Virus record (IMG/VR): IMGVR_UViG_3300032954_000013
Location: 1-60,827 of that record
Direction: 5' to 3' (one strand)
DNA: 60,827 nt
Source of the DNA: a virus
Lineage: Duplodnaviria > Caudoviricetes
Shown here: piece by piece, positions 1-60,827 of the stretch
How positions within the stretch are numbered: position 1 is the first letter of the stretch
Layout: every line of letters starts with the position of its first letter
The notes under the pieces: model-generated
Database searches by the model: none
Seen by the model: the letters and a program-made list of their open reading frames with translations, nothing else
Told to the model about the DNA's origin: nothing
Translations under genes and position numbers: made by a program

Positions 1-127
1 CGGCGCTCGAATCCTGGCGTCCGAAACTCTACCGCCGCGGCATCAATCTGCTCTCGGTCTCGCAGGAAGGCTTGATCTCGAATGTTTTCGGAATCGCCGA
101 CAGAATCTGCCAGCACATCTACCGCAC
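1..127. repeat. Terminal 127-bp direct repeat (left copy); circular-assembly overlap
   Basis: Bases 1-127 are identical to 60701-60827 and an ORF reads in frame across the join. Confidence 0.95.
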
Positions 128-293
128 TTCACTCGACGATTTGCGCGACATGGTGGAAGCGGGAATGCCGCTCGTGGCCATCGAAGCGTTCACCGGAATC
201 AGGCAGGACGAACTTTCACGCGTGATCCCCAAGTTTTATGGGAAATCAATCAGGGAGTTGCGGGAAGAAGCGCAGGAGCGCGTCGGAGCGTGA
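72..293 (+). CDS. 3' part of an origin-spanning gene (starts about 60550); C-terminal HTH-like putative regulator
   Basis: In frame with GTG at 60550 across the overlap; LRDMVEAGMPLVAIEAFTGIRQDELSRVIPKFYGKSIRELR looks HTH-like. Confidence 0.55.
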   Translation: MISNVFGIADRICQHIYRTSLDDLRDMVEAGMPLVAIEAFTGIRQDELSRVIPKFYGKSIRELREEAQERVGA

Positions 294-294
294 T

Positions 295-711
295 ATGGTC
301 AATCCCAAGAGTCTCGCAAATCTGAAGCCCATCAAGCCGGGCGAGGTGCGGAACGCGACCGGCAAGAATCGCAAGCAACCCCTGAGCGATGCGTATCGCT
401 GGTGGTTGATGCAGCCCGTATCCAAAGAAGAGCGCGCGAAGCAGAAGAAAAATGGCATCGAACTGCCGCGAGACGCGAACAACGCATTTTTGGTGGCCAT
501 CACGCAAGGCGAGCGTGCGAAGAAAAAAACGGACGCCGCGAAGGAAATTCGCGAGGGTGCCGAGGGCAAGGCGACGCAGCGCGTCGAACTCAGCGGCATT
601 GAAGGCAATCCCCTTGAGACCGCCGACGTCTCAGCTTTGACCGACGAGCAGCTCGCCGAACGCCGCCGCAAGGTGATGGCCGTTGTGGATCGCGAAACGA
701 AAGATGCCTGA
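295..711 (+). CDS. Putative terminase small subunit
   Basis: N-terminal SLANLKPIKPGEVRNATGK and C-terminal EGKATQRVELSG..LTDEQL are typical of phage TerS/DUF5681-like proteins; first gene of the late arm. Confidence 0.7.
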   Translation: MVNPKSLANLKPIKPGEVRNATGKNRKQPLSDAYRWWLMQPVSKEERAKQKKNGIELPRDANNAFLVAITQGERAKKKTDAAKEIREGAEGKATQRVELSGIEGNPLETADVSALTDEQLAERRRKVMAVVDRETKDA

Positions 712-1315
712 TCTTCCGATCGTCGCCGCACTGCTAGTCACGAACCGCTCCGAGATGTTCGCAAATGCCTATCGGCAATACTCTCGTCAGGATTACGGCC
801 GCCTGCTTCTCGCAATCGACGACTCTCCGAATCTCACCCATGGCGCGAAGATGAATCGGCTGTTTCTGGACTGCACGCACGACTTCGCCGTCGTGTTCGA
901 CGATGATGACCTCTACGCCTCCGATCGCGTTTCAAAGCTCATTCGCCCGATGCTGGACAATCCGAAGATTGAATGCGTCGGCACGAGTCTCGTCTACTAC
1001 ACCGATGAAGCTGCAGGCAAAGCATGGCTGTATGACAATCAGAAGCTCTGCGAAAACTGGAAAGCAAACGCGAACCTCTTCTGGCTCGCCGCGCCAGCGT
1101 ACCGCATCGCTGCCTACGACAAGTATGGCCCGTGGGAAAATCTGAAAGCTGGAGCCGATTTGAAATTCCTGCACAAAATTCCGCGCGAGAATGTTCTCGA
1201 TCTTCGTGATCCTACGCTGATGGTCTGTCGGATTCATTCGGCGAATGCGGCGCCAAAGCAACCGCATCCGCCGGCGTGGACCGAGGTGCCGATGAGCGAA
1301 GTGCCGAAGCTATGA
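704..1315 (+). CDS. GT-A fold glycosyltransferase (GT2-like)
   Basis: Hydrophobic strand plus TNR, QDY, GAKMN, FDDDDLY DxD motif, GADLKF. Confidence 0.8.
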   Translation: MPDLPIVAALLVTNRSEMFANAYRQYSRQDYGRLLLAIDDSPNLTHGAKMNRLFLDCTHDFAVVFDDDDLYASDRVSKLIRPMLDNPKIECVGTSLVYYTDEAAGKAWLYDNQKLCENWKANANLFWLAAPAYRIAAYDKYGPWENLKAGADLKFLHKIPRENVLDLRDPTLMVCRIHSANAAPKQPHPPAWTEVPMSEVPKL

Positions 1316-1473
1316 GTCGCAACTTTGTTGTCCCGATGCCGCTGTTCTGGCTGACTGGCAACATCGCCTTCCAAGTTCAGGAAATCCGCAAGTTCTTCAC
1401 TTCCGAGAATCGCGAGAAGCGCAGAAAAGAAAATCAGCGTTGGAATATCAAAATCAAGGGCTATCGTGAGTAG
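1312..1473 (+). CDS. Small basic hypothetical protein
   Basis: ATGA overlap with upstream stop; overlaps next start. Confidence 0.45.
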   Translation: MSRNFVVPMPLFWLTGNIAFQVQEIRKFFTSENREKRRKENQRWNIKIKGYRE

Positions 1474-2161
1474 AACGGGTCTCATCGGCCTCGTGACTTG
1501 CGACAGAGACGCCTCGTGGCTCGCGGCCTGCCGTGACACTTGGCTCCGCGATGTGCCGCCCGACTTCGATGTAGTGATCGTGGACAAGAGCTTTATGCCG
1601 AAGGGCATGGAAGATCGCGTCGAGAATCTGCCGGCGAAAACGAAGGAGCTATGCGCCTATACGATCGAGAACTCCTATCGCTGGCTGCTCAAGGTGGACA
1701 ACGACTGCCTGTGCCGGCCGAAGCTCTTTCGGCCACCGTACGGCTACGATTATGCTGGCAGGCTTCGTGGTAGATCCAGTCCAGAGTATGTTCCAGAGGG
1801 CGTGTCCAATAAATGCGACTACGTGTCGGGAGGCGGATACTGGCTGAGTGCTAGGGCGATGCAGGTAATCGCACAGTCTCCACTGACGAAAGACATCGCA
1901 GAAGACCGCTGGGTCGCAAATACTCTTCACGGGTTTGGGATTCACGCCCATGGGTTGCCAGGTTTCATTGCCCCGACGCACGTGCCCGTAAGCAATTATT
2001 ACCGTGACCCGGGATGCGTCATCCTGATGCAAATGCAAGAACCCGATCAAATGCGGCGCGCCTATCGCGGAGAGTTCGACCCGCCACCGCCACCGACCGG
2101 ATCGCGGCCAGAACACTATCCGATGGGACATCCGCTCCGGGCGCAGATGGGGAAAATATGA
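1466..2161 (+). CDS. GT31/Fringe-like glycosyltransferase
   Basis: NLPAKT, LLKVDND DxD motif, YVSGGGYWLS, AEDRWV. Confidence 0.85.
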   Translation: MSRTGLIGLVTCDRDASWLAACRDTWLRDVPPDFDVVIVDKSFMPKGMEDRVENLPAKTKELCAYTIENSYRWLLKVDNDCLCRPKLFRPPYGYDYAGRLRGRSSPEYVPEGVSNKCDYVSGGGYWLSARAMQVIAQSPLTKDIAEDRWVANTLHGFGIHAHGLPGFIAPTHVPVSNYYRDPGCVILMQMQEPDQMRRAYRGEFDPPPPPTGSRPEHYPMGHPLRAQMGKI

Positions 2162-2391
2162 AGAGCCCGAAGCCGTCCTTTGAAGTCATAGTCGAGGCCC
2201 GTGCTGAGGCGCGAAGGATGTTCGCAGCGCTAAGAAAAGATCACGAAGGTGCGGATTTCGAGAAGATGCGATTGGCCCTCGTTAGGAGCCTATATAAAAG
2301 CGCACCGAGGACAAAAGGGAAAGCGATGAAGGAGAGAGTCGAACTGATCGCCTACGAACTCGATAAGATTGATGCACGGGACATAATATGA
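2158..2391 (+). CDS. Hypothetical protein
   Basis: ATGA-coupled to both neighbours. Confidence 0.55.
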   Translation: MKSPKPSFEVIVEARAEARRMFAALRKDHEGADFEKMRLALVRSLYKSAPRTKGKAMKERVELIAYELDKIDARDII

Positions 2392-3014
2392 AAATCCTCG
2401 CTGCGGTCGTGAGCTGTGCACAGCACCTAAATCGGAATACCGCCGTGCTGGAAACCTGGGGTCGCGAGAATAGACTTTTTTTCACAGCAAGCTTTGCTAA
2501 TCCTTCGCACAGAACGATTGAATATTCAATCAAACTGTTCACCGGCCGCGATCTGGAGGTTCCCGATGACTACGCGCATCTCCCGCAAAAAGTCAAAGCG
2601 GTCTGCGAGTACGCGAGCGACAACGAATTCGATTTCTTGTTCAAAGCCGACTCGGATACGTACTGTTTCGTTCAGCGTTTGCTTGACAGCGGATTCGAGT
2701 CCCACGACTATGTGGGATGGACTTCCGGCTTGGCTTCGATGCCGCCTTGTGATGAATATGCTTCGGGCGGCGCAGGCTACTGGCTCTCGCGCAAAGCCTT
2801 CTCGCTCGTCGCCAAAGCGCCGCTGACCGACGACACGTGCGAGGACCGATGGGTCGGCCGAGTGCTCTACGACGCGGGAATCCTCGTGCATCGGGACACG
2901 CGCTACGGCGTGCCGCAGAGCGGACGCAATCCGTTCACCGACAACGAACTGCTCACGTGGCACCCGTGCCCTCCGAAACGCATGTACGAGTTGAACGGTG
3001 TGTGGGGTGGCTAG
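2388..3014 (+). CDS. GT31/Fringe-like glycosyltransferase, paralog of 1466-2161
   Basis: ETWG, DDYAHLPQKV, FKADSDTY, YASGGAGYWLS, CEDRWVG. Confidence 0.85.
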   Translation: MKILAAVVSCAQHLNRNTAVLETWGRENRLFFTASFANPSHRTIEYSIKLFTGRDLEVPDDYAHLPQKVKAVCEYASDNEFDFLFKADSDTYCFVQRLLDSGFESHDYVGWTSGLASMPPCDEYASGGAGYWLSRKAFSLVAKAPLTDDTCEDRWVGRVLYDAGILVHRDTRYGVPQSGRNPFTDNELLTWHPCPPKRMYELNGVWGG

Positions 3015-4191
3015 ATCGTGGGACCTGTTTGGCACGCTCGCCGCTGGGCGCGACCCATTCAAGCGCGACGGCGACCAGGACCAGCACATCCCGATAGCCG
3101 AGAACATTCGGAACGTGCTGCCCGGAGACATAGTCATCAGCGATTTTTACGATGCGCCGAAGGCCGAAAGAATCCTTCGCGAGGTCTGCGGACTCCACAA
3201 TGAGCTGCACGTCAGCCACGACGACAAGGCCACCGGCAAGATTTGGCAGCAGCTCGAGCGCCAGGCGCGCGTGCCGCGGATGCACACCGGCGACGATGAG
3301 ATCACGGACTACCACTCGCCGCGGTCGCACGGAATCCCGGCCACGCTGACCATGCTTGCGAAGCGCACCGAGTGGGAGCAGCGGATACACGAACTCGGCC
3401 TGCCGCAACTCTCGGCCATCGTGCGCGAGGCGCGGCTGAGGACGTTCAACCCGGAACCCACGATGAGGCGCCTTGAGCTATTCCAGATCGAGGCCAACTT
3501 CCCGTTCCTCTATGTGGCATCGCTGTGGTTCAACCACAAGCTGCGCGCCGGCGGATACACCAAGTTCCTCATGTCGGCGCGCGATTGCTTCCTGTGGAAG
3601 AAGATCATGGAACGGCTGGCCGGCGACGCCTACGAGCCGTTCTACTGGCTGACCTCGCGGTACACGCGCTACAAGCCGTCGAAGTCCTATCTGGACTACT
3701 GCGAGCCGCTCATGGGCCCAAAGACCCTGATCACTGACTTCTGCGGCTTCGGCCGGTCGCTGATGCACTTCCTGATCGCCAACAAGACTCATGCGAGGGT
3801 GTGCCTGCTGATCGGCTACGGACACGAGGACTATCCGTGCTTCGTCGAGCACGCCGTGCCGGGATGGACCGATGAGGCAGCGAATTTCGCCCGGCACCCG
3901 ATGGTGCTGGACGTGGTCGGGAGCAGACCCGTGTTCTGGCAGGACGGCATCGACTGGCAGGCGGTGCCAGAAATCAATACGATGCACGCGGCTTTCGATG
4001 TATGCTGCGCGGCAATGGACCAGCACGTCATCGCCTCGCCGGACTTCGCCACGCTGACGGACCTGCTGCCCAAGATGCTCGAATACATGGGCACGCGGCT
4101 GAAGGCGCTGGAGGTGCTCACGCCGTTCCGCAGAGACGAAGCCATCCGCGCGGCCGAGCTGATGAAGGACATCGAGGGAGTGATCGCATGA
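2998..4191 (+). CDS. HAD-superfamily hydrolase-like protein of the type found in polysaccharide loci
   Basis: WDLFGTL motif I, HTGDD motif IV, second domain with SARDC and TSR; GTG at 3007 is a likely start. Confidence 0.7.
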   Translation: MCGVARSWDLFGTLAAGRDPFKRDGDQDQHIPIAENIRNVLPGDIVISDFYDAPKAERILREVCGLHNELHVSHDDKATGKIWQQLERQARVPRMHTGDDEITDYHSPRSHGIPATLTMLAKRTEWEQRIHELGLPQLSAIVREARLRTFNPEPTMRRLELFQIEANFPFLYVASLWFNHKLRAGGYTKFLMSARDCFLWKKIMERLAGDAYEPFYWLTSRYTRYKPSKSYLDYCEPLMGPKTLITDFCGFGRSLMHFLIANKTHARVCLLIGYGHEDYPCFVEHAVPGWTDEAANFARHPMVLDVVGSRPVFWQDGIDWQAVPEINTMHAAFDVCCAAMDQHVIASPDFATLTDLLPKMLEYMGTRLKALEVLTPFRRDEAIRAAELMKDIEGVIA

Positions 4192-4244
4192 GAATTGACA
4201 AAGACCTACAGGTAGGCTGCAAGATGCCAAGGAGAGGATTCTAG

Positions 4245-4445
4245 ATGTGGAAACTCAAGAAACGCAATCTCGTGTGGGCGATCATAAAATCTATATTTGA
4301 TCCCAAAACTCGTCGGGCAATACGTGTCTTAGACCATGCATGGCTGTATGCATATCGTCATGGGCATTGGGGGGATGAGGCTCAAATAGAAGCACTTGAT
4401 ATTTTATTGAGAAAAAAAAAGTATTTAGAATGTCCTTGGTTGTGA
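4245..4445 (+). CDS. Small hypothetical protein in an AT-rich patch
   Basis: GGAG/GAGG RBS upstream; visibly more AT-rich than flanks. Confidence 0.5.
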   Translation: MWKLKKRNLVWAIIKSIFDPKTRRAIRVLDHAWLYAYRHGHWGDEAQIEALDILLRKKKYLECPWL

Positions 4446-4467
4446 GGCCACATCCCCGGTGTTTCGC

Positions 4468-5031
4468 ATGACGGCTACACCGCAGCAAATCTACGACATC
4501 TACCGCAAAGACCAGAATCAGGACATGTACGACTACAGCCCGTTCCTGCGCAAGAACGCGCGCGGCACGATTCTGGAGATCGGCGTCCGCGGCGGCGTCT
4601 CGACAGCGGCTTTCCTTCTTGGCCTCGAAGAGAACGGCGGCCATCTCTTCAGCGTGGACATAAATGCCGAGTGCGGCCAGCTCTACGACCATCCGCAATG
4701 GACCTTCATCCACGCGAACTCGTTGACGGACAAAGACAGGATAGGGATGGAGGTGAATCGGCGGCCCGACATCCTGTTCATCGACGGCGACCACCGCAAA
4801 GCCTCGTTCCTCTCGGACCTGAACAACTACGCGCCGATGGTGCGCAAGGGCGGTCTGATTCTTGTGCACGACATCATCGCCCTTCCAGAAGTGACCCAAG
4901 AACTCGTTGACAACGAGTGGTGGGCGAACGATGATGTGCGGCAGGTCTACGAAGCCTACGCCGCAGATCACGCGCTGACGCGCATCGACCTGCCCGGCAG
5001 ATGCGGAATGGGGATACTGATAGCCCGATGA
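4468..5031 (+). CDS. Class I SAM-dependent methyltransferase (Methyltransf_24-like)
   Basis: ILEIGVRGGVST motif I, LFSVD, DILFIDGDH, GGLILVHD. Confidence 0.9.
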   Translation: MTATPQQIYDIYRKDQNQDMYDYSPFLRKNARGTILEIGVRGGVSTAAFLLGLEENGGHLFSVDINAECGQLYDHPQWTFIHANSLTDKDRIGMEVNRRPDILFIDGDHRKASFLSDLNNYAPMVRKGGLILVHDIIALPEVTQELVDNEWWANDDVRQVYEAYAADHALTRIDLPGRCGMGILIAR

Positions 5032-5153
5032 AGGAGCGGAAAATGAGAAAACGGGGAATCTTGGTACTGATCGCGGTCGGCGTGGCTGTGGCGTGCTCGT
5101 GCTGTATCTATCTGGTGCTGTACCTCGCAGGGCACTTCTGGTGGCCGCAATGA
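5028..5153 (+). CDS. Small single-pass membrane protein
   Basis: Manual translation MKERKMRKRGILVLIAVGVAVACSCCIYLVLYLAGHFWWPQ; ATGA-coupled at both ends. Confidence 0.55.
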   Translation: MKERKMRKRGILVLIAVGVAVACSCCIYLVLYLAGHFWWPQ

Positions 5154-5920
5154 GTTCTCTTTCCGACGTGACGATCTTGGTGACCAGCTTTTTGCGACAT
5201 GGCTACCTGTTGAAGTGTCTCGAAGGACTTGCCGCGAATTTACCGGAGTGTAAAGTCGTCATCGTTGATGACAGTAACGACGCCAAGATTGGCGGATTGC
5301 TCTGTAACCATGGGCCGCAAATGGCGCACTTGGATTGGAAGATCATTCTTATGTACTTCGATTCTGGCCTTTCTATGAAGCGCAACGTCGGAGTGCAGGT
5401 GTGCCGCACAAAGTACCTCTTGTTGGGGGCCGACGATTTCGACTTCTCTACCAAAGAGGCGCGAGAAGGAATCGAGGTGATGCTGGCAACACTCGACCGC
5501 CTGAAGGGAATCGACATCGCAGGAGGGCGCGTGGACTCGCGTCCATACGAGGGCTTTCTCGATTACGTTCCCGGCTCTCACATCCAAGAGATTCGGCTGC
5601 AAACTGACGGGATGCGCAAAGGCGATGTCGCTCTCTGCGACCTGACCGTCAATTATTTTCTGGCGAGAACGCAAGTATTGAAGGCCATTCCTTGGGACGA
5701 GAATATTCGACCCATCGGCGGTGAACACGGAGATTGGTTTTTGACAGTAAAAGAGACAGGTCGCAAGGTCGCATACATTCACGGAGCCAACATCACGACG
5801 CTACATCTCGGCCCTGAAGCGCAGCATCCCGACTACGCGAAATACCGCTCGCGCGCGGTGACTCACGGGCATAGAATCTTCATGGAAAAGCGCAACATCC
5901 GCGAATATCTGGGGTTCTGA
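5150..5920 (+). CDS. GT2-like glycosyltransferase
   Basis: VTILVTSFLR, VVIVDDS, GLSMKRN, LLGADDF, GGEHGDWF. Confidence 0.85.
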   Translation: MSSLSDVTILVTSFLRHGYLLKCLEGLAANLPECKVVIVDDSNDAKIGGLLCNHGPQMAHLDWKIILMYFDSGLSMKRNVGVQVCRTKYLLLGADDFDFSTKEAREGIEVMLATLDRLKGIDIAGGRVDSRPYEGFLDYVPGSHIQEIRLQTDGMRKGDVALCDLTVNYFLARTQVLKAIPWDENIRPIGGEHGDWFLTVKETGRKVAYIHGANITTLHLGPEAQHPDYAKYRSRAVTHGHRIFMEKRNIREYLGF

Positions 5921-5922
5921 AT

Positions 5923-7695
5923 GTGTCGGCTGCCCATCAACTCGAACTCGATAAAATCCTCGAAGAACAGTACCGCCGCAAGCTGCAAGCAAACTTCGGC
6001 GTCTTCGTAAGGCAAGCCTGGCAAGTCCTGCATCCATTCGAGCCGCTGCACGATGGATGGTACATTGACGCTCTCGCCGAATGGGCGCAGGCGACAGCCT
6101 CCGGTAAGATCACCCGCCTAATCGTCAACCAGCCGCCGCGCACGCTCAAATCCACGATTTTTACGGTGATGTTTCCCTGCTGGATGTGGACGACGCAGCC
6201 AGAGAAAAAGTTCATTTTCTATTCATGGTCATTCGACAAGTTGAGCGTTCCGCTCTCGGTTGACCGGCGGCATTTGATCCTGAGCCAGTGGTATCAGGAT
6301 CTGTGGGGCCACAAATTCCGCCTATCCTACGACGAGAACATGAAATGGATGTTCTCCAATGACCAAACCGGGAGAATGACGGTGCTCACCGGCGCGACGG
6401 GCATCGGCGGAAACTTCCTCATCATCGACGACCCGCACAATACCGAACAGGCGGAATCGGAAGCCGAACGCACGAGCTGCGTACGGATGGTGCGCCAGGG
6501 GCTGATGACGCGCCTCGACAATCCGCAATCTGATTCCGTGATCGTGGTGATGCAGCGGCTGCACGACGAGGATGTGGCTGGAGCATTCCTGAAAGATGGC
6601 GGCTGGAAACACCTCTGCCTGCCAGCGAAGGCCGAACACGAACATCAAGTTACGTCTCCGCGCACGGGAAGACTGATCCATCAGCGGCTGGTCGGCGACC
6701 ACTTGGACCCGGTGCGACTCTCAGACGAAGTTCTGGCGCAGAAGAAAGTGGAACTCGGCTCCAAGGGATTTGCCGGGCAGTATCAGCAAGAGCCCGCTCC
6801 GCCCAGCGGCAACATCTTTGACCCGGCATGGTGGAAGATGTACGACCCAAATAAAATGCCGATATTTGAGGAATGCGTCGTTACGGTCGATGCGGCGTTC
6901 AAGGAGACGAAAAACAGCAGCGATGTCGCAATTCAGAAATGGGGCAATATCGGAGTTCATTCCTACCTGATCAACCGCGACACGCGCAAGATGGGATTCG
7001 CGGCGACCAAGGCGGCCATTCGCGCGATGATGAACTGCGAGCCAAAGGCCGAAATACTGCTGATCGAGGATAAGGCCAACGGGCCAGCGATCATTGAGGA
7101 ATTGCAGACCGAATTCTTCGTCATTCCGATCAATCCGGGCGACAAGGACAAAGTGGCGCGCGCCGAGGCGTGTTCACCGATGGTCGAAGCTGGAACTGCG
7201 CACTTGCCACAGAATGCGGATGGGGTCAAAATCCAGACGCTCGCTGCGAAGTTCCCCAACTCGGACAAAGACGATGTAGACGCCATGACCCAATACCTCA
7301 ACTGGCGCCGGAAGCGCGGGGCCGCGATGAAATGGTTTGAGGACATGGCGAAGCGATCAAAAGAAAAGCAGGCAGAAGGTCCGGAGGAGCCGGGAGTCGA
7401 AGTTCAGCGGATCGACCATCCGACGCCACAGGAGGTTCACAGACTCGCCATGGAACAATCTGGAATGAAAACCACGAAGCATCGCGGTCTCAACAAGCCC
7501 GCGAAAGCGGCAGAACTCAAAAAAGAAGACTCCAATGGAAGTGTCACGGCTGCGGCAAGCCCAACTGCGCCGCCAGACTGCTGTCCCGATTGCAACTCGA
7601 CGGCCATTTTCAAGTCGGCCAAGGGCCGGAAATGCCTGAATCCGCAATGCGGCAAGGTGTTCCCGAATCCGACTCGGGAAGTAAATATCGGCTAG
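5923..7695 (+). CDS. terL: Terminase large subunit with C-terminal extension
   Basis: Walker A-like NQPPRTLKS, Walker B IIDDPH, MQRLH, YQQEP, nuclease motifs IEDKANG and DDVDAMTQ. Confidence 0.95.
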   Translation: MSAAHQLELDKILEEQYRRKLQANFGVFVRQAWQVLHPFEPLHDGWYIDALAEWAQATASGKITRLIVNQPPRTLKSTIFTVMFPCWMWTTQPEKKFIFYSWSFDKLSVPLSVDRRHLILSQWYQDLWGHKFRLSYDENMKWMFSNDQTGRMTVLTGATGIGGNFLIIDDPHNTEQAESEAERTSCVRMVRQGLMTRLDNPQSDSVIVVMQRLHDEDVAGAFLKDGGWKHLCLPAKAEHEHQVTSPRTGRLIHQRLVGDHLDPVRLSDEVLAQKKVELGSKGFAGQYQQEPAPPSGNIFDPAWWKMYDPNKMPIFEECVVTVDAAFKETKNSSDVAIQKWGNIGVHSYLINRDTRKMGFAATKAAIRAMMNCEPKAEILLIEDKANGPAIIEELQTEFFVIPINPGDKDKVARAEACSPMVEAGTAHLPQNADGVKIQTLAAKFPNSDKDDVDAMTQYLNWRRKRGAAMKWFEDMAKRSKEKQAEGPEEPGVEVQRIDHPTPQEVHRLAMEQSGMKTTKHRGLNKPAKAAELKKEDSNGSVTAAASPTAPPDCCPDCNSTAIFKSAKGRKCLNPQCGKVFPNPTREVNIG

Positions 7696-7709
7696 ATATA
7701 GAAACGCTT
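7694..7709 (+). promoter_or_regulatory. Conserved late motif AGATATAGAAACGCTT (copy 1)
   Basis: One of five near-identical copies; followed by GAGG and GTG start at 7723. Confidence 0.8.
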
Positions 7710-7722
7710 ACGAGGTTCCTGC

Positions 7723-8082
7723 GTGCGTGGCTGGCTCGAGAAACTCCGCCTCCGACTTCTCCATTCGATAGCGAAAGCAATCGAAATACAGCCGTTTTTA
7801 CGGATTGATGTCAACGCTTATTGCCCGAACTGCGGCCATCGCCAGGGAAAAATTCAGGCCATAGCGCTGAGCCGGCCCGACGAGCAAGGATCGAAAGTAG
7901 CGAACCAGCATACTTGCGCGATCTGTTCCTACAGGTGGGTCGAGGCATCGGTCTCGATCATCAAACACCACATTCTCGAGCAGCAATTTGATGACGAGCA
8001 GGCCGCCGTCGAAGAAATGAAGAACGACAAGCGGACGAAAAATATCCGTGCCCAGGTGAAGGTCAATGGCGTGGTTTCGTAA
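7723..8082 (+). CDS. Zn-ribbon hypothetical protein
   Basis: CPNC and CAIC pairs; between terL and portal. Confidence 0.7.
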   Translation: MRGWLEKLRLRLLHSIAKAIEIQPFLRIDVNAYCPNCGHRQGKIQAIALSRPDEQGSKVANQHTCAICSYRWVEASVSIIKHHILEQQFDDEQAAVEEMKNDKRTKNIRAQVKVNGVVS

Positions 8083-10525
8083 AAACAAAAACATGGGCAT
8101 CATTCAGCAGCCGGGCAAGCAGCGGCTGACGCTTGCCGAAATCGCGGCCACGGGCGGGGCCCTGCGAATCCGCGATATTTCCAACCAGCTTTGGTTCCCG
8201 GCCGGACAGCCGATTCCTCCGGTCGCTCCCAAGGGCACGCCGCCGCGGCGCTATGCGTACACGCCGCTCACGAACATCAATTGGACGGGCCGCGAAGGAC
8301 AGGTCAGTTTCCAGATTCTGCGCAATTTCTCGAACTATACGATCGTGCGCGCGATCATCGAATCGGTTCTTGATCGCCTGTGTTCCGAGCATTGGGACTT
8401 CCGCGTCATCGCTCAGGACGATGAGACGAAGAAAGACTACAAGAAGCGGAACGCGACCGATCCGCGCATCAAGGCGCTCAAGGAGTTCTTCCGTAAGCCC
8501 GATGGCTGGCAGAACTTCCGCACCTGGAGCCGCGGACTCTACGACGACATGTTGGTGATTGATGCCGCTTCCATCTGGATGCAGCGCGACCAGAACGACA
8601 GGATTGCATCGCTTGTGCAAATCGATGGCGCCGAAGTCTTTCCGCTGCTCGATGAGACCGGACAGCAGCCTGATCCGAACCGCGTGCTCGTGCAAACGGA
8701 TTCGAAGAAAGCCTCGCATTCCTACCTGCAGAAGAAAAAAAGCGCCGATGCTGCCGGAGGCTCGCCGGCGTTTCAGCTCACGCCTTATGGATTTCCGGCG
8801 CAGGAGATGACCGCACGCGAACTCGTGTATGCGGTGCGCAACCGGAAGACCTTCAAGAAGTACGGTTTCTCGGTTGTCGAACAGGCGCTCGCGATGATCA
8901 CCCTAGGACTTGCGCGTCAGGATTTCCAGGCCGCCTATTACACCCAAGGGAATGTGCCCGAGTTCATCGCTTTTCTTCCCTCCGATACGCCGACGAGTAA
9001 GGCAGAGGAACTCAACGGCTATCTCGATTCGATCCTCACTGGCCAACTCGGCAACCGCCGCAAGGGTTTCTTCATGCCGAGCTATGGCAGCGAGAAGCAG
9101 CCGAATATCGTTTTCCCGAAGTCGAACGAGGAGGTTTTGAAGGATACCTTCGACGAGTGGATCGCGCGGGTGCTGTGCTTCTTCTTCGGGATGTCGCCGA
9201 CCGCCTTTATCAAGCAGGTCAACCGCGCGACGGCCGAGCAGATGTCGCAGGAATCCGAGGAGCAGGGACTGCAGCCGTATCTTGACTGGATGACCGACAC
9301 GCTCAACGAGATCGTGCAATTCCAGTTCGGTTTCAATGACATCGAGGCCGTGACCGAGACGCGCAAGGAACAGGACGCCGAGAAACAGGCGACCGTCGAC
9401 AAAATCTATGTTTCGGTCGGCATCAAGACGCTCAATGAAACCCGCGAGCAAAACGGCGACGATCCCTATGACATCCCCGAAGCGGACATGCCCATGATTA
9501 TCACGGCAACCGGTGCGCAGCCGATCGGTGTTGAACACCAAGTGGCGCAGACACAGACGAAAATCGATGCTGGCGTGATCCCCGATCCGAACGCGCCGCC
9601 CGAACCTCCCGGCGGTAACGGAAACGGCAAAAAGCCACAGGCCGGAAGGTCGGGCTCAAAAAAAAAGTTTACAGCCCAGAAAGTCGCTATCCCTGATTCA
9701 CGGCACGACTGGCCAACCCTGTCTCCCGGCATATTGAGCGCGAAAAGCCATGCCGCCCGGGTGCGTGCCGAAGTGGCCCTCCGCAAGTGTTTCCACAAGG
9801 CGAAGGATGCCGTAATTCGTGGCGCGAGCGGGATACTCGCTCGACCGGCGAAGGTCGCAAAGCAAAACGATGACGACGAGCAGAAACAGATCGAGGATGA
9901 GCTGTACGGTTACGCTGATCCGTACTTTTCGGAATTGCCGCTTGAGATTGGCCAGGCGCTTGAGGATGCCGGTCTATCGGGCGTGATTCAGGGCGCGTTG
10001 CAGCTCAATATCGACGACGCCACGTTGATTTCATCGATCAATCAGCAGGCCTCCGACTGGGCCCGGGCTCGCGCCGCCGAACTCGTGGGCATGTCCTACG
10101 ACGAGGAAGGGAACCTCATTCCTAATCCCGATGCAAAATGGGCCATTACGGAAACCACACGGCAGGATTTGCGCGACATCGTCGCAGACGCTTTCATCGG
10201 AAACACCGACCGCGAAGACATCGTCGAAAACATCAAGGCCGCGCTTGAGACTTCGCGAGTCTTCTCGGATGCTCGCGCAGCAATGATCGCGCAAACCGAA
10301 ATCGGCCGCTCTCAGATGGGCAGCTCTCTCGAAGTGTGGCGCAAGAGTGGGCTTGTGACGAAACTCGTCTGGGAGGCAGTCGGAGACAACCCGTGCCCCT
10401 TCTGCCTGCTCAACGATGGCGTGGAAGTGGACTTCGGCAAGCCATTCCCGTCCGGCGCGCACTCGACTCTGGAATCACACCCGAACTGCGCGTGCCTTGT
10501 CAGGGCGGTCGGATTTAGTGTGTGA
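8066..10525 (+). CDS. Portal protein fused to MuF/SPP1 gp7-like minor head domain
   Basis: Portal-like N-terminus (YGFSVVE, FFGMSP, TLNETR); C-terminal RAAMIAQTE, CPFC, HPNCAC. Confidence 0.9.
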   Translation: MAWFRKNKNMGIIQQPGKQRLTLAEIAATGGALRIRDISNQLWFPAGQPIPPVAPKGTPPRRYAYTPLTNINWTGREGQVSFQILRNFSNYTIVRAIIESVLDRLCSEHWDFRVIAQDDETKKDYKKRNATDPRIKALKEFFRKPDGWQNFRTWSRGLYDDMLVIDAASIWMQRDQNDRIASLVQIDGAEVFPLLDETGQQPDPNRVLVQTDSKKASHSYLQKKKSADAAGGSPAFQLTPYGFPAQEMTARELVYAVRNRKTFKKYGFSVVEQALAMITLGLARQDFQAAYYTQGNVPEFIAFLPSDTPTSKAEELNGYLDSILTGQLGNRRKGFFMPSYGSEKQPNIVFPKSNEEVLKDTFDEWIARVLCFFFGMSPTAFIKQVNRATAEQMSQESEEQGLQPYLDWMTDTLNEIVQFQFGFNDIEAVTETRKEQDAEKQATVDKIYVSVGIKTLNETREQNGDDPYDIPEADMPMIITATGAQPIGVEHQVAQTQTKIDAGVIPDPNAPPEPPGGNGNGKKPQAGRSGSKKKFTAQKVAIPDSRHDWPTLSPGILSAKSHAARVRAEVALRKCFHKAKDAVIRGASGILARPAKVAKQNDDDEQKQIEDELYGYADPYFSELPLEIGQALEDAGLSGVIQGALQLNIDDATLISSINQQASDWARARAAELVGMSYDEEGNLIPNPDAKWAITETTRQDLRDIVADAFIGNTDREDIVENIKAALETSRVFSDARAAMIAQTEIGRSQMGSSLEVWRKSGLVTKLVWEAVGDNPCPFCLLNDGVEVDFGKPFPSGAHSTLESHPNCACLVRAVGFSV

Positions 10526-11110
10526 GCCCCATCGTTTTTCATTCGTTCGACGGGCAATCTCACGATGGAAGGCGCGACCTTCCGGGGATCGGTGCCACGC
10601 CATTCTTTTGTCAACCATCTCCCGAGACTGAGTTACTCCGAAATTAGGGTTGTTTGTACCACGGCGAGTCTCGGACAGAAACTTCGCCCATTCGGGGAAC
10701 TTCTTCCCCTTACGAAATCCAGGTTTCCCAAACATCGGATTCGCCGCACCAGATCGACCGGGAGAACCTAATTTCTTTGCGCTAATCTTTCGCTTGGTTT
10801 CCTCCGAGTGCTTTCCGTGCGAACCGCCTGATTTCAGGTTGTACCCGATGCTGCGGTTACGAGAATCGAGGACGGCTATCCACAGCATTTCCAGTCCATC
10901 GAGGTCCTGCTGTGGTGCGTTGGTCAATACGGTTACTGAAAATCCAGCAGGACCATACTTCCGAATGGCCCGACTGAACAGAGAATCGGAACGACGAGAA
11001 TCGGAGATGTGGCCAGCCCACCGCGCCTCTAGGGAGTAGATGGTCTGGCCAACGTAGTACTTCCCATTGGCCAGATTTGTAATCAGATAGATGGTGCCGA
11101 GCTGAATCAT
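10475..11110 (-). CDS. Free-standing GIY-YIG homing endonuclease with NUMOD3-like motifs
   Basis: IYLITNLANGKYYVGQT, RW..H, GYN, HSEETKRKIS, NPMFGK, NNPNFG. Confidence 0.92.
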   Translation of the reverse strand: MIQLGTIYLITNLANGKYYVGQTIYSLEARWAGHISDSRRSDSLFSRAIRKYGPAGFSVTVLTNAPQQDLDGLEMLWIAVLDSRNRSIGYNLKSGGSHGKHSEETKRKISAKKLGSPGRSGAANPMFGKPGFRKGKKFPEWAKFLSETRRGTNNPNFGVTQSREMVDKRMAWHRSPEGRAFHREIARRTNEKRWGSHTKSDRPDKARAVRV

Positions 11111-11134
11111 TCCGATATTTTACCGCCCCAGGGT

Positions 11135-11150
11135 AGATATTCAAACGCTT
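11135..11150 (+). promoter_or_regulatory. Conserved late motif AGATATTCAAACGCTT (copy 2)
   Basis: Just upstream of GAGG and the ATG at 11171. Confidence 0.8.
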
Positions 11151-11170
11151 ACTGAGGGTCGCCGGACTCC

Positions 11171-12946
11171 ATGAAAGAGCTATTTTTCCAGCTAGAAAAG
11201 TTCAACGCATTCGAAGGTATCGCCACAGGAATCTTTACCGCGCAGACCGTTGATCGGGACAGGGAACGCCTGAATTACGCGAAATCCAAGCCCTATTTCG
11301 AGGCGTGGTCTGCTTCGGTGAAAAAGGATTCCGGCGGGAAATCTCTGGGCAACGTACGTCGTCAACACGACGATAAGATCGTCGCGGGGAAACTGACCAA
11401 TATCGAATTTCTCGACGACGCGCAGATCATTCGTGGCGAAGCGAAGATCATCGAGCCGGTGACAAAAGAACTCTTGGACGAAGGCGCTCTCACTGGATTT
11501 TCTATCGGTGGTCGGTACGTCGATAAGTGGATGTGCGACGACGGCGTGACCGAATACGTCGCCGACCCTGTCGAAATCTCCGTAGTGGACCGCCCCGCAC
11601 TACCGGAAGCTGTGTTCCAGTCCGTGAAGTCGGATGGCACGATCGAACTCCGCAAGTTCGCAAAGTACGAAGCAGCAGCGAAGGCCGAGGAATCCTTTGA
11701 CCAGATTCGCATGCGCGTGCAGGGCGCGCTCGATGAGAAGTACCAAGTCAACGACGAAAACAATCCGCGCTGGGTCTGGATCAAAGACATGTTCGCTGGC
11801 AGCGTCGTGTTCTCCGTGCAGGGCAAGGGCACCGGAGACGGTGAACTGTTCGAGGCTCAGTACAGCGAGGCTGACGGCAAGGTCACGCTGAGCGATCCGA
11901 TCGAGGTGATCGGCACCTACGTTCCGGCCAACAAGTCGGTGCGCTATCTCGTGCCAGACGGCGAGCATCTTCCGTACACAGACGAAAACGGGAACATTTC
12001 ACACCGACTGATGGGTGCCGCATGGGCTGCGCTGCATGGCGGATACCGCGGAAACAAGTATGAGGGCCCGGACAAGGACAAGGCGATCGCGCGGCTGAAA
12101 CGGCTCTATGAGAGTGAAGGCATGGAGACACCGGACGCGAGCAAGGCGATTTCGACGCGGATCGACCTCGCCGATACCGCCGACATGCTCAAGAATCTAG
12201 ATATTGAAACGCTTGATGACGAGACTCGGAGCTTGCTGAAAGCAATCGAGGATCAACTGGAGAAGATGACGATGCCCGACGACAAAGACAAGGATTTGGC
12301 GCTCGACAAGGCGGCGCGGCACAGCGTGCATCAGAAGATCGCGGCATGCAAGGCTGCGCACACGGCCCACCTCGAAGCTTGCAAGGCGCATCACGCCGCT
12401 ATGCACGCGCACCTTGACGGGATTTCGAAAGTCCTCGGCGGGGGCCCCGAATCGACGGCTGAAGGTGGCCAGCCCGAGCATGTGAGCGAAGGTCGCGGCG
12501 CTGGGGCACCGCAGGCCGCTGGCGCTTCCGACACGGCCGACAAGGGCGTGAAGTTCGTCGAGATCATGGACAAGGACGGCAAGGGCACCGGGATGTACAA
12601 GAAGTTCGACCCGAACGCCCCGCCTCCGACGGCCGCGGAAATCGCCAAGGAAGTCGCGAAGGCCATCCTCGAAGTTCAGAAGGCAGCGACCGATGCGATC
12701 GGTGACCGCTCGAAGGTGACTCCGTTCCGCAAGGCCGATGCGGTCACGAAGACCGACGATGCGGCCGGCGCTGCCGCCGCTGGCGAGCAGGTCGAGAAGA
12801 TGACCGACGAGGACTGGAAGGCGTATGGGCGCGGCGATGCGAAGGCTATCGCCAAGGCGCAGCGTTGCACCGCGCAGAAGTGGCAGCCGACTCCGTCACG
12901 CATCGCCAACCGGGAAGCGGCGCGCGTGGGCGTGGCGAGCGCGTAA
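11171..12946 (+). CDS. Prohead protease with long scaffold-like C-terminus
   Basis: HK97-type protease motifs RRQH, TGFSIGG, EISVVDRPA; Ala/Lys/Asp-rich helical tail; precedes capsid gene. Confidence 0.88.
   Translation: MKELFFQLEKFNAFEGIATGIFTAQTVDRDRERLNYAKSKPYFEAWSASVKKDSGGKSLGNVRRQHDDKIVAGKLTNIEFLDDAQIIRGEAKIIEPVTKELLDEGALTGFSIGGRYVDKWMCDDGVTEYVADPVEISVVDRPALPEAVFQSVKSDGTIELRKFAKYEAAAKAEESFDQIRMRVQGALDEKYQVNDENNPRWVWIKDMFAGSVVFSVQGKGTGDGELFEAQYSEADGKVTLSDPIEVIGTYVPANKSVRYLVPDGEHLPYTDENGNISHRLMGAAWAALHGGYRGNKYEGPDKDKAIARLKRLYESEGMETPDASKAISTRIDLADTADMLKNLDIETLDDETRSLLKAIEDQLEKMTMPDDKDKDLALDKAARHSVHQKIAACKAAHTAHLEACKAHHAAMHAHLDGISKVLGGGPESTAEGGQPEHVSEGRGAGAPQAAGASDTADKGVKFVEIMDKDGKGTGMYKKFDPNAPPPTAAEIAKEVAKAILEVQKAATDAIGDRSKVTPFRKADAVTKTDDAAGAAAAGEQVEKMTDEDWKAYGRGDAKAIAKAQRCTAQKWQPTPSRIANREAARVGVASA
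12199..12214 (+). promoter_or_regulatory. Conserved late motif AGATATTGAAACGCTT inside the protease gene (copy 3)
   Basis: AT-rich motif in GC-rich coding DNA; upstream of GGAG and in-frame ATGs at 12266/12272. Confidence 0.7.
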
Positions 12947-12985
12947 ACCAAGTTTTCAGTTCATTCGAAAGTTCGAGAGGACAAC

Positions 12986-14572
12986 ATGGAGCCACTGTTC
13001 AACAGTTCCGAGATTGCCGAGCTGGTCAAGCAGTACGGCAGCGCCTTCACCAAGGCGCCGTCCATCACCACGACCACCGGCCTAAACTTCCTGCCACTGG
13101 AAGAAGAGGCGCGGAACACCTACCCGGTGTTCCATCCTGTCCTCGACATGATCCCTCGCGTGACTCCGGAAGAACTCGGCCACGAAGTCGGAGGCCTGTT
13201 CGCGCAGTGGAAGCAGATCACCGCGCCCGGCACGAATGTTCTGCCGTCGGTGCCTGAAGGCAGCCGCTCCGCCTACATCTCGATTCCGGCAGTCACGACC
13301 GCCGAGAATTTCGTGACGCTGGGCGTCGATGCGGCGGTGACTTTCGAATCGCAGAGTGCGGGCGTCGGCTTCAACGACAACCTCGGCACTGCGGACTTGG
13401 CGAAGCTGAACGTGCTCTTGAACCTTGAAGAGCGCATGGCCATCTTCGGGAACTCGGGCACGGGCGCGACAGGCCAGAACGGCTTCCTGCTCGGCACCCC
13501 GACGGCTCCGGTCATCGCGTTGGCATCCGGCGGCACGATGGGCAGCGGCAAGTCCATCACCGTGGCGATCGTGGCTTTGACCGGCTGGGGCGTTTACAAC
13601 GCCTCGACCTTCGGCGCCGCTCTGACCCGCAAAGGCATCGCGCAGACGATTTCCTATACCTCGGCGGATGGCAATTCCATCGTGAACAACGGTGGAACCT
13701 CGCTGATCTCGGCGCCTTCGAACCTGGTCACCACGACCTCTGGCAGCCAGTCGGTCAAGGTCACTTGCACGTCGATTCCTGGTGCCTTCGGATACGCCGC
13801 CTACGTGGACAGCACCACGAACGATTCCGTGTCGCCGACATACGCCAACGCTTACTTCGCCGGCGTTTTCACGACCTCGGTCTTCACCATCACGGCGCTG
13901 CCGGCCACAAGCGTGCAGCGGCTGAGCGACCTGACCGACACCGACTACTCGGCGAACCCCCCGGGAACGAACACCACCGGAGACTTCACCGGCATCACGA
14001 GCTGGTACGCCGGCTCGCAGGCTGGTGCGCGGCCTTCCTACTGGAAGGATCTGCAGGGCGCGGCACTGACGGCCGACGGGGCTGGCGGCATCGTCGAAAT
14101 CGAAAACGGCATCTCGAACCAGTGGCAGACCTACCAGGTCACGCCGGACGCGGTGCTGGTCTCAAGCGACCTGGTCCAGTGGGTCAACATCCGCATGCAG
14201 ACGGCGCCATCCGGTTCGGGCGCTGCGACGTTCTTCATGCGCGAAGGCAAGCCCGGCGAAGGCATGGGCGGCTCGCTGATCGAAGAGTACAAATGCAAGT
14301 TCTCGGCGTTCAGCCGCTCGAAGGCGTTGCCGATCCGCAACATCCCGTGGCTGCCCTCGAACACGATCCTGCTGCCGACGTTCAACAACCCCTATCCCGC
14401 GGCCGGCAAGACCATCCCGGCGAACTTCCGCATGGTCTGCCGCGAGGGTTACTACGGCCTCAAGTTCCCGTACACGAGCCGCATTCACTCCATGGGCATG
14501 TTTGTCGAAGAAGGTCTCGAATGCTACGTGCCCTGGGCCGGCATCGTTCTGACGTCGGTTGGCGACGCCTGA
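12986..14572 (+). CDS. Major capsid protein with central Ser/Thr-rich insertion
   Basis: Position after protease-scaffold, GAGG RBS, strongly biased codon use, LEERMAIFG backbone-helix-like motif. Confidence 0.8.
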   Translation: MEPLFNSSEIAELVKQYGSAFTKAPSITTTTGLNFLPLEEEARNTYPVFHPVLDMIPRVTPEELGHEVGGLFAQWKQITAPGTNVLPSVPEGSRSAYISIPAVTTAENFVTLGVDAAVTFESQSAGVGFNDNLGTADLAKLNVLLNLEERMAIFGNSGTGATGQNGFLLGTPTAPVIALASGGTMGSGKSITVAIVALTGWGVYNASTFGAALTRKGIAQTISYTSADGNSIVNNGGTSLISAPSNLVTTTSGSQSVKVTCTSIPGAFGYAAYVDSTTNDSVSPTYANAYFAGVFTTSVFTITALPATSVQRLSDLTDTDYSANPPGTNTTGDFTGITSWYAGSQAGARPSYWKDLQGAALTADGAGGIVEIENGISNQWQTYQVTPDAVLVSSDLVQWVNIRMQTAPSGSGAATFFMREGKPGEGMGGSLIEEYKCKFSAFSRSKALPIRNIPWLPSNTILLPTFNNPYPAAGKTIPANFRMVCREGYYGLKFPYTSRIHSMGMFVEEGLECYVPWAGIVLTSVGDA

Positions 14573-14751
14573 TCCGTCGGCGAGACGGGAGGGCTGATGG
14601 GCAGTTCACCGACGGTCGATCCTCCGGTACTGCTTGACCGCGTGCCCGTCAAATCTGGCGATTTGTCCGGGTGCGCGAACACCAGCGAGAAAAATCCCGC
14701 TACGATCACGCCGATTCCGCGCTCTTCATTTGTAAAGGCGAAAGGAAAACC

Positions 14752-15453
14752 ATGAACCACGATCCGATTTTCAAGGATTCGCGAGGGCGCCCCATCCAGC
14801 CGCCGTCTCCCGAGCGCACAGTCACACTGAAGGCGGTGAAGGTCCTCATCTTCCTGCTCGTCAGCGCGCCGCTGCTCATGGCCGCGGCCACCCAGATCAA
14901 CCTGGCGAGCCAAGTCAAAGGCTTGCTGGCTGGAGCGAACGGCGGATTGAACGCGAACGCGAGTTCTTTCACAGGCGTTCTGCGCGAGTCGTCCGGTACT
15001 GCATCTGCGGCGGAGCTGTCCGGAGACGCCACTACTTCGGGCTCCAATGCCGTGACCGTTGCGAGGGTGAACGGCACAACCGTGCCGACGAACTCGGCGG
15101 CAGATCAGGTTCTAACCACAACAGCATCGGCCACTGGCGCATGGAAAAGCCTTGCGGATACAAGCGCCGGCGGCCTCGCTGAAACGTATAACACGTCCAC
15201 ACATGCGTTCGGGACGATTGCGGTCATAAGCGGATCTTTCGCCGATGCCGAGACGCCCTCTGGAACGATCAACGGATCAAATACCTCTTTTACTCTCGCG
15301 CACACGCCATCTCCGGCAGCCGGGTTGCAACTCTACAAGAACGGCCAGCAGTTGATTGCCGGGGGCGCTGATTATTCGCTGTCCTCCGCAACGATCACCA
15401 TGACGACCGCGCCGACGACGGGAGACGTGTTGATCGCGTTCTACCGTTACTAG
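14752..15453 (+). CDS. Signal-peptide-bearing fibre/decoration-like protein
   Basis: KVLIFLLVSAPLLMAAA hydrophobic leader (alternative GTG 14836), Gly/Ser/Thr-rich body, C-terminal beta domain. Confidence 0.7.
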   Translation: MNHDPIFKDSRGRPIQPPSPERTVTLKAVKVLIFLLVSAPLLMAAATQINLASQVKGLLAGANGGLNANASSFTGVLRESSGTASAAELSGDATTSGSNAVTVARVNGTTVPTNSAADQVLTTTASATGAWKSLADTSAGGLAETYNTSTHAFGTIAVISGSFADAETPSGTINGSNTSFTLAHTPSPAAGLQLYKNGQQLIAGGADYSLSSATITMTTAPTTGDVLIAFYRY

Positions 15454-15465
15454 GGAGATCGAAGG

Positions 15466-16020
15466 ATGAGACGATTTCTTACGTGCCTGGCGATCCTGGC
15501 TCTCGTGGCATTGCCGCTTTTTGCCACGAGCACCCAGTTCAACATCGTCACGCAGGTCAAGGGGATTCTCCCGGTCGCGAACGGCGGGACGGGAAACTCT
15601 ACTGGGCAGCCGACGGCGGCTTACGTTCAGGCGTATCTCACTGGCGCCAATGTAACGATGAGCTCGACGACGGGCACGTTCTACGACGGCCCATCGACAG
15701 GCTCGCTCGCCGCTGGAACATGGTTCGTGAGCGGCTACGTGACACTGGGAAAGGCCAGCGCGACGGGCCAGTCGCTCGACCAGTGCAAGCTATGGGACGG
15801 AACGAATACTTTCGCGACGGCGGAGACATCTGTCAACTACGTTACCTCGGCCGCTGTCACATACAGCGTAATTCATCTGAATGCGGTAGCCGTCGAAGCC
15901 GGTTCTGCGACCATCAAGATCAGTTGCGAGACGAGCGTCGCGAGCGGAGTGATCTACTACCAGACGCCGACAAGCAGTTTGGCTGACGCTAGCGGAATCT
16001 CGGCGGTAAGGATTCAGTGA
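15466..16020 (+). CDS. Signal-peptide-bearing fibre/decoration-like protein
   Basis: MRRFLTCLAILALVALPLFA leader; LPVANGGTG fibre motif. Confidence 0.75.
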   Translation: MRRFLTCLAILALVALPLFATSTQFNIVTQVKGILPVANGGTGNSTGQPTAAYVQAYLTGANVTMSSTTGTFYDGPSTGSLAAGTWFVSGYVTLGKASATGQSLDQCKLWDGTNTFATAETSVNYVTSAAVTYSVIHLNAVAVEAGSATIKISCETSVASGVIYYQTPTSSLADASGISAVRIQ

Positions 16021-16021
16021 G

Positions 16022-16894
16022 ATGCTGACGACCATCGACAGCTTCGAGGGCGATGGAACAACAGTGGAGTTCAGTCTGACTTATGTGGCCCAGACCGGTT
16101 CGCCGATCCTCGTATGGGTCAACGGCATTATCCAGGACCAGTCCGGAATTTACAGCGTTTCGGGCAAGATGCTGACGTTCATGGTCGCCCCGGAAAATGG
16201 CGACCAATTGGCGATTTTTTATTCCTACCTGGGCGCTGGATCGGGTGCCGCCGCGCCCGATCTGATACTCCTGAGCGACCTGCTCTCTTGGGCGAATGCC
16301 GGACAAAACAACCCGGCCGTGATCGCTCCGATCGCGCAACAGATCATCGACGGATTGACCCAGGCGGTCTATTGGGCTACCGGGCGCACGCCGCCCATGC
16401 TGACCCAAGTAACCAATTTCCAGGAGACCTACAACGGCAGCGGCAGCGATGTTCTCTACCTCCTAAATGCCCCAATCGTGAGCGTGGCGTCGGTCACGGT
16501 GAACGGACTGAATATCCCTGCCTCTCCAGCCTATGGACAGGCTGGATATTTCGTCCAGCAGGACGGCAAGAGCATTGCGCTGCGTTCTGGGGCGGTCTCA
16601 GGCTATCCCTTCCCGGCGACGTACGGTTACAATCGCCAAGGATACAAGTTCACCCGGGGCCGTGGCAATGTACTGGTGAGCTACGCTGCTGGCTATGACG
16701 GCTGCCCTGCGGACATCTACCTCGCAGTGCTCAAGCAGGGCAAGGTATTCCTCGACAAGCGGCTGCGCGAGGATCTTGCGAGCGCGATGATTCCCCAGGC
16801 GGGTACGAATGCCTACCGCGCTTGGGCAATGCAACCCGAAGTCCTGCTGATGCTCCAGCCGTACATTCGCACGGCGATGGCGAACATTTTCTGA
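16022..16894 (+). CDS. Head-tail adaptor with extra N-terminal beta domain
   Basis: Position; ETYNGSG..LYL..APIVSVASV and VSYAAGY..CPADI motifs of gp6-like connectors. Confidence 0.75.
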   Translation: MLTTIDSFEGDGTTVEFSLTYVAQTGSPILVWVNGIIQDQSGIYSVSGKMLTFMVAPENGDQLAIFYSYLGAGSGAAAPDLILLSDLLSWANAGQNNPAVIAPIAQQIIDGLTQAVYWATGRTPPMLTQVTNFQETYNGSGSDVLYLLNAPIVSVASVTVNGLNIPASPAYGQAGYFVQQDGKSIALRSGAVSGYPFPATYGYNRQGYKFTRGRGNVLVSYAAGYDGCPADIYLAVLKQGKVFLDKRLREDLASAMIPQAGTNAYRAWAMQPEVLLMLQPYIRTAMANIF

Positions 16895-17385
16895 TGTCGA
16901 TCACGGCCAAAGTCACGGGATTCTCCGAGGCGCAAACCGCACTGCTCGAACGCCGGGCGCTGCTGATCGGCGCCCTTTATCGGAAGGTCTTCTCGCTGCT
17001 CATCCAAGTGCAGTCGAAGATTCAGGGCAATCTCGCGCAAGGCATCGGCCTCAAATCGCGGCACGGCACGGCCGGCCTCGCTGGAAGCGTGCGCGTGATT
17101 CCACCCGCTGTCGAAGGCGCGATCATCAAGGGAAGCGTTGAAGGGGGCGGCGGACCATTCTGGTACGGCGGCATGTGGGAATTCACCGGCCATAAAGAAA
17201 TCGTTCCGGTCACGAAGAAATCGCTTTCCTGGCTCGCTGATGGTAAGCGCGTGTTTGCCATGCGCGTTTCTGCGCAAGCTCCGCGTCCCTGGATGATTCC
17301 ACCCTTTGAGGAAATGAAACCCTATATCGCCGAGCAGCTTCAGGAGGCGGCGACCAGCGCGACGAAAGGAACCGAGACTCCCTGA
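16894..17385 (+). CDS. Putative neck/tail completion protein (HK97 gp10-like)
   Basis: Position; GLAGSV, YGGMWEF, PRPWMIP motifs. Confidence 0.65.
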   Translation: MSITAKVTGFSEAQTALLERRALLIGALYRKVFSLLIQVQSKIQGNLAQGIGLKSRHGTAGLAGSVRVIPPAVEGAIIKGSVEGGGGPFWYGGMWEFTGHKEIVPVTKKSLSWLADGKRVFAMRVSAQAPRPWMIPPFEEMKPYIAEQLQEAATSATKGTETP

Positions 17386-17840
17386 TGGCCAACAATACGC
17401 GCGCCAACGTCGACACAGCCCTGCTTGCCCAACTCGACGCAGCCTACGATTGGGCGATCGATTCCTCAATGCACTTCCGTTCGTGGGATGGCCAGGGAAA
17501 GGTCGACGGAACCGACCAGCCGTGCCTTTTCCTCCGGCGTATTGCGGAGGAAATCGTCCAGCAGCGTGCCTACGGCGCGAACAAGTACATCTTTCATTAT
17601 GAGGCGTGGATTTACGTGCGCGTGGACAATGACGACATCGCCGACAATCCCTACGCGCAGCTCAACCCCATCGTCGACGCGATCGACAAGGCGATGCTCC
17701 CCAATCCCGTGACTGACCGCAACAATCTGAGCGGGCTCGTCGACAACTGCCGCATCGCCGGGCAAATTTTCATCGCCGATGGGACCGACAACGGGCAGGC
17801 CGTCATTCGAATTCCGATAGATGTGTTCACAGCTGTATAA
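17385..17840 (+). CDS. Putative tail terminator
   Basis: Acidic 151-aa protein immediately before the tail tube gene. Confidence 0.6.
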   Translation: MANNTRANVDTALLAQLDAAYDWAIDSSMHFRSWDGQGKVDGTDQPCLFLRRIAEEIVQQRAYGANKYIFHYEAWIYVRVDNDDIADNPYAQLNPIVDAIDKAMLPNPVTDRNNLSGLVDNCRIAGQIFIADGTDNGQAVIRIPIDVFTAV

Positions 17841-17855
17841 GATATAGAAACGCTT
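17840..17855 (+). promoter_or_regulatory. Conserved late motif AGATATAGAAACGCTT (copy 4)
   Basis: Followed by AGGAG and ATG at 17869. Confidence 0.8.
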
Positions 17856-17868
17856 CTAGGAGACATCG

Positions 17869-18666
17869 ATGAGCGTCCCGAACACGTACAGCACCCAGAT
17901 TCAATTCGGCGCAGGCTACGTCTACGGACTGAATCTTGGCTCCTCCTACGGTGCCGCTCCCTCGCTGATCATTCCCGGCCGGTTCATCACCATCCAAGAC
18001 GCCTCGATCGACATGACCTTCACGATCAAGGAGCTGCTCGGCGCGACCGAGTTTGCCGAGGACATCGCGTCGGCCTCGAAGAAAATCACCGGCAAGATCA
18101 CGACGGGCCGCATCGACCTGAACCTGCTCAACCAACTCGTGTTCGCCGATACCTTCGCGTCCGGGCAGTTGAGCGCAATCGCGAATCTTGAGCCGCACAC
18201 GATCGCCGCATCCCCGACCGATACGGTCCAGGTCACGAACAACACGACATTCGTGCAGGACCTGGGCGTCTTCTATTCGGCACAGTTCAACGGCAACAAC
18301 GCCATTCAACTCGTGCCCGTCGCCTCATCGCCGGCTCAAGGTCAGTACGTCTGCAATCCGATCACGGGAACCTATACGTTCAACGGCGCCGATGCCGGAC
18401 AGGGAGTCTGGATTTCCTACGAATACACGACGACTTCCGGGCATACGCTGACCATGACGAACAAGCTCATGGGCTCCGGTCGTCCCGTTTTCCAGCTTTA
18501 CCTCTCGCAACCCTACAACGGCAACAACGACATGATCCTGTTCTACTGCCGCGCCTCGAAACTCAATATCCCGCAGAAGCGCGAGGACTACCTGATTCTT
18601 GAAATCGACTTCCAGTGTGCCGCGAACGCCGCCAATCAGGTTTTTCAATGGACCTCGCCGGTCTGA
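17869..18666 (+). CDS. Major tail (tube) protein with inserted beta domain
   Basis: Position, size, beta-rich pattern QFGAG..IQDASIDMTFTIKELLG. Confidence 0.8.
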   Translation: MSVPNTYSTQIQFGAGYVYGLNLGSSYGAAPSLIIPGRFITIQDASIDMTFTIKELLGATEFAEDIASASKKITGKITTGRIDLNLLNQLVFADTFASGQLSAIANLEPHTIAASPTDTVQVTNNTTFVQDLGVFYSAQFNGNNAIQLVPVASSPAQGQYVCNPITGTYTFNGADAGQGVWISYEYTTTSGHTLTMTNKLMGSGRPVFQLYLSQPYNGNNDMILFYCRASKLNIPQKREDYLILEIDFQCAANAANQVFQWTSPV

Positions 18667-18759
18667 AGTGGTAGCATCCCGCCGTTAGTCCTCTAGGCCC
18701 TCCTTCCACTCGCGCCGCTTGGCGCCGAGGCAGAACAAAAATTCACCTTGAGGTGCCTC

Positions 18760-19131
18760 GTGGCATTCATTCGCAAACGCTCCGTAACCCTCGACGAAGT
18801 GACCGTGAAGATCGCGCCGCTGTTCTCGAAGCAAGTCGAAGACTTCCTCGCCCAGCAGGACAAGATTCTCGATAGCGTGGATCTTCCGGTCGAGCAAAAA
18901 GCCAAGAGCATGGAACGGCTCTGGCTGCAACTCGTGGCGACATCGATCGATAACGCCGCCCGCGACGGAAATTTCGAGCCGCGGGCGCTGCTTGAAGAGT
19001 TCGATCCCGAAAAGCTTCTGTCGCTCTACGACAAGACGCTCTGCCTCGATTTCCTGAAGTCCGAAATTATGAAGATGAGCGGCATGGCCGAGCGCGGGAG
19101 GATTACGGGCCCGGAAGCGAAGAGCGCGTAG
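18760..19131 (+). CDS. Tail assembly chaperone (gpG-like)
   Basis: Between tail tube and tape measure; GAGG RBS. Confidence 0.65.
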   Translation: MAFIRKRSVTLDEVTVKIAPLFSKQVEDFLAQQDKILDSVDLPVEQKAKSMERLWLQLVATSIDNAARDGNFEPRALLEEFDPEKLLSLYDKTLCLDFLKSEIMKMSGMAERGRITGPEAKSA

Positions 19132-19157
19132 AATTCGCCGAGCTGCGCGCCTTCATC

Positions 19158-19475
19158 ATGGCTGCAATGAAGTGGACGCTTGAGGAATTCGACCGGCAGC
19201 CGTTTCCGCTGGTAATCGAGTTGCTGGATCATTTCGCGATTCATCCGCCCGAGAGCCTGCTGCTTGAGGGCATGGTCGGCTGGAAGCCGAAGCTGAGGAA
19301 GAAAGCGAAGGGGTATGAGAATGAGGCCGCGTTCGCGAAAGCGGGATTGCTTCCTAGCAGAGAGAACACGGCACCGGACGAGCGCGGTTTGCCGGATTGG
19401 GTGAGAGCCGCGCGGCAGGAAATGCGGGTGAAGAAAATGGCAGCGCAGATAGAGGCGAAGAAGAATGGCAAGTAG
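19158..19475 (+). CDS. Tail assembly chaperone C-terminal ORF (gpT-like)
   Basis: In the -1 frame relative to the upstream ORF, open back across its stop, no clear RBS. Confidence 0.6.
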   Translation: MAAMKWTLEEFDRQPFPLVIELLDHFAIHPPESLLLEGMVGWKPKLRKKAKGYENEAAFAKAGLLPSRENTAPDERGLPDWVRAARQEMRVKKMAAQIEAKKNGK

Positions 19476-21621
19476 CGCAATCGTAGTCTCCATTGGCGCC
19501 GATGTTTCCGGTCTTACTTCCGGAATGACTGAAGCCTCGCATAGCCTTGCTTCTGTCGGCAGCGCGGGATTAAGGGCCGGCGAGCAACTAACCCGCGGCG
19601 GAGCCGCTTTCGAAGAAGCCAAGCTTGCCGCCGGTGCAATGACAGGCTCGATCGAGGAATTGACCCGCGGCTTCGCAAAGTTGGCCGCTGAAAGTCCCGC
19701 CGTTTCAAATCTTCTGCGCGCCGCTATCCCAGTTCTAGCAATCGTTGCGGCAGTCGAAGTCTTTAATGAACTCACGAATAAAATCAGGGAAGAACGCGAT
19801 GCGGTAGAACAGCTCGGGACGGAATACGCGAACTGGTCCGGCACGGCCGTCAAGGGCGTGGAGAGCGTATATCAGGAGGCCCTGAAGCTGGAGAAAGACA
19901 ATCCCATTGCCATAGCGGCGGATGAAGCTCGCCAGAAACTCCTGCAGATGGACGAGCAAATCACCAAAGACATCACCGACCTGAATAAGTTGATTGAGAC
20001 GAAAAACATAGGCTTCTGGTCCTCCTTTGTCACCGGAGCAATGTCGACATCGGATGTCGGCAAGGCTCTCAAGCAGCCGATTCTCGATGTCCAAGAAGCC
20101 ATGAATGCCGTGCGAACGGCAGAGGAGACCTTGGAACTTGACAAAATCAATAAGGTCTCCGGCGAACAGCTCGCCTCCGATCAAAAGGCCATAGATAAAG
20201 CCAAGGAAGAGGCAAGCGCCAGAATTGCAGCCCTCGCTTCAGTGGCCGAAGCACAGCAAAAGCTGACAGAACAGCGAAAGGCTGAGATAGAAAAGCCCAT
20301 CCCGGGCGATGTGTTCGGACTGCCCAAGGAGGACATTGAAAAACGATTTCAGCCTGCCCTCGAAATGATCCAGCAAATCCGGCTCGGTATCTACGCGATG
20401 CAGACGGAATTGAGTCAAGAGGGAACAATTGCATCCGACATCAACAATCGCGGATATGCCGAGGCATTGAAAGCCGGCCAGAACGAAAACGAACTCGCGC
20501 GTAAAAATGCACAGGAAGAACTTACGGTACTTGAACGTCAGTCGGCCGAAGCCAAGAAATTTGCTGCCGATGAGGCCTCCATCGGCAAGAAGAACGCGGA
20601 AGAAGAATTAGAGCGGCTTGAACGCGCCGCGGCGGCCCGAAAAAAGGCGGGCGAGGAACAGTTGGCGGCAACGCGATCCCAAATCGACGCGATACACGAT
20701 GAAATAGCCGGATGGGATGCGGACGTGGCGGCCGAGAAACGGGCCACTGAAGTCGCCAAGGCGGAATCGCCACACAGTCCGGCGGCCGCAAGAACAGCGG
20801 AAAGGGCTGAAATGGCGGCTTTGGCCTTTGAGATAGCGAATGTTACGTCCGCCATGAAGGCGCTTTCTCTGGAAGAATCAAAATTAACCGCCTTGCCAGA
20901 CAAGACTGATCAGCAAAAAGAACAAATAAAGGCGCTTCAAGGCGAGTACGACCAACTCCTTAGAAAGCTTCAGGAACTTCAGAATTCCTATCTGCAGTTA
21001 TCGGTCAAGATCGGCACGGCCACGCAATCAATGGTTAATGCAGCGTGGGTTGGGTTCGATAAATTCAATGAAGGCATTATCAGGGTGATGGAAAACAGCC
21101 AAAGTCTCGGCAGGGCAATGCAGCAGGTCTGGAACTCGATAGCGAGCGCGGTAATCACCGCGCTGTTGCGAACCGTCGAGCAAATGATCATCAACGCCGC
21201 TGTTCAAAAGTCGATCACCGACAGCACAAAAATTTCTGAGGCCGCTGCGGCGGCGCGCCGTACCTACGCAAGTGTCTCGGCGATTCCTTACATTGGCTGG
21301 ATTCTCGCGCCACCAGCGGCGGCAGCGGCGTTCGCTGCGGTTCTCGCATTTGAACGAGGCGGCATCATCCCCGGCGGTATCGGAGAGGCTGTTCCCATGC
21401 TCGGCCACGGGCAGGAGATGGTCCTTCCGGCGCATGTCTCCAACTGGGTGCTGCAGGCCGCGGGAGCGCGCCCGGACGGCTCGGGGGGCAGCAGCAATTT
21501 TCATTATCACGCGCCGGAGGTCAGCGCATTTGATTCGGGCGGCCTTGATCGCGTGTTGAATAACCATGCGGATCGATTCGGCCGCGCCGCGATGCATTAC
21601 CTCAGACGGAGGGCGATGTAG
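19465..21621 (+). CDS. Tape measure protein
   Basis: 718-aa Ala-rich helical protein; N-terminal IVVSIGADVSGL; C-terminal FERGG..HGQEMVLPA. Confidence 0.88.
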   Translation: MASSAIVVSIGADVSGLTSGMTEASHSLASVGSAGLRAGEQLTRGGAAFEEAKLAAGAMTGSIEELTRGFAKLAAESPAVSNLLRAAIPVLAIVAAVEVFNELTNKIREERDAVEQLGTEYANWSGTAVKGVESVYQEALKLEKDNPIAIAADEARQKLLQMDEQITKDITDLNKLIETKNIGFWSSFVTGAMSTSDVGKALKQPILDVQEAMNAVRTAEETLELDKINKVSGEQLASDQKAIDKAKEEASARIAALASVAEAQQKLTEQRKAEIEKPIPGDVFGLPKEDIEKRFQPALEMIQQIRLGIYAMQTELSQEGTIASDINNRGYAEALKAGQNENELARKNAQEELTVLERQSAEAKKFAADEASIGKKNAEEELERLERAAAARKKAGEEQLAATRSQIDAIHDEIAGWDADVAAEKRATEVAKAESPHSPAAARTAERAEMAALAFEIANVTSAMKALSLEESKLTALPDKTDQQKEQIKALQGEYDQLLRKLQELQNSYLQLSVKIGTATQSMVNAAWVGFDKFNEGIIRVMENSQSLGRAMQQVWNSIASAVITALLRTVEQMIINAAVQKSITDSTKISEAAAAARRTYASVSAIPYIGWILAPPAAAAAFAAVLAFERGGIIPGGIGEAVPMLGHGQEMVLPAHVSNWVLQAAGARPDGSGGSSNFHYHAPEVSAFDSGGLDRVLNNHADRFGRAAMHYLRRRAM

Positions 21622-21624
21622 ACC

Positions 21625-22812
21625 ATGCCCATCGGAGCGAGTTCCAATCGTATTTTCACGCCGCCCCAGGGCCCGGGCTCGCTCGGCTCGTGGACCTGGC
21701 CGATCACCAAGACGCCGCTATTCGGAACTCTCAAGCAGACGCCCGTCAATCTGAGGAACGAAGTACGTCTCTCGGAGACGCCGTACCCGATCTGGCTCTT
21801 TGATTACGATTTTGGGTACCTCAAGGGTGCCGAGTATATTCCCAACAGTTCGAACAACTCGGGACTCGCCTATGTCCTGGGATTCTATGGGGCGTCCCTC
21901 TCAAGCGCGGATAGTTGGCTCTTTCAGGATCCCTATGACAATACGGTGACTGATGAACCGTTCGGCTATGGCGACGGCGCGACAACGCAATTCCAGCTCG
22001 TTCGATCGATCAATGGCGTTTTCCCTGACATCATCCAGAATCCGAATGTCATCACCAACATCAAGCAGGCGGGAACGCCACTCACGCCGATTTCAGGGAG
22101 CGGCTATTACATCGGCCTTGAAAATCTCCTCCAGCAATCGGAGGGGTTTGCGACTTCGCCGTGGGTTGCCGGGAGCACGGGCGGCGCTTCCGTGCCGACA
22201 TTGACAGGGGGACAGACCGGTCCCGATGGGGCGAGCACGGCTTTTCAAATTGCGCTGCCGACGACGAGCGGTTCTCAGAGTTCTTATCTCGTGCAGACGG
22301 TGCCCAGTTTCGCTTACTGGGGCCAGACCTTCACGTTCTCGGTATGGCTCAAGGCCAGTTCCCCATCGACTCCATTCCAGATCAGTCTCGGAGAAACATC
22401 GCCAGCTTCGGTGACACCGGCAGTGCAATCCCTCTCGCTCACGACATCCTGGGTTCGCTACACGGTAACGGGCACCTACCCCGTAATCGGCATTCCCGGA
22501 TATGCGCCGAGCGTCTGGATGGCGCAAACCGCCGGCCATTCATCCTCGACTGTCTATGCTTACGGCGCGCAGCTTGAACGCAATGCGACCGCGAGCGGCT
22601 ATATCAAGACGACAACCAGCTATTCGATTCCGAACGGAGTCGTGACATTCCGCATTGCGCCGCCAGCGGGAGCGCAACTCACTTGGACAGGCTCGTTCTG
22701 GTTTCGTTGCAGATTCGATGAAGAGCAGCTTCAGGATTTGCGGCAGCAGCTCTACCAGATTTGGGAGCTTCAATCGCTCAAGTTCCGCAGCGTCATCTTG
22801 GGGGATGTGTGA
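21625..22812 (+). CDS. DUF2460-like distal tail protein with inserted CBM-like domain
   Basis: FGYGDGATTQFQL and VTF..APPAGAQLTWTGSF..RCRFD flank an insert NLLQQSE..TFSVWLK..YGAQLE. Confidence 0.8.
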   Translation: MPIGASSNRIFTPPQGPGSLGSWTWPITKTPLFGTLKQTPVNLRNEVRLSETPYPIWLFDYDFGYLKGAEYIPNSSNNSGLAYVLGFYGASLSSADSWLFQDPYDNTVTDEPFGYGDGATTQFQLVRSINGVFPDIIQNPNVITNIKQAGTPLTPISGSGYYIGLENLLQQSEGFATSPWVAGSTGGASVPTLTGGQTGPDGASTAFQIALPTTSGSQSSYLVQTVPSFAYWGQTFTFSVWLKASSPSTPFQISLGETSPASVTPAVQSLSLTTSWVRYTVTGTYPVIGIPGYAPSVWMAQTAGHSSSTVYAYGAQLERNATASGYIKTTTSYSIPNGVVTFRIAPPAGAQLTWTGSFWFRCRFDEEQLQDLRQQLYQIWELQSLKFRSVILGDV

Positions 22813-22953
22813 TGTGGGCCTTCCCGGGGAGTCGCATTTTCTGGCCGGTCCATCGGTATCCTGCAGAACGCCGACCCTGCGCCAGTGATGTATCCCCGGG
22901 CGTCGCTAAAAGCAAGCGACAGGCTGGCCGACAGCCTGCGGAGAAAGTATAAC

Positions 22954-23892
22954 GTGAAATCGTTCAGCGCGGCACTCCTGAAGGTGCTGCAAAACAACCC
23001 GCAGTCGATTCAGTTCAGGCCCGATCTGTTCGTCATTACATTTCGCAACGGCCAGACGATCTATGTTACCGACGGGCAACTCGATCTCGTCTACAACGGC
23101 AGCATTACGATTCCGAGCAACACGCCGACGGTCATCAATTTCAGCAATCAGCGGTTCTATGCGACGAAATACGGCTCCTGGAAACGCGGGAAAATATCGA
23201 GTGCCGCCACCTTCGATCTCGCTTCGAAAGACACGGACCTGACCCTCGTCGCGGACGACGCGGTCCTATTCCCCGGCACGAGCCTGCCGATCATGCAGGC
23301 GCTCAATTACGGCCTGTTTGATCGCGCGAATGTGCTCGTGCTCACTGCCTACATGCCCAGCTATGGAGATTTGAGCCTTGGCCTTGAGATCAAATTCCAG
23401 GGACAGATCACGAAGCTTGAAAATGCCGGACGCAGCATGGCGCGATGGAAAGTGAACGACGGACTCTATCTGCTCAAGCTCCCGTGGCCCCCGAACCTGC
23501 TTCAGTCTCCGTGCCGCCACGTCCTCTACAATCCGAACTGCACGCTCAATCAGGCCAGCTTTACCGATAACTACACCGCAGCAAGTGGAAGCACGCAGTT
23601 GACCGTGAACACGACGGTCTCGCTTCTCCATTCCGGCGACGCCAGCTATTACGTGCAGGGCGTGCTTACCTGGCTGACCGGGCAGAACGCCGGCCTGACA
23701 TCGACAGTGAAGGCGCAGGCATCCGCAAGCGTGACATTGATGGCCGCCGCGCTCTTTCCGGTCGCAACGGGGGATACCTTCTCGCTGTCTGCCGGATGCG
23801 ATAAAACGACCGGAACCTGCGCGAATCGTTTCGGCAATTTGATTCACTATGGAGGCGAGCCTCTCGTTCCCGTGCCGGAATTCAGCGTATGA
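22954..23892 (+). CDS. DUF2163/BR0599-like tail hub protein
   Basis: GLFDRA, CRHVLYNPNC, GCDKT..C..RFGN..YGGEP; GGAG RBS before GTG 22954. Confidence 0.88.
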   Translation: MKSFSAALLKVLQNNPQSIQFRPDLFVITFRNGQTIYVTDGQLDLVYNGSITIPSNTPTVINFSNQRFYATKYGSWKRGKISSAATFDLASKDTDLTLVADDAVLFPGTSLPIMQALNYGLFDRANVLVLTAYMPSYGDLSLGLEIKFQGQITKLENAGRSMARWKVNDGLYLLKLPWPPNLLQSPCRHVLYNPNCTLNQASFTDNYTAASGSTQLTVNTTVSLLHSGDASYYVQGVLTWLTGQNAGLTSTVKAQASASVTLMAAALFPVATGDTFSLSAGCDKTTGTCANRFGNLIHYGGEPLVPVPEFSV

Positions 23893-24359
23893 CCGAGCAA
23901 GAAGCAAGAGAAGCCATCGTCGCTGAGGCGGTCACTTATCTGGGAACGCCTTTCGTCGATTGCCAGCATGTCAAGGGCGCCGGTGTCGACTGCGGGATGA
24001 TGCCGCTCTCCGTCTACGCGACGGTCGGCGTGATGCAGTGGTTCGAACCCGGCCATTACTCGGTGCAGATTCATCAGCACAAGACCGAGGACGAACAGCG
24101 GGCATCGGGCCAGAAGCCTTATCGCGACTTCGTTCGCGAGCACATGCGGGAGATTCCGGAATCGGAAGTAAAGCCCGGCGATTTCGTCCTCTACTTCTAC
24201 GGCAAATGCTTCTCGCACGGAGCGATCGTGATTGAATGGCCGCACAAGATCATTCACGCCTGCGCCGGCGAGGGAGTTATTTTCGATGATCCGGCGAGAA
24301 ATGGGAGGCTAATGCGGCGGCGGAGGGAATTCTACACGGTTTTCGGAGGAGAGATCTGA
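23889..24359 (+). CDS. NlpC/P60 family tail-associated peptidase
   Basis: YLGTPF, GAGVDC, PGD, SHGAI, IIHA. Confidence 0.9.
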   Translation: MTEQEAREAIVAEAVTYLGTPFVDCQHVKGAGVDCGMMPLSVYATVGVMQWFEPGHYSVQIHQHKTEDEQRASGQKPYRDFVREHMREIPESEVKPGDFVLYFYGKCFSHGAIVIEWPHKIIHACAGEGVIFDDPARNGRLMRRRREFYTVFGGEI

Positions 24360-27300
24360 TGTTCGGAATGGGCGGCCAGAAAATTACTCGTCTCAATCAC
24401 ATTCCCATCACGCAATCGGTCCAGGCCGTCGCCCTTCCGATCGTTCTGGGCCAGGATCGCATTGAAATGTTCCTGCTCTGGTATGGCAATTTCAAATCCA
24501 AAAACGCGGGCGGGAAAAAAGGCGGAAGCGGCAAGGGCTTGGGCGCCAAGGGACAGGGCTACACTTACACGGCCTCTGTTCAAGCCGCGCTCTGCCAAGG
24601 CCCGAGTTCTGGAATCGTCAGCGTCTGGGGATCAAACGGGAAATTCATCCAGCAGACGGCAAGCGAGAACTACACCGTTCCCGGCGGCGGCGGAAGCTAC
24701 ACGTCGGCCAACGCTGCGCTCTTTGCGAACGATGCAGGGGTAGGCGTCCAGACATCCTACAGCCAGGCTGTGAACGATTACGGCTCGCCCGGGCCGACCA
24801 CCCTGTCCGGCACTTACTTGGTTCCGCTGACGGCCGTTTCTTCCTCTCCCGGACTCAACCAATACAGCATCAATCCGTCGACCGGCGTTTACACATTCGG
24901 AGCGGCGATGGCCGGCAAGACGGTAACCGTTTCGTACACGTATTACTACTACTATTACGATACGGAAGAGACCGACATCATTCCGTCGACCGGCCCATAC
25001 CAGATCACCGTTACAAACGCCGCGAACTTCAAGGCCGACCTCGGCGTCGCCTACGATCCAAGCGGCATCGCGCTCACGAAGATTTCATCGGGAACGCCCG
25101 CATCCGGCCAGTACAAGGTAAGCAGCGGCGTCTACACGTTCGCTGCAGCGGACGCGAATAAGGCGGTCACGATCTCTTACGAGTGGCAAAATCAGACGAC
25201 CGAACCGAATGCCCCCAATACGCTCGGCTATACATTCTTCAGCGGCACGCTCGGCCAATCCGTCTGGCCTTTCCTGACCTCGAACTTTCCAGGCGCCGCA
25301 CTGGGCTACAGCCAGATCGCACACGTTGATTTCCAGACTCTCTATCTCGGAGAGGCGGCTACTGTTCCGCCGCTGACTTTTGAGATGATGGGCCGCGATC
25401 AGTACGGTTCCGGCATCGTGGACTGCAACCCCGCCGATTGCATTCTCGACATGCTCACCTCGACGGATGCGGGCATTGGCGCGGGCAGCCCGCTGACATT
25501 TCCACCAGCGTATGTCGGCTCGCTTTCGCAGGCGCGCAAGTGCTGGTCGGCCTACAGTTTCTTTATTTCGAACGCTTACAAGAACCAACAGGACGCGCAG
25601 AGTGTGCTCGCCGCTTGGCTTGAAGCCGGACAGGTCGGGGCGTTCTGGTCGGAAGGCGTGCTGAAATTCGTGCCCTACGCCGATACGTCGGCGGCCGGCA
25701 ATGGACAAATCTACGTTGCCAACACGCAGCCTATTGTGCAGTTAGACGATTCGGACTTCATCGCGGGCGAGAACGAGGATCCGATCAAGATCACCGAGAA
25801 AGAGGCGCCGGACCGATTCAACCGCGTTGCAATCGATTGGGTGGTGCGATCCAACAGCTACAATCATGACATCCTCTACGAAGAGGACCTTTCCGACATT
25901 CAGGCGAACGGCTTGCGGCAGGAAGGGCCAACGACCTACGAATTCATCAAGACGCTTGCAGCCGCGCAGTACGCGGCCTCGACACGCGTCAAGCGGCTCG
26001 TTTATATCTACAGGCAGTACGCTTTCAACTTAAGCTGGATTTACAGCTACCTTGAGCCGATGGACATCGTGCTCATCGCCGATCCCCGCCTCTGGGGTTC
26101 CTATATTCCAGTCCGCATCATCTCCATCGAAGACGATCCCAAGAACGGGCTGGCCATTACGGCGGAAAATTTCCCATGGGGCACGGCAACCGCGTCGCTG
26201 TTCACAAAGCAGACCGTCACACCGAGCTTCCCGCTACAGGGCGGCCAAGACCCGGGATCGATCAACCCGCCGATCATCTTCGAGGCGCCCAACCGCATCA
26301 CAGGCGCGGCGCCGGGAGCATCCGCACAGGCTGGCTACTATCTGGGCTTCGGAATTTGCGGAGCGAATCCGGCGAACTGGGGCGGCTGCAACGTCTGGAT
26401 GTCGGAAGACGGGAACACCTACAAATACGCCGGAACTGTTTACTATCCTTCGCGGATGGGTGTGCTGACCGCGAATTTCCCGAGCGGCAGCGATCCCGAC
26501 ACGGTGAACACATGCTCGGTCGATCTTTCCGAAAGCAGCGCCAACCTGACGAGCGCGAGCACGGCCGACGCCGATGCAGACCGAACGCTGTGCCTCGTGG
26601 ACAATGAACTGATTTCCTACTCCACTGCGACGCTCGTCGCGGGCAGCCTTTACAATCTCACGACTTATATTCGCCGCGGCCAGATGACGACCGCAATTGC
26701 CGCGCATACGACAGGCGCACCGTTCCTTCGCCTTGACGACTCTGTCTTCTACTGGCAGTACGACGCCACGATGATCGGCAAAACGCTCTATTTCAAATTC
26801 ACGTCCTTCAACACGCTCACGCAGATGGAACAGGAGTTGTCCCAGGTCACTGCCTACACGATCACACCGAGCGGAAACAGCATTGGCTTGCTTACGCCTG
26901 CGCATTCGAGCTATCGACCGCTCACGAATCCACTGACGGGGCATGATGCTGGATCAAGCGCGACGATCAACGTCGCCGCCTTCACGATGCGCGTGCCGGG
27001 ACAGGACATCTCCGAGAATTCCGGCTCGATTACGGGTCTCGCGTACAACACGCTCTATTACGTGTACTTTGATGATCCCAATTTCACGGGTGGCACGGTG
27101 AGCTATCAAGCAACGACGGCGAAAGAGACGGCACTTGACGTTGCCGCAAGATTATTTGTTGGGTCAATTCAGACACCATTAGCTGGGGCTCTTGATACGA
27201 CCGGGAATGGTGATGGCGGAAGCGGCGCTCAAAGCGGAATGATGAATGTTCTATCTCCTTCGACAGTCACATCTTCGCTAGTAGGAAACGGATCGGCGTC

Positions 27301-27718
27301 CAATATCCTGAACGCAATCGACGGTAACGACACGACGTTCGCAACTCTTTCGGCGACCGGAAACGGCAGTTCCAATCAAGCAGGATTGGATTTTACGATC
27401 CCGCCAGGCATTGCACGGCGCTATCAATCGATGACGATCGAGATCGTGTATTCCGTGCCCACCAATTCCTTGAACGCGTCACCAGCCCGCACCTGCGCCA
27501 GCCTGGCAGCATTCGGGCCAACCGGATCAGCGCTTGGCGGCGATCTCATTGCAGCTGGCTCAGGTGCTATCACCAAGCGGATTTCGACAATCACGATACC
27601 ACTTGGAACGAATGTCGGTGCTGTAAGCATTAATCCGGGGATCAATTTGAATTCAAGCTCGACATCCGGCAGCATTACCCTTCAAATTTACGAAGTGAGA
27701 ATAAAGGCCATCGAATGA
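24359..27718 (+). CDS. Central tail tip/host-specificity protein (Phage-tail_3-like)
   Basis: 1119 aa; DCNPADCILD, WSEGVLK, LEPMD, WGGC, YIRRG, YFKFTSFN; follows NlpC/P60 as in GTA-type tails. Confidence 0.85.
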   Translation: MFGMGGQKITRLNHIPITQSVQAVALPIVLGQDRIEMFLLWYGNFKSKNAGGKKGGSGKGLGAKGQGYTYTASVQAALCQGPSSGIVSVWGSNGKFIQQTASENYTVPGGGGSYTSANAALFANDAGVGVQTSYSQAVNDYGSPGPTTLSGTYLVPLTAVSSSPGLNQYSINPSTGVYTFGAAMAGKTVTVSYTYYYYYYDTEETDIIPSTGPYQITVTNAANFKADLGVAYDPSGIALTKISSGTPASGQYKVSSGVYTFAAADANKAVTISYEWQNQTTEPNAPNTLGYTFFSGTLGQSVWPFLTSNFPGAALGYSQIAHVDFQTLYLGEAATVPPLTFEMMGRDQYGSGIVDCNPADCILDMLTSTDAGIGAGSPLTFPPAYVGSLSQARKCWSAYSFFISNAYKNQQDAQSVLAAWLEAGQVGAFWSEGVLKFVPYADTSAAGNGQIYVANTQPIVQLDDSDFIAGENEDPIKITEKEAPDRFNRVAIDWVVRSNSYNHDILYEEDLSDIQANGLRQEGPTTYEFIKTLAAAQYAASTRVKRLVYIYRQYAFNLSWIYSYLEPMDIVLIADPRLWGSYIPVRIISIEDDPKNGLAITAENFPWGTATASLFTKQTVTPSFPLQGGQDPGSINPPIIFEAPNRITGAAPGASAQAGYYLGFGICGANPANWGGCNVWMSEDGNTYKYAGTVYYPSRMGVLTANFPSGSDPDTVNTCSVDLSESSANLTSASTADADADRTLCLVDNELISYSTATLVAGSLYNLTTYIRRGQMTTAIAAHTTGAPFLRLDDSVFYWQYDATMIGKTLYFKFTSFNTLTQMEQELSQVTAYTITPSGNSIGLLTPAHSSYRPLTNPLTGHDAGSSATINVAAFTMRVPGQDISENSGSITGLAYNTLYYVYFDDPNFTGGTVSYQATTAKETALDVAARLFVGSIQTPLAGALDTTGNGDGGSGAQSGMMNVLSPSTVTSSLVGNGSASNILNAIDGNDTTFATLSATGNGSSNQAGLDFTIPPGIARRYQSMTIEIVYSVPTNSLNASPARTCASLAAFGPTGSALGGDLIAAGSGAITKRISTITIPLGTNVGAVSINPGINLNSSSTSGSITLQIYEVRIKAIE

Positions 27719-28017
27719 AAACTGTCACGAAGAAGATCAACGACAAGGAAGTCGCGATTGAGATTCACCGATTGCCGTTGCAACCAGGCATGCCTTACTC
27801 GCAAAAGATCGTGGCGAGGCACGGAGATCACAAACTCGAACATGTCGTCACTCATGACCCGGCAAACTTCAAGGCCGAGGACGCCCGGAGGCACATTGAG
27901 GGGATAGTCTATCAACTGGCGGCGAAAGTAGCGGCGATGGGCGACATCGCTGACTTTCTCGATGATTACCACCACGAGTCTAAAAACAATTCTGAGCACG
28001 GGCCGATTGAACCTTGA
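27715..28017 (+). CDS. Hypothetical protein
   Basis: ATGA-coupled to the tail tip gene. Confidence 0.6.
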   Translation: MKTVTKKINDKEVAIEIHRLPLQPGMPYSQKIVARHGDHKLEHVVTHDPANFKAEDARRHIEGIVYQLAAKVAAMGDIADFLDDYHHESKNNSEHGPIEP

Positions 28018-28393
28018 TGCCTGCGTTACAGGCCGCCATTCTCGCATGTTCGAAGATCACATAGCCGAGATAGGCTCGTCCCGTCCACCGAACAAAGGAA
28101 TGGCGATTCCTCTCTGTATAGTAGAAAAGCGCCGACTGGCCCGCAAAAAATCCCAGATTGATTCCAGCCTGCCTTGCCGGCGACGGATACTTTCCGAAAA
28201 TCGGATTGTTCTCCCAGCCGCCGCGATTGAGCAGTTGCCGCGTCGTGATCGCATCTGCTGCCGTTGATGCCGCCAGCAGCGAAACGCCGATCCGAAAAGA
28301 CTTCGAAGGCGCACGCTTGACGGGTTCTACCTGTGCAAGCACGGAACCCGAAAACAGCAGGATGAATACTGCGGCCATGATGATTCGTTTCAT
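27980..28393 (-). CDS. Exported/membrane protein (moron)
   Basis: Signal peptide MKRIIMAAVFILLFSGSVLA-Q; ADAITT..GWENNP resembles DUF5658-like membrane proteins. Confidence 0.7.
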   Translation of the reverse strand: MKRIIMAAVFILLFSGSVLAQVEPVKRAPSKSFRIGVSLLAASTAADAITTRQLLNRGGWENNPIFGKYPSPARQAGINLGFFAGQSALFYYTERNRHSFVRWTGRAYLGYVIFEHARMAACNAGIKVQSARAQNCF

Positions 28394-28533
28394 GACTTCG
28401 TTCCTTTTTTCGGCCTTCCTCCAAGCTTTCCGTTGCGCGCCGCCGCTTCAGCCTTCGCCTTGGACTTCGTTTCTCCGAGGCAGGCCGGGCAGCGAAGCGT
28501 GACGTGTGGATGCTTGGGGCATTTCACATCCAT
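28390..28533 (-). CDS. Small Zn-binding basic putative DNA-binding protein
   Basis: CPKH..CPAC and ARNGKLGGRPKK; GTG at 28527 is a possible leaderless start. Confidence 0.65.
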   Translation of the reverse strand: MDVKCPKHPHVTLRCPACLGETKSKAKAEAAARNGKLGGRPKKGTKS

Positions 28534-28562
28534 AGAATAGCCAACAGTTAGGTTTTTGTCCA
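28534..28562 (-). promoter_or_regulatory. Sigma70-like promoter TGGACA-N17-TATTCT
   Basis: Read directly; spacer holds the near-palindrome CCTAACTGTTGG. Confidence 0.6.
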
Positions 28563-28570
28563 GCCTGAAA

Positions 28571-28586
28571 AGATATAGAAACGCTT
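28571..28586 (+). promoter_or_regulatory. Conserved late motif AGATATAGAAACGCTT (copy 5)
   Basis: Followed by GAGG and ATG at 28598. Confidence 0.8.
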
Positions 28587-28597
28587 CTGAGGCCCGC

Positions 28598-31500
28598 ATG
28601 AGAAGAACCCTGCTTGGTTTGGCGGCGCTCGTTCTCCTGCTCGCCGCCCCGATCGCACTGGCGCAAGGCCCTTCGCTTACAACGGTTTCGGCCACCCTCT
28701 ACGCGTCAAACGGCCAGCCGCCAAGCGGAACAATCACAATTTCAACGCCGATACCATTCATTTCCGCAGATGGCTACCCGATCCCCGCGCATACGAACGT
28801 GACGGTGCCGGTCACGAACGGCGCCTTCAGCGTCAAGTTGGTTCCGACTGTGGCAGGGACTCCAGGCGGAGCATACTACATCGCCGGCTACAACCTTCCG
28901 AACGGGAGCTATACCGAATACTGGGTGGTTCCCGCGTCTGCGGTTCCGGTCGGACTCGCGCAGATCCGCGCGCCAGCCCCTCCAGTTCCGAGCATTTCAG
29001 TTCCATTCGCGCAACTCATACCGCCGCTTAATTGCGTGAATCAAACTCCGGAATGGACATCATCTGGCTGGGTCTGCATCACTTCGGGAAGCATCTTTCA
29101 GAGCTTTCAGCTTGGCTCGAATGCTCCGATCAGCGGCGCCGGGAATTATCTCCAGATCACAGGAAGTTCCCCGATTGTCATCGGGACGATGACGGGCCTT
29201 GGCACGATGGCATCCCCTTACGTCGTGCCAATCACTTGCCCGAGTTGCGGGGCGGGCGGCATGGTCTATCCGTCTGCCGGAATCGCCAATTCCACGGGTT
29301 CTGCGTGGGGCACATCCTACCAAGTCGGCACATCGGCGAATGACCTCGTGCAACTCAATTCCAGTGCCCAGCTGCCTCCCGTCAGTGCCGCGCTCCTCAC
29401 GAACTTCCCGACGCTGCCCTATTACGCGAATGTCCAGGCGAACGGTGGGGCGTTGCAGCAGGCAGCTACGCTCAATATCATCGCCGGCCCGAATATGACT
29501 GTCGCTTGCCCCACGTCGGGTGGCGTGACGAATTGCACGCTCAGTTCCACTTCCACCGCTTCGACAGCTTGGAGCGCATTGACGCCGGCAACGAACAGCG
29601 CTGCGGGAACTTTCCTTTCGACCGGCAATGCCTGGGATTTCTCGGCAGCCACTTCATTCAGCGTCCCGACTGTGGGTCTCACATTCCCCGGCTCGACGAG
29701 CGGCAGCGTGATTGTGGCCGCCCCAGCGGTCGCCGGCTCGCAGACGATTGCGTGGCCCGCAGGCTCCGGCACGGTCGCGGTCGGAGCTTCTCCACCGCTC
29801 GCCGAAAGTGCGGCTGGAGTAATTTCATGCCCCGGATGCGCGACGACGACTAACGGCGGTCCGCTTTCGGCCAGTTCGCCGATCACGATCAGCGCCGCCG
29901 GACTCATCGCCTGCGCCAGTTGCAATGTCTCAAATGCCACGGTATCAAGCGTGGGCCTCGCGACGAACGCCGGATGGTTCACGGTCACGAATTCCCCAGT
30001 GACCACGACGGGGAATCTCACTTTCAATCTCACAACCGGCCTCACCGGGAATGAAGTTCTCGCGACTCCCAATGGCTCAAGCGGCGTCATCGCACTCCGC
30101 GCGCTGGTCGGCGCCGATATTCCTGCGATCAATCTGGCCGCGAGTGGCAACGGCGGCGTGACCGGAAACCTCCCTTATTCCCAACTCTCCGGCGCACCGA
30201 CGCTCTACTATCAAACGATTCAGGCGAACGGATCAGCGCAGACGCAAGAGTTGACTGTCAATTATGCGGCCGGATCGAACATGACGATTACGCCGTCACT
30301 CGTGGGCGGCGTAACGACTCTCACCTTCACGGCGAGCACTACAGCTTCGACGGCATGGAGTGCAATCACTCCCGCCACAAATTCGAACGCAGGCACATTC
30401 ACGGCGAGCGGTAACTCATGGGTGTTCTCGGGCGCGAGCGCTTTCACGCTGCCAACTGTGGGCGCGATCTTCCCTGGCTCGACGAGCGGAAACATCACGC
30501 TTATCGCCACAGCCATCGCAGGCACGAACACGATTACCTTGCCAGCCGGGACCGGAACGGTCGCCATCTCCGCATCATCACCGATCACTTTGAGCGCAAC
30601 CGGACAGATCGCCTGCGCGACGTGCAACACGTCCAATGCGACGGTTTCAAGCGTCTCGATTGGCAACCTCTCGCCCCTATTCACCGCGAGTGTGGCGAAT
30701 TCAACCACCACTCCCACGATCTCGTTCACGCTGTCGAATGCGGCGCAAAATTCCGTTTTTGCCGGTCCCGCATCGGGCGGGGCTGGCGCTCCGAGCTTTC
30801 AGACGGCGCCAACATTCAGCGCCGCGAACCTGACGAACTTTCCGGTATTCGGATATTCGAATGGCGGCACCGGGGCGACGAGCTACACGACGAATTGCCT
30901 GCTTGAGGCAGGCGCATCGGCGTTCGCCTGCTCGCATCTCTCCGATAACGGCACGCTGATTTCGGCGACCGAGGGGCTTTCCATCGCTCCGACATCGACT
31001 TCACAGGTCGGCCTCATCGTCAACAATCCATCAAGCACGACCGCCGACATCGCCGATTTCGAAGTGAACGGCTCCATCGTCGCCAAAATCGACAAGAACG
31101 GCAATATCTACGCGGCAGTCGGAAGCAGTGTCGCTGGCCAAACCGTTCTCGCGTTCGGGACTGCGGCGAGTGCGCCATCGAGTGCCATCGGGATCACGGT
31201 TCCTACCAGCGGCACGGCGTATCAGATCGTGCTCCCCGGCGCGCAGCCGAGCGGAAGCAATACCTTCCTGTCTTGCACGTCGGCGAATCCGGCAGTCTGC
31301 AGTTGGGCTGCGGGAGGCGGAGTCACCAGTGTTTCCAACAGCGACGGCACGCTCACGATCTCGCCGACCACCGGAGCAGTCGTGGCTTCGCTCGCGCTCG
31401 GACACGCGAATACCTGGACCGCCGCGCAAACATTCCCCAACATCGTCTTCACAGGAAGCGCTTCCTACGCTCCGACTGCGGCGGGAGTTTTAGGCTACGA

Positions 31501-32395
31501 CACGACCAACAACCGTTATGTCGGAGGCAACGGCACAAACACTTCCTTTCTGACGTGGATCACCGCCGCGCCGACGACGGGCCACCTGGCGACATGGAGC
31601 GGCACGCTCGGACAATTGACGGACGGCGGAGCCGTTCCGACAGGTATGACCTATCCAAGCGGCAGCGGCTTTGCCATCGTCTCGGGCGGTGCAAGCTGGG
31701 GAACAACCCTGGCGATTCCGCTGCCCGTCGCTGATGGCGGCACGGGCACGGCGAGTCCGGGACTTGTGGCCGGTAGCGGCATTAGCATCACGGGAACCTG
31801 GCCGAATCAGACGGTCACGAACACGGGCGGCGGCGGAGGGGGCGGTCAGACCGATCACCCGATCACCACGACAACGGTGCCTCGTGTTTATGGCTTGTCC
31901 ACAACCGCAGCGGTGACGGTTGCCAACACGGTAAGCGCCACGACGATCATCGGCGCGTCGTTCCAGGGCAGCAATGCGATTCCAGCCGGAGCCATGCTGC
32001 CCAACGGACCGGGCACGAAGACGATGAGATACCACGCCTCGGGAGTCATGGGCACGGCGAGCTCGCCACCGACGCTTACCGTGACAGTGCTTCTTGGCGG
32101 CCAAACGCTTTCTTCGATTTCCGTTCCCGTCGTCGGCAGCCTTTCAAGCGATCCATGGGAAATGGACTATTATTTCACGGTCACGGGAATCGGTTCGGCA
32201 CAAGCTGGGGGCTGCGTTCGATTCATCGGCGCCGCCGGCGCTTTTCTGGCCGGGTGTGCGTCAAATGCCAGCATAACCGGTTTGAATTTTGGCGCGAACC
32301 AGACCTTTGACGTGCAAGTGACCTGGGGCACGGCGAGCTCGTCGAATACGATCACTTCCAACCAATCCGTACTCAGTCAGGAGCAGAGTCTATGA
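28598..32395 (+). CDS. Large signal-peptide-bearing fibre-like protein
   Basis: MRRTLLGLAALVLLLAAPIALA-Q leader; Gly/Ser/Thr-rich; CxxC repeats; internal duplication; NGGTG/DGGTG fibre motifs. Confidence 0.8.
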   Translation: MRRTLLGLAALVLLLAAPIALAQGPSLTTVSATLYASNGQPPSGTITISTPIPFISADGYPIPAHTNVTVPVTNGAFSVKLVPTVAGTPGGAYYIAGYNLPNGSYTEYWVVPASAVPVGLAQIRAPAPPVPSISVPFAQLIPPLNCVNQTPEWTSSGWVCITSGSIFQSFQLGSNAPISGAGNYLQITGSSPIVIGTMTGLGTMASPYVVPITCPSCGAGGMVYPSAGIANSTGSAWGTSYQVGTSANDLVQLNSSAQLPPVSAALLTNFPTLPYYANVQANGGALQQAATLNIIAGPNMTVACPTSGGVTNCTLSSTSTASTAWSALTPATNSAAGTFLSTGNAWDFSAATSFSVPTVGLTFPGSTSGSVIVAAPAVAGSQTIAWPAGSGTVAVGASPPLAESAAGVISCPGCATTTNGGPLSASSPITISAAGLIACASCNVSNATVSSVGLATNAGWFTVTNSPVTTTGNLTFNLTTGLTGNEVLATPNGSSGVIALRALVGADIPAINLAASGNGGVTGNLPYSQLSGAPTLYYQTIQANGSAQTQELTVNYAAGSNMTITPSLVGGVTTLTFTASTTASTAWSAITPATNSNAGTFTASGNSWVFSGASAFTLPTVGAIFPGSTSGNITLIATAIAGTNTITLPAGTGTVAISASSPITLSATGQIACATCNTSNATVSSVSIGNLSPLFTASVANSTTTPTISFTLSNAAQNSVFAGPASGGAGAPSFQTAPTFSAANLTNFPVFGYSNGGTGATSYTTNCLLEAGASAFACSHLSDNGTLISATEGLSIAPTSTSQVGLIVNNPSSTTADIADFEVNGSIVAKIDKNGNIYAAVGSSVAGQTVLAFGTAASAPSSAIGITVPTSGTAYQIVLPGAQPSGSNTFLSCTSANPAVCSWAAGGGVTSVSNSDGTLTISPTTGAVVASLALGHANTWTAAQTFPNIVFTGSASYAPTAAGVLGYDTTNNRYVGGNGTNTSFLTWITAAPTTGHLATWSGTLGQLTDGGAVPTGMTYPSGSGFAIVSGGASWGTTLAIPLPVADGGTGTASPGLVAGSGISITGTWPNQTVTNTGGGGGGGQTDHPITTTTVPRVYGLSTTAAVTVANTVSATTIIGASFQGSNAIPAGAMLPNGPGTKTMRYHASGVMGTASSPPTLTVTVLLGGQTLSSISVPVVGSLSSDPWEMDYYFTVTGIGSAQAGGCVRFIGAAGAFLAGCASNASITGLNFGANQTFDVQVTWGTASSSNTITSNQSVLSQEQSL

Positions 32396-33306
32396 GCAAG
32401 CTAAAGTTTTTGCTGCCGATGATTCTCGTCGCGTGCCTCGCATCTGCGGCCCATGGGCAGGGGCAGACGCTTTGCCCGACGAATACGTGGCCGTATCCGA
32501 ACGATCCGGTCACGGGAACCACGCAGTACACGCTCACGAAGATTAATTCGAGCGGCAATGCGGTCATCATGGCGACGACCGACACCGCCGGTTTTGCCGG
32601 TATCGCAATCTATGGAGCCGGGCAATCCGGCAGTGTGTGCCTGGCGAGAATCGGACTCTGGCCGCTCAAGATGTCAAACACCGCGACCGCGCAGCACTAC
32701 GTCCAGATTTCTTCCGGGACCGGGGGCGATGGTGCTGATACGGGAGCGACGACTTATCCGACCAGCGGCGGAGACGTGATTGGGCGCGTTCAGGCCTACG
32801 TGAGCGGCGCAGGGCTTGCGATAGTCGATCTTGGGCCGGAAGTGCAGGCCGTTGGACTTCCCAACGTAACAAACGATGCACAGACCAAAGCGGCCATCGT
32901 TCCCAATACGACTCCCTCGGCCGGGCAGCTTCTTGTCGGCAATGCGGGCGGAACGGCCTACGCGCCAGTCACGATGAGCGGCGATTGCACGATCACAAGC
33001 GCGGGAGCCATGGCCTGCGTTCCCCACGTTGCCGATACCACGATCACGATCGGCACCACGGCCATCAGCGGGAACAGCAAGACGACGGTCGCCACGGTGA
33101 CGATGACCGGCGCAACTACCTCGATGGTGGTTTCGATCTCTCCTTCGGCTGATTACAGCGGCACGACTGGATGGGGGACGACCGGAGGCTTGGTCATCAT
33201 GGCCTGGGTGAGCTCGGCGAACACGGTTAGCTACTACGTCATCAATCAGACGGCGTCAAGCATCACGCCGGGAGCCTCAACGACGTGGAATGTGAGCGTG
33301 CGATGA
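32392..33306 (+). CDS. Signal-peptide-bearing fibre-like protein
   Basis: MSKLKFLLPMILVACLASAAHG-Q leader; Thr/Gly-rich; MSGDCTITSAG motif. Confidence 0.75.
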   Translation: MSKLKFLLPMILVACLASAAHGQGQTLCPTNTWPYPNDPVTGTTQYTLTKINSSGNAVIMATTDTAGFAGIAIYGAGQSGSVCLARIGLWPLKMSNTATAQHYVQISSGTGGDGADTGATTYPTSGGDVIGRVQAYVSGAGLAIVDLGPEVQAVGLPNVTNDAQTKAAIVPNTTPSAGQLLVGNAGGTAYAPVTMSGDCTITSAGAMACVPHVADTTITIGTTAISGNSKTTVATVTMTGATTSMVVSISPSADYSGTTGWGTTGGLVIMAWVSSANTVSYYVINQTASSITPGASTTWNVSVR

Positions 33307-34058
33307 TCCGCAGAATTCTCACTATCGCATTCGCGTTGTCTCTCGTTCCATTTCTTGCTTTCGGACAGAATACCGTCCCGCAAGCAACTGGGGCAATCGC
33401 AGGGAGCGGCGGCGGCACCAATCCCGCATACGTCCAAGGGTCTACCGGCTTTACGGCCAGCGCCACGAATGTCTCGGCTACTCTGTCTGCGGTTGGTGCC
33501 GGTCATGGCCTGTTCGTCTACTGCATGGCACCGTCAAGCGCCTGCGCGGCTCCCACGGCGACAGGGGAGAGCTTCTCGACCTACACGGGAACATCGGGTT
33601 GCCAGGATTTCGGAGGCTACAACGTCCAGTGCTGGCTGGCGACTTCCACGGTTGGAGGGGAGACATCACTTACCTGCAACACGGGCGGCGGCACATCTGC
33701 GATTTTTTGCATCGTGATCGAATTCACAAGGCCGCAGGCGCTCGCCACTCCCAAGGACGCGGGCGGGCACAACAACACCGCCGGATCGACGAATTCCTGG
33801 TCCGTCTCTACCTCCGCTGCCACTACGAACGCCAACGATTTTGTAATTGGATGCTTCGGCTCGGTCAATATCGGCAACAACACCATTACAGTTGGAAGCC
33901 CATTTACCCAGCCCGCCGCCGCTTCGATCTCCAACTCCAGCGGGGAGGCCGCTTGCGGTTATCTCGTGGCGTCTTCCACAGGCACGCAGACCGCGACGGG
34001 TTCAGCGACATCGAACATGACCAATACCAACGGCGTAATTCTGGCGGTAAAGCCGTGA
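33303..34058 (+). CDS. Signal-peptide-bearing Cys-containing beta-rich protein
   Basis: MIRRILTIAFALSLVPFLAFG-Q leader; several Cys; two similar halves. Confidence 0.75.
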   Translation: MIRRILTIAFALSLVPFLAFGQNTVPQATGAIAGSGGGTNPAYVQGSTGFTASATNVSATLSAVGAGHGLFVYCMAPSSACAAPTATGESFSTYTGTSGCQDFGGYNVQCWLATSTVGGETSLTCNTGGGTSAIFCIVIEFTRPQALATPKDAGGHNNTAGSTNSWSVSTSAATTNANDFVIGCFGSVNIGNNTITVGSPFTQPAAASISNSSGEAACGYLVASSTGTQTATGSATSNMTNTNGVILAVKP

Positions 34059-36115
34059 CGCCTTACCAGCCAGCGATGTCGAACCAGTCGGCTTTCTGCC
34101 TGCGAAGCGCAGCGAAGAAATTCCTGATGCGATCGGCCATCTTTTTCATTGCGGCCCTCTTTTATGCTGGTCCGAGTATAGCACAGGCCCCGATCTGGCC
34201 CGGACAATCCGGCAACTATGTGGGCTTCGCGGCGGCTCCGGGCTGGCCCGGTTCATTTACCGCCACGGCCTGCCCATCCTCGCCCGCGAGCGGCACTAGC
34301 TGGGCCAACGCGACAATCGTCACGAATTGCACCTACAGCACGTCGAGCCACATATCGGTCAGTTGCCACTACTGCGAATTCCTGTACGTGGACTTCAAGA
34401 CTTCGGCGACCAATGACGATACGGTTCTGGTCAGCGGGCAGAACATACTTTTCATGGGAGACCGCTTCCAGTCGAACTGCGTCGAGTGCGGAGACGTGTC
34501 CGTGACCAGCTCGGCGAGCGCGGTTTACTTCTTCTACGACAGCACCACGCCGCTAGTTTCCTACTACATTTCGCCTCCGGGCACGGGATGCAGCGAGGTT
34601 ACGCCGGGGAACATCGGCTGCACGGGCTGGCCCGCCGCCGGAATTAACACTTTCAACCCGATAGAAGAAACCGGATTCACTCCGGGCGCGATTACTCCAT
34701 CGAACGCGACGGCGGTGAACGGCAACAAGGGGTATGAGTTCGGCTTCAACCTCAACAGCAGCACGGGCACGGTATGGATCGACTCGTGCGACATCTGGGG
34801 ATTCGGGGACGCCATCGTCAGTCAGACCTCGACCGCCCAGCAAACGATTACCAACACGTGGATTCACGACGCCGCTTATCCTTCCGAGCAAAGCTACCAC
34901 GTGGACGGCTACGGGTACTCAAACGGCGCTGTGGGGCCAAACAATGTGACGCTGATCGGCACGGTTACGGCAATTTATGGCGGCGGTGGAACCGATGGGC
35001 TGGCCCTGCAAGCGGCGACGGGCGGCTACCAGAACATCTACGTGGCCGAGAATTTCTTCAGCGGCGATGGAGCGACGATTGCATGGTGCCATCCTGGTTC
35101 CGTTCAATGCACCAACTCCTATTTCTACGGGAATACTTTCGGGACAGACATGCAGCCGGGAGGACCGGTTTACGGGTTCACCACCACGCTCGGCTCCGGA
35201 AGCCAGTGGATATGCAATCGAATCTCGTTCCGCTCGGGAACCTCATGGACGGACCAGAACGATAACTGGACGCCCACTTCCGGGATGAACGGGCAATATT
35301 TCCTCTGGGCGCAAGGCACCGCTCCTAACTACGCCTACAACAATTCAACCGACACCGGAGGGAATACGGTCTGCGGCGTCCCTGCGCCATCCACGATCAA
35401 TTTCGGTACGCAGGCGAGCGGCACCAGCTCATCCGCCCAGACGGTCACGCTCTACGCCAACAATACGGCGAATCTCACGGGCGTTTCCGTGGCGCTGGCA
35501 GGCGGAACGCAGTTCTCCATCGTATCGAACGGCTGCGGATCGACGGTGACGGCTGGAACCAACTGCGCGATCACGGTCAAGTTTTCGCCGACCGGACTGG
35601 GGCCGCAGACCGATACGCTCAAAATCACGGACAACACACCGGGAGTGACTTCGCCGCAACTCGTGCCTTTGGCGGGAACAGGCATCAATAGCACGGCCGT
35701 GGTGCTTTCGCCTTCGAGTGAGAATTTCGGCTCGATCAATGTAGGCAGCTCTAGCAGTCCCGCCACTTTCACCCTTACGAATAACAATTCCACGACGGCG
35801 ACGAGTATTTCGCCTTCGGTCCCATCGGGCGCCGACCCTTCGGACTTCTCGATCACGAATTCCGGCGCTGGTTCCTGTTCGGCTGCGGGCGGGTCACTTG
35901 CACAAGGAGTCAGTTGCACTTTCACCGTCACATTTACGCCCGGCGCAACCGGATCGCGTTCGGCGACTTTGAGCGTCTCCTATAGCGGCGGAGACGGTGC
36001 AAGTCCGCAGACGGCGGCACTATCAGGTACTGGAACATCAAGCGGAGTTTCTAATCCAGTTGTGCTCAGCGGATCCGTAACGCAGAATGGCAATAGTTCG
36101 ATTCAGGCGAAATAA
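34055..36115 (+). CDS. Exported beta-helix-like protein with two C-terminal ASH/choice-of-anchor-D Ig-like domains
   Basis: Leader MRSAIFFIAALFYAGPSIA-Q (ATG 34127); NFG..SSAQTVTL..C...C.ITVKFSPT..G and a second copy; IWGFGD, WIHD, HVDG beta-helix-like turns. Confidence 0.75.
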   Translation: MTPYQPAMSNQSAFCLRSAAKKFLMRSAIFFIAALFYAGPSIAQAPIWPGQSGNYVGFAAAPGWPGSFTATACPSSPASGTSWANATIVTNCTYSTSSHISVSCHYCEFLYVDFKTSATNDDTVLVSGQNILFMGDRFQSNCVECGDVSVTSSASAVYFFYDSTTPLVSYYISPPGTGCSEVTPGNIGCTGWPAAGINTFNPIEETGFTPGAITPSNATAVNGNKGYEFGFNLNSSTGTVWIDSCDIWGFGDAIVSQTSTAQQTITNTWIHDAAYPSEQSYHVDGYGYSNGAVGPNNVTLIGTVTAIYGGGGTDGLALQAATGGYQNIYVAENFFSGDGATIAWCHPGSVQCTNSYFYGNTFGTDMQPGGPVYGFTTTLGSGSQWICNRISFRSGTSWTDQNDNWTPTSGMNGQYFLWAQGTAPNYAYNNSTDTGGNTVCGVPAPSTINFGTQASGTSSSAQTVTLYANNTANLTGVSVALAGGTQFSIVSNGCGSTVTAGTNCAITVKFSPTGLGPQTDTLKITDNTPGVTSPQLVPLAGTGINSTAVVLSPSSENFGSINVGSSSSPATFTLTNNNSTTATSISPSVPSGADPSDFSITNSGAGSCSAAGGSLAQGVSCTFTVTFTPGATGSRSATLSVSYSGGDGASPQTAALSGTGTSSGVSNPVVLSGSVTQNGNSSIQAK

Positions 36116-36125
36116 GGAGAGAAGC

Positions 36126-36545
36126 ATGAAATCGAAAAGCATCTTGGCGCTGGTCATCGTTGCATTGATTGCTGCGTTTGCTTTCGGTTGGCATGAGTTT
36201 GGCTCGCATTCGTCCTCGGTTTCGGCCTCGGCGCCAAACGCCAAGGATTGCATGCCGAGCTCGCCGACCGATATGAGTTGCCCGTCGCAGGACTATCTCG
36301 ACCTGCAGGCGCGCGCAGCGAAGGCTCAGGCCGAGATTAACGACTTGATGCAATCGGATGAAGTGAAGAAGTTGAACGCGGAAATTCAGGAGAAGCAGAT
36401 CACCTGGAAGGGAATCGAAGTGACGCTGAATCAGATGACGCCGCGCGATCCGATGGGGCGCGCCTACGGCTACGACGACAAGACGCACCGATTCACTCCG
36501 CCTCCGAATCCAGCGCCGCAGTCTCCGCCGCCGGCCAAGAAATGA
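36126..36545 (+). CDS. N-anchored coiled-coil protein (possible i-spanin-like)
   Basis: N-terminal TM/signal, heptad segment, Pro-rich tail; AGGAG RBS. Confidence 0.55.
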   Translation: MKSKSILALVIVALIAAFAFGWHEFGSHSSSVSASAPNAKDCMPSSPTDMSCPSQDYLDLQARAAKAQAEINDLMQSDEVKKLNAEIQEKQITWKGIEVTLNQMTPRDPMGRAYGYDDKTHRFTPPPNPAPQSPPPAKK

Positions 36546-36700
36546 ACGATGAAGGCGAGCCCGTCGCGGTGCATTTCGATCGTTATTGCCCGCACTGCGG
36601 ACGCACGACGAAGCACGCGATGGTTGACGGCGAACCGAAGTGCGAAGAGTGTTCCAAGCGGGATAATTTGCTCGAGTTTCCGAGGAGGCCCAGCCAATGA
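36542..36700 (+). CDS. Small Zn-ribbon protein
   Basis: Manual translation contains CPHC and CEEC; ATGA-coupled on both sides. Confidence 0.55.
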   Translation: MNDEGEPVAVHFDRYCPHCGRTTKHAMVDGEPKCEECSKRDNLLEFPRRPSQ

Positions 36701-37143
36701 TGGTCATGGTGCAGCAGGTTGATGTCGCTCACGTTCACCCGCATGTGATTTGGTTTTTCTACTGGACTGGATGGTTCATGCACATCCTCTGCGTGGCCTA
36801 CCTGACGGCCAAGAGCGCGGTGAACCCGGCGAAGGACATCTGGGACTATCTCGTCCAGAAATGGCCCCCCATCTTGATTCGCATGTTCCTCGTCACGCTC
36901 GGATTCCTGTTCTGGAAGTTCAATCCGACCGTTGTGAATGATTTCGGCAAGCACTGGGCATCCAGCCTTTCGCCGGGAACTTTTCACGATCTGATCCTGA
37001 GCGTCGGGATTCCGCTCAACGCCTTCACTGCGGGCCTCTACGGTTACGTGGGCGACTCGCTATTCGACAAGCTGCTCGGCTTCACGCCCTGGTTCAAAAG
37101 CGTCGTGCCGCCGCTCGCGCAGAATGCCGTGCAAAATCCATGA
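36697..37143 (+). CDS. Putative holin-like membrane protein
   Basis: About three hydrophobic segments; GLYGYVGDSLFDK; GGAGG RBS. Confidence 0.55.
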   Translation: MMVMVQQVDVAHVHPHVIWFFYWTGWFMHILCVAYLTAKSAVNPAKDIWDYLVQKWPPILIRMFLVTLGFLFWKFNPTVVNDFGKHWASSLSPGTFHDLILSVGIPLNAFTAGLYGYVGDSLFDKLLGFTPWFKSVVPPLAQNAVQNP

Positions 37144-37424
37144 GCGAGGGCGACAGAGCAATCCCGGTAGCCGCGAGTCCAGACGACAGGGTAAATCCGA
37201 TCTGGAAGTATGTGGCTATGACCGTCGTCGGTATGCTGCTCGGCGGCGCTCCGTCCTACATCTCTCTCTCGATCGACCATCACTACGCGATGACCAAGAC
37301 GGACGTTGACGGCGAGGTGGACAGCCACACGCAGGCCATCGTGCAGAGCGTAAGCGACCTGAAAGAGCAAGTGAAGGAACTCGCCGGAGAAGTCCACGAG
37401 CTTTCGAGGGCGCGCGACAAATGA
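37140..37424 (+). CDS. Membrane protein with C-terminal coiled coil
   Basis: One TM then heptads, typical of lysis-region genes. Confidence 0.6.
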   Translation: MSEGDRAIPVAASPDDRVNPIWKYVAMTVVGMLLGGAPSYISLSIDHHYAMTKTDVDGEVDSHTQAIVQSVSDLKEQVKELAGEVHELSRARDK

Positions 37425-37427
37425 CGG

Positions 37428-37602
37428 TAGCTCCATCGGGGCGCATGCGTAGTAGCCGCTGTGAATCCGGTCCGTAAACTCTACGCATGCGCCCCCAAGG
37501 AGGCTATTGCTTTTGAGGATAATCCATGCCACATTGTCAACCGTTCACTCCGATTGCCCCAACCGGGACGGCGGGTTAGGCCCCCTGAACGCCTGCCGTC
37601 CC
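37428..37602 (+). other. Two long intergenic hairpins
   Basis: Perfect 15-bp IR 37438-37452/37481-37495; 12-bp stem 37565-37576/37591-37602. Confidence 0.7.
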
Positions 37603-37621
37603 AAGAGATAAGGAGACGAAA

Positions 37622-38224
37622 GTGAAACACTGGATTCGCCTCATCTTGTTCGCCCGCAAGTATCACATGCTGTTCCTCGCCGCCGGATTGCTAATGCTCA
37701 CCGTCAGCCTGTGCGCCTGCAACATTCCCGCATGGATTTCAACTGGCGAAGCCGTCATTGGCCTAGCCGAAACGATGATTGGAGCAATCCTGACTGCGAT
37801 GGGTGCTGTCGGCGCGGCAGCGACGATGGTCTCAATCGTAAACAAGATTCTCGCGGCTATGCAGGATGCTCTCGCGATGTACGAGGAATACAAAAACAAT
37901 CCGTCCACGACACTGCTAAGCTCCATTAAAGAAGGTTTCCAGGCCGTCCTCGATGGTGCCACGCAGTTTATGACGGACACGGGCGTTACGAACGTGAACC
38001 TTCAGAACAAGCTGAAGTCGATCATGCAGCTCGTCATCAACGAAATCACGGCCCTGCAATCGACGCTCCCGGCGCTCGTCGCTAAGGCTGGCGAGCAGTT
38101 CACCGTGACGGTGCCGATGGACAAGAAGCAGTTTGTGGCCGCGTACAATCAGATCATCGGAACACCGACTGGCGATGCGGAATGCGACGGCATTCTGGCG
38201 CAACTCAAGGCTCTCAAGGCGTAG
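37622..38224 (+). CDS. Putative lipoprotein
   Basis: Hydrophobic leader ending SLCA-C; AAGGAG RBS; amphipathic helical body. Confidence 0.65.
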   Translation: MKHWIRLILFARKYHMLFLAAGLLMLTVSLCACNIPAWISTGEAVIGLAETMIGAILTAMGAVGAAATMVSIVNKILAAMQDALAMYEEYKNNPSTTLLSSIKEGFQAVLDGATQFMTDTGVTNVNLQNKLKSIMQLVINEITALQSTLPALVAKAGEQFTVTVPMDKKQFVAAYNQIIGTPTGDAECDGILAQLKALKA

Positions 38225-38252
38225 CGGTCGCAAAGCTGAAACGGCTCTAAAT

Positions 38253-38447
38253 TTTTGCGCGGCGGATGCGTAGGACGCATCACCTAAGTGTGAGCACCAA
38301 GCCGAGGGAATCCCGGCTGGCAAAATCCCGGCGGATACGCGGCCAACGTCGGAGACATAGTGGCCTCCGAGCTGCTAGGGAGTCTCAGGGATGGGCTGCG
38401 GCTCACTGCTGAAGGCCCACGGCCGAGTAAGGCAATGCCGCGCAAAA
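38253..38447 (+). ncRNA. Candidate multi-helix structured RNA, family not recognised
   Basis: 11-bp closing stem TTTTGCGCGGC/GCCGCGCAAAA enclosing at least five hairpins; no ORF. Confidence 0.6.
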
Positions 38448-38469
38448 TCTTTTAGTGGAGAAATAGCCA

Positions 38470-39339
38470 ATGGAACTTCCGCTTTCTCCCGCTGGGCGTC
38501 GGTATGGTGGCAAGCCTTCCCGCATTGACCATCGTGATTACGGCCCTCCGCTGCATATCCTCACGATGCGCGGCCCACTCGCTTCGCGCATTCTGCTCCC
38601 AGACCCTCCAAGCGGTACATCGACGCTCGGTGCGGTAAAAGACCAAGGCCAACAGGGAAGCTGCGATGGTCACGCCTCGAGCGAATGCGGGGAGCGGCTC
38701 TGGCGATTCGTCAAAGGCGAAGCGCTGATCTTCTCGCCAGCGTTCGCCTACTACCAGATTCGCAAATTCGAAGGCACGCTCGACCAGGGCGACTGCGGCG
38801 GCCAGATCGTCTCTGGCATGATCATTGCGGACGGAAATCCCGGTGCTGGGGGCATTGGCTACTGCCCGAATGAGCTGATGCCCTATAACCAAAATGATTG
38901 CTCAACTCCGCCATCGGCAGATGCGCTCGCTGCGGCCGCAAAATATCCGGGCGGCTCGTACCACAACATCGGGAACAATATCGGGCTCATCAAATCCTGC
39001 ATCGCTTCTGGCTACAGCTTCGAAATCGGCATCGCAGTCTACGATTCCTTTGAATCGGATACGGTCGCTGGCAATGGCCTCGTACCGATTCCGGCTCCGA
39101 GCGAGAACCTTCTGGGCTATCATGCGCTCCATTGCGGGATGATCGCTGATGACACGATCAAGTGCCCGGGAGTACCAAATCCCGGCGCCGTGATGTTCCA
39201 GAATAGCTGGGGCTCGAATTGGGGCTGCGAATGCCCGCTGACATCAGAGCGCGGCTACGGCTGGCTCGCCTATGATTTTCTCAATAGCACCGACCTCACG
39301 ATCGATGTCCGCATGAGTCATCTTGGGGGACCTTGGTAG
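38470..39339 (+). CDS. Papain-like cysteine peptidase (C1 family)
   Basis: DQGQQGSC, GYHA, QNSWGSNWG with Cys/His/Asn triad. Confidence 0.92.
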   Translation: MELPLSPAGRRYGGKPSRIDHRDYGPPLHILTMRGPLASRILLPDPPSGTSTLGAVKDQGQQGSCDGHASSECGERLWRFVKGEALIFSPAFAYYQIRKFEGTLDQGDCGGQIVSGMIIADGNPGAGGIGYCPNELMPYNQNDCSTPPSADALAAAAKYPGGSYHNIGNNIGLIKSCIASGYSFEIGIAVYDSFESDTVAGNGLVPIPAPSENLLGYHALHCGMIADDTIKCPGVPNPGAVMFQNSWGSNWGCECPLTSERGYGWLAYDFLNSTDLTIDVRMSHLGGPW

Positions 39340-39341
39340 CA

Positions 39342-39752
39342 ATGGACCTCAAGACTCTAGTCGCGATGTACAGCAACCCTGCACCCAAAGTGAAGCTCCT
39401 CTGCCTCGGGATCTCGAAGGCCGAGGGCTTCGATGTTCCCGGCTCGCTGCCAGCACGTTGCCACAATCCGGGGGATCTCGAAATTGGCAATGTTGGCTAC
39501 GGCGTAGACAATGGCAAGACGATCTTCCCTGACGATGCGACGGGCTGGGCCGCACTCTACCGCGAAGGCTCGCTGATGCTTGCGGCGATGACGAGTTTGC
39601 ACCGATCACACGTTTACTCGCTCGGAGAGACGTTCCTTCAGGTCGCTCAAGCATGGACAGGGGGCGATAATCCAAGCGGCTGGGCTCAGACGGTCGCGGA
39701 GACTTGCGGGATGTCAGTTACGAACACGCTACAGGAATTCCTCGACGCCTAG
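39342..39752 (+). CDS. Putative lysozyme-fold endolysin
   Basis: EG..RCHNPGDL..FPD..TGWAAL resembles the RNNNPGNI phage muralytic family; last late gene. Confidence 0.55.
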   Translation: MDLKTLVAMYSNPAPKVKLLCLGISKAEGFDVPGSLPARCHNPGDLEIGNVGYGVDNGKTIFPDDATGWAALYREGSLMLAAMTSLHRSHVYSLGETFLQVAQAWTGGDNPSGWAQTVAETCGMSVTNTLQEFLDA

Positions 39753-39755
39753 CGC

Positions 39756-40652
39756 TCACGGCGTCTCCTGCGAGGGAGCGGAGAGGGCGGCTTCTACCGG
39801 ACACGTTGGATTATGATGATTGCGCGTGCTCCCCAAGCAGTACGGGCACTTGTCGAACGTCATGCTACGAATCAATCGCTCAAGTTCCGCGATTCGCGCC
39901 TCGGGGGATGGGCCGGGATGGGCGGCTCGCACGAGTTCGCGCAGGCACGGCAGGCAGTCCATCGCCAGGCCCGACGCCGTCTCAGGATGCGGGCACTTCG
40001 TGCGTCCTTCCCACCAGTTCAGAATCGCGTCGCCCTGCCCCGTAGCTTGCTCGCCGAGGCGAGGCTCGGGGGCGCGCTCAGATTGCAATCGCAGGTATTC
40101 GTCGCTCAAGTACTTTATCGTTCGGGCAAAGAAACTGCGATCTTCAGGGGCTTGCTGCGCCGCATCTTGGCAGGCGTCCACTATTTCTCTCGGCCAGTGT
40201 TGTGGAAAATCTCCGCGCGTAGGCTCGGGGGCGGGAGCGGCCACGAACTGACGGACCTGTTCGATACTGTCGGTGACCAGATGCGCCATCTTGACCATCA
40301 AATCCGGTTCGCGCACGCCGGGGATATAGACAACGACTCGCTTTCCGGCGCCGACAGCCCAACCCATTTCCATCGAAGCGGAGGGGCCGCACGGCATCAC
40401 GTAGACGCACACTTCGCAGCCGCGCAAGGCGTCCATGTCCCGCTCAAAACCACGCTCGGCGCATGGATGATTCAATCCAGCGAGGTATTTTGGAATGTCG
40501 CTCGGCCAGTTCTGCCACTCGGGATCGACTTCGCTCCAATGGAATCCCTCGGAGTCCTTGAAGTCATATACGTCATGCCCGTCAGCGCGGAGAACTTTCA
40601 CCACCTCTGGCTGGAAAGTGTTGCGCCACGAACTCGCTACGTAAACTTTCAT
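39756..40652 (-). CDS. Nucleoside 2-deoxyribosyltransferase-like domain with C-terminal extension
   Basis: KVYVASSWRN, D..AL..C, CGPSASMEMGWA. Confidence 0.7.
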   Translation of the reverse strand: MKVYVASSWRNTFQPEVVKVLRADGHDVYDFKDSEGFHWSEVDPEWQNWPSDIPKYLAGLNHPCAERGFERDMDALRGCEVCVYVMPCGPSASMEMGWAVGAGKRVVVYIPGVREPDLMVKMAHLVTDSIEQVRQFVAAPAPEPTRGDFPQHWPREIVDACQDAAQQAPEDRSFFARTIKYLSDEYLRLQSERAPEPRLGEQATGQGDAILNWWEGRTKCPHPETASGLAMDCLPCLRELVRAAHPGPSPEARIAELERLIRSMTFDKCPYCLGSTRNHHNPTCPVEAALSAPSQETP

Positions 40653-40825
40653 CGCCTTCCCTTTCGCCCCGGCTTGGGGGCCGCACGCCTACTCACGTTC
40701 AATGTTGAAATATGGTGCGCTCATAATCGTGCCGCGCTTGTCACTGCGGAACATGAGCGTATCAGGATAGCTCCACCATGTCCCGATAATGCAAATTAGG
40801 AATAGACATTGCCCCACAGCCTCAA

Positions 40826-41152
40826 TCATTTCGTCCTCGGGATAGCGTCCAATGGGCCGAGGATGGCGTCTAGCGCATCCGCAAACATCCTTGCGCCATC
40901 CATCATTCCAACAGCGTGCAGCGGACCAATTGGTGACCGCGCTTTCCATTCGCGCCATTCCTTCTGCGCCGCCCTCAGCCTCGCCTCGATCCTGGCGAGT
41001 TCGTCGGCAATATCGTTTTGTGCGGCCGCGTAGTTGTCCATTTTCAGATATTTGTACTCAAGTCCACGACTTTTGAATTCCACAGGAACGGACTCTAGCG
41101 CCTCGCGGCGCAATTTCTCAATCAGTTCGTGCAGGGTGGTGGGTTCAGGCAT
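40826..41152 (-). CDS. Hypothetical protein
   Basis: AGGAG RBS; part of the coupled leftward operon. Confidence 0.6.
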   Translation of the reverse strand: MPEPTTLHELIEKLRREALESVPVEFKSRGLEYKYLKMDNYAAAQNDIADELARIEARLRAAQKEWREWKARSPIGPLHAVGMMDGARMFADALDAILGPLDAIPRTK

Positions 41153-41393
41153 CTACCGTCTCCTGATGCAGCGCCAATTCAAGTGCCGCCGATTTTGCTC
41201 CCAGAATGTTTCCCCAAGTATCGCCCTGAATTATGCGATTGCGCGAGATGGCAGAAACCAAATATCGCGTTGGCCTCTTCGGGTAGCCGAAATCACTGTC
41301 GTCGGTTACTGCCGCAGTCCAACCGTTCGGTAGAGGCAGATACCAACTCCAAATCTTGTTGACCTTGTCAAAAGATATTTCCCACTCAGCCAC
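41145..41393 (-). CDS. Hypothetical protein
   Basis: GAGGTG RBS; coupled. Confidence 0.55.
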   Translation of the reverse strand: MAEWEISFDKVNKIWSWYLPLPNGWTAAVTDDSDFGYPKRPTRYLVSAISRNRIIQGDTWGNILGAKSAALELALHQETVDA

Positions 41394-41396
41394 GCT

Positions 41397-41645
41397 TCAC
41401 CTCTCCTTTCCTCGCGCCCGTCGAGGAGTGAGGGGACGCTCACGCTGCGTAATCTCTGGGCGATCTATGAAGTGAATCCGACGAGCATGAGAAGAAGCCG
41501 CATTTCGTGCTTGGGTCATCGGCAGGACTGGTCTCTCGCGTTCCCACTTTCCAGTGTAAGTCCCCGACCAGTTGCAATGTTCGCAATCAAGCACGACGAT
41601 AGCTCGCGGTCCTTTTGAAACAACTGTGGCTCTGAAATCGCTCAT
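41397..41645 (-). CDS. Zn-finger-like hypothetical protein
   Basis: CEHC..H...H. Confidence 0.5.
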   Translation of the reverse strand: MSDFRATVVSKGPRAIVVLDCEHCNWSGTYTGKWERERPVLPMTQARNAASSHARRIHFIDRPEITQRERPLTPRRARGKER

Positions 41646-41847
41646 TTCGCACGTTCCTTTCGAGGGAGGCTTTGACACGGCGATTCAAACTCGACCTAAG
41701 TAAGCGCATGATGCAACGCGCCATTGCCGATGAATCGCGTTCGTGGTCATAGCGCAAATGCTCAAAGAGAGTCTGGCGATACGGTTTCTCGCCGCACAAT
41801 GGACAAGTTCTCGGCTGTCGCACCTTTCCCTTCCCTCGCCGGGTCAT
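41587..41847 (-). CDS. C2H2-like Zn-finger protein
   Basis: CPLC..LFEHLRYDH. Confidence 0.5.
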   Translation of the reverse strand: MTRRGKGKVRQPRTCPLCGEKPYRQTLFEHLRYDHERDSSAMARCIMRLLRSSLNRRVKASLERNVRNERFQSHSCFKRTASYRRA

Positions 41848-42131
41848 TGGCCGCGCTCCAAGTCTGCGATGCGGTCATCGCACAGACAGCGTAGCTCGCA
41901 AGCGGTATTACAACATTCAGTTTTGAATCGTTTCGCCTCATCCAGCCGCGCCTCTCGCTTCGCGTCCGCGAGGGCTGAAATCAGTGTGCCTTCTACGCGC
42001 CTAGCGAAATCAACTTCCCAATCGAACACAATCAGCTTGCCGTCGAAAGTCTTGATGTCGGGAAGCAGTTTGGCGATCTTCTCAGCCAATTCCCGCGCTC
42101 TCTCGCGCTCGGCGTCGGTGGGGTTGGTCAT
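41844..42131 (-). CDS. Hypothetical protein
   Basis: ATGA-coupled. Confidence 0.55.
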   Translation of the reverse strand: MTNPTDAERERARELAEKIAKLLPDIKTFDGKLIVFDWEVDFARRVEGTLISALADAKREARLDEAKRFKTECCNTACELRCLCDDRIADLERGQ

Positions 42132-42358
42132 ATGGCTGCGCTTTTTCCGCAAGGTTGCGAAACATCAATGCAACTTCCGCCCCAAGCGCAGGCCGCTTGG
42201 TAGGAGAAGCGTACCGCGCGAGGCAAGCAGCTATCGCAGGCATGGAGATCGCCGTATTTACGAACAGTCGGATGATCCGGTTGACATTCTCGTGCGCCGC
42301 ACAAATCGCACATCTTGTGTCGGCAGCGCGGCGCGTCGGTAATCGGGGAGGAGGTCAT
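42128..42358 (-). CDS. Cys-rich hypothetical protein
   Basis: CDLC, CDSC; ATGA-coupled. Confidence 0.5.
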   Translation of the reverse strand: MTSSPITDAPRCRHKMCDLCGARECQPDHPTVRKYGDLHACDSCLPRAVRFSYQAACAWGGSCIDVSQPCGKSAAI

Positions 42359-42618
42359 AATTTTCTCCGAAGTGCTTCTTTCTGTAACGCCGCGATGATC
42401 GTTTCTGGCTTGTGGCCGATCAGTCCCAAGCCCGGCCTGCAATCCTGCGGCGAAATCTTTCCGTTCAAATGATCCTCGACAGGACCGCCACAAATCTCAC
42501 AGTCGATTGAGTATCCGTCCAGGCCATTACGATTCGTGTCGGCACCCGCACGAACGACTGCATCGAATAAAGTTTCTCCAGGGCAAACCGTTGTATGCAG
42601 AAGTCTTTGGCTCATCAT
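42355..42618 (-). CDS. Hypothetical protein
   Basis: GGAG RBS; CEIC..H. Confidence 0.55.
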   Translation of the reverse strand: MMSQRLLHTTVCPGETLFDAVVRAGADTNRNGLDGYSIDCEICGGPVEDHLNGKISPQDCRPGLGLIGHKPETIIAALQKEALRRKL

Positions 42619-43058
42619 TCTCCTCCGCTCTTGCGCCCCGGATTTGCGCCCCGCGTCCGCTCGTCATACCGCTCAAACGCCATCTTGAGACTGGCGGCGT
42701 TGAACCATCGGCTGCCGCAAAGGGTGTCCTGAGCGCCAGCCATCACCAGTTGCACGTCGTGCAGGAATTCGCTCAGATCGTTGCGCTCGCTTTCAATATC
42801 ACGCACACGCTTGTTTAGAATAGCCGTATCGAATGTCCAACTGCTCTGCCACATCGCGGAATCCCGTTTCGCTTCGTCACGCTCGCGGCGAATTGATTCA
42901 AGCTCACCGCTCAAGCGCGTGGCCTCCGCTCTGGCGTGACGATACATCTCTCTTTCTATGTCGATGTATTGACTAAGAGACACGCGACGCGATTCGGATT
43001 CTATCCGCAGCCGTTCACAGTTACGGCACTTCTTCGGCTTGGCAGGGGTGCGCTTCAT
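42615..43058 (-). CDS. Coiled-coil hypothetical protein
   Basis: CRNC followed by heptads; ATGA-coupled. Confidence 0.6.
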   Translation of the reverse strand: MKRTPAKPKKCRNCERLRIESESRRVSLSQYIDIEREMYRHARAEATRLSGELESIRRERDEAKRDSAMWQSSWTFDTAILNKRVRDIESERNDLSEFLHDVQLVMAGAQDTLCGSRWFNAASLKMAFERYDERTRGANPGRKSGGE

Positions 43059-43276
43059 TCTCTTGACCTCGCGAAGAATCCTGCTCGGCTCTTGTCCATG
43101 TGGCTCAGAACATCGTCAACAGTTCGCATGGCGTGAGGGTAGAGGCAGAGAGTGCTGCGAGTTTCGGGATCGTGGAACAACACCAGCGGCCCGTTGCGTG
43201 ATTCCTGGATGCCGCAGAATCGGGCACCGGCCTTCTCAATCAATTGCTGGCAGCGAATGAGTTCGTCGGGAGTCAT
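43055..43276 (-). CDS. Hypothetical protein
   Basis: GGAGG RBS; ATGA-coupled. Confidence 0.6.
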   Translation of the reverse strand: MTPDELIRCQQLIEKAGARFCGIQESRNGPLVLFHDPETRSTLCLYPHAMRTVDDVLSHMDKSRAGFFARSRE

Positions 43277-43833
43277 TGGCTTTCCTCCACAGGAATCTTG
43301 AGATTTTCCCGAACAATACTCGCCATGTTCCTTAGAGCGCCAGCCCTAGTGGCGGCGGCGGCGGCGGCGGCGGCGTAGGCGGCGTCGGCGGCGTCGGCGG
43401 CGTCGTAGGCGGCGGCGGCGTAGGCGGCGGCGTAGGCGGCGTAGGCGGCGTCGGCGGCGGCGGCGACGGCGGCGGCGTAGGCGGCGTAGGCGGCGTCGGC
43501 GGCGGCGGCGACGGCGGCTCGGGCTTGCGCTTTCGTTCCTGTCCCATTTGCCCATGCTCGTGCTGCTTCGATGACCTTGCGTGGACGATCATTCTTGGGA
43601 TATTTTTTTTCGAATATCGGAAGAGCGGTTTCAGCACACAAACAAACAACGAGAACGATTTGTTGATGGGTCGGCCAGCCGTCTTTGCCAATCATTCGCC
43701 CGCACAGCCACAACATCCAATCGGCGCGCTCACACTCGGCCCACGCGGTTGCAAGATCGCGCTCGCCGACCCAGTTAACCGCATCGTTGCAGGCACCCAA
43801 TCTGTTCAGCAGCTTACCGAGTTCAGTTTTCAT
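43273..43833 (-). CDS. Imm5-like phage protein with Ala-rich repeat
   Basis: LGAC..AVNW, RADWMLW, CAE..LPIFE...P.NDRPRK.IEAA followed by AAYAA/AADAA repeats. Confidence 0.65.
   Translation of the reverse strand: MKTELGKLLNRLGACNDAVNWVGERDLATAWAECERADWMLWLCGRMIGKDGWPTHQQIVLVVCLCAETALPIFEKKYPKNDRPRKVIEAARAWANGTGTKAQARAAVAAAADAAYAAYAAAVAAAADAAYAAYAAAYAAAAYDAADAADAAYAAAAAAAATRAGALRNMASIVRENLKIPVEESQ
43351..43518. repeat. Low-complexity (GGC)n/GGCGTA/GGCGTC coding repeat
   Basis: Encodes poly-Ala punctuated by Tyr/Asp on the - strand. Confidence 0.9.
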
Positions 43834-44078
43834 CGCCCGTATCTCCCTTCCCGGCTTTCCACGTCGAAGTCGAAGTCCACGTTTTCTTCGCACAGTTCCC
43901 GCTGCGTCTGGGCGTTTCTCTCCGCGCAGCATTTTTCGCACATGGCTGTCGTGCCTTCGACCATCGGCCGACGGTGGGGCTCGACGCAGACACCGCACCT
44001 GTCGCAGTAATAGGGGATGCCGAGCCAGTCGCAGAGACGATGAAGAGCAGTCGAGATGAAGCGGAGAACTTGAATCAT
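43830..44078 (-). CDS. Cys-rich hypothetical protein
   Basis: AAGGAG RBS; CDRC, CEKC. Confidence 0.55.
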   Translation of the reverse strand: MIQVLRFISTALHRLCDWLGIPYYCDRCGVCVEPHRRPMVEGTTAMCEKCCAERNAQTQRELCEENVDFDFDVESREGRYGR

Positions 44079-44200
44079 ACGCGTTTCTCCTTCCGATACT
44101 CCGAGCACTTCGCCTCCACGCACCAATAGATGATCTCGGTTCGCTCGCGCGTGCCGCGAATCTCGCGAGCCATTGGGCGTTTGCAGGCGGGGCAGATCAT
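44075..44200 (-). CDS. Small Zn-ribbon protein
   Basis: Manual translation MICPACKRPM..WCVEAKC; GAGGT RBS; ATGA-coupled. Confidence 0.5.
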   Translation of the reverse strand: MICPACKRPMAREIRGTRERTEIIYWCVEAKCSEYRKEKRV

Positions 44201-45033
44201 GCTGATACCTCAGTGTTCAACTGCGGCCGTATTTGAGCTATTCGCACGGTATCGCCTTTGGCAAAGTGAATGAAGTTTTCCGCATCCGCCTGATGACGAA
44301 GCAGCAGCCCGCGAAGACTAATTCGGAATACTTTGGTTCCCAAAGGAGAAGGCAGGAGAAGGTAGATCGGCTCAGGGAAATGCGGAACTTGCAAGAGCCG
44401 AAGCACATATAAGTCAACGTGCTCCTCCGAGAGAACTTTGTGTCGATGGATATTGAATGACCATTCTATTTTTGTAGATGTCTTTTTGCCACGCACATTG
44501 AGGTGTGCGTTGGCGCTCTTGACTTCAATACGGCAGTTCCCATCCACGAGCAAATCGAATTTATCCCTTCGGCCCATTCGCTTGACGACGCGCCCATAAG
44601 ATCGCAGCAACTCCGCAACGGCCTCTTCAGCTTCACGCCCGTGGGCTGACCTGAATCCCAGCGGAGTCCCGGCATCGCCAGTGCTATATTTTCTATATTG
44701 ATGGTACCTACACAGATCGGAACGCTTCGCCAGATCCTTACAACCCGCAATGGCGCATGGGTGGAGCGGAACGCGATGGGCCCCGGATGGCCTCAAAATC
44801 AGATCGCCATTCCGATGTATTCGTGCGATGTGCGTATGACAAAGTCCCTTTTCTTTAGCCTGCGAGAAGCAGCCTTCTACATAGCAGGTCTTGCCTCGAT
44901 TGTCACAAAAAGTGCGCGACAACCCATGATTCCGTGCAAAGCGATAATGATATTCGCAAAGTCCCTTAGCGCGTGGTGGATTATTGCAATCTGGCAGCAG
45001 GCAGGTCATTCCTTGAATTCGCGGGCGTCCCAT
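44197..45033 (-). CDS. PD-(D/E)XK endonuclease with three N-terminal Cys/His repeats (homing-endonuclease-like)
   Basis: Three C-x4-C..(G)LC..H repeats; GREAE, FDLLV..RIEVKS. Confidence 0.75.
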   Translation of the reverse strand: MGRPRIQGMTCLLPDCNNPPRAKGLCEYHYRFARNHGLSRTFCDNRGKTCYVEGCFSQAKEKGLCHTHIARIHRNGDLILRPSGAHRVPLHPCAIAGCKDLAKRSDLCRYHQYRKYSTGDAGTPLGFRSAHGREAEEAVAELLRSYGRVVKRMGRRDKFDLLVDGNCRIEVKSANAHLNVRGKKTSTKIEWSFNIHRHKVLSEEHVDLYVLRLLQVPHFPEPIYLLLPSPLGTKVFRISLRGLLLRHQADAENFIHFAKGDTVRIAQIRPQLNTEVSA

Positions 45034-45040
45034 GCAATCT

Positions 45041-45069
45041 CTTATACGCCTGCGTATCCAGCCAGTCAA
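45041..45069 (-). promoter_or_regulatory. Leftward sigma70 promoter TTGACT-N17-TATAAG
   Basis: Read directly; predicted start site falls next to the ATG at 45033. Confidence 0.7.
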
Positions 45070-45088
45070 GAAAAATAAGTAATACCAA

Positions 45089-45117
45089 TTGACTTTTCCA
45101 GAATCTTCCATTAGCAT
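45089..45117 (+). promoter_or_regulatory. Rightward sigma70 promoter TTGACT-N17-TAGCAT
   Basis: Read directly; at the strand-switch point. Confidence 0.72.
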
Positions 45118-45125
45118 GAACGGGC

Positions 45126-45308
45126 ATGGGAGGCATGATGCAGACAAGCGAGAGAACGGACGCTTCAATCTCGGCGAAGATTCCCGCCGATCTTTACGAC
45201 AAGCTGGTAGCCGCTGCCGAAAAAGGGCGGCGCTCAATCGCGGCGCAGATTGAGTTGATTCTTGAGCGCGGGCTGAAAAAGAGGAAAGAAAAAAGGATGA
45301 AACAATGA
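45126..45308 (+). CDS. Arc-like ribbon-helix-helix regulator
   Basis: ISAKIPADLYDKL..AA....RSIAAQIELILERGL. Confidence 0.8.
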   Translation: MGGMMQTSERTDASISAKIPADLYDKLVAAAEKGRRSIAAQIELILERGLKKRKEKRMKQ

Positions 45309-45511
45309 CTCGCCTCGAAATCACCGACCGCCGCATCTGTCCTGATTGTAAGGGCCGGAGATTTATCGGCCCCTATCTCTGCGCGCGCTGCAATGGTGAC
45401 GGCTCCGTGATCGTGGACGCGAGCTTCCGACATTTCACTCGCATCGTTGTCGCGGTCGCTTTCGTTCTCATGGTGCTCGGCGCGAGCTATCTGATCGTGG
45501 GGCGACCGTGA
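45305..45511 (+). CDS. Zn-finger membrane protein
   Basis: CPDCKGR, CARCNGDG, C-terminal TM. Confidence 0.6.
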   Translation: MTRLEITDRRICPDCKGRRFIGPYLCARCNGDGSVIVDASFRHFTRIVVAVAFVLMVLGASYLIVGRP

Positions 45512-45729
45512 GCATCGTGCCATCTTCGGTTCGTTGTGACGGATGTGGCAAGAATCGCATCGAAGACGGAAATCATTGGCATACGCTACGGGCACCAGGG
45601 GCCGATCCGCTGCAAATCACGAAGGGCGTGCAGACTGCTGGATATGGCAAGCACGCCTGCGGCGAAGCGTGCGCGATGAAACTGGTTTCCCGCTGGATGG
45701 CGACGGGAACACTTGAGGAGAAAACTTGA
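45508..45729 (+). CDS. Zn-finger hypothetical protein
   Basis: CDGC, HACGEAC. Confidence 0.6.
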   Translation: MSIVPSSVRCDGCGKNRIEDGNHWHTLRAPGADPLQITKGVQTAGYGKHACGEACAMKLVSRWMATGTLEEKT

Positions 45730-45847
45730 TCGAATTTCTCCGAGGCACGCATAAGTACCGTTTCAAGGGTCAGCCGTTGCTCGGCGTCACAGCCGAGAGT
45801 GTTTGAGTTGGAAGAAACAGAAGCACAAATCAAAAGGGGGTAAGGCA

Positions 45848-46789
45848 ATGGAAAACGAACATGATGTGGTAGAAGGCGAATTCTCGGAGGGCCAGCTTGC
45901 GCCTCCGAAAAGCACGCTAGACCATGCAATCGAAACGCGCGAACGGCTCGGCCAACTCGCCCGGCCGATCAACGTCTCGGAAATGCTCGCAGCGGCAGAC
46001 AAGCAAATCGAATTCCGCCGCGGGCTTGTGAAGCTAATCGCCACGAAGATCGATCCGCATGATGTGGTGATCTATGGCAACACGCCAGCGAAGTTCAGCA
46101 TTCACTTCTCGAAGGCCGCCTGCAAACAGATTCTCTCCTGGGTGCAGGCTGACGTCGTGAACGTGAGAATCACGCAGACTTCCTACGAGGGCAAGGAAGG
46201 TCCATACATCGTTTTCGAATGCTCTGCTGACATGCTCATCGGCGGGCGCCGAGTCAACGTCATCGGCAGCCGTGCGACCTACGACGATTTCTTCGGCTCG
46301 GAGGGCAAGTACGACGAGCAGGGCAAAAAGACGACTGTCCAGAAGCCGCTCGATGAGATCGACATTCCTTCCGTCCGCATGGCGGCCGTAACGAATATGT
46401 GGAATCACGCTCTCGAAGATGCGGGCCTTAAACCGTCACTTGAAGAACTCAAGAATGCTGGCCTTGACCTCGGCAAAGCATCCTACGTGCAATTCCGCGA
46501 GGGCGGGAAGGCGCCGGAACAGACTAAACAGGCCCAGACCGCCACGGGAGGAGACCAAAAGCCTCCAAATGGCGGTGCCAAGGCCACAGCAGCCTCTGAT
46601 GGCGACGTAGAGCTGATTTCCGAGGCTCAGGCCAAGAGACTATTCGCCATCGCCAAAAACCTAGGTTGGAGCACCGAGCAGTACCGTGCGGCTTTGGCGA
46701 GTGAATTCGCGGTCAATCGGGACACCGGGCTTCCGAAGTCGCGCTATGCGGCAGCGGAGAAATACTTCATCGACAATCGGAAAAGCTAA
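45848..46789 (+). CDS. Putative single-strand annealing/recombination protein
   Basis: Paired with downstream nuclease; low-complexity linker then ISEAQAKRLFAI domain common in phage recombinases. Confidence 0.5.
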   Translation: MENEHDVVEGEFSEGQLAPPKSTLDHAIETRERLGQLARPINVSEMLAAADKQIEFRRGLVKLIATKIDPHDVVIYGNTPAKFSIHFSKAACKQILSWVQADVVNVRITQTSYEGKEGPYIVFECSADMLIGGRRVNVIGSRATYDDFFGSEGKYDEQGKKTTVQKPLDEIDIPSVRMAAVTNMWNHALEDAGLKPSLEELKNAGLDLGKASYVQFREGGKAPEQTKQAQTATGGDQKPPNGGAKATAASDGDVELISEAQAKRLFAIAKNLGWSTEQYRAALASEFAVNRDTGLPKSRYAAAEKYFIDNRKS

Positions 46790-47784
46790 TGGCCGAGACA
46801 CTCGCTCCCGAAGTTGTCGTCCAGGAATACGAACGCTACAAACTCCATGACTCTGGCGTGCGTTCGCGGGGCATTGCGACCGCGAACCACGTCACGACTC
46901 TCGTACATGAGTGCGAGGCATTCGCCATCTATAACCGAACGGTGCCAGCCGACCGGCGCCGCAAACTCGATCCACGCCTGGCGATGGTGTTTTCGGAAGG
47001 CAACGACCAGAGCCGCATCGTGAAGCGGGATCTCATGGACGCGGGATTTGAGATTGAGGAACAGGAAGGACAAATGTCTTGGCCGGAATTCCAGATCGTA
47101 GGGCACCAGGACTTTTCAATCCGCAAATCCGGCTTCGCCCGCGTCAAAGTCGAACTCAAATCCTGTTCGCCTTATACCTACGAGAGCATCAATTTGGTGG
47201 ACGACCTGCGCCATCACAAGTGGCCTTTCGCGCGCCATTGGTATTCTCAGATCGTGCTGTACATGCTCCTGCAGAATGCGGAGCGATATTGGCTCGTTCT
47301 CAAGCACAAAGCGGCAGGCTCGATCAAGGTGATTGAATTCCATCTCGGCGACGAAGAGTATGCCGAGGCGGAACGACTCATCAGCAAAGCCAAGCGAGTG
47401 AATGAGGCGGTTGCAGCCAAACGTGAACCCACATCGGAGGAAAAACTTTCGGCACCGGATGTCTGCGCCGGATGTGAATTCTTCGATGTTTGTCTCCCCG
47501 ATCTCAGCTTCGGTGCGCGGATGGAAGTGCTCGATGCCGAGACTGCGGCTGAACTCGAACGTGCGCTGGAACGCAGGCAGGAACTCGAAAAGGCGCACAA
47601 GGAATATGAAGCGATAGACGACGACGTGAAATCGCAGATCAAGGCGATGGCATCCGAGCAGCTTGCGGAAGTCGTGATCGGTAGCTGGATTGCGACAATC
47701 CGCTATCAGGAAGTGAAGCCTGAGACGAAGCCGCGGGCGGGTTTTACCAAGACACTCATCAAGTTCTTCAAAGCGGGGGCGTAA
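46789..47784 (+). CDS. Cas4-like PD-(D/E)XK exonuclease
   Basis: GHQD..VELKS, QIVLYM, CAGCEFFDVC plus an N-terminal Cys. Confidence 0.8.
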   Translation: MAETLAPEVVVQEYERYKLHDSGVRSRGIATANHVTTLVHECEAFAIYNRTVPADRRRKLDPRLAMVFSEGNDQSRIVKRDLMDAGFEIEEQEGQMSWPEFQIVGHQDFSIRKSGFARVKVELKSCSPYTYESINLVDDLRHHKWPFARHWYSQIVLYMLLQNAERYWLVLKHKAAGSIKVIEFHLGDEEYAEAERLISKAKRVNEAVAAKREPTSEEKLSAPDVCAGCEFFDVCLPDLSFGARMEVLDAETAAELERALERRQELEKAHKEYEAIDDDVKSQIKAMASEQLAEVVIGSWIATIRYQEVKPETKPRAGFTKTLIKFFKAGA

Positions 47785-47785
47785 T

Positions 47786-47938
47786 ATGAAGCGTTATTGC
47801 CGCTGTGGCCGCCGCGCCCGAGCGGTCACGCGCAAGCGCAGAGGCAATCGGCGCGGGAAGTACATGCAGCGTAAATCGCACGATCTTTGTCCCAGATGTT
47901 TCCGGGCAATCGTGAACGCGAATTCGGAGAAGGAGTGA
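47786..47938 (+). CDS. Small Arg-rich Zn-finger protein
   Basis: Manual translation MKRYCRCG..HDLCPRC. Confidence 0.5.
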   Translation: MKRYCRCGRRARAVTRKRRGNRRGKYMQRKSHDLCPRCFRAIVNANSEKE

Positions 47939-47942
47939 CGAA

Positions 47943-48091
47943 TTTTGGAGCCGACCTAATCCATTGCGGGCCAACCGCTGACTTGGAAAGCCGCACAACG
48001 GCGAGCAGTGGGAGTACAGCAGCCAAGGTGCCAAGAGGCGCTCTACAGCGGGTTCGGGTGCTACGGACGCGGTAGCGGGTCGGCTTCAAAA
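47943..48091 (+). ncRNA. Candidate multi-helix structured RNA, family not recognised
   Basis: 14-bp closing stem TTTTGGAGCCGACC/GGTCGGCTTCAAAA with nested helices. Confidence 0.55.
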
Positions 48092-48107
48092 GTTTAGAGG
48101 CGAAGGA

Positions 48108-48530
48108 GTGACGATGACTGATCTCGCCAAAGCATTTGAGCCGAAAGAAGGCTGGTGGACTGAGACGATAGCCGGGCGTCCGTGGTTCACCGATGGCCAG
48201 GTGATGTTTGAAGGTGAGCAGCAAACCTCGCGACCGCCTTTGTCCAAAGGATCAATGGCGAAAGTCTATAAAAAGATCACCGCCGCACGGCTGACGCGAC
48301 TAGGGCGAGTGAGGCACGGATTAACTGGTTACTCGACGTGCGAGATAGCGACTTCCACCTTTGCCAATGGTCCTCGCATCCAGCGCGTCTATTTCGACTA
48401 TGCCAAAAGCCTCGGTGCCGAATTCTTTGCGGGAGCGCAATGCGGAGAGAGCAAAAGGGACCGCTACGTCATTTGCAAGGCGAAAGGCAAGATCATCGGC
48501 ATAATCATGCCTGTACGATACACCGATTGA
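48108..48530 (+). CDS. Hypothetical protein
   Basis: AAGGAG RBS; WFTDG and IGIIMP motifs. Confidence 0.65.
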   Translation: MTMTDLAKAFEPKEGWWTETIAGRPWFTDGQVMFEGEQQTSRPPLSKGSMAKVYKKITAARLTRLGRVRHGLTGYSTCEIATSTFANGPRIQRVYFDYAKSLGAEFFAGAQCGESKRDRYVICKAKGKIIGIIMPVRYTD

Positions 48531-48540
48531 AAGGAGCACT

Positions 48541-49197
48541 ATGAAGGGAAAACGAGGACCACGACCAGAAAGAGGCCCCGGTAAATTCGCAGAGCGAGCA
48601 ACGAAGGCAGCGAAGGATGCTGGCCTCAAGGTCGAGAAGCCCAAATCCATGACAATGGCTGACCAGGAAGCTGCGATTGAAGAAGCGCACGGCAAGCAGG
48701 CGCTACTCCCCGATGTCGGCGAGAATCCGATTCCGCCGGCGACGGTGCGCGGGGAACTGATGCTGGCGAATTATGTGCGCCCCGTATTCGGTCAGGACGA
48801 GGAAAGTCGCTTCGTTGATCTCGAATTCAGCTTCGCGCTGACGCCCGATCACAAGCCGCTCATGCCCGGCTCGGTGAACGATAGCTGGCGCTTTCTCGAG
48901 CGCCACACGGCCGATGGCACCAAGGTTATGAACATCGACATTGAGCCGCAGACCGTGGATATTCATCTCGCGGCTGATGACAAGGAAGTCGCGCTCCATC
49001 TCTCAGGCGTTCCGGTCACGCGCGCCTCGCTCGCCATCGTCGAAGAAACGGGCAAGGGCGCAACGACGAAGAAGACGCGATTCTCGTTCAGGCTCAGAAG
49101 CGAGCTGACGAAGGCCGTGATCGCGTTCGCCACGAGCCAATACGGCAATCAGGTATGGCTTGCGATGAGCGAGACGCAGGGGAGATTGGGAGAATAA
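48541..49197 (+). CDS. Hypothetical protein
   Basis: AAAGGAG RBS; typical codon use. Confidence 0.7.
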   Translation: MKGKRGPRPERGPGKFAERATKAAKDAGLKVEKPKSMTMADQEAAIEEAHGKQALLPDVGENPIPPATVRGELMLANYVRPVFGQDEESRFVDLEFSFALTPDHKPLMPGSVNDSWRFLERHTADGTKVMNIDIEPQTVDIHLAADDKEVALHLSGVPVTRASLAIVEETGKGATTKKTRFSFRLRSELTKAVIAFATSQYGNQVWLAMSETQGRLGE

Positions 49198-49218
49198 CGG
49201 ATTAAGCCGATAAATCGT

Positions 49219-49437
49219 ATGGAACCGCACGGCACAATCCGCGCCTCCGACGCCACAACCGAGGACTGGGGAAAGCTGACGGCGAATCCTTGGTACACGG
49301 CGATGAGGATTCACGATCATGCGTGGCGGGACGACGGCTGGGACATTCACGTGAGGATCGCCACTTCAAATACGCTGTGCCAGTCGATGTATGAGATTTC
49401 GATGGAGAAGATTAGACAGGAGGCGGGGATTCGATGA
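49219..49437 (+). CDS. Hypothetical protein
   Basis: ATGA-coupled to the next gene. Confidence 0.45.
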   Translation: MEPHGTIRASDATTEDWGKLTANPWYTAMRIHDHAWRDDGWDIHVRIATSNTLCQSMYEISMEKIRQEAGIR

Positions 49438-49637
49438 GCAACGAACTGGCCGAGCAACTCTACGACGATGCGGTAAAGCTCGTGCGCGACAAGAAACGCT
49501 GCAGCGCATCTCTTCTCCAACGGACATTCCGAGTCGGCTACGGGACTGCGATGCTGATGATCGACAAGATGGAAGCGAATGGCGTAGTGGGTCCGGCGCC
49601 GGAGCGGAAGGTGAGAAAAGGAGAAAACAATGGCTAA
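49434..49637 (+). CDS. Stand-alone FtsK gamma (winged-helix) domain protein
   Basis: LYDDAVKLV....CSASLLQRTFRVGYGTA..MIDKMEANGVVGP matches the FtsK-gamma pattern. Confidence 0.9.
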   Translation: MSNELAEQLYDDAVKLVRDKKRCSASLLQRTFRVGYGTAMLMIDKMEANGVVGPAPERKVRKGENNG

Positions 49638-49833
49638 ACCAGCAGCGGGACACTCGACAAATTTGGATCGCGACAAACTTGATTTTGCCTGCAAACTTAT
49701 TGGCACAGCTTATGACAAGCGATCTGGTCCGTTTGATTTTCTCAATTCCGCGCTGACGATCATGCAATTCGGCGGCGTTTCTGTCCAGGATATGCTCGAC
49801 TGGATTGAGGCAACTGGCGGAAACCCTGATTGA
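49630..49833 (+). CDS. Hypothetical protein
   Basis: AAGGAG RBS. Confidence 0.55.
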   Translation: MAKPAAGHSTNLDRDKLDFACKLIGTAYDKRSGPFDFLNSALTIMQFGGVSVQDMLDWIEATGGNPD

Positions 49834-49905
49834 TCATCGTGAACCGGGATGGCACGGTCGCGGCGAATAAGGAGACTTTGTTTCTATAAACCTCAAGGAG
49901 ATGAC

Positions 49906-50118
49906 ATGAAACACTATCAGGTGTTCAAGCTATCCCTCAATGAATCGGCAGCGAAGATCGAAAGCGATTTGAACGGAGCGGCGACGAAAGGATTCGGCAT
50001 CGTATCCGCCACGAGTTATCAGGTCGTCACGCAGAACCAGACGATGGATCGGGAGTCCGTCGAGGCGCATGCTCTCATCATCATGGAGCGGCAGGAAAAG
50101 CGGCGCAGAAAGAAGTAA
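49906..50118 (+). CDS. Hypothetical protein (DUF4177-like)
   Basis: AAGGAG RBS; Y.V..LN..A..GF.IVS..IIMER pattern. Confidence 0.55.
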   Translation: MKHYQVFKLSLNESAAKIESDLNGAATKGFGIVSATSYQVVTQNQTMDRESVEAHALIIMERQEKRRRKK

Positions 50119-50229
50119 TTCCGAGCAATCGTGTCCGGTAGTGAAAAGGCAAACGTGCTAGGATGGTCGGCGGGACATCGCATTGACGACGCCCCGCCAG
50201 CACGATTGAGCGATTGAGGCGCTCAAGCC

Positions 50230-52455
50230 ATGCAGACGAAATCTACCACGGACTACCAAGAATTTCTCTCCAAGAAATCCATCCGTTTTGAAGCCGAAGG
50301 AATCACGCTCAACGAAAAGTCTCTTCCCAAAAAACTCTATGATTTCCAAGCGAAGTTAACGACTTGGGCGTTGCGGAAGGGGCGGGCAGCGCTGTGGGCC
50401 GATACTGGCCTCGGCAAGACGTTCATGCAAGTCGCGTGGGCGAATGCTGTCGGAAACTGCCTGATTGTCGCCCCACTGTGTGTTTCACGGCAGACGATCG
50501 AAGAAGCGCGGAAACTCAAAATCAAAATCGGCGAACTTGGCTCGGATTCACCCATCCAGATTACGAATTACGAACGGCTGCATCAAGTGAATCCGAAATT
50601 ATACGATGCAGTCGTACTCGATGAGAGTTCGATTCTGAAGTCCGTGGACGGCGCGACGCGCACGAAGCTAATCGCCATGTTCCAAGAAGTTCCCCATCGA
50701 CTGTGCTGCACGGCCACGCCAGCCCCGAATGACATCGCCGAGCTTGCCAATCACTGCGAATTTTTGGGCGTGATGACGCGCGCGGAAATGCTCGCTACGT
50801 TCTTCGTGCATGATGATGACGGCTGGCGACTCAAGGGACATGCACGCGAAAAATTCTATGAGTGGCTCGCTTCGTGGGGCATGTTCATCCGTAAACCGAG
50901 CGATCTCGGCTTTTCCGACGAAGGCTACAATCTGCCGCCCTTGACTATCACGGAAAGCGTTGTCAACTCCGAAGGCTTTTCTCTTGGGCATATTGGTGGC
51001 GGAATCCGCGGGCGCCTCAAGGCGCGCAGGGAGTCACTGCCGTCGCGTGTCGAGCATGTGCGACGCGTCATAGCAAATACCGGTGGCCAATGGATTGCTT
51101 GGTGCGGCCTGAACGACGAACAGGAGATGCTCGCCGATCTGCTGGGCGATGAATGTGTCTCGATTTCGGGAAACGATTCCATTGAGGAAAAAGAGCGCAG
51201 AATCGGCGCGTTCACTTCCGGCTTCGCGCGAATTCTGGTGACGAAACCGAAGATCGCAGGATTCGGACTCAATCTCCAAAACTGTCATCAGATGGCGTTC
51301 GTCGGAATCGGGGATTCGTTTGAATCCTACTATCAGTCGATCCGGCGCTGCTGGCGTTTCGGCCAGAAGAAGCCTGTGCTCGTCAACATCGTAATATCGG
51401 GCGCGGAGATGGGCATCGTGGAAAACGTGAGGCGCAAGGAACGGGAGCACGACATCATGGCCGAGGGGTTGATAAACGCCATGCGGGAGGCGGAGATGGA
51501 AGAAATCGGACAGACAAAAAGGCAATCGGTGACTTACGAAAGGCGAACCGAGCGCGATGAGAAATGGACGATGCACCAAGGCGATTGTATCGAAGTCATG
51601 CAGGAACTCGCGGAGTCCAGCATTGATTTGAGCGTCTATTCTCCGCCGTTCTCTTCGCTCTATACGTATAGCGCCAGCGAACGGGATCTCGGGAATTGCC
51701 GAAGCCGTGAAGAGTTTCTCGAACATTTCGGCCACGCCGTCCGCGCACTCTTGCGAATCACAAAGCCCGGCCGGCTGTCCTGCTGTCACATCGGCCAAGT
51801 TGCGTCGACGCTTGCGACGTACGGCGTAATTGGCCTAATCGATCTTCGCGGAGCCGTGATCGAGTGTTTCTCGGCGAATGGCTGGGTTTATCACGGCGAT
51901 GTCTGTATCGACAAAAACCCCCAAGCTCAAGCGATTCGCACACACGCGAAAGGATTGCTATTCGCGCAGCTTCGTAAGGACGCTTCGTGGCTCCGGCCCG
52001 GGCTTGCCGATTACATTCTTGTTTTCCGAAAACCCGGCGATAACGCGGCGCCGATTGAGCCCGACATCACGAATGAAGATTGGATCGAATGGGCGCATCC
52101 AGTGTGGTACGGCATCGTGGAATCCGACACGCTGAACACGGCCGAAGCGCGGACTGAAAGCGATGAACGCCATATCTGCCCGCTGCAACTCGGCGTAATT
52201 GAACGATGCGTGCGGCTGTGGTCCAACAAGGGCGAGACGGTATTCAGTCCGTTCGCTGGGATCGGCTCGGAAGGGTATGAATCTCTCCGCAATGGCCGGA
52301 AATTCGTCGGCGTAGAATTGAAGCGGGAGTACTTTGAGGTCGCCTGCCGAAATCTGCGAAATGCGGAAAGGCAGATGCCCCTGTTCGCTGCGCCGGAATC
52401 TCAACCAGAAGTGATTACTGAAAAGATTCCCTCAGATCAGCGGGAGGGGAAGTGA
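50230..52455 (+). CDS. SNF2-like helicase fused to an amino (N4/N6) DNA methyltransferase
   Basis: DTGLGKT, DESS, TATP, GLNLQ, QSIRRCWRFGQ; then GDC, SPPF motif IV, PFAGIGSE motif I. Confidence 0.9.
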   Translation: MQTKSTTDYQEFLSKKSIRFEAEGITLNEKSLPKKLYDFQAKLTTWALRKGRAALWADTGLGKTFMQVAWANAVGNCLIVAPLCVSRQTIEEARKLKIKIGELGSDSPIQITNYERLHQVNPKLYDAVVLDESSILKSVDGATRTKLIAMFQEVPHRLCCTATPAPNDIAELANHCEFLGVMTRAEMLATFFVHDDDGWRLKGHAREKFYEWLASWGMFIRKPSDLGFSDEGYNLPPLTITESVVNSEGFSLGHIGGGIRGRLKARRESLPSRVEHVRRVIANTGGQWIAWCGLNDEQEMLADLLGDECVSISGNDSIEEKERRIGAFTSGFARILVTKPKIAGFGLNLQNCHQMAFVGIGDSFESYYQSIRRCWRFGQKKPVLVNIVISGAEMGIVENVRRKEREHDIMAEGLINAMREAEMEEIGQTKRQSVTYERRTERDEKWTMHQGDCIEVMQELAESSIDLSVYSPPFSSLYTYSASERDLGNCRSREEFLEHFGHAVRALLRITKPGRLSCCHIGQVASTLATYGVIGLIDLRGAVIECFSANGWVYHGDVCIDKNPQAQAIRTHAKGLLFAQLRKDASWLRPGLADYILVFRKPGDNAAPIEPDITNEDWIEWAHPVWYGIVESDTLNTAEARTESDERHICPLQLGVIERCVRLWSNKGETVFSPFAGIGSEGYESLRNGRKFVGVELKREYFEVACRNLRNAERQMPLFAAPESQPEVITEKIPSDQREGK

Positions 52456-52464
52456 TTCTCCAGT

Positions 52465-52851
52465 TTAGGGTTTGGATCGGCCACTGGCCCCTCCGAATTG
52501 GGTTTCGATGCCTTGCATCCAAACCGGTGGTGTTGGTGCTTCCTCTGGTCGCACAAGCCGCAGTGTGATCTTTTCCTGCCTGAAAAGATTGCTCTTTTTC
52601 TTTAGCGCGCTGAATAGGTCCCAATGCTGCTTCCCCGCACGGAAGCGCAGACCGTCTTGGTGGTGCGTGAAGCAGTTTTCGACATGAACCTTCACGACGC
52701 CGCAAATATGCTCCCACGCAGCGTCAGCCGTCTTGCCAGAGGTAATCAAGTCGAAGTCTAAGCAGTGGCCGAGCCAGCGATTCGTGGCCGCGTCATGCGT
52801 AATCAGACAGCTCAGAACATCCGGGATTATCGGTTCATTTTTCTTGTTCAT
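52465..52851 (-). CDS. HicB-like N-terminal domain protein
   Basis: WLGHCLDFDLITSGKTADAA resembles the HicB partial RNase H fold. Confidence 0.6.
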   Translation of the reverse strand: MNKKNEPIIPDVLSCLITHDAATNRWLGHCLDFDLITSGKTADAAWEHICGVVKVHVENCFTHHQDGLRFRAGKQHWDLFSALKKKSNLFRQEKITLRLVRPEEAPTPPVWMQGIETQFGGASGRSKP

Positions 52852-53060
52852 GATCGGCCTCCTTTCCATCTCGCACTGTTGGCCTTAAGAGCAATTTTGG
52901 TTCTTTTTGACTTCGGAAGCGCTTTGGCGCGTGCCAATCCGCCGAGTCTTCCCGCCTGCGATTTGGTGGTAGATTTCGGTTTGACTTCCCCTGTCGCTAT
53001 CTGCACCGTTCTGTACGCGCTCGTGTTCAAATCCATTGTGTTAGACGCGATTAGACGCAC
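52848..53060 (-). CDS. Small basic nucleic-acid-binding protein
   Basis: AGRLGGLARAKAL...R..IA..A..ARW motif. Confidence 0.7.
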   Translation of the reverse strand: MRLIASNTMDLNTSAYRTVQIATGEVKPKSTTKSQAGRLGGLARAKALPKSKRTKIALKANSARWKGGRS

Positions 53061-53226
53061 TTCCTCTCAATTTGCTTGCGGGCGGAGTATTTCACGGAAC
53101 GTACCGGCACCGCAAGGGTACGACTAGCTATTTCATCGGCTATTTTACAGTATCCTTGCTTCGATTGCCGTTGACTCCCGACGCGGGATGAGGATAGGAC
53201 TAGGCCCCAAGCACAGCAAATAGAGC

Positions 53227-53255
53227 TTGACGGTTGTCACTTGGAGGTATAATTT
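53227..53255 (+). promoter_or_regulatory. Possible sigma70 promoter for replication genes
   Basis: TTGACG followed by TATAAT (15-bp spacer) or TAATTT (17-bp spacer). Confidence 0.45.
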
Positions 53256-53884
53256 TGCCGCGTGAGGTTACAGTGAATCCACGATTCGGACGGCGCTCTT
53301 GGGTTAAGTTGTGGGTAAACGAGTGGTTAGACGGCACGACTAGGTTCGAGATGTCAGACGCGCAGCGGGCCTTTTGGATCGATCTTCTGGCGATGGCGGG
53401 GCGCTCGAGATTCCCTGGAATCGTCTGCGCCGGGCAGATCGACGGTAAGTTTGTGGGCTATCCGCTGAGCAAATACCAGTCGCTCATGGCGAAGCCGATC
53501 GACGTGGAACAGACGTTTAAGCTGTTTGAACGTACCGGAAAAATCGTAGTGGAAGTGACCTCGGAAACCCCCGTAAGGCTCTACAAAGTCTCGCTTTGCA
53601 ACTGGACGAAGTTCCAGTCTGAATACCAGCGGCAAAAGCCATATCGGTTACACGGGAAGTTACAGCCAAGTGACCAGCCAAGTGACGAACAAAGTAACAA
53701 TACAGAAGTAGAAGTAGAAGTAGAAGGAGAGACAGAGGTAGAGAACCCGCAAAACCAATCGCCCGACCCAACCAGTCTTGAATGGACCAAGGCACAACTA
53801 AAGGCCAGGAGCGAGAATCGCCATGAAAGCGCCGGACAGAGACGTAGCCGCCGAAATCAAGAAGCGGCTGATTCGGTTGTGTGA
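53234..53884 (+). CDS. Phage replication initiator (replisome organiser-like)
   Basis: WVKLW, WIDLLAMA, NWTKFQ, EVEVEVE linker, internal iterons; true start may be 53255 or 53273. Confidence 0.75.
   Translation: MSLGGIILPREVTVNPRFGRRSWVKLWVNEWLDGTTRFEMSDAQRAFWIDLLAMAGRSRFPGIVCAGQIDGKFVGYPLSKYQSLMAKPIDVEQTFKLFERTGKIVVEVTSETPVRLYKVSLCNWTKFQSEYQRQKPYRLHGKLQPSDQPSDEQSNNTEVEVEVEGETEVENPQNQSPDPTSLEWTKAQLKARSENRHESAGQRRSRRNQEAADSVV
53646..53725. repeat. Iteron-like repeats; candidate replication origin
   Basis: AAGTTAC, AAGTGAC, AAGTGAC, AAGTAAC at 11-12 bp spacing, then (GAAGTA)3. Confidence 0.6.
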
Positions 53885-54212
53885 AACCTATCAGCGTGAT
53901 CTCACCCCAGAGATGTTACGGGGCTACATTGACGCGCTCGGAGATTTGAGCGAAATCGAAGTGGCGATCGGCTTCGTCACCGCTATGCGTCGGGCCGGAA
54001 AATTCATGCCGAACCCGGGAGAAATCCGCGATGCGCTTGTCGCCTCCAAAGATAAACAGCCGATGCAAAAGCAGCCCGTCATTGAGTGCTCTGAGTGCGG
54101 CGGGACCGGATACAAACTCATTCCGCATCCGAAAACTGACGATCTGCCTCTTGGAAGGGATTACAAAATAGCCGTTAGGTGCACCCACAATAGGGAAGCG
54201 GCGCAGCCATGA
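53823..54212 (+). CDS. Putative helicase loader/inhibitor with Zn ribbon
   Basis: Follows the initiator; YIDALGDL..FMPNPGEIR; CSECGGTG..RC. Confidence 0.6.
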   Translation: MKAPDRDVAAEIKKRLIRLCETYQRDLTPEMLRGYIDALGDLSEIEVAIGFVTAMRRAGKFMPNPGEIRDALVASKDKQPMQKQPVIECSECGGTGYKLIPHPKTDDLPLGRDYKIAVRCTHNREAAQP

Positions 54213-54412
54213 ACCCTCTCTGCCCCTTCTGCCATCGCGAGATGTCGCGCCTGAGCGATAATCCGTCCTACGAGGCATGGGGCTGTGACGGCACTCGCCC
54301 AGATGGATCGCCGTGCGGAGCCTACGTGAATCGCGCGAAGCCGCGGGTGCCGAAGCCAGATCCAATGACGCCGGTATCGGGAATCCCGCTAAAAACGGAG
54401 GCTAAGACGTGA
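54209..54412 (+). CDS. Zn-ribbon hypothetical protein
   Basis: CPFC..WGC..C. Confidence 0.6.
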   Translation: MNPLCPFCHREMSRLSDNPSYEAWGCDGTRPDGSPCGAYVNRAKPRVPKPDPMTPVSGIPLKTEAKT

Positions 54413-54870
54413 CGAGATTGCTGACGTACTTATTCGGTGAGCCGGAAGAAATCAACGGCGGCGAACGATGCCCGACATACATGTACCGCTGGACGCTACT
54501 TACTTGGCGCGGCCACTTTTCGGTGTACGTGCATCACTTCGTCGCCGACGATTGGAGTCTTGATTTGCACGATCATCCGAAGCGATTCATCTCAATCGGT
54601 CTGTGCGGCTGGTATATCGAGCAGACGCCCTGCGACCACGGACTCGAAAATCGCACGGACATAAAAGTCTACCGCGCACCTTGGATTCGCACGTTCCCAG
54701 CGACGCATATTCACCGTATTTCGGTTCCGTCGAAAAGCTGTTGGACGCTTTGCATCGTGCTCAAGCCGACGCGCGATTGGGGCTTTTGGCATCTCGGGAA
54801 GTTCATGCCGTGGCGCGATTATGTGAGCGGCAAGGATGGAATCGCCGACAAAATGAAAGCCTGCGAGTGA
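54409..54870 (+). CDS. Cupin-like protein
   Basis: YMYRW, HHF..DD...LHDHP, HRI, WTL, WGF. Confidence 0.7.
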   Translation: MTRLLTYLFGEPEEINGGERCPTYMYRWTLLTWRGHFSVYVHHFVADDWSLDLHDHPKRFISIGLCGWYIEQTPCDHGLENRTDIKVYRAPWIRTFPATHIHRISVPSKSCWTLCIVLKPTRDWGFWHLGKFMPWRDYVSGKDGIADKMKACE

Positions 54871-54915
54871 CGCCAATCTCACAGATCGAGGGACCGAAAA
54901 AGTGAGCGAGAGAGT

Positions 54916-55395
54916 ATGAGCAAATATCACATTGAAATCGCACATCCTGAGTGGCTTGAGCATTCTCATCCGCAAAAAACCATTCACCTGATCTTGGCCG
55001 GAAAGATGCCGAATGTTATCGCTGGCTGGTGTTTGGTCGTCGCGTTAAAACATCCACTCCGCGCCGTGTACGGGAGCGATCTGCGGGCCGCTTGGAAACT
55101 CTTACTGTGGGCGCTTCACAATCGCTTCGAGGACAAATTTCTCCTGCCGATCGAGCGCGCTTGGTACAAAATCCCGTTCGTCTATGCGATTGCGATGACT
55201 TACTGTGCAGGAAATTATTTGAAACTGCGCGGTCAAATTCCAATTTGGGGACGGCGCGAATCTCCTGAGCCTGTCCGTTGCGAATGCGGATGGGCCGGGA
55301 TGCGACGCTGGGCAATTCACGGCTATCAGGATGACGGAAGCGGTCAAGACGTAGAGGGCAGAGACGAATGTCCGCGCTGTGGCGGCGAAGTATGA
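54916..55395 (+). CDS. Hypothetical protein with C-terminal Zn ribbon
   Basis: CECGW..CPRC. Confidence 0.55.
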   Translation: MSKYHIEIAHPEWLEHSHPQKTIHLILAGKMPNVIAGWCLVVALKHPLRAVYGSDLRAAWKLLLWALHNRFEDKFLLPIERAWYKIPFVYAIAMTYCAGNYLKLRGQIPIWGRRESPEPVRCECGWAGMRRWAIHGYQDDGSGQDVEGRDECPRCGGEV

Positions 55396-55668
55396 CCATT
55401 CCCCGCGCCATCAACGAAGCTCTGCGGAGAATCTCGGAGCGTAAGCCGAAGCCGGGGCCGATTACGCCGAGGATGCTTCACATCGAACTTGCGAAAGCGA
55501 AGAAAGCGAGGAGAGCGTGAAGACGCCGAACGAAGCGCACAGACTCGCGGTATCTCTAGCTATAAAGGCAAGAGAACTGCTCAATGAAATGCGGGATCGA
55601 GTTGACCGAGATCCAGACATCGCCGACTACACAGCAGCGTTTGAGAAAATCATCGTGGAGTACGAAAC

Positions 55669-56037
55669 ATGAACGATATTTGCCTCTCGCGCCACAAAGG
55701 CAACTCAGAAAGCCTCGCGGCCAACACTCGCGTCGCGCCGGCGAAGGCGTTGCTGCGGGACCAGATTTACCAGTGGTTTCTGTTTCGCGGGTCAGCGGGC
55801 GCCACATGCGAAGAAGCGAGTAGGGCGATGCAGATTCGCTACACAACTATGAGCGCAAGAATTTCCGAACTCCGCGCCGACGGCTGGCTCGTGCAAATTG
55901 TCGTGAACGGTGAGAAAATGCGCCGCAAGACGCAGGGCGGCAGCAGCGCCGCCGTTCTCCGCGCGCAGACGGCGGAGGAGAGAGCGGGAGCATTCAGGTC
56001 GAGACAACAGGCGGAACTTTTTGGAGGCGTGGCGTGA
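55669..56037 (+). CDS. Winged-helix DNA-binding protein
   Basis: GATCEE......YTTMSARISELRADG. Confidence 0.7.
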   Translation: MNDICLSRHKGNSESLAANTRVAPAKALLRDQIYQWFLFRGSAGATCEEASRAMQIRYTTMSARISELRADGWLVQIVVNGEKMRRKTQGGSSAAVLRAQTAEERAGAFRSRQQAELFGGVA

Positions 56038-56528
56038 CAATCGAAGAAAGGCTTCAGAGCATTGAGAATCGTTTGGCCGCCATCGAATCTGAGTTGGCGC
56101 ACGGGCGGCGTCTTGGCCCACAGCCGAGAGACTTGGTGCCAGATCCGACAGTAGTCGAGCGCTTGGTTGAAAGTGCGAAGGAAGCGATTGCCGCAGCCGA
56201 GCCTCCAGAAGTCGACCGTTCCAAGAGATGCATGTTGAGCGGCAATCCTGAAACTCCAGACCATCGCGAGATCAATCCGCAAACAGGAATGCAGAAAGAT
56301 TACGTTGTCCTGTGTGCCGATGAACGCGCCAAGGGATTTGTGCGGCCAGTGCGCCGAACCTATCGGCACAAAGTCTGCAATTCAACGACCACGATGGACC
56401 TCGCGCTCGCCGAGACTTACGCGCGCGACCCCGGCTTCTATTCGGGAACCTTCTGCGCGAGTTGCCGAGAGCATCGGCCACTTGATGAGTTCGTGTGGGA
56501 AGGCACTGACGAGAGAGTAGGAAGCTGA
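56034..56528 (+). CDS. Hypothetical protein with Cys/His motif
   Basis: GFVRPVR..Y.H..C...T, ETYARDP.FY..TFC..C. Confidence 0.7.
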   Translation: MTIEERLQSIENRLAAIESELAHGRRLGPQPRDLVPDPTVVERLVESAKEAIAAAEPPEVDRSKRCMLSGNPETPDHREINPQTGMQKDYVVLCADERAKGFVRPVRRTYRHKVCNSTTTMDLALAETYARDPGFYSGTFCASCREHRPLDEFVWEGTDERVGS

Positions 56529-56785
56529 TGGACGAAATCAATCCGAATCATCCAGTCACGCGCGCCATGCACGATCACTGGCACAAGATCGTCGCGATTC
56601 TGCTTTCACGTCCTCCTTACAACGGGCGCGCGGAGATCACAGAATCAGAAATCGCGAAGTGGGGCGACAAGTACGAGGGTCACGCGGTCGTGATAAAAGA
56701 AACGCAAGGCAAGCTCGTGCTCTACATGGTCGACGCACAGGAAGCTCAAAGGCTCGCGCGTCAAGAGGGCGGGTTGCCGATATAA
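56528..56785 (+). CDS. Hypothetical protein
   Basis: TGATG-coupled. Confidence 0.65.
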   Translation: MDEINPNHPVTRAMHDHWHKIVAILLSRPPYNGRAEITESEIAKWGDKYEGHAVVIKETQGKLVLYMVDAQEAQRLARQEGGLPI

Positions 56786-57579
56786 TGAGCGCAAATCCAC
56801 AGCCGATACTCGAATCCGCACTGACTCTGCGCGATTGTCTCGCCGCGAAGTACGCGCTGCCGCATCACGTTCTGCTCTGGGAGGTCCGCAACTCGACAGG
56901 CTTTGATTCCAGCCGCTCTGCAGACGCCATCGCCATCACGCTCTACGTTTCTCGTGGTCGCGCTATCACAGGCTTCGAGATCAAAGAACATCGCTCAGAT
57001 TGGCTCGCGGAGTTGAAGAAGCCGGACAAAGCGGAAGCGATCGCGCAGTTCTGCGATTTCTTCTTCGTCGTCAGTCCGCAATCGGATGTCGTCAAGCCGG
57101 ACGAAATTCCTCACCCATGGGGCTGGCTCGCGTTCACGGGCAAGATGCTGAAAGTCGCAAAGAAGCCGCAGAAACTCGATCCTATACCGCTTGACCGCGC
57201 GATGCTCTGTTCGCTGATTTATTCGACGATGGGCAGATTTCGGGAAGAGACGAAGGCCAGCTTTGAGGAGCAGGTGAAAGACCGAGTGACAGAGGAACAT
57301 CGATGGCTCGCCCAGAGAGAGGAGCACGCACGTAATCGCTTACAGGAACTCGAAGACAAGATCGATTCGTTTGAGAACGCCAGCGGCGTAAGCCTTCGCT
57401 ACAAGCACACGGAAGATATGCCGAAGATCGGTGCCGCCGTGCGCACGGTTCTCGACGGCAAAGACGGCCTGCACGAACACATCGGCACGTTGCGCTGGAT
57501 GAGCGAGCGTATCGAAACCATGCACAAGCAGATCGTACGGGAAATCGCGGAACTCGAAAGCAGGACAGCCAAGAAATGA
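56785..57579 (+). CDS. MmcB-like PD-(D/E)XK nuclease with coiled-coil tail
   Basis: EV, RSADA, GFEIKEHRSDW..E...PDK, EIP..WG. Confidence 0.75.
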   Translation: MSANPQPILESALTLRDCLAAKYALPHHVLLWEVRNSTGFDSSRSADAIAITLYVSRGRAITGFEIKEHRSDWLAELKKPDKAEAIAQFCDFFFVVSPQSDVVKPDEIPHPWGWLAFTGKMLKVAKKPQKLDPIPLDRAMLCSLIYSTMGRFREETKASFEEQVKDRVTEEHRWLAQREEHARNRLQELEDKIDSFENASGVSLRYKHTEDMPKIGAAVRTVLDGKDGLHEHIGTLRWMSERIETMHKQIVREIAELESRTAKK

Positions 57580-57929
57580 AAACCATCGCCACTCACGGCC
57601 ACTGGCGTTCGGAGATCGAGATGTCGGCCCAAGTTCCGGCGCAGCACACTTGCACGCTTTGCGGATTCACGATTGAGAATCTGACGACGAGGCAGGTGAT
57701 TGAGCAGGCTTCCGGTCATGCGCATGAGAGCTTTGAGGCTTACACGGAGGCTCTGGCCGAAGCGATCACCGACCAGATCATGGGCCTTTACGAACTCATG
57801 GGCAAACACGACCGAGCGGCGCACGCGTCGTGCTGGCTGGACGAGCAGACGGCGAACTTCCGGGCGATTTTGAACGAGTGGTTGCGGGGATTGGGGCAAT
57901 CACTCGGGCACTACACGGGGAGGAATTGA
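57576..57929 (+). CDS. Hypothetical protein
   Basis: ATGA-coupled; CTLC..H. Confidence 0.6.
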   Translation: MKTIATHGHWRSEIEMSAQVPAQHTCTLCGFTIENLTTRQVIEQASGHAHESFEAYTEALAEAITDQIMGLYELMGKHDRAAHASCWLDEQTANFRAILNEWLRGLGQSLGHYTGRN

Positions 57930-58111
57930 TGAACCGTCATATTCTGTTGTTGTTTCTTCTTGTGATCGTCTGTTTTGTTTTAATCAGCGTGCGATTTAAT
58001 GAATTGCAGTTGTACGATTGAAAGAATCCCCGACACTGCTATTGCAGTTCTCACACCGAACGCGATCAGCGTGTTGCGAGACAAAGAGGGCTATCTTTTA
58101 GGATTCAATTG

Positions 58112-58444
58112 ATGTCTTCGAAGTTGGAAGAAAGCCTCGCGCAAGAGATCAAGCTCCACGGCTTGCCCACGCCAGAACGCCAGTTCAAATTTCATCCGAC
58201 GCGCAAGTTCCGTGCGGATTTCTGTTTCGTCGACCAGCGCATCATCGTCGAGTGCGATGGCGGCCTGTTTATCCAAGGACGGCACAGTCGCGGGGCCACG
58301 CAAGAGCGAGACCATGAGAAAAGAAATCTCGCAACTCGCGCCGGCTACCGCGTATTCATCTTCGGGCCCAAAGCACTACGCGTCCCCAAGCGCAGCGGGC
58401 AACCGAGTAAGGCTCTTGAATTTCTTCGAGGTGTACTCCAATGA
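58112..58444 (+). CDS. DUF559/Vsr-like endonuclease
   Basis: FHPTRKFRADF, VECDGG, GRH.RG, D.EK.N.A...GY. Confidence 0.85.
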   Translation: MSSKLEESLAQEIKLHGLPTPERQFKFHPTRKFRADFCFVDQRIIVECDGGLFIQGRHSRGATQERDHEKRNLATRAGYRVFIFGPKALRVPKRSGQPSKALEFLRGVLQ

Positions 58445-58593
58445 AATCCGGCGCTGATCTGTCGGGAGAAATGCCGAGCACATTCGGTCTCGTCGTCGTG
58501 ACGGTCGTGGCGGCACTTGTCTGCATCGGCATAGGCTACTTGGGCCTTTTGGCGCTTGAGCTTCTGTGGCACCTTCTGCTCAAAATCGTGTAG
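58441..58593 (+). CDS. Small membrane protein
   Basis: Manual translation shows a long hydrophobic run; ATGA-coupled. Confidence 0.45.
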   Translation: MKSGADLSGEMPSTFGLVVVTVVAALVCIGIGYLGLLALELLWHLLLKIV

Positions 58594-58626
58594 ACACGTG
58601 GTTTCGGTTGTAGCACAATTCCCGTC

Positions 58627-59010
58627 GTGAACCCGACACAGGCCGCACCGAAACCTCCACCGAAGCCGGAACTCAAAAAAGTCCATGAACTCGCGCACTT
58701 TGAAACCGACGCTTTGCACATCCTCGTCGGCAATGCTGTGGCCGCCAGGCGAGCGCTTGAACAGTCGCCCGAAATGATTCGCTCGAAAGAGGCCGAGCAG
58801 GCGCTTACACAGTATTGCAATCGCGTCATCCTGCGAGCGAAAGGTGATCCGGCGAAGCACGCGATCAGCCCCGATCTCGAATGGATCATCGAGATTCCGA
58901 GGCAGGAAATCGCCGCAGCCGTGCAGCAAAAAGTCCAGCAGGATTCAACGGCGCTTGAAGAGCCACCGGAACCATCAAACATCTTGGAGATGACCCCCGC
59001 AGCACCATGA
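58627..59010 (+). CDS. Hypothetical protein
   Basis: ORF coupled to the next gene. Confidence 0.6.
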   Translation: MNPTQAAPKPPPKPELKKVHELAHFETDALHILVGNAVAARRALEQSPEMIRSKEAEQALTQYCNRVILRAKGDPAKHAISPDLEWIIEIPRQEIAAAVQQKVQQDSTALEEPPEPSNILEMTPAAP

Positions 59011-59510
59011 GCGCAACTGATCCCCGCTGGAATATCATTGCCGAGCGCGCCGCCCACCAGGCCTACGACGACTCCGATCCCTTCCGGGAAAGTCTTTCAA
59101 GCGTTGAATCCGCGAGGACCGGTCTCGACATTTGTGGTTACGCCGCCGAGCGCCGCGATTCGTTCCTAAGCCTGCTTCGCTCGGCTAGCCTGGAACAGCA
59201 GGAAATCGCCATCGAATATGTGCTTCTGCGAAAAACAGAACAGCAAATCGCCACATTGCACGGCAAGAAATCGCAAAGCATGATGGGCCGAGAGATTGCC
59301 TCCATCGTCAAGCTTCTGGGGAACCGGCTGCGAGGATCAGTCCCGCAGGCCACTGAAACTAGGCATTCCAGACGCCTGCGAAAATTGAACGGCAAAACAT
59401 TTCGCGACCCTAATCTGCTCGGCGAATTCGCGGTCGACATGTGCCACCGGAAAGCCGGGGTTCTTTTTACGCCGCGCGCCGGCCAAGTGAGCAATGCTTC
59501 TCAAATATAG
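59007..59510 (+). CDS. Sigma70 region 4-like HTH protein
   Basis: L...SLEQQEIAIEYVLLRKTEQQIATLHGKKSQSMMGREIASIVKLL. Confidence 0.65.
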   Translation: MSATDPRWNIIAERAAHQAYDDSDPFRESLSSVESARTGLDICGYAAERRDSFLSLLRSASLEQQEIAIEYVLLRKTEQQIATLHGKKSQSMMGREIASIVKLLGNRLRGSVPQATETRHSRRLRKLNGKTFRDPNLLGEFAVDMCHRKAGVLFTPRAGQVSNASQI

Positions 59511-60321
59511 GAGCGATGCGCGACTGGGCGGTCAATCATGGACCTTGCTTGAGCTGCGGACTTCAGAGCACGCCAATCTGGTTTTGCGCAGAATCGTGAA
59601 AGCGGCATCGCGGATATTCGGAAATCACCCGGTCGAAATTTTCTCCTGCCCATTTCCGCCCTACGACTCATGGCTGTTCGTTCGCAGCCAGTCTCCCAAG
59701 CCGATCCTTGCGCTTGAAAACGTGCGCGGCATACTGAGCGCGAGAGCAAGAACCGCGCTTGGAGAGAGCGGGCCGATCGAACTTCCCGATCTCGAAGTCC
59801 AGCCGCTCATCGCCAAGGCGCGGATTCGGCATGAACAGCAGAGCCGCAGGATTACAGCAGGGAGTTTTGTGCGCATCCGCGACGGCCTCACGCGCGATTT
59901 CTGCGGGACCGTCGAATCGATCAGCGGCAAGCGGGCCAAGGTCCGCGTCGACTTGCTCGCTCGTCATTTCTTCGTCAGCACGCCACTGGGCAATTTACTC
60001 GATCTGTCCCATATTGCCAAGGGCCGCAAAGTGTTCTACTGTCTTGCCAGAGGAGCAGCCAATGGAGCTCGTCGTGAACGGCCAGGAGAAGATAGAAACC
60101 GCCAAGGCGCCCAAGCACATCATCCGAATCAAGAATCAGAAGTGGAGCGAGGGCGACCCGGAGAACGAGCGATACTTTCTGTTTCCGCTTCCCGAGCACG
60201 CCGGCGCCGAGATTCGGGTGAACGCGCTCGGCTACAGCATCTACTTCGACCACACGGAAACCCGCGCGCATCCGCTGGCCTCGCGGATCGAAATGCAGCA
60301 GCAGCGCGTCATCCACACTGA
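59494..60321 (+). CDS. NusG-family paralog (NGN plus KOW)
   Basis: WTLL, WLFVR, LENVRGI, LPDLEV; KOW GSFVRIRDG..RDFCGTV......AKVRVDLLAR. Confidence 0.8.
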   Translation: MLLKYRSDARLGGQSWTLLELRTSEHANLVLRRIVKAASRIFGNHPVEIFSCPFPPYDSWLFVRSQSPKPILALENVRGILSARARTALGESGPIELPDLEVQPLIAKARIRHEQQSRRITAGSFVRIRDGLTRDFCGTVESISGKRAKVRVDLLARHFFVSTPLGNLLDLSHIAKGRKVFYCLARGAANGARRERPGEDRNRQGAQAHHPNQESEVERGRPGERAILSVSASRARRRRDSGERARLQHLLRPHGNPRASAGLADRNAAAARHPH

Positions 60322-60493
60322 GATTTTCTTCCAAGCGATTCAGCGCATCGGATCGATTGAACTCGTCGAGGTGCTGAGCCACATCAAATATACGGACTGG
60401 GAGACGGTCACGCTTTCGCAGGAAGCGCGCCGGGAGATTCTCATGTCCAAATCCGAACTGACAGAGCTCGCGGCCAAGGGGAAAATATCCTGA
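60062..60493 (+). CDS. Hypothetical protein
   Basis: GAGGAG RBS before ATG 60062; overlaps the tail of the NusG-like ORF. Confidence 0.65.
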   Translation: MELVVNGQEKIETAKAPKHIIRIKNQKWSEGDPENERYFLFPLPEHAGAEIRVNALGYSIYFDHTETRAHPLASRIEMQQQRVIHTEIFFQAIQRIGSIELVEVLSHIKYTDWETVTLSQEARREILMSKSELTELAAKGKIS

Positions 60494-60549
60494 CGCCAAA
60501 CTCCAATCCGGCGCTGTTCCCGCTCTGCGGCCTGCTTCGCGACCGGGGC

Positions 60550-60827
60550 GTGAAAGTATTGCTGAGCTGCCATCTGAGCGAAGAGTTGCACGATTCAATC
60601 CGGCTCGGCAATCCCAGGATGCGAGAACTGAATGTGACCGTGCCGCTGCTGGCGGCGCATCGCATCCACGAGGAGCGCCGCATCGCCCTGAGCATCGGCA
60701 CGGCGCTCGAATCCTGGCGTCCGAAACTCTACCGCCGCGGCATCAATCTGCTCTCGGTCTCGCAGGAAGGCTTGATCTCGAATGTTTTCGGAATCGCCGA
60801 CAGAATCTGCCAGCACATCTACCGCAC
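60550..60827 (+). CDS. 5' part of the origin-spanning gene (continues to 293)
   Basis: Manual translation VKVLLSCHLSEELHDS.. is open to the window end and in frame with 72-293; start uncertain. Confidence 0.55.
   Translation, partial: MKVLLSCHLSEELHDSIRLGNPRMRELNVTVPLLAAHRIHEERRIALSIGTALESWRPKLYRRGINLLSVSQEGLISNVFGIADRICQHIYR
60701..60827. repeat. Terminal 127-bp direct repeat (right copy)
   Basis: Identical to 1-127. Confidence 0.95.

What the first reader, a model, noticed from the sequence alone, without database searches (positions are those of the whole stretch)
28598..36115. Late operon of fibre-like proteins that all carry Sec signal peptides: possible periplasmic fibre maturation pathway
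Seen: four consecutive genes in the tail-fibre position, behind a late motif copy, begin with basic-hydrophobic-cleavage leaders (..APIALA-Q, ..SAAHG-Q, ..FLAFG-Q, ..PSIA-Q). All predicted mature chains start with Gln. The proteins are Ser/Thr/Gly-rich with paired cysteines (CPSC, CPGC, CASC, CATC) and NGGTG-type fibre motifs. Known: tailed-phage virions assemble in the reducing cytoplasm and fibres normally lack signal peptides; disulfides form in the periplasm and exposed N-terminal Gln can cyclise to pyroglutamate. Inference: either the fibres are exported, oxidatively folded and added to virions at or after lysis, or the phage decorates the host envelope late in infection. Neither is a standard Caudoviricetes route.
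Basis: partly seen in the sequence, partly recalled or inferred. Interest (0 to 1): 0.85.

Follow-up and report, generated by a model that had tools for sequence, protein, structure and literature searches.

The report
Phage fibre proteins carrying secretion signals
A soil phage puts ordinary bacterial secretion signals and paired cysteines on all its fibre-like late proteins, so they very probably fold outside the cytoplasm where tailed-phage particles are built, a route described in no paper that I found.

Summary
The window is a whole 60.8-kb siphophage with a GTA-type tail module. Four coupled genes behind the host-specificity gene (28598-36115) each start with a basic-hydrophobic-AxA/G leader followed by Gln. 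By my crude rule this is 4 of 4 genes, against 6 of 68 elsewhere. A 16-nt motif shared with four other sites in the portal-to-tail-tube region precedes them.

The leaders are conserved in relatives of all four proteins. Mature g1 has 18 Cys in nine close pairs. Leader-bearing relatives have even Cys counts (33 of 36, 62 of 68, 25 of 31); leaderless ones do not. Export and oxidative folding are therefore well supported (about 0.85), but without a trained predictor or any experiment.

The destination is open. I favour docking onto particles when lysis mixes the compartments (0.4). The rival is a role off the particle, as surface fibres like Bdellovibrio MAT adhesins or as an EPS enzyme (0.33). 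The g1 N-domain sits on a giant exported fibre in 67 of 81 genomes of the likely host family, and that fibre is kept where head genes are lost.

This scan noted the same phenomenon earlier on other phage genomes. I found no paper describing it for tailed-phage parts.

The parts
28571..28586 (+). Copy of the 16-nt motif AGATATAGAAACGCTT, 11 nt before the g1 start
   Evidence: Five copies, all on the + strand (7694, 11135, 12199, 17840, 28571). 0 of 100 shuffles reached 5.
28598..32395 (+). g1, a 1265-aa fibre-like protein. Leader: residues 1-22. Conserved N-domain: residues 23-165 (28664-29092). About 55-aa fibre module: residues 216-273 (29243-29416). Nine Cys pairs.
   Evidence: No Pfam or PHROG hit.
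32392..33306 (+). g2, a 304-aa trimeric fibre-like protein. Leader: residues 1-22. Beta-rich N-domain about 30-150. Shared fibre module 154-209. C-terminal knob 210-304.
   Evidence: Model pLDDT 84. Foldseek hits to capsid decoration proteins and the phi29 gp8.5 base. Trimer score 0.85 against a best control of 0.43. Homologues.
33303..34058 (+). g3, a 251-aa exported two-sandwich protein with 8 Cys. Leader: residues 1-21.
   Evidence: Model pLDDT 88.5. No clear fold match.
34127..36115 (+). g4, a 662-aa exported protein (679 aa from 34076). Leader, then an N-terminal catalytic-type domain that carries Beta_helix in some homologues, then two ASH/HYDIN-type Ig domains (about 35390-36028).
   Evidence: Pfam PF22073, PF15780 and PF22544. 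Homologues. No match among solved structures by sequence.
14752..15453 (+). h1, a fibre-like protein in the head module with an N-terminal hydrophobic leader. Its C-terminal domain is shared with the N-terminus of the next-but-one gene (16022-16894).
   Evidence: BLASTP E 3e-7, 30% identity over 60 aa.
15466..16020 (+). h2, a second leader-bearing fibre-like protein in the head module. It shares its post-leader motif with h1.
   Evidence: h1/h2 54.5% identity over 33 aa, E 6e-6. Weak tail-fibre PHROG hit, E 0.005.
24359..27718 (+). Host-specificity (J-like) protein directly upstream. It has no leader.
   Evidence: Pfam Phage-tail_3 and Rcc01698_C; PHROG tail protein at 4.7e-71.
36126..39339 (+). 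Probable lysis region directly downstream (inferred): a signal-anchor protein, membrane proteins, a lipobox-like protein and a peptidase-like protein.
   Evidence: N-termini. Weak PHROG peptidase hit for 38470-39339. No Pfam hits. The roles are inferred, not shown.

Best explanation
g1 to g4, and h1 and h2 in the head module, are made together with the virion genes. They are sent through the Sec translocon, cut by signal peptidase I (exposing Gln), and folded and disulfide-bonded in the periplasm as trimeric fibres and accessory proteins. Heads and tails are meanwhile built in the cytoplasm.

My commitment for the next step is that the two sets of parts meet only when the holin breaches the inner membrane. 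The exported fibres then dock onto finished particles inside the still-enclosed envelope or in the lysate, which would be a two-compartment assembly.

Shown from sequence:
- The leaders exist and are conserved.
- The cysteines are paired.
- The genes share a motif with virion operons.
- Fibre modules are shared with leaderless phage fibres.
- g2 is predicted to form a trimer.

Inferred: export, cleavage, pyroglutamate and disulfides.

Guessed: docking on particles.
For: Export:
- Leaders on 4 of 4 operon genes against 6 of 68 elsewhere.
- Leader-like N-termini by my rule in 36 of 48 g1 hits, 31 of 47 g3 representatives and 50 of 61 top g4 hits.
- 47 of the 48 g2 hits that cover the N-domain have a leader (I corrected two script calls by eye).
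- The conserved mature domain starts right at the predicted cut in the g1, g2 and g4 families.
- Even Cys counts in leader-bearing relatives: 33 of 36, 62 of 68 and 25 of 31. Leaderless relatives give 2 of 9, 26 of 42 and 9 of 15.
- Nine close Cys pairs in g1.

Virion link:
- The motif at 28571 also stands at four other sites in the portal-to-tail-tube region.
- The genes follow the J-like gene and are coupled to one another.
- Fibre modules are shared at about 80% identity with leaderless proteins that have ordinary fibre N-termini.
- A relative carries BppL_N.
- In other J-type phage loci, the fibre-like genes after J also carry leaders: L040, and the Desulfobaccales or 'delta proteobacterium' prophages L005, L006, L007, L010 and L013.
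- The phage has no other side-fibre candidate among the ORFs I scanned.
- g2 is predicted to be a trimer: score 0.85, best of 3 controls 0.43, runs agree in at least 84% of contacts, partner pLDDT at least 89. That mark was reached by 20 of 30 solved pairs and 1 of 23 single chains, and the pass may come from likeness to solved trimers.
Against: - No experiment and no trained predictor supports export or cleavage.
- No case of a tailed-phage part added from the periplasm turned up in my searches.
- The N-domains that follow the leaders differ from the N-termini of leaderless virion fibres.
- The g1 N-domain is shared with a different phage-like element that lacks a J-like gene. It is therefore unlikely to be a specific dock for this tail.
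- That element's giant fibre is kept in genomes that have lost the head genes, so such fibres work without particles.
- The decoration-like fold of the g2 N-domain also occurs inside giant fibre ORFs, so it does not argue for capsid docking.
- The g4 family has an odd Cys count in 34 of 50 leader-bearing members. It looks like ordinary secreted bacterial enzymes and was not found in viral contigs.
- Disulfides can also form in virions without export (PMC13576161; I saw the listing and the start of the abstract only).
Confidence: 0.4

Rival explanations
1. The proteins are exported but are not virion parts. They act on or at the host envelope. g1, g2, h1 and h2 would be surface or periplasmic fibres like the Bdellovibrio MAT adhesins. 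g4 would be a secreted enzyme that cuts the host's exopolysaccharide or receptor, and g3 a small lectin-like protein. Possible uses are masking or destroying receptors on debris so that progeny are not lost, excluding other phages, or sticking the infected cell to neighbours.
For: - MAT fibres have the same layout. [quoted passage not shown]
- The g1 N-domain (about 140 aa, right after the leader) is found in 67 of 81 genomes of the likely host family, mostly once, in frames of 1000-3100 aa.
- In L060, L061 and L009 the giant fibre and the beta-helix gene remain while the terminase-to-tail genes are gone.
- g4 relatives are named 'choice-of-anchor D domain-containing protein', and almost all carry leaders.
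- Porphyromonas phages encode five unknown proteins with Q-rule leaders, which those authors read as modifiers of the host outer membrane (PMC10367356, passages read).
Against: - About 8.8 kb (14%) of the genome would then go to non-virion proteins that sit in the two classic appendage positions: after the major capsid gene and after J.
- The four genes are co-oriented and coupled, and stand behind the motif shared with virion operons.
- No outer-membrane anchor or sorting signal is visible at the C-termini. By eye on the sequences there is no PEP-CTERM-like tail. Pfam found no barrel or Peptidase_S74.
- Free receptor-binding fibres released at lysis would compete with the progeny.
Confidence: 0.33
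2. The N-terminal hydrophobic stretches are not working secretion signals. The proteins stay in the cytoplasm, or are tethered to the inner face of the membrane, and assemble in the normal way. Alternatively they use Tat, so that they cross the membrane already folded.
For: - No predictor or experiment was available.
- g1, g3 and h2 begin with RR, and Tat carries folded oligomers.
- The authors of PMC10367356 treat some phage 'signal peptides' on capsid proteins as not being secretion signals.
Against: - All four leaders have the three-part shape: a positive start, an uncharged core of 10-15 residues with mean hydropathy 2.5-3.2, and small residues at -3 and -1.
- Leader sequences drift while their character is kept in dozens of relatives.
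- Even, locally paired Cys occur only in leader-bearing relatives. This fits folding of an unfolded chain in an oxidising compartment and does not fit Tat.
- The cores are far more hydrophobic than is usual for Tat signals. This last point is recalled knowledge, not tested here.
Confidence: 0.1
3. The genes are host-derived cargo (morons). They would be expressed independently in a lysogen for lysogenic conversion, like lambda lom and bor beside the tail-fibre genes.
For: - The position after J is where lom sits in lambda (recalled).
- The g1 N-domain and the g4 family are common in bacterial genomes.
- A true divergent small gene with a leader does lie at 27980-28393 on the minus strand.
Against: - g1 to g4 are on the late strand, are coupled, and stand behind the motif shared with virion units.
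- No promoter-like or terminator-like excess was found in the region: 2 promoter-like sites against 3.9 expected, and 9 terminator-like sites against 10.0 expected.
- No integrase was found among the ORFs tested. Not every ORF was tested.
- The same layout recurs after J in other phages.
Confidence: 0.08

Closest known systems
Bdellovibrio bacteriovorus mosaic adhesive trimer (MAT) fibres (Caulton et al. 2024, PMC10769870)
   Same: Both have a signal peptide followed directly by a conserved beta-rich N-domain of about 130-140 aa, then a chimeric trimeric fibre built from phage-fibre-like modules with varied tips. MAT fibres are exported and work outside the cytoplasm (g1 layout).
   Different: MATs are chromosomal genes of a predator and sit on its own surface. 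Here the genes lie in a phage late operon. No S74 chaperone-protease domain was found in g1 to g4.
Leaderless tail fibres and receptor-binding proteins of tailed phages
   Same: They share fibre modules. The 55-aa module of g1 is about 80% identical in many proteins, and g2 residues 154-209 are 70-95% identical in many others. Some of these proteins have ordinary leaderless fibre N-termini. A relative carries BppL_N. The genes also sit in the same place, after the host-specificity gene.
   Different: The proteins here have cleavable-looking Sec leaders, paired cysteines and their own N-domains. Known fibres fold and attach in the cytoplasm.
Capsid decoration proteins and the phi29 head fibre gp8.5 (N base)
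   Same: The 20 best PDB matches shown for the g2 model (ranks 1-20) are capsid, decoration or cement entries, including the phi29 gp8.5 base. The best are 8qsy (E 2.5e-4, TM 0.70 on the target, 128 columns) and 6qyy_A (E 1.4e-3, TM 0.70). g2 is also predicted to be a trimer.
   Different: Sequence identity is 10-16%. The same domain occurs in the middle of giant fibre ORFs, so here it is an in-line fibre module and not demonstrably a capsid dock. g2 also carries a leader.
Q-rule signal-peptidase I substrates of Bacteroidetes, and the Q-rule proteins of Porphyromonas phages (PMC5837995, PMC10367356)
   Same: Gln stands at +1 after the predicted cut in 4 of 4 proteins and in most leader-bearing relatives. 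Phage proteins adapted to the host's export signals have been noted before.
   Different: The likely host here is Acidobacteriota, which that study did not analyse (0 occurrences of the word). The Porphyromonas phage proteins are of unknown function and were not described as fibres in the passages I read.

Membership tests
Sec / signal peptidase I (type I) signal peptide | Positively charged start, uncharged hydrophobic core, and small residues at -3 and -1 before the cut | tested here: met
   All four leaders fit my own rule and fit by eye. Pro or Gly lies 4-6 residues before the cut in g1, g3 and g4.
Sec / signal peptidase I (type I) signal peptide | The leader is kept in relatives while its sequence drifts | tested here: met
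   36 of 48 g1 hits, 47 of 48 g2 hits covering the N-domain, 31 of 47 g3 representatives and 50 of 61 g4 hits.
Sec / signal peptidase I (type I) signal peptide | Call by a trained predictor; cleavage and export shown by experiment | not testable with these tools
   No SignalP or similar tool was on hand, and there are no proteomic data for this phage.
Bacteroidetes Q-rule substrates | Gln at +1 after the cut | tested here: met
   4 of 4 here. Gln stands at a candidate +1 site in 25 of 36, 59 of 67, 24 of 31 and 33 of 50 leader-bearing relatives.
Bacteroidetes Q-rule substrates | Host belongs to Bacteroidetes and has a glutaminyl cyclase | tested here: not met
   Relatives lie mostly in Acidobacteriota: 32 of 46 loci by record title. 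PF05096 was found in 1 of 4 related genomes. In the flanks, 18 of 56 leaders had Gln at +1, but many of those are orthologues.
Phage tail fibre / receptor-binding protein | Shares fibre modules with known or typical phage fibres | tested here: met
   Tail-fibre PHROG hit for the L040 relative (E 7.9e-5) and virion structural protein PHROG hit for the L037 giant fibre (E 2.9e-10). g1 to g3 themselves hit no Pfam or PHROG family.
Phage tail fibre / receptor-binding protein | N-terminal domain that attaches to the particle; presence in virions | not testable with these tools
   No virion data exist. The N-domains match no known attachment domain. The Atlas look-up gave only weak leads below 0.9.
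Capsid decoration / phi29 gp8.5-type head fibre | Decoration-type fold forming a trimer | tested here: met
   Foldseek matches. Trimer model 0.85 against a best control of 0.43.
Capsid decoration / phi29 gp8.5-type head fibre | The domain serves as the capsid-binding base | tested here: inconclusive
   The same domain lies inside giant fibre ORFs in the 13 of 81 genomes that had a match. Capsid binding itself cannot be tested here.
MAT fibres (Bdellovibrio) | Signal peptide, then a conserved beta-rich N-domain of about 130 aa, then a chimeric fibre | tested here: met
   The g1 family has the leader, then residues 23-165 conserved in 9 aligned relatives. This is a match of layout only.
MAT fibres (Bdellovibrio) | Sequence or fold kinship of the N-domain; surface location | not tested
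Moron / lysogenic-conversion gene (lom, bor type) | Own transcription signals, set apart from the late operon | tested here: not met
   The genes are on the late strand, are coupled, and follow the shared motif. There is no excess of promoter-like or terminator-like sites.
Beta-helix tailspike depolymerase (for g4) | Right-handed beta-helix catalytic domain with an N-terminal particle-binding domain | tested here: inconclusive
   Some g4 relatives carry PF13229, but g4 itself gave no Beta_helix hit. No particle-binding domain was seen; the mature chain begins with the family motif WPGQSGN.

The most novel reading that the evidence does not exclude
A two-compartment assembly line for a tailed phage. 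Heads and tails are built in the cytoplasm. All accessory head and tail fibres are exported by Sec, trimmed to pyroglutamate ends, disulfide-locked and perhaps glycosylated in the periplasm. They are clipped onto particles only when the holin opens the inner membrane. The same trick would be used by several phage lineages of Acidobacteriota and Desulfobacterota. It would also have seeded the host's own surface fibres.
Probability: 0.3. Interest if true: 0.9.

Novelty: new variant of a known kind. Interest (0 to 1): 0.7.

Why it matters
Tailed-phage particles are taught as purely cytoplasmic assemblies. If appendages are matured in the periplasm, three things follow:
- Host range and stability in soil phages would depend on host export, disulfide and perhaps glycosylation machinery.
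- Annotation pipelines that discard 'secreted' proteins as non-structural would mislabel receptor-binding proteins.
- Producing such fibres for host-range work would need periplasmic expression.

If they are instead non-virion proteins, phages of Acidobacteriota would be spending about a seventh of their genome on remodelling the envelope late in infection, which is also undescribed.

Either way, the contrast in Cys parity between leader-bearing and leaderless relatives gives a cheap sequence test that can be applied across viromes.

Tried and rejected
The metagenome scan with P0002 found only a 2-kb contig. Viral-contig scans gave 2 loci with the J-like protein, 1 marginal locus with g1 and none with g4. 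The phage collection gave one short hit for g1, none for g2, and only 31-36% identical J-like proteins. No cultured relative with virion proteomics is therefore at hand.

Alignment A1 was too diverse for a locus scan.

g3 fold. Foldseek gave nothing at E <= 0.001. The VIA wide search gave a best Z of 6.3 (APCbeta domain) and Z 5.1-5.5 to TNF/C1q-like heads such as Pgp3 and the Tuc2009 RBP head. That is too weak to name a fold.

g4 found no relative among solved structures by sequence.

The Atlas look-up of the g1 N-domain stayed below 0.9.

Ideas rejected:
- 'The g2 N-domain proves capsid docking' was rejected.
- 'The host locus is an ordinary chromosomal gene cluster' was rejected. The locus holds terminase, portal and adaptor genes.
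- A Q-rule for Acidobacteriota as a settled fact was rejected. My flank survey is small and full of orthologues.

The self-BLAST of g1 printed no internal repeat at 1e-5.

Literature searches listed no paper on exported tailed-phage fibres or decoration proteins. I judged those searches from titles and abstract starts only.

Supplements were closed. Supplementary Data 4 of PMC10367356, which lists the leader-bearing genes of the Porphyromonas phages, might name tail parts.

Full report
What the window is. The window is the whole record, one contig of 60,827 bases. It is a phage genome. The late arm holds, in order:
- large terminase, 5923-7695;
- portal, 8066-10525;
- a long protein at 19465-21621, in the place of a tape measure;
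- a GTA-type distal tail set: DUF2460 (21625), BR0599 hub (22885), NlpC/P60 (23889), and a 1119-aa Phage-tail_3 / Rcc01698_C host-specificity protein (24359-27718).

The finding lies directly after that gene. A small gene with a leader, on the opposite strand at 27980-28393, separates the two.

The observation. They are g1 (28598-32395), g2 (32392-33306), g3 (33303-34058) and g4 (34127-36115, or from 34076). The g1/g2 and g2/g3 junctions overlap as ATGA.

With one crude rule, 10 of 72 ORFs pass. The rule asks for net positive charge before an uncharged 9-residue core of mean hydropathy at least 2.3, then small residues at -3 and -1. All 4 genes of the operon pass, against 6 of 68 elsewhere (Fisher p = 2e-4). 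Two of the six others are fibre-like genes in the head module: h1 (14752-15453) and h2 (15466-16020). They share a post-leader motif. The phage therefore has six such proteins.

The 16-nt motif before g1 has five copies, all on the + strand. The other four stand at 7694, 11135, 12199 and 17840. None of 100 shuffles gave five. This ties the operon to the virion genes and argues against an independent moron.

Are the leaders real signals? No trained predictor was available, so I used three indirect tests.

1. Conservation.
- By my rule, 36 of 48 g1 hits have a leader, as do 31 of 47 g3 representatives and 50 of 61 top g4 hits.
- Of the 48 g2 hits that cover its N-domain, 47 have a leader. The script also gave 47, but it missed P0084 and wrongly passed P0161; I corrected both by eye.
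- Leader sequences differ freely, while the conserved mature domain begins at the predicted cut: TTV... in g1...FPY..PNDxxTGTTQ in g2, and WPGQSGN in g4.

2. Cysteines.
- Mature g1 has 18 Cys in nine successive pairs, 3 to 14 residues apart. None of 200,000 random placements did this.
- Across relatives, leader-bearing proteins have even Cys counts: 33 even to 3 odd (g1), 62 to 6 (g2) and 25 to 6 (g3). Leaderless relatives show 2 to 7, 26 to 16 and 9 to 6.
- The g4 family is mostly odd, 16 even to 34 odd.
- Relatives are not independent samples, so the binomial values overstate the case, but the contrast is clear.

3. Fit to the host.
- The conserved fibre module and the g1 N-domain found 46 loci, of which 32 are Acidobacteriota by record title.
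- In those relatives Gln at +1 is common.
- In Desulfobaccales or 'delta proteobacterium' prophages the equivalent proteins have leaders but no Gln. None of 16 leaders in those loci had Gln at any candidate site. In Acidobacteriota flanks, 18 of 56 had Gln at the best-scoring site and 23 of 56 at any candidate site. This is a rough survey with many orthologues.
- The Q-rule paper did not analyse Acidobacteria.
- A glutaminyl cyclase family (PF05096) was found in 1 of 4 related genomes.

What the proteins are.
- g1 is mosaic. It has a 140-residue N-domain right behind the leader, shared with nine aligned relatives. It also has a 55-residue module that is about 80% identical in many proteins. 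Some of those proteins are leaderless and have ordinary fibre N-termini.
- g2 folds with confidence (pLDDT 84). Its N-domain gave the 20 best PDB matches shown (ranks 1-20), all to capsid, decoration or cement entries, including the phi29 head-fibre base. The best is E 2.5e-4 with TM 0.70 on the target.
- Three copies of mature g2 are predicted to form one intertwined trimer. The score is 0.85 and the best of 3 controls 0.43. The runs agree in at least 84% of contacts and the partner pLDDT is at least 89. That mark was reached by 20 of 30 solved pairs and 1 of 23 single chains, and the pass may reflect likeness to solved trimers.
- The same g2 domain lies in the middle of giant fibre ORFs in bacterial genomes. 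I therefore read it as a fibre module, not as proof of capsid docking.
- g3 is a two-sandwich protein with no clear fold match.
- g4 has two ASH-type Ig domains. It belongs to a large family of leader-bearing proteins, some carrying Beta_helix and some named 'choice-of-anchor D'.
- The C-terminal domain of h1 matches the N-terminus of the protein at 16022-16894 (E 3e-7).

The same thing elsewhere.
- In L040, an Acidobacteriaceae contig whose J-like protein is 38.5% identical over 913 residues, the three genes after J all carry leaders. One has a lipobox and two have Gln at +1.
- In the Desulfobaccales or 'delta proteobacterium' prophages L005, L006, L007, L010 and L013, the fibre-like genes after J also carry leaders.
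- In two other J-type viral contigs, L001 and L002, they do not.

A different, small phage-like element.
- In the likely host family, a small element encodes in order: a sigma-region-4 protein, a phosphatase, a giant leader-bearing fibre with the g1 N-domain, a leader-bearing beta-helix protein, then terminase, portal and adaptor genes.
- The N-domain is present in 67 of 81 genomes, mostly once.
- The terminase is present in 56 of 81, next to the N-domain, and is broken in several. These tallies include the unpublished genomes G006 and G029.
- In three genomes the head genes are gone, but the fibre and the beta-helix gene remain between the same flanking genes.
- A J-like protein was not found in four of these genomes.

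How it most likely works. Export and oxidative folding are the well-supported steps; I put them at about 0.85. The next step is open.

I commit, at 0.4, to docking on particles when lysis mixes the compartments. My reasons are:
- The genes sit in the two classic appendage positions.
- They share the motif of the virion units.
- They trade modules with ordinary fibres.
- They are the only side-fibre candidates I found.
- They recur after J in other phages.

The main rival, at 0.33, is a role off the particle, like the surface-displayed MAT fibres of Bdellovibrio. MAT fibres have the same layout of signal, N-domain and chimeric fibre. The host family also keeps its giant fibre without head genes. 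Non-functional leaders or Tat (0.1) and independent morons (0.08) fit the data poorly.

Novelty. Searches listed no paper on exported fibres or decoration proteins of tailed phages. The nearest in print are Q-rule leaders on unknown proteins of Porphyromonas phages and the MAT fibres.

The scan's own notebook shows the same phenomenon noted on several other phage genomes, with later checks keeping the observation and pricing the bold reading low. This window is therefore one more case, not the first.

This window adds five things:
- the contrast in Cys parity between leader-bearing and leaderless relatives;
- a +1 residue that follows the host group;
- the link by a shared late motif;
- two further leader-bearing genes in the head module;
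- the tie to a host-family-wide element.

Noticed in passing
L037, L050, L009, L017, L022, L060, L061 (genomes G001-G084): A phage-like element that is single-copy and apparently sits at one chromosomal site. Its gene order is: sigma-r4 protein, phosphatase, giant exported fibre, exported beta-helix protein, terminase, portal, adaptor and others. The fibre N-domain occurs in 67 of 81 genomes of one family and the terminase in 56 of 81 at 45-65% identity, with several terminases broken. In three genomes the head genes are deleted but the fibre is kept. It is a candidate domesticated prophage or gene-transfer-agent-like element. The tallies include the unpublished genomes G006 and G029.
   Followed up: partly
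window 27980-28530, minus strand: A divergent pair of small genes lies between the J-like gene and g1. One is a short zinc-ribbon-like ORF ending at 28390. The other is a 137-aa protein with a leader and Gln at +1. It looks like a true moron, possibly for exclusion.
   Followed up: no
window 15169-15450 and 16022-16300: The C-terminal domain of h1 and the N-terminal domain of the next-but-one gene are related (BLASTP E 3e-7, 30% identity over 60 aa). The second has a weak DUF4183 hit. The pair may form a docking pair.
   Followed up: partly
window 683-5920: A glycosyltransferase cassette lies before the large terminase. GT2 hits are at 683-1315 and 5093-5920, and there is a weak Galactosyl_T hit at 2388-3014. 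It could glycosylate the Ser/Thr-rich exported fibres, but this was not tested.
   Followed up: partly
L005, L006, L007, L010, L013: Prophages in Desulfobaccales or 'delta proteobacterium' MAGs have the same J-like gene, followed by two leader-bearing fibre-like proteins with a PG_binding_1 protein between them. None of the leaders there is followed by Gln.
   Followed up: partly
window 34127-36115 and its relatives: The g4 family has an odd Cys count in 34 of 50 leader-bearing members (17 in the window's protein). The other three families are even. One Cys may therefore be free.
   Followed up: no
window 43273-43998 (minus strand) and 50230-52455: An Imm-5-like immunity-protein domain (E 7.8e-10) and a fused SNF2-helicase/DNA-methylase protein lie in the early arm.
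   Followed up: no

Follow-up and report, generated by a model that had tools for sequence, protein, structure and literature searches.

Within the window, by which we mean the whole 60,827-nt stretch of viral DNA under analysis, a single copy of a stem-closed element, E1, lies in the non-coding gap between two plus-strand genes of the late arm (Table 1). In agreement with the first-pass annotation, this gap (38225–38469, 245 nt) is the largest of the late arm, a ranking that holds for a rough gene map rather than a proper gene call and in which apparently larger gaps are filled by plus-strand open reading frames (ORFs). The element also ends just 5' of the ribosome-binding site (RBS) of the downstream peptidase gene, as had been claimed, with 10 nt separating it from GGAG (38458–38461) and the ATG following at 38470. 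The upstream 200-aa protein found only itself in a search of 5.8 billion proteins, and a 36% homologue occurs in the same position at one related locus, L029. The peptidase has 105 homologues, many of which carry PF00112 or are named 'C1A family cysteine protease', and its closest relatives (P0001–P0004) share 91–62% identity with it; its match to phrog_16701 'peptidase' is weak. IMG/VR was also scanned with the peptidase and the 200-aa protein as single queries, and no relatives were returned. The location of E1 in a lysis region, as the locus had previously been described, would follow from a putative role of the C1A peptidase in lysis, the class itself being read from the names of homologues.

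Table 1. Coordinates of E1, its parts, its neighbours, and the comparison element E2 in the window.
Feature	Position	Strand	Description
Gap 5' of the 200-aa gene	37425–37621	+	z -3.78, 0/60 shuffles equal; strongest of 18 gaps
Upstream gene	37622–38224	+	200 aa; N-terminal part hydrophobic; no family (no Pfam or PHROGs match)
Weak terminator-like site	38234–38256	+	5-bp hairpin 38234–38246 plus T-run, just past the upstream stop codon
E1	38253–38447	+	195 nt; stem-closed multi-branch predicted RNA fold
Closing helix, 5' arm TTTTGCGCGGC	38253–38263	+	perfect complement of 38437–38447; pair probability 0.97–0.98
Closing helix, 3' arm GCCGCGCAAAA	38437–38447	+	perfect complement of 38253–38263
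E1 first hairpin	38265–38281	+	7-bp stem, 3-nt loop; pair probability 0.97
E1 central branched domain	38290–38406	+	GUGAGC/GCUCAC closure; helix probabilities 0.90–0.98
Parts of the central domain	38297–38320, 38325–38336, 38338–38400	+	two hairpins and a long arm
Peptidase SD/start hairpin	38454–38493	+	-12.7 kcal/mol; holds SD GGAGAA (38457–38462) and start codon 38470
Downstream gene	38470–39339	+	289-aa C1A papain-like cysteine peptidase
E2	47943–48091	+	stem-closed comparison element; TTTT...AAAA closure like E1; z -2.79

ORFs of 31–53 aa are present in the E1 gap, but the gap does not qualify as a small protein gene. Relatives of its 53-aa minus-strand ORF were searched for and none were found, while a tblastx comparison of the gap with 90 related loci gave a best E of 0.16, i.e., no coding signal. 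Neither tblastx nor the search with the 53-aa ORF revealed any sign of a decayed gene.

The predicted minimum free energy (MFE) of E1 is -91 kcal/mol, with 69 predicted pairs, six of them G-U, and most helices have a pair probability above 0.9. The perfect 11-bp closing helix described in the first-pass annotation lies exactly where it had been placed, both 11-nt arms being fully complementary. The same fold is obtained in the 195-nt and in a roughly 400-nt context, with helix probabilities of 0.90–0.98, and in the longer context the closing helix is extended by five pairs (CUAAA/UUUAG) beyond an internal loop. The plus strand is favoured by 6–8 kcal/mol, the mirrored minus-strand structure being 8.1 kcal/mol weaker. 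The inner helices proposed earlier were borne out in part. GATGCGT/ACGCATC (probability 0.97), AGCCG/CGGCT (0.90), and the GCC-GAGTAA-GGC hairpin are all present in the plus-strand MFE structure, whereas ATCCC/GGGAT, TCGGAG/CTCCGA, and TGGGC/GCCCA are complementary but appear neither in the MFE structure nor in the centroid of that strand. Instead, the model pairs AUCC/GGAU and GAGAC/GUCUC together with UAGUGGC/GCUGCUA, and also favours a 6-bp GUGAGC/GCUCAC helix and a 7-bp CGCGGCC/GGCUGCG helix. The peptidase Shine-Dalgarno (SD) sequence and start codon are located outside E1, in a hairpin of their own in which the SD/anti-SD pairing has a probability of 0.83; this hairpin is not significant (z -1.70, equalled by 14/200 shuffles). 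A further CUCC sequence resembling an anti-SD is found in the 6-nt loop of the E1 hairpin 38358–38377.

Whether the fold exceeds chance depends on where E1 is taken to end. At 38253–38447, none of 200 shuffles equalled it (z -3.65; minus strand, z -3.32); for other boundaries z fell to between -1.50 and -2.05. Specifically, the interior (38264–38436) gave z -1.95 with 8/200 shuffles equal, the core (38288–38408) z -2.04 with 4/200, the entire gap (38225–38469) z -2.05 with 2/60, and E1 with its flanks (38225–38500) z -1.50 with 13/200. The fold thus clearly beats shuffles solely at ends that were set on the closing helix. That helix is itself a chance-level feature across the window, in which we counted four perfect inverted pairs (arms of at least 11 nt, spacer of 60–400 nt), whereas 40 dinucleotide shuffles averaged 6.4 and 35 of them contained four or more. 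When 1517 windows of 195 nt were ranked by GC-adjusted MFE, E1 came second, behind a coding window at 39041, and z was -3.4 or lower in two of 145 arbitrary windows. Among 18 intergenic gaps, the E1 gap was the second most structured (z -2.05) after the gap 37425–37621 (z -3.78), and the remaining 16 all had z above -1.3. The structure of E1 is therefore better than chance, but only moderately so. We also observed that the two most structured of the 18 gaps are those on either side of the 200-aa gene. The first of them contains a hairpin with 22-nt arms (37431–37452 / 37481–37502), which has an 8-mer in common with the first hairpin of E1; this coincidence was judged by our own estimate to be due to chance.

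No known RNA family accounts for E1. Rfam 15, whose families include riboswitches, ribozymes, 6S, RNase P, SRP, group I/II introns, and HEARO, at the gathering score gave no matches in the whole window, and at E<=10 it gave three weak matches in 37500–39200, none overlapping 38253–38447; ARAGORN found no tRNA or tmRNA genes in the window. These results uphold the earlier statement that E1 is not a tRNA, tmRNA, RNase P, or known riboswitch. In the parts of the literature covered by a full-text search, nothing was found on E1 or on the leaders of phage C1 peptidases. A Pfam survey of the 66 ORFs of the window revealed no reverse transcriptase, as a retron msr-msd would have, and no integrase or recombinase family, as would accompany an attP site. 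Likewise, there is no sigma-70-like promoter on either strand of 37400–39000 and no phage late motif near E1, the nearest copy being at 28571. The hairpin 38234–38246 is the sole terminator-like site in 37400–39000, and the T-run that follows it extends into the 5' closing arm of E1. Such sites are not enriched in 20001–40000, where 17 were found and 19.1 were expected. At the other end, AAAA separates the closing stem from a 4-U run, which is not the geometry of an intrinsic terminator.

Judged by sequence, E1 stands alone in all the collections that were searched. The gap DNA found no match among 50,697 phage records by blastn in a distant mode, and comparison with 90 loci of peptidase relatives gave a best E of 0.29 over 15 nt by blastn (word size 7) and nothing by nhmmer. 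The best BLAST matches in three related virus records spanned just 28 nt and 14 nt. A covariance model, R1, built from E1 as a single sequence with its 69 pairs, recovered only E1 itself from the window and 86 loci (467,726 bases; next E=2) and found nothing in five related virus records. In 401 Acidobacteriota genomes, the gap DNA matched pieces of 20–37 nt in nine at a per-genome threshold of E<=0.01, and these pieces are spread across the query; a peptidase profile likewise gave distant matches in nine of the 401 (best E 9e-41). The sequencing runs listed as containing the virus comprise two wetland DNA runs with small shares of it and no RNA run. Over 37000–40000 the two DNA runs gave a few short identical or nearly identical contigs and many unrelated pieces, and neither variants inside E1 nor joints were detected in them at a depth of approximately 1–4. 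The peptidase ORF could be placed in 22 loci of relatives. In ten of these (six distinct sequences), 100 nt or more of non-coding DNA of unrelated sequence precede it, while in seven it abuts or overlaps the upstream gene. A strong hairpin is present in four of the five relatives' gaps that were folded, and the three z values computed were -4.78 (L003), -2.65 (L029), and -1.60 (L042). L029 is the sole locus that also has a homologue of the 200-aa gene, and the gap upstream of that homologue is just 54 nt long, so the pattern of a gene bracketed by structured gaps is not common to both. A published catalogue of structured RNAs from IMG/VR comprises motifs of 29–151 nt with at least three unique regions and covariation (PMC10690425); going by the catalogue's own description, E1 resembles its entries as an intergenic phage structure from IMG/VR but differs from its motifs in being 195 nt long and in occurring in one record only.

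With its position, its predicted folding, the lack of a coding signal, and its absence from the relatives searched established, E1 is most likely an ordinary structured spacer of late messenger RNA. More specifically, we tentatively hypothesize that E1 is a lineage-specific intercistronic mRNA structure serving as punctuation, that is, as a decay barrier, a processing site, or an attenuator; we consider this possible rather than probable. E1 is presumably transcribed with its neighbours, and co-transcription is the simplest reading because both neighbours lie on the plus strand, no sigma-70-like promoter was found, and the nearest copy of the late motif is as far away as 28571. We infer every step of the mechanism that would follow. 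E1 would form a non-coding spacer of a late polycistronic mRNA, between the membrane-type 200-aa gene and the peptidase gene, and once transcribed it would adopt a compact stem-closed multi-hairpin domain that may block 3'-to-5' decay of the upstream segment. Alternatively, processing or a partial stop at E1 may let the two flanking gene products be made in independent amounts. By holding a long untranslated stretch in a folded state, the domain would also prevent the exposure of a Rho loading site.

Intercistronic stem-loops act as punctuation in the REP/BIME elements of malEFG, in the puf hairpins of Rhodobacter, and at the RNase III sites between T7 genes. Like these hairpins, E1 is non-coding, stable, and placed between co-oriented genes, it leaves the translation signals of the next gene free, and the position of its gap is conserved in some relatives while the sequence is not. 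Terminators and stabiliser hairpins keep their position and not their sequence, and ribozymes and riboswitches behave otherwise; the conserved gap position thus suggests a terminator- or stabiliser-like mode of evolution. Since the peptidase abuts or overlaps its upstream gene in seven of the 22 loci, its expression appears to need no such structure, which counts against punctuation. The differences are that REP, puf, and T7 elements are single hairpins or short pairs and E1 is predicted to be a 195-nt multi-branch domain, and that REP elements are multi-copy and E1 is unique. In favour of punctuation, the modelled fold is well defined, independent of context, and favoured on the plus strand, and the two top-ranking gaps flank the 200-aa gene; in addition, the peptidase SD and start codon are free of E1. 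Against it, the multi-branch domain exceeds what a decay barrier requires, coordinates chosen without bias give a modest thermodynamic signal, and a coding window scores equally by GC-adjusted MFE. Also to be counted against it are the apparent lack of a homologue, and hence of covariation, the lack of canonical terminator geometry, and the chance-level frequency of terminator-like sites in the late arm.

Nearly as likely as punctuation, though somewhat improbable taken by itself, is that E1 has no function and consists of GC-rich spacer DNA left behind, for instance by a decayed gene or an old insertion, with a stable fold that merely follows from its composition and from coordinates picked on a chance inverted repeat. 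The chance frequency of the closing helix, the weaker z values of the interior and of E1 with its flanks, the two arbitrary windows with z of -3.4 or lower, the coding window ahead of E1, and the absence of E1 from relatives and from everything else searched all agree with such a relic. However, E1 ranks second of 1517 windows and, together with the neighbouring gap, stands apart from 16 others, its pair probabilities are unusually high in comparison with random sequence, the searches showed no sign of a former gene, and a useless spacer of 245 nt would be odd in a tightly packed late arm. It is distinctly unlikely that E1 is instead a cis-acting sensor in the peptidase 5' leader, i.e., a new riboswitch, an RNA thermometer, or a protein-binding operator that times a cell-wall-degrading enzyme. 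Riboswitches and other Rfam cis-regulators do precede cell-wall hydrolase genes (ydaO/c-di-AMP, NLPC_P60, lysM) and, in the case of c-di-GMP-I, one clostridial phage lysis module. Like those leaders, E1 is structured and lies directly 5' of a peptidase that possibly acts on the cell wall; its size and multi-branch architecture would fit, and both the pairing within the SD/AUG hairpin and the CUCC loop are suggestive. Unlike them, it matches no Rfam family even at E<=10 and is not conserved across relatives, seven of whose 22 loci are leaderless while others have unrelated simple hairpins. Moreover, the SD hairpin does not differ significantly from shuffles, no terminator/antiterminator alternative or sequestering pairing that involves E1 was found, and about 0.47 Mb of related loci and the 401 Acidobacteriota genomes yielded no homologue, whereas riboswitch aptamers are normally conserved well past such depth. 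An independent small RNA gene with a separate start and stop, on one strand or the other, would suit a compact stem-closed domain of small-RNA size that folds well on both strands (z -3.65 and -3.32), but this is quite improbable, as neither strand has a promoter-like site, no late motif lies nearby, both ends are terminator-less, and homologues are lacking. In phage lambda, the late leader between PR' and tR' yields a 194-nt '6S' transcript before the S-R-Rz genes. E1 is similar in being about 195 nt long, structured, non-coding, and situated right before a presumed lysis enzyme gene; it is dissimilar in having no 5' promoter, 3' terminator, or late promoter-like motif, and in lying at the end of the late arm and not at its beginning.

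It is also possible, although unlikely, that E1 arrived as a foldback insertion, a MITE-like or recombination-borne cassette with short inverted ends, of the same kind as E2, and that its RNA fold is secondary. E1 and E2 are the sole stems in the window with TTTT[G/C]...AAAA closure (at least 9 bp, span 80–300 nt), for which dinucleotide shuffles gave a mean of 0.205 and two or more in 2/200, by a criterion chosen after both elements had been seen. Both stop a few bases 5' of the RBS of the next gene, TTTAGWGG has only two copies in the genome, each within 2–4 nt past E1 or E2, and the 3' flank of E2 is the best non-self match to that of E1 among 110 CAAAA sites. E2 is further flanked by an exact 13-nt direct repeat (47929–47941 / 48102–48114) that is unique in the genome, includes the RBS, and looks like a target duplication. 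Against an insertion, the longest direct repeat across the E1 flanks is 6 nt, R1 does not match E2 at E<=10, and the two interiors have no sequence or structure in common. The similarity of the 5' flanks is insignificant (85 of 110 control sites score equally) and part of the 3' likeness is attributable to SD-like purines, while no transposase, integrase, or recombinase is encoded among the 66 ORFs. The genes that flank E2 have no relatives in five virus records or in IMG/VR. Small intergenic elements with short inverted ends are otherwise familiar from MITEs and from the MPME elements of mycobacteriophages, which are ultra-small mobile elements of about 440 bp with 11-bp inverted ends and an ORF. 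E1 has such terminal repeats, at chance frequency, and E2 has the flanking direct repeat, but unlike those elements E1 is single-copy, with no target-site duplication, related copies, or transposase. No other copy was found in IMG/VR by end pattern. The end pattern does occur at 19 genome loci, five of them in one Acidobacteriota MAG in which the 11-mer is present 48 times against 12 for a control. A MITE family inferred through this MAG was rejected as a coincidence with an unrelated repeat family, because 29 of the 30 distinct ends examined run outward into a conserved palindromic unit that is absent from the window, and because the interiors of the 19 loci are unrelated to E1 (no more than 15.4 bits, contributed entirely by the forced ends). 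The TTTT...AAAA closure, the TTTAGWGG pair, and the 13-nt duplication at E2 leave a slim chance that E1 and E2 belong to an undescribed class of stem-closed structured cassettes, which would insert between phage genes just 5' of the RBS, each bringing along an AU-rich spacer and an SD-like end, and would work once transcribed as portable RNA modules for insulation or processing. Finally, E1 could be a DNA-level site, either an inverton before the peptidase gene or another recombination site. Invertible promoters are segments bounded by inverted repeats directly upstream of a gene, and the geometry fits, with a segment of about 195 bp and 11-bp inverted ends directly 5' of a gene. This is nonetheless very improbable: the 66 ORFs include no recombinase or invertase, E1 contains no promoter-like site, the repeat is at chance frequency, and the six G-U pairs and the strand preference in energy favour RNA over DNA. 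One contig across the right repeat (38369–38536, run X1) is in the reference orientation, at a coverage too low to exclude inversion.

The value of the present analysis is mainly negative, in that the closing helix occurs at chance frequency and the z value depends on the chosen ends; as an orphan, E1 cannot at present be promoted to a new RNA class. Its importance could rise if E1 and E2 were inserted cassettes of a common kind, for which there is a hint only, and the 13-nt repeat at E2 is a loose lead in that direction. If E1 is functional, it would represent one more case of RNA punctuation that sets the amounts of late or lysis proteins, useful though not surprising, and one that comes from the poorly known phages of soils and wetlands that have no cultured host.

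E1, the 195-nt element in the 245-nt gap 38225–38469 between two late-arm genes (see table), is predicted to fold into a stem-closed multi-branch structure. Its 11-nt arms (38253–38263 and 38437–38447) are perfectly complementary, as the first-pass annotation stated, and its minimum free energy (MFE; RNAfold) is −91.0 kcal/mol compared with −75.65 ± 4.2 in 200 dinucleotide shuffles (z −3.65). Partition-function pair probabilities reach 0.90–0.98 for the closing helix, the first hairpin, the 6-bp GUGAGC/GCUCAC helix, the AGCCG/CGGCU hairpin, a 4-bp mini-hairpin, the 7-bp CGCGGCC/GGCUGCG helix, and the stacked GAGAC/GUCUC and UAGUGGC/GCUGCUA helices, and the helices are unchanged when 38150–38550 is folded. 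The ATCCC/GGGAT, TCGGAG/CTCCGA, and TGGGC/GCCCA pairings proposed earlier are indeed complementary, but they are out-competed in the plus-strand fold. The MFE structure comprises 69 pairs, 6 of them G-U, and the plus strand is preferred over the minus strand (MFE −84.8; −82.9 for the mirrored structure).

Coordinates of the elements and neighboring features
Feature	Position	Strand	Description
Upstream gene	37622–38224	+	200 aa, no family match
E1	38253–38447	+	flagged element
Downstream gene	38470–39339	+	289 aa; 105 homologues, mostly named C1A or papain-like cysteine proteases
Hairpin in gap 37425–37621	arms 37431–37452 / 37481–37502		22-nt arms, 91% complementary
E2	47943–48091	+	second stem-closed element

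The excess of E1 over chance is moderate, and smaller than it first looks. Perfect inverted pairs 11 nt or longer, separated by 60–400 nt, occur 4 times in the window versus 6.4 ± 2.7 times in shuffled genomes, 35 of 40 of which contain at least 4; two of the other pairs in the window lie inside genes. Much of the z-score derives from the closing helix, since the interior alone drops to −1.95 (8 of 200 shuffles as good); the core domain alone gives −2.04. For boundaries set without visual selection, the z-score is −2.05 for the whole gap (2 of 60 shuffles as good) and −1.50 for 38225–38500. The fold clearly outperforms dinucleotide shuffles only at the ends originally proposed; at other boundaries the score is about −2 to −1.5. 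In a 195-nt sliding scan up to 14.4 kb (25 shuffles each), 2 of 145 windows had z-scores of −3.4 or below, and by GC-adjusted MFE E1 ranked second of 1517 windows (−3.29 sd), behind a window inside the peptidase gene (−3.41 sd). In favor of E1, clearly structured gaps number 2 of 18, its own among them, and both flank the 200-aa gene; the remaining 16 score above −1.3. The most structured is 37425–37621 (z −3.78; 0 of 60 shuffles as good), where the hairpin is followed by a short U-rich stretch and may serve as a terminator or as a site of the RNase III type.

The earlier view that E1 is not recognizable as a tRNA, tmRNA, RNase P RNA, or known riboswitch holds in searches with Rfam 15 and ARAGORN. 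Rfam 15 returned no gathering-level match across the window and, at E ≤ 10 within 37500–39200, three weak matches, all outside E1; ARAGORN found no gene in the window. E1 is probably also absent from the IMG/VR structured-RNA catalogue (PMC10690425), because the motifs listed there span 29–151 nt and each occurs in at least 3 regions.

Relatives of the locus were sought through the peptidase, whose closest relatives share 91, 75, 62, and 62% identity. DNA resembling the E1 gap was absent from the 90 loci gathered (10 IMG/VR loci plus the 80 best of 241 metagenomic ones). R1, a covariance model derived solely from the E1 sequence and its MFE structure, matched only E1 itself in the window and 86 loci, leaving E2 unmatched, and had no match in 5 related virus records. 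The peptidase ORF could be placed in 22 of 26 loci examined, the 22 including several duplicate records; it abuts or overlaps the upstream gene in 7 and lies behind a gap of 100 nt or more in 10 (6 distinct sequences), the gap sequences being unrelated. A strong hairpin was present in 4 of the 5 such gaps folded, and the z-scores of three relatives' gaps were −4.78 (locus L003), −2.65 (L029), and −1.60 (L042). The 200-aa gene has a clear homologue in L029 alone (36% identity over 204 residues), where a 107-nt gap follows it. Two wetland DNA runs contained only a few identical phage fragments, and E1 showed no variation in these; the runs listed for this phage included none of RNA.

The phage genome (the window, a whole IMG/VR virus record; 60,827 bp, 57.5% GC) carries a 127-bp direct terminal repeat, and a Pfam scan of its 66 ORFs identified portal, terminase, RcGTA-like tail, DNA methylase, SNF2-type helicase, and GIY-YIG/NUMOD3 endonuclease families. 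The last is a 211-aa homing-endonuclease-like gene (10475–11110, minus strand) lying between two late-arm genes, a portal/MuF-type gene and a protease gene, on the strand opposite to theirs. The late arm ends at 39752–39756, where a 139-aa plus-strand gene converges with a minus-strand nucleoside deoxyribosyltransferase-like gene (phrog_12607, E 1e-50); their stop codons are 3 nt apart, so there is no space for an intergenic terminator. A GGC-rich tandem array (43327–43545; 9-nt period, 16 overlapping copies) lies within the minus-strand ORF 43273–43998, the C-terminal part of which matches an Imm5-like immunity family. The 16-nt motif first annotated as a late promoter has 5 plus-strand copies (7694, 11135, 12199, 17840, and 28571) versus 0.16 in shuffles, none of them near E1. 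An exact 15-nt repeat, possibly due to chance, is shared by the E1 5' flank (38235–38249) and a site within the protease ORF (12094–12108), about 100 nt upstream of the 12199 copy.

E1 and E2 are the only stretches of 80–300 nt in the window closed by TTTT[G/C]...AAAA stems of at least 9 bp; shuffles averaged 0.205, with two or more in 2 of 200, under a criterion set post hoc. TTTAGWGG has just two genome copies, one following E1 and the other E2, each within 2–4 nt, and among 110 CAAAA sites the 3' flank of E2 is the one most like that of E1, self-match aside, a similarity partly reflecting purines that resemble a ribosome-binding site (SD). The 5' flanks show no significant likeness. An exact 13-nt direct repeat, found nowhere else in the genome, brackets E2 (47929–47941 and 48102–48114); it includes the SD of the next gene, and its first copy forms the end of an ORF of about 49 codons with a CxxC...CxxC pattern (47786–47935, by hand translation). 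From its sequence, E2 resembles an insertion flanked by a target duplication; no relatives of its neighboring genes were found in 5 virus records or in IMG/VR. That E1 and E2 are both inserted structured cassettes of a novel class is very unlikely.

A search for both 11-nt arms separated by 160–190 nt yielded no match in IMG/VR; across 185,579 species genomes it gave 19 loci, of which five belong to a single 6.3-Mb Acidobacteriota MAG. There the 11-mer occurs 48 times versus 12 for a control, a four-fold enrichment, embedded in a longer palindromic repeat unit, which extends outward in 29 of 30 distinct ends examined. R1 scored at most 15.4 bits on these loci, all from the pattern-forced ends. 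Kinship with E1 was rejected as coincidence, given the unlike interiors and the longer palindromic unit around the 11-mer. The MAG repeat family itself (about 185–235 nt, long palindromic ends; loci L092, L094, L096, L101, L110, and L113–L142) is unrelated to E1 except for an 11–12-mer.

We tentatively favor E1 as a transcribed, untranslated spacer structure that would act as punctuation in late mRNA. The co-oriented flanking genes, the lack of a promoter-like site or late motif nearby, the lack of coding signal found in the gap, the plus-strand preference of the fold, and a downstream SD and AUG free of E1 all point this way, as do the relatives' gaps at the same position, hairpin-bearing yet unrelated. 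Intercistronic structures such as REP elements, those of the puf operon, and T7 RNase III sites serve exonuclease protection, processing, partial termination, and Rho avoidance. Likewise, E1 may shield the upstream mRNA segment from 3' exonucleases, offer a processing site, cause partial termination, or prevent Rho loading along an extended untranslated region. E1 does not have canonical terminator geometry, and against punctuation, its predicted multi-branch shape would be more elaborate than the job requires.

Two close rivals to punctuation are that E1 has no function, which we consider rather unlikely, and that it is a foldback insertion, which is more doubtful still. The longest direct repeat flanking E1 is 6 nt, and the Pfam scan found no integrase, recombinase, transposase, or reverse transcriptase. 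Other readings of E1 are less likely than these. A riboswitch-like leader of the peptidase gene is quite improbable; the peptidase SD (GGAGAA) pairs with UUCUCC of its own codons 5–7 (probability 0.83) in a weak, statistically insignificant hairpin at 38454–38493 (−12.7 kcal/mol, z −1.70). It is very doubtful that E1 is a stand-alone sRNA, and a DNA inversion switch is hardly credible. On present evidence, with moderate statistical and no evolutionary support, E1 is an orphan case of a common kind of feature; nothing like it is in Rfam, and an uncatalogued element is not thereby new in kind.
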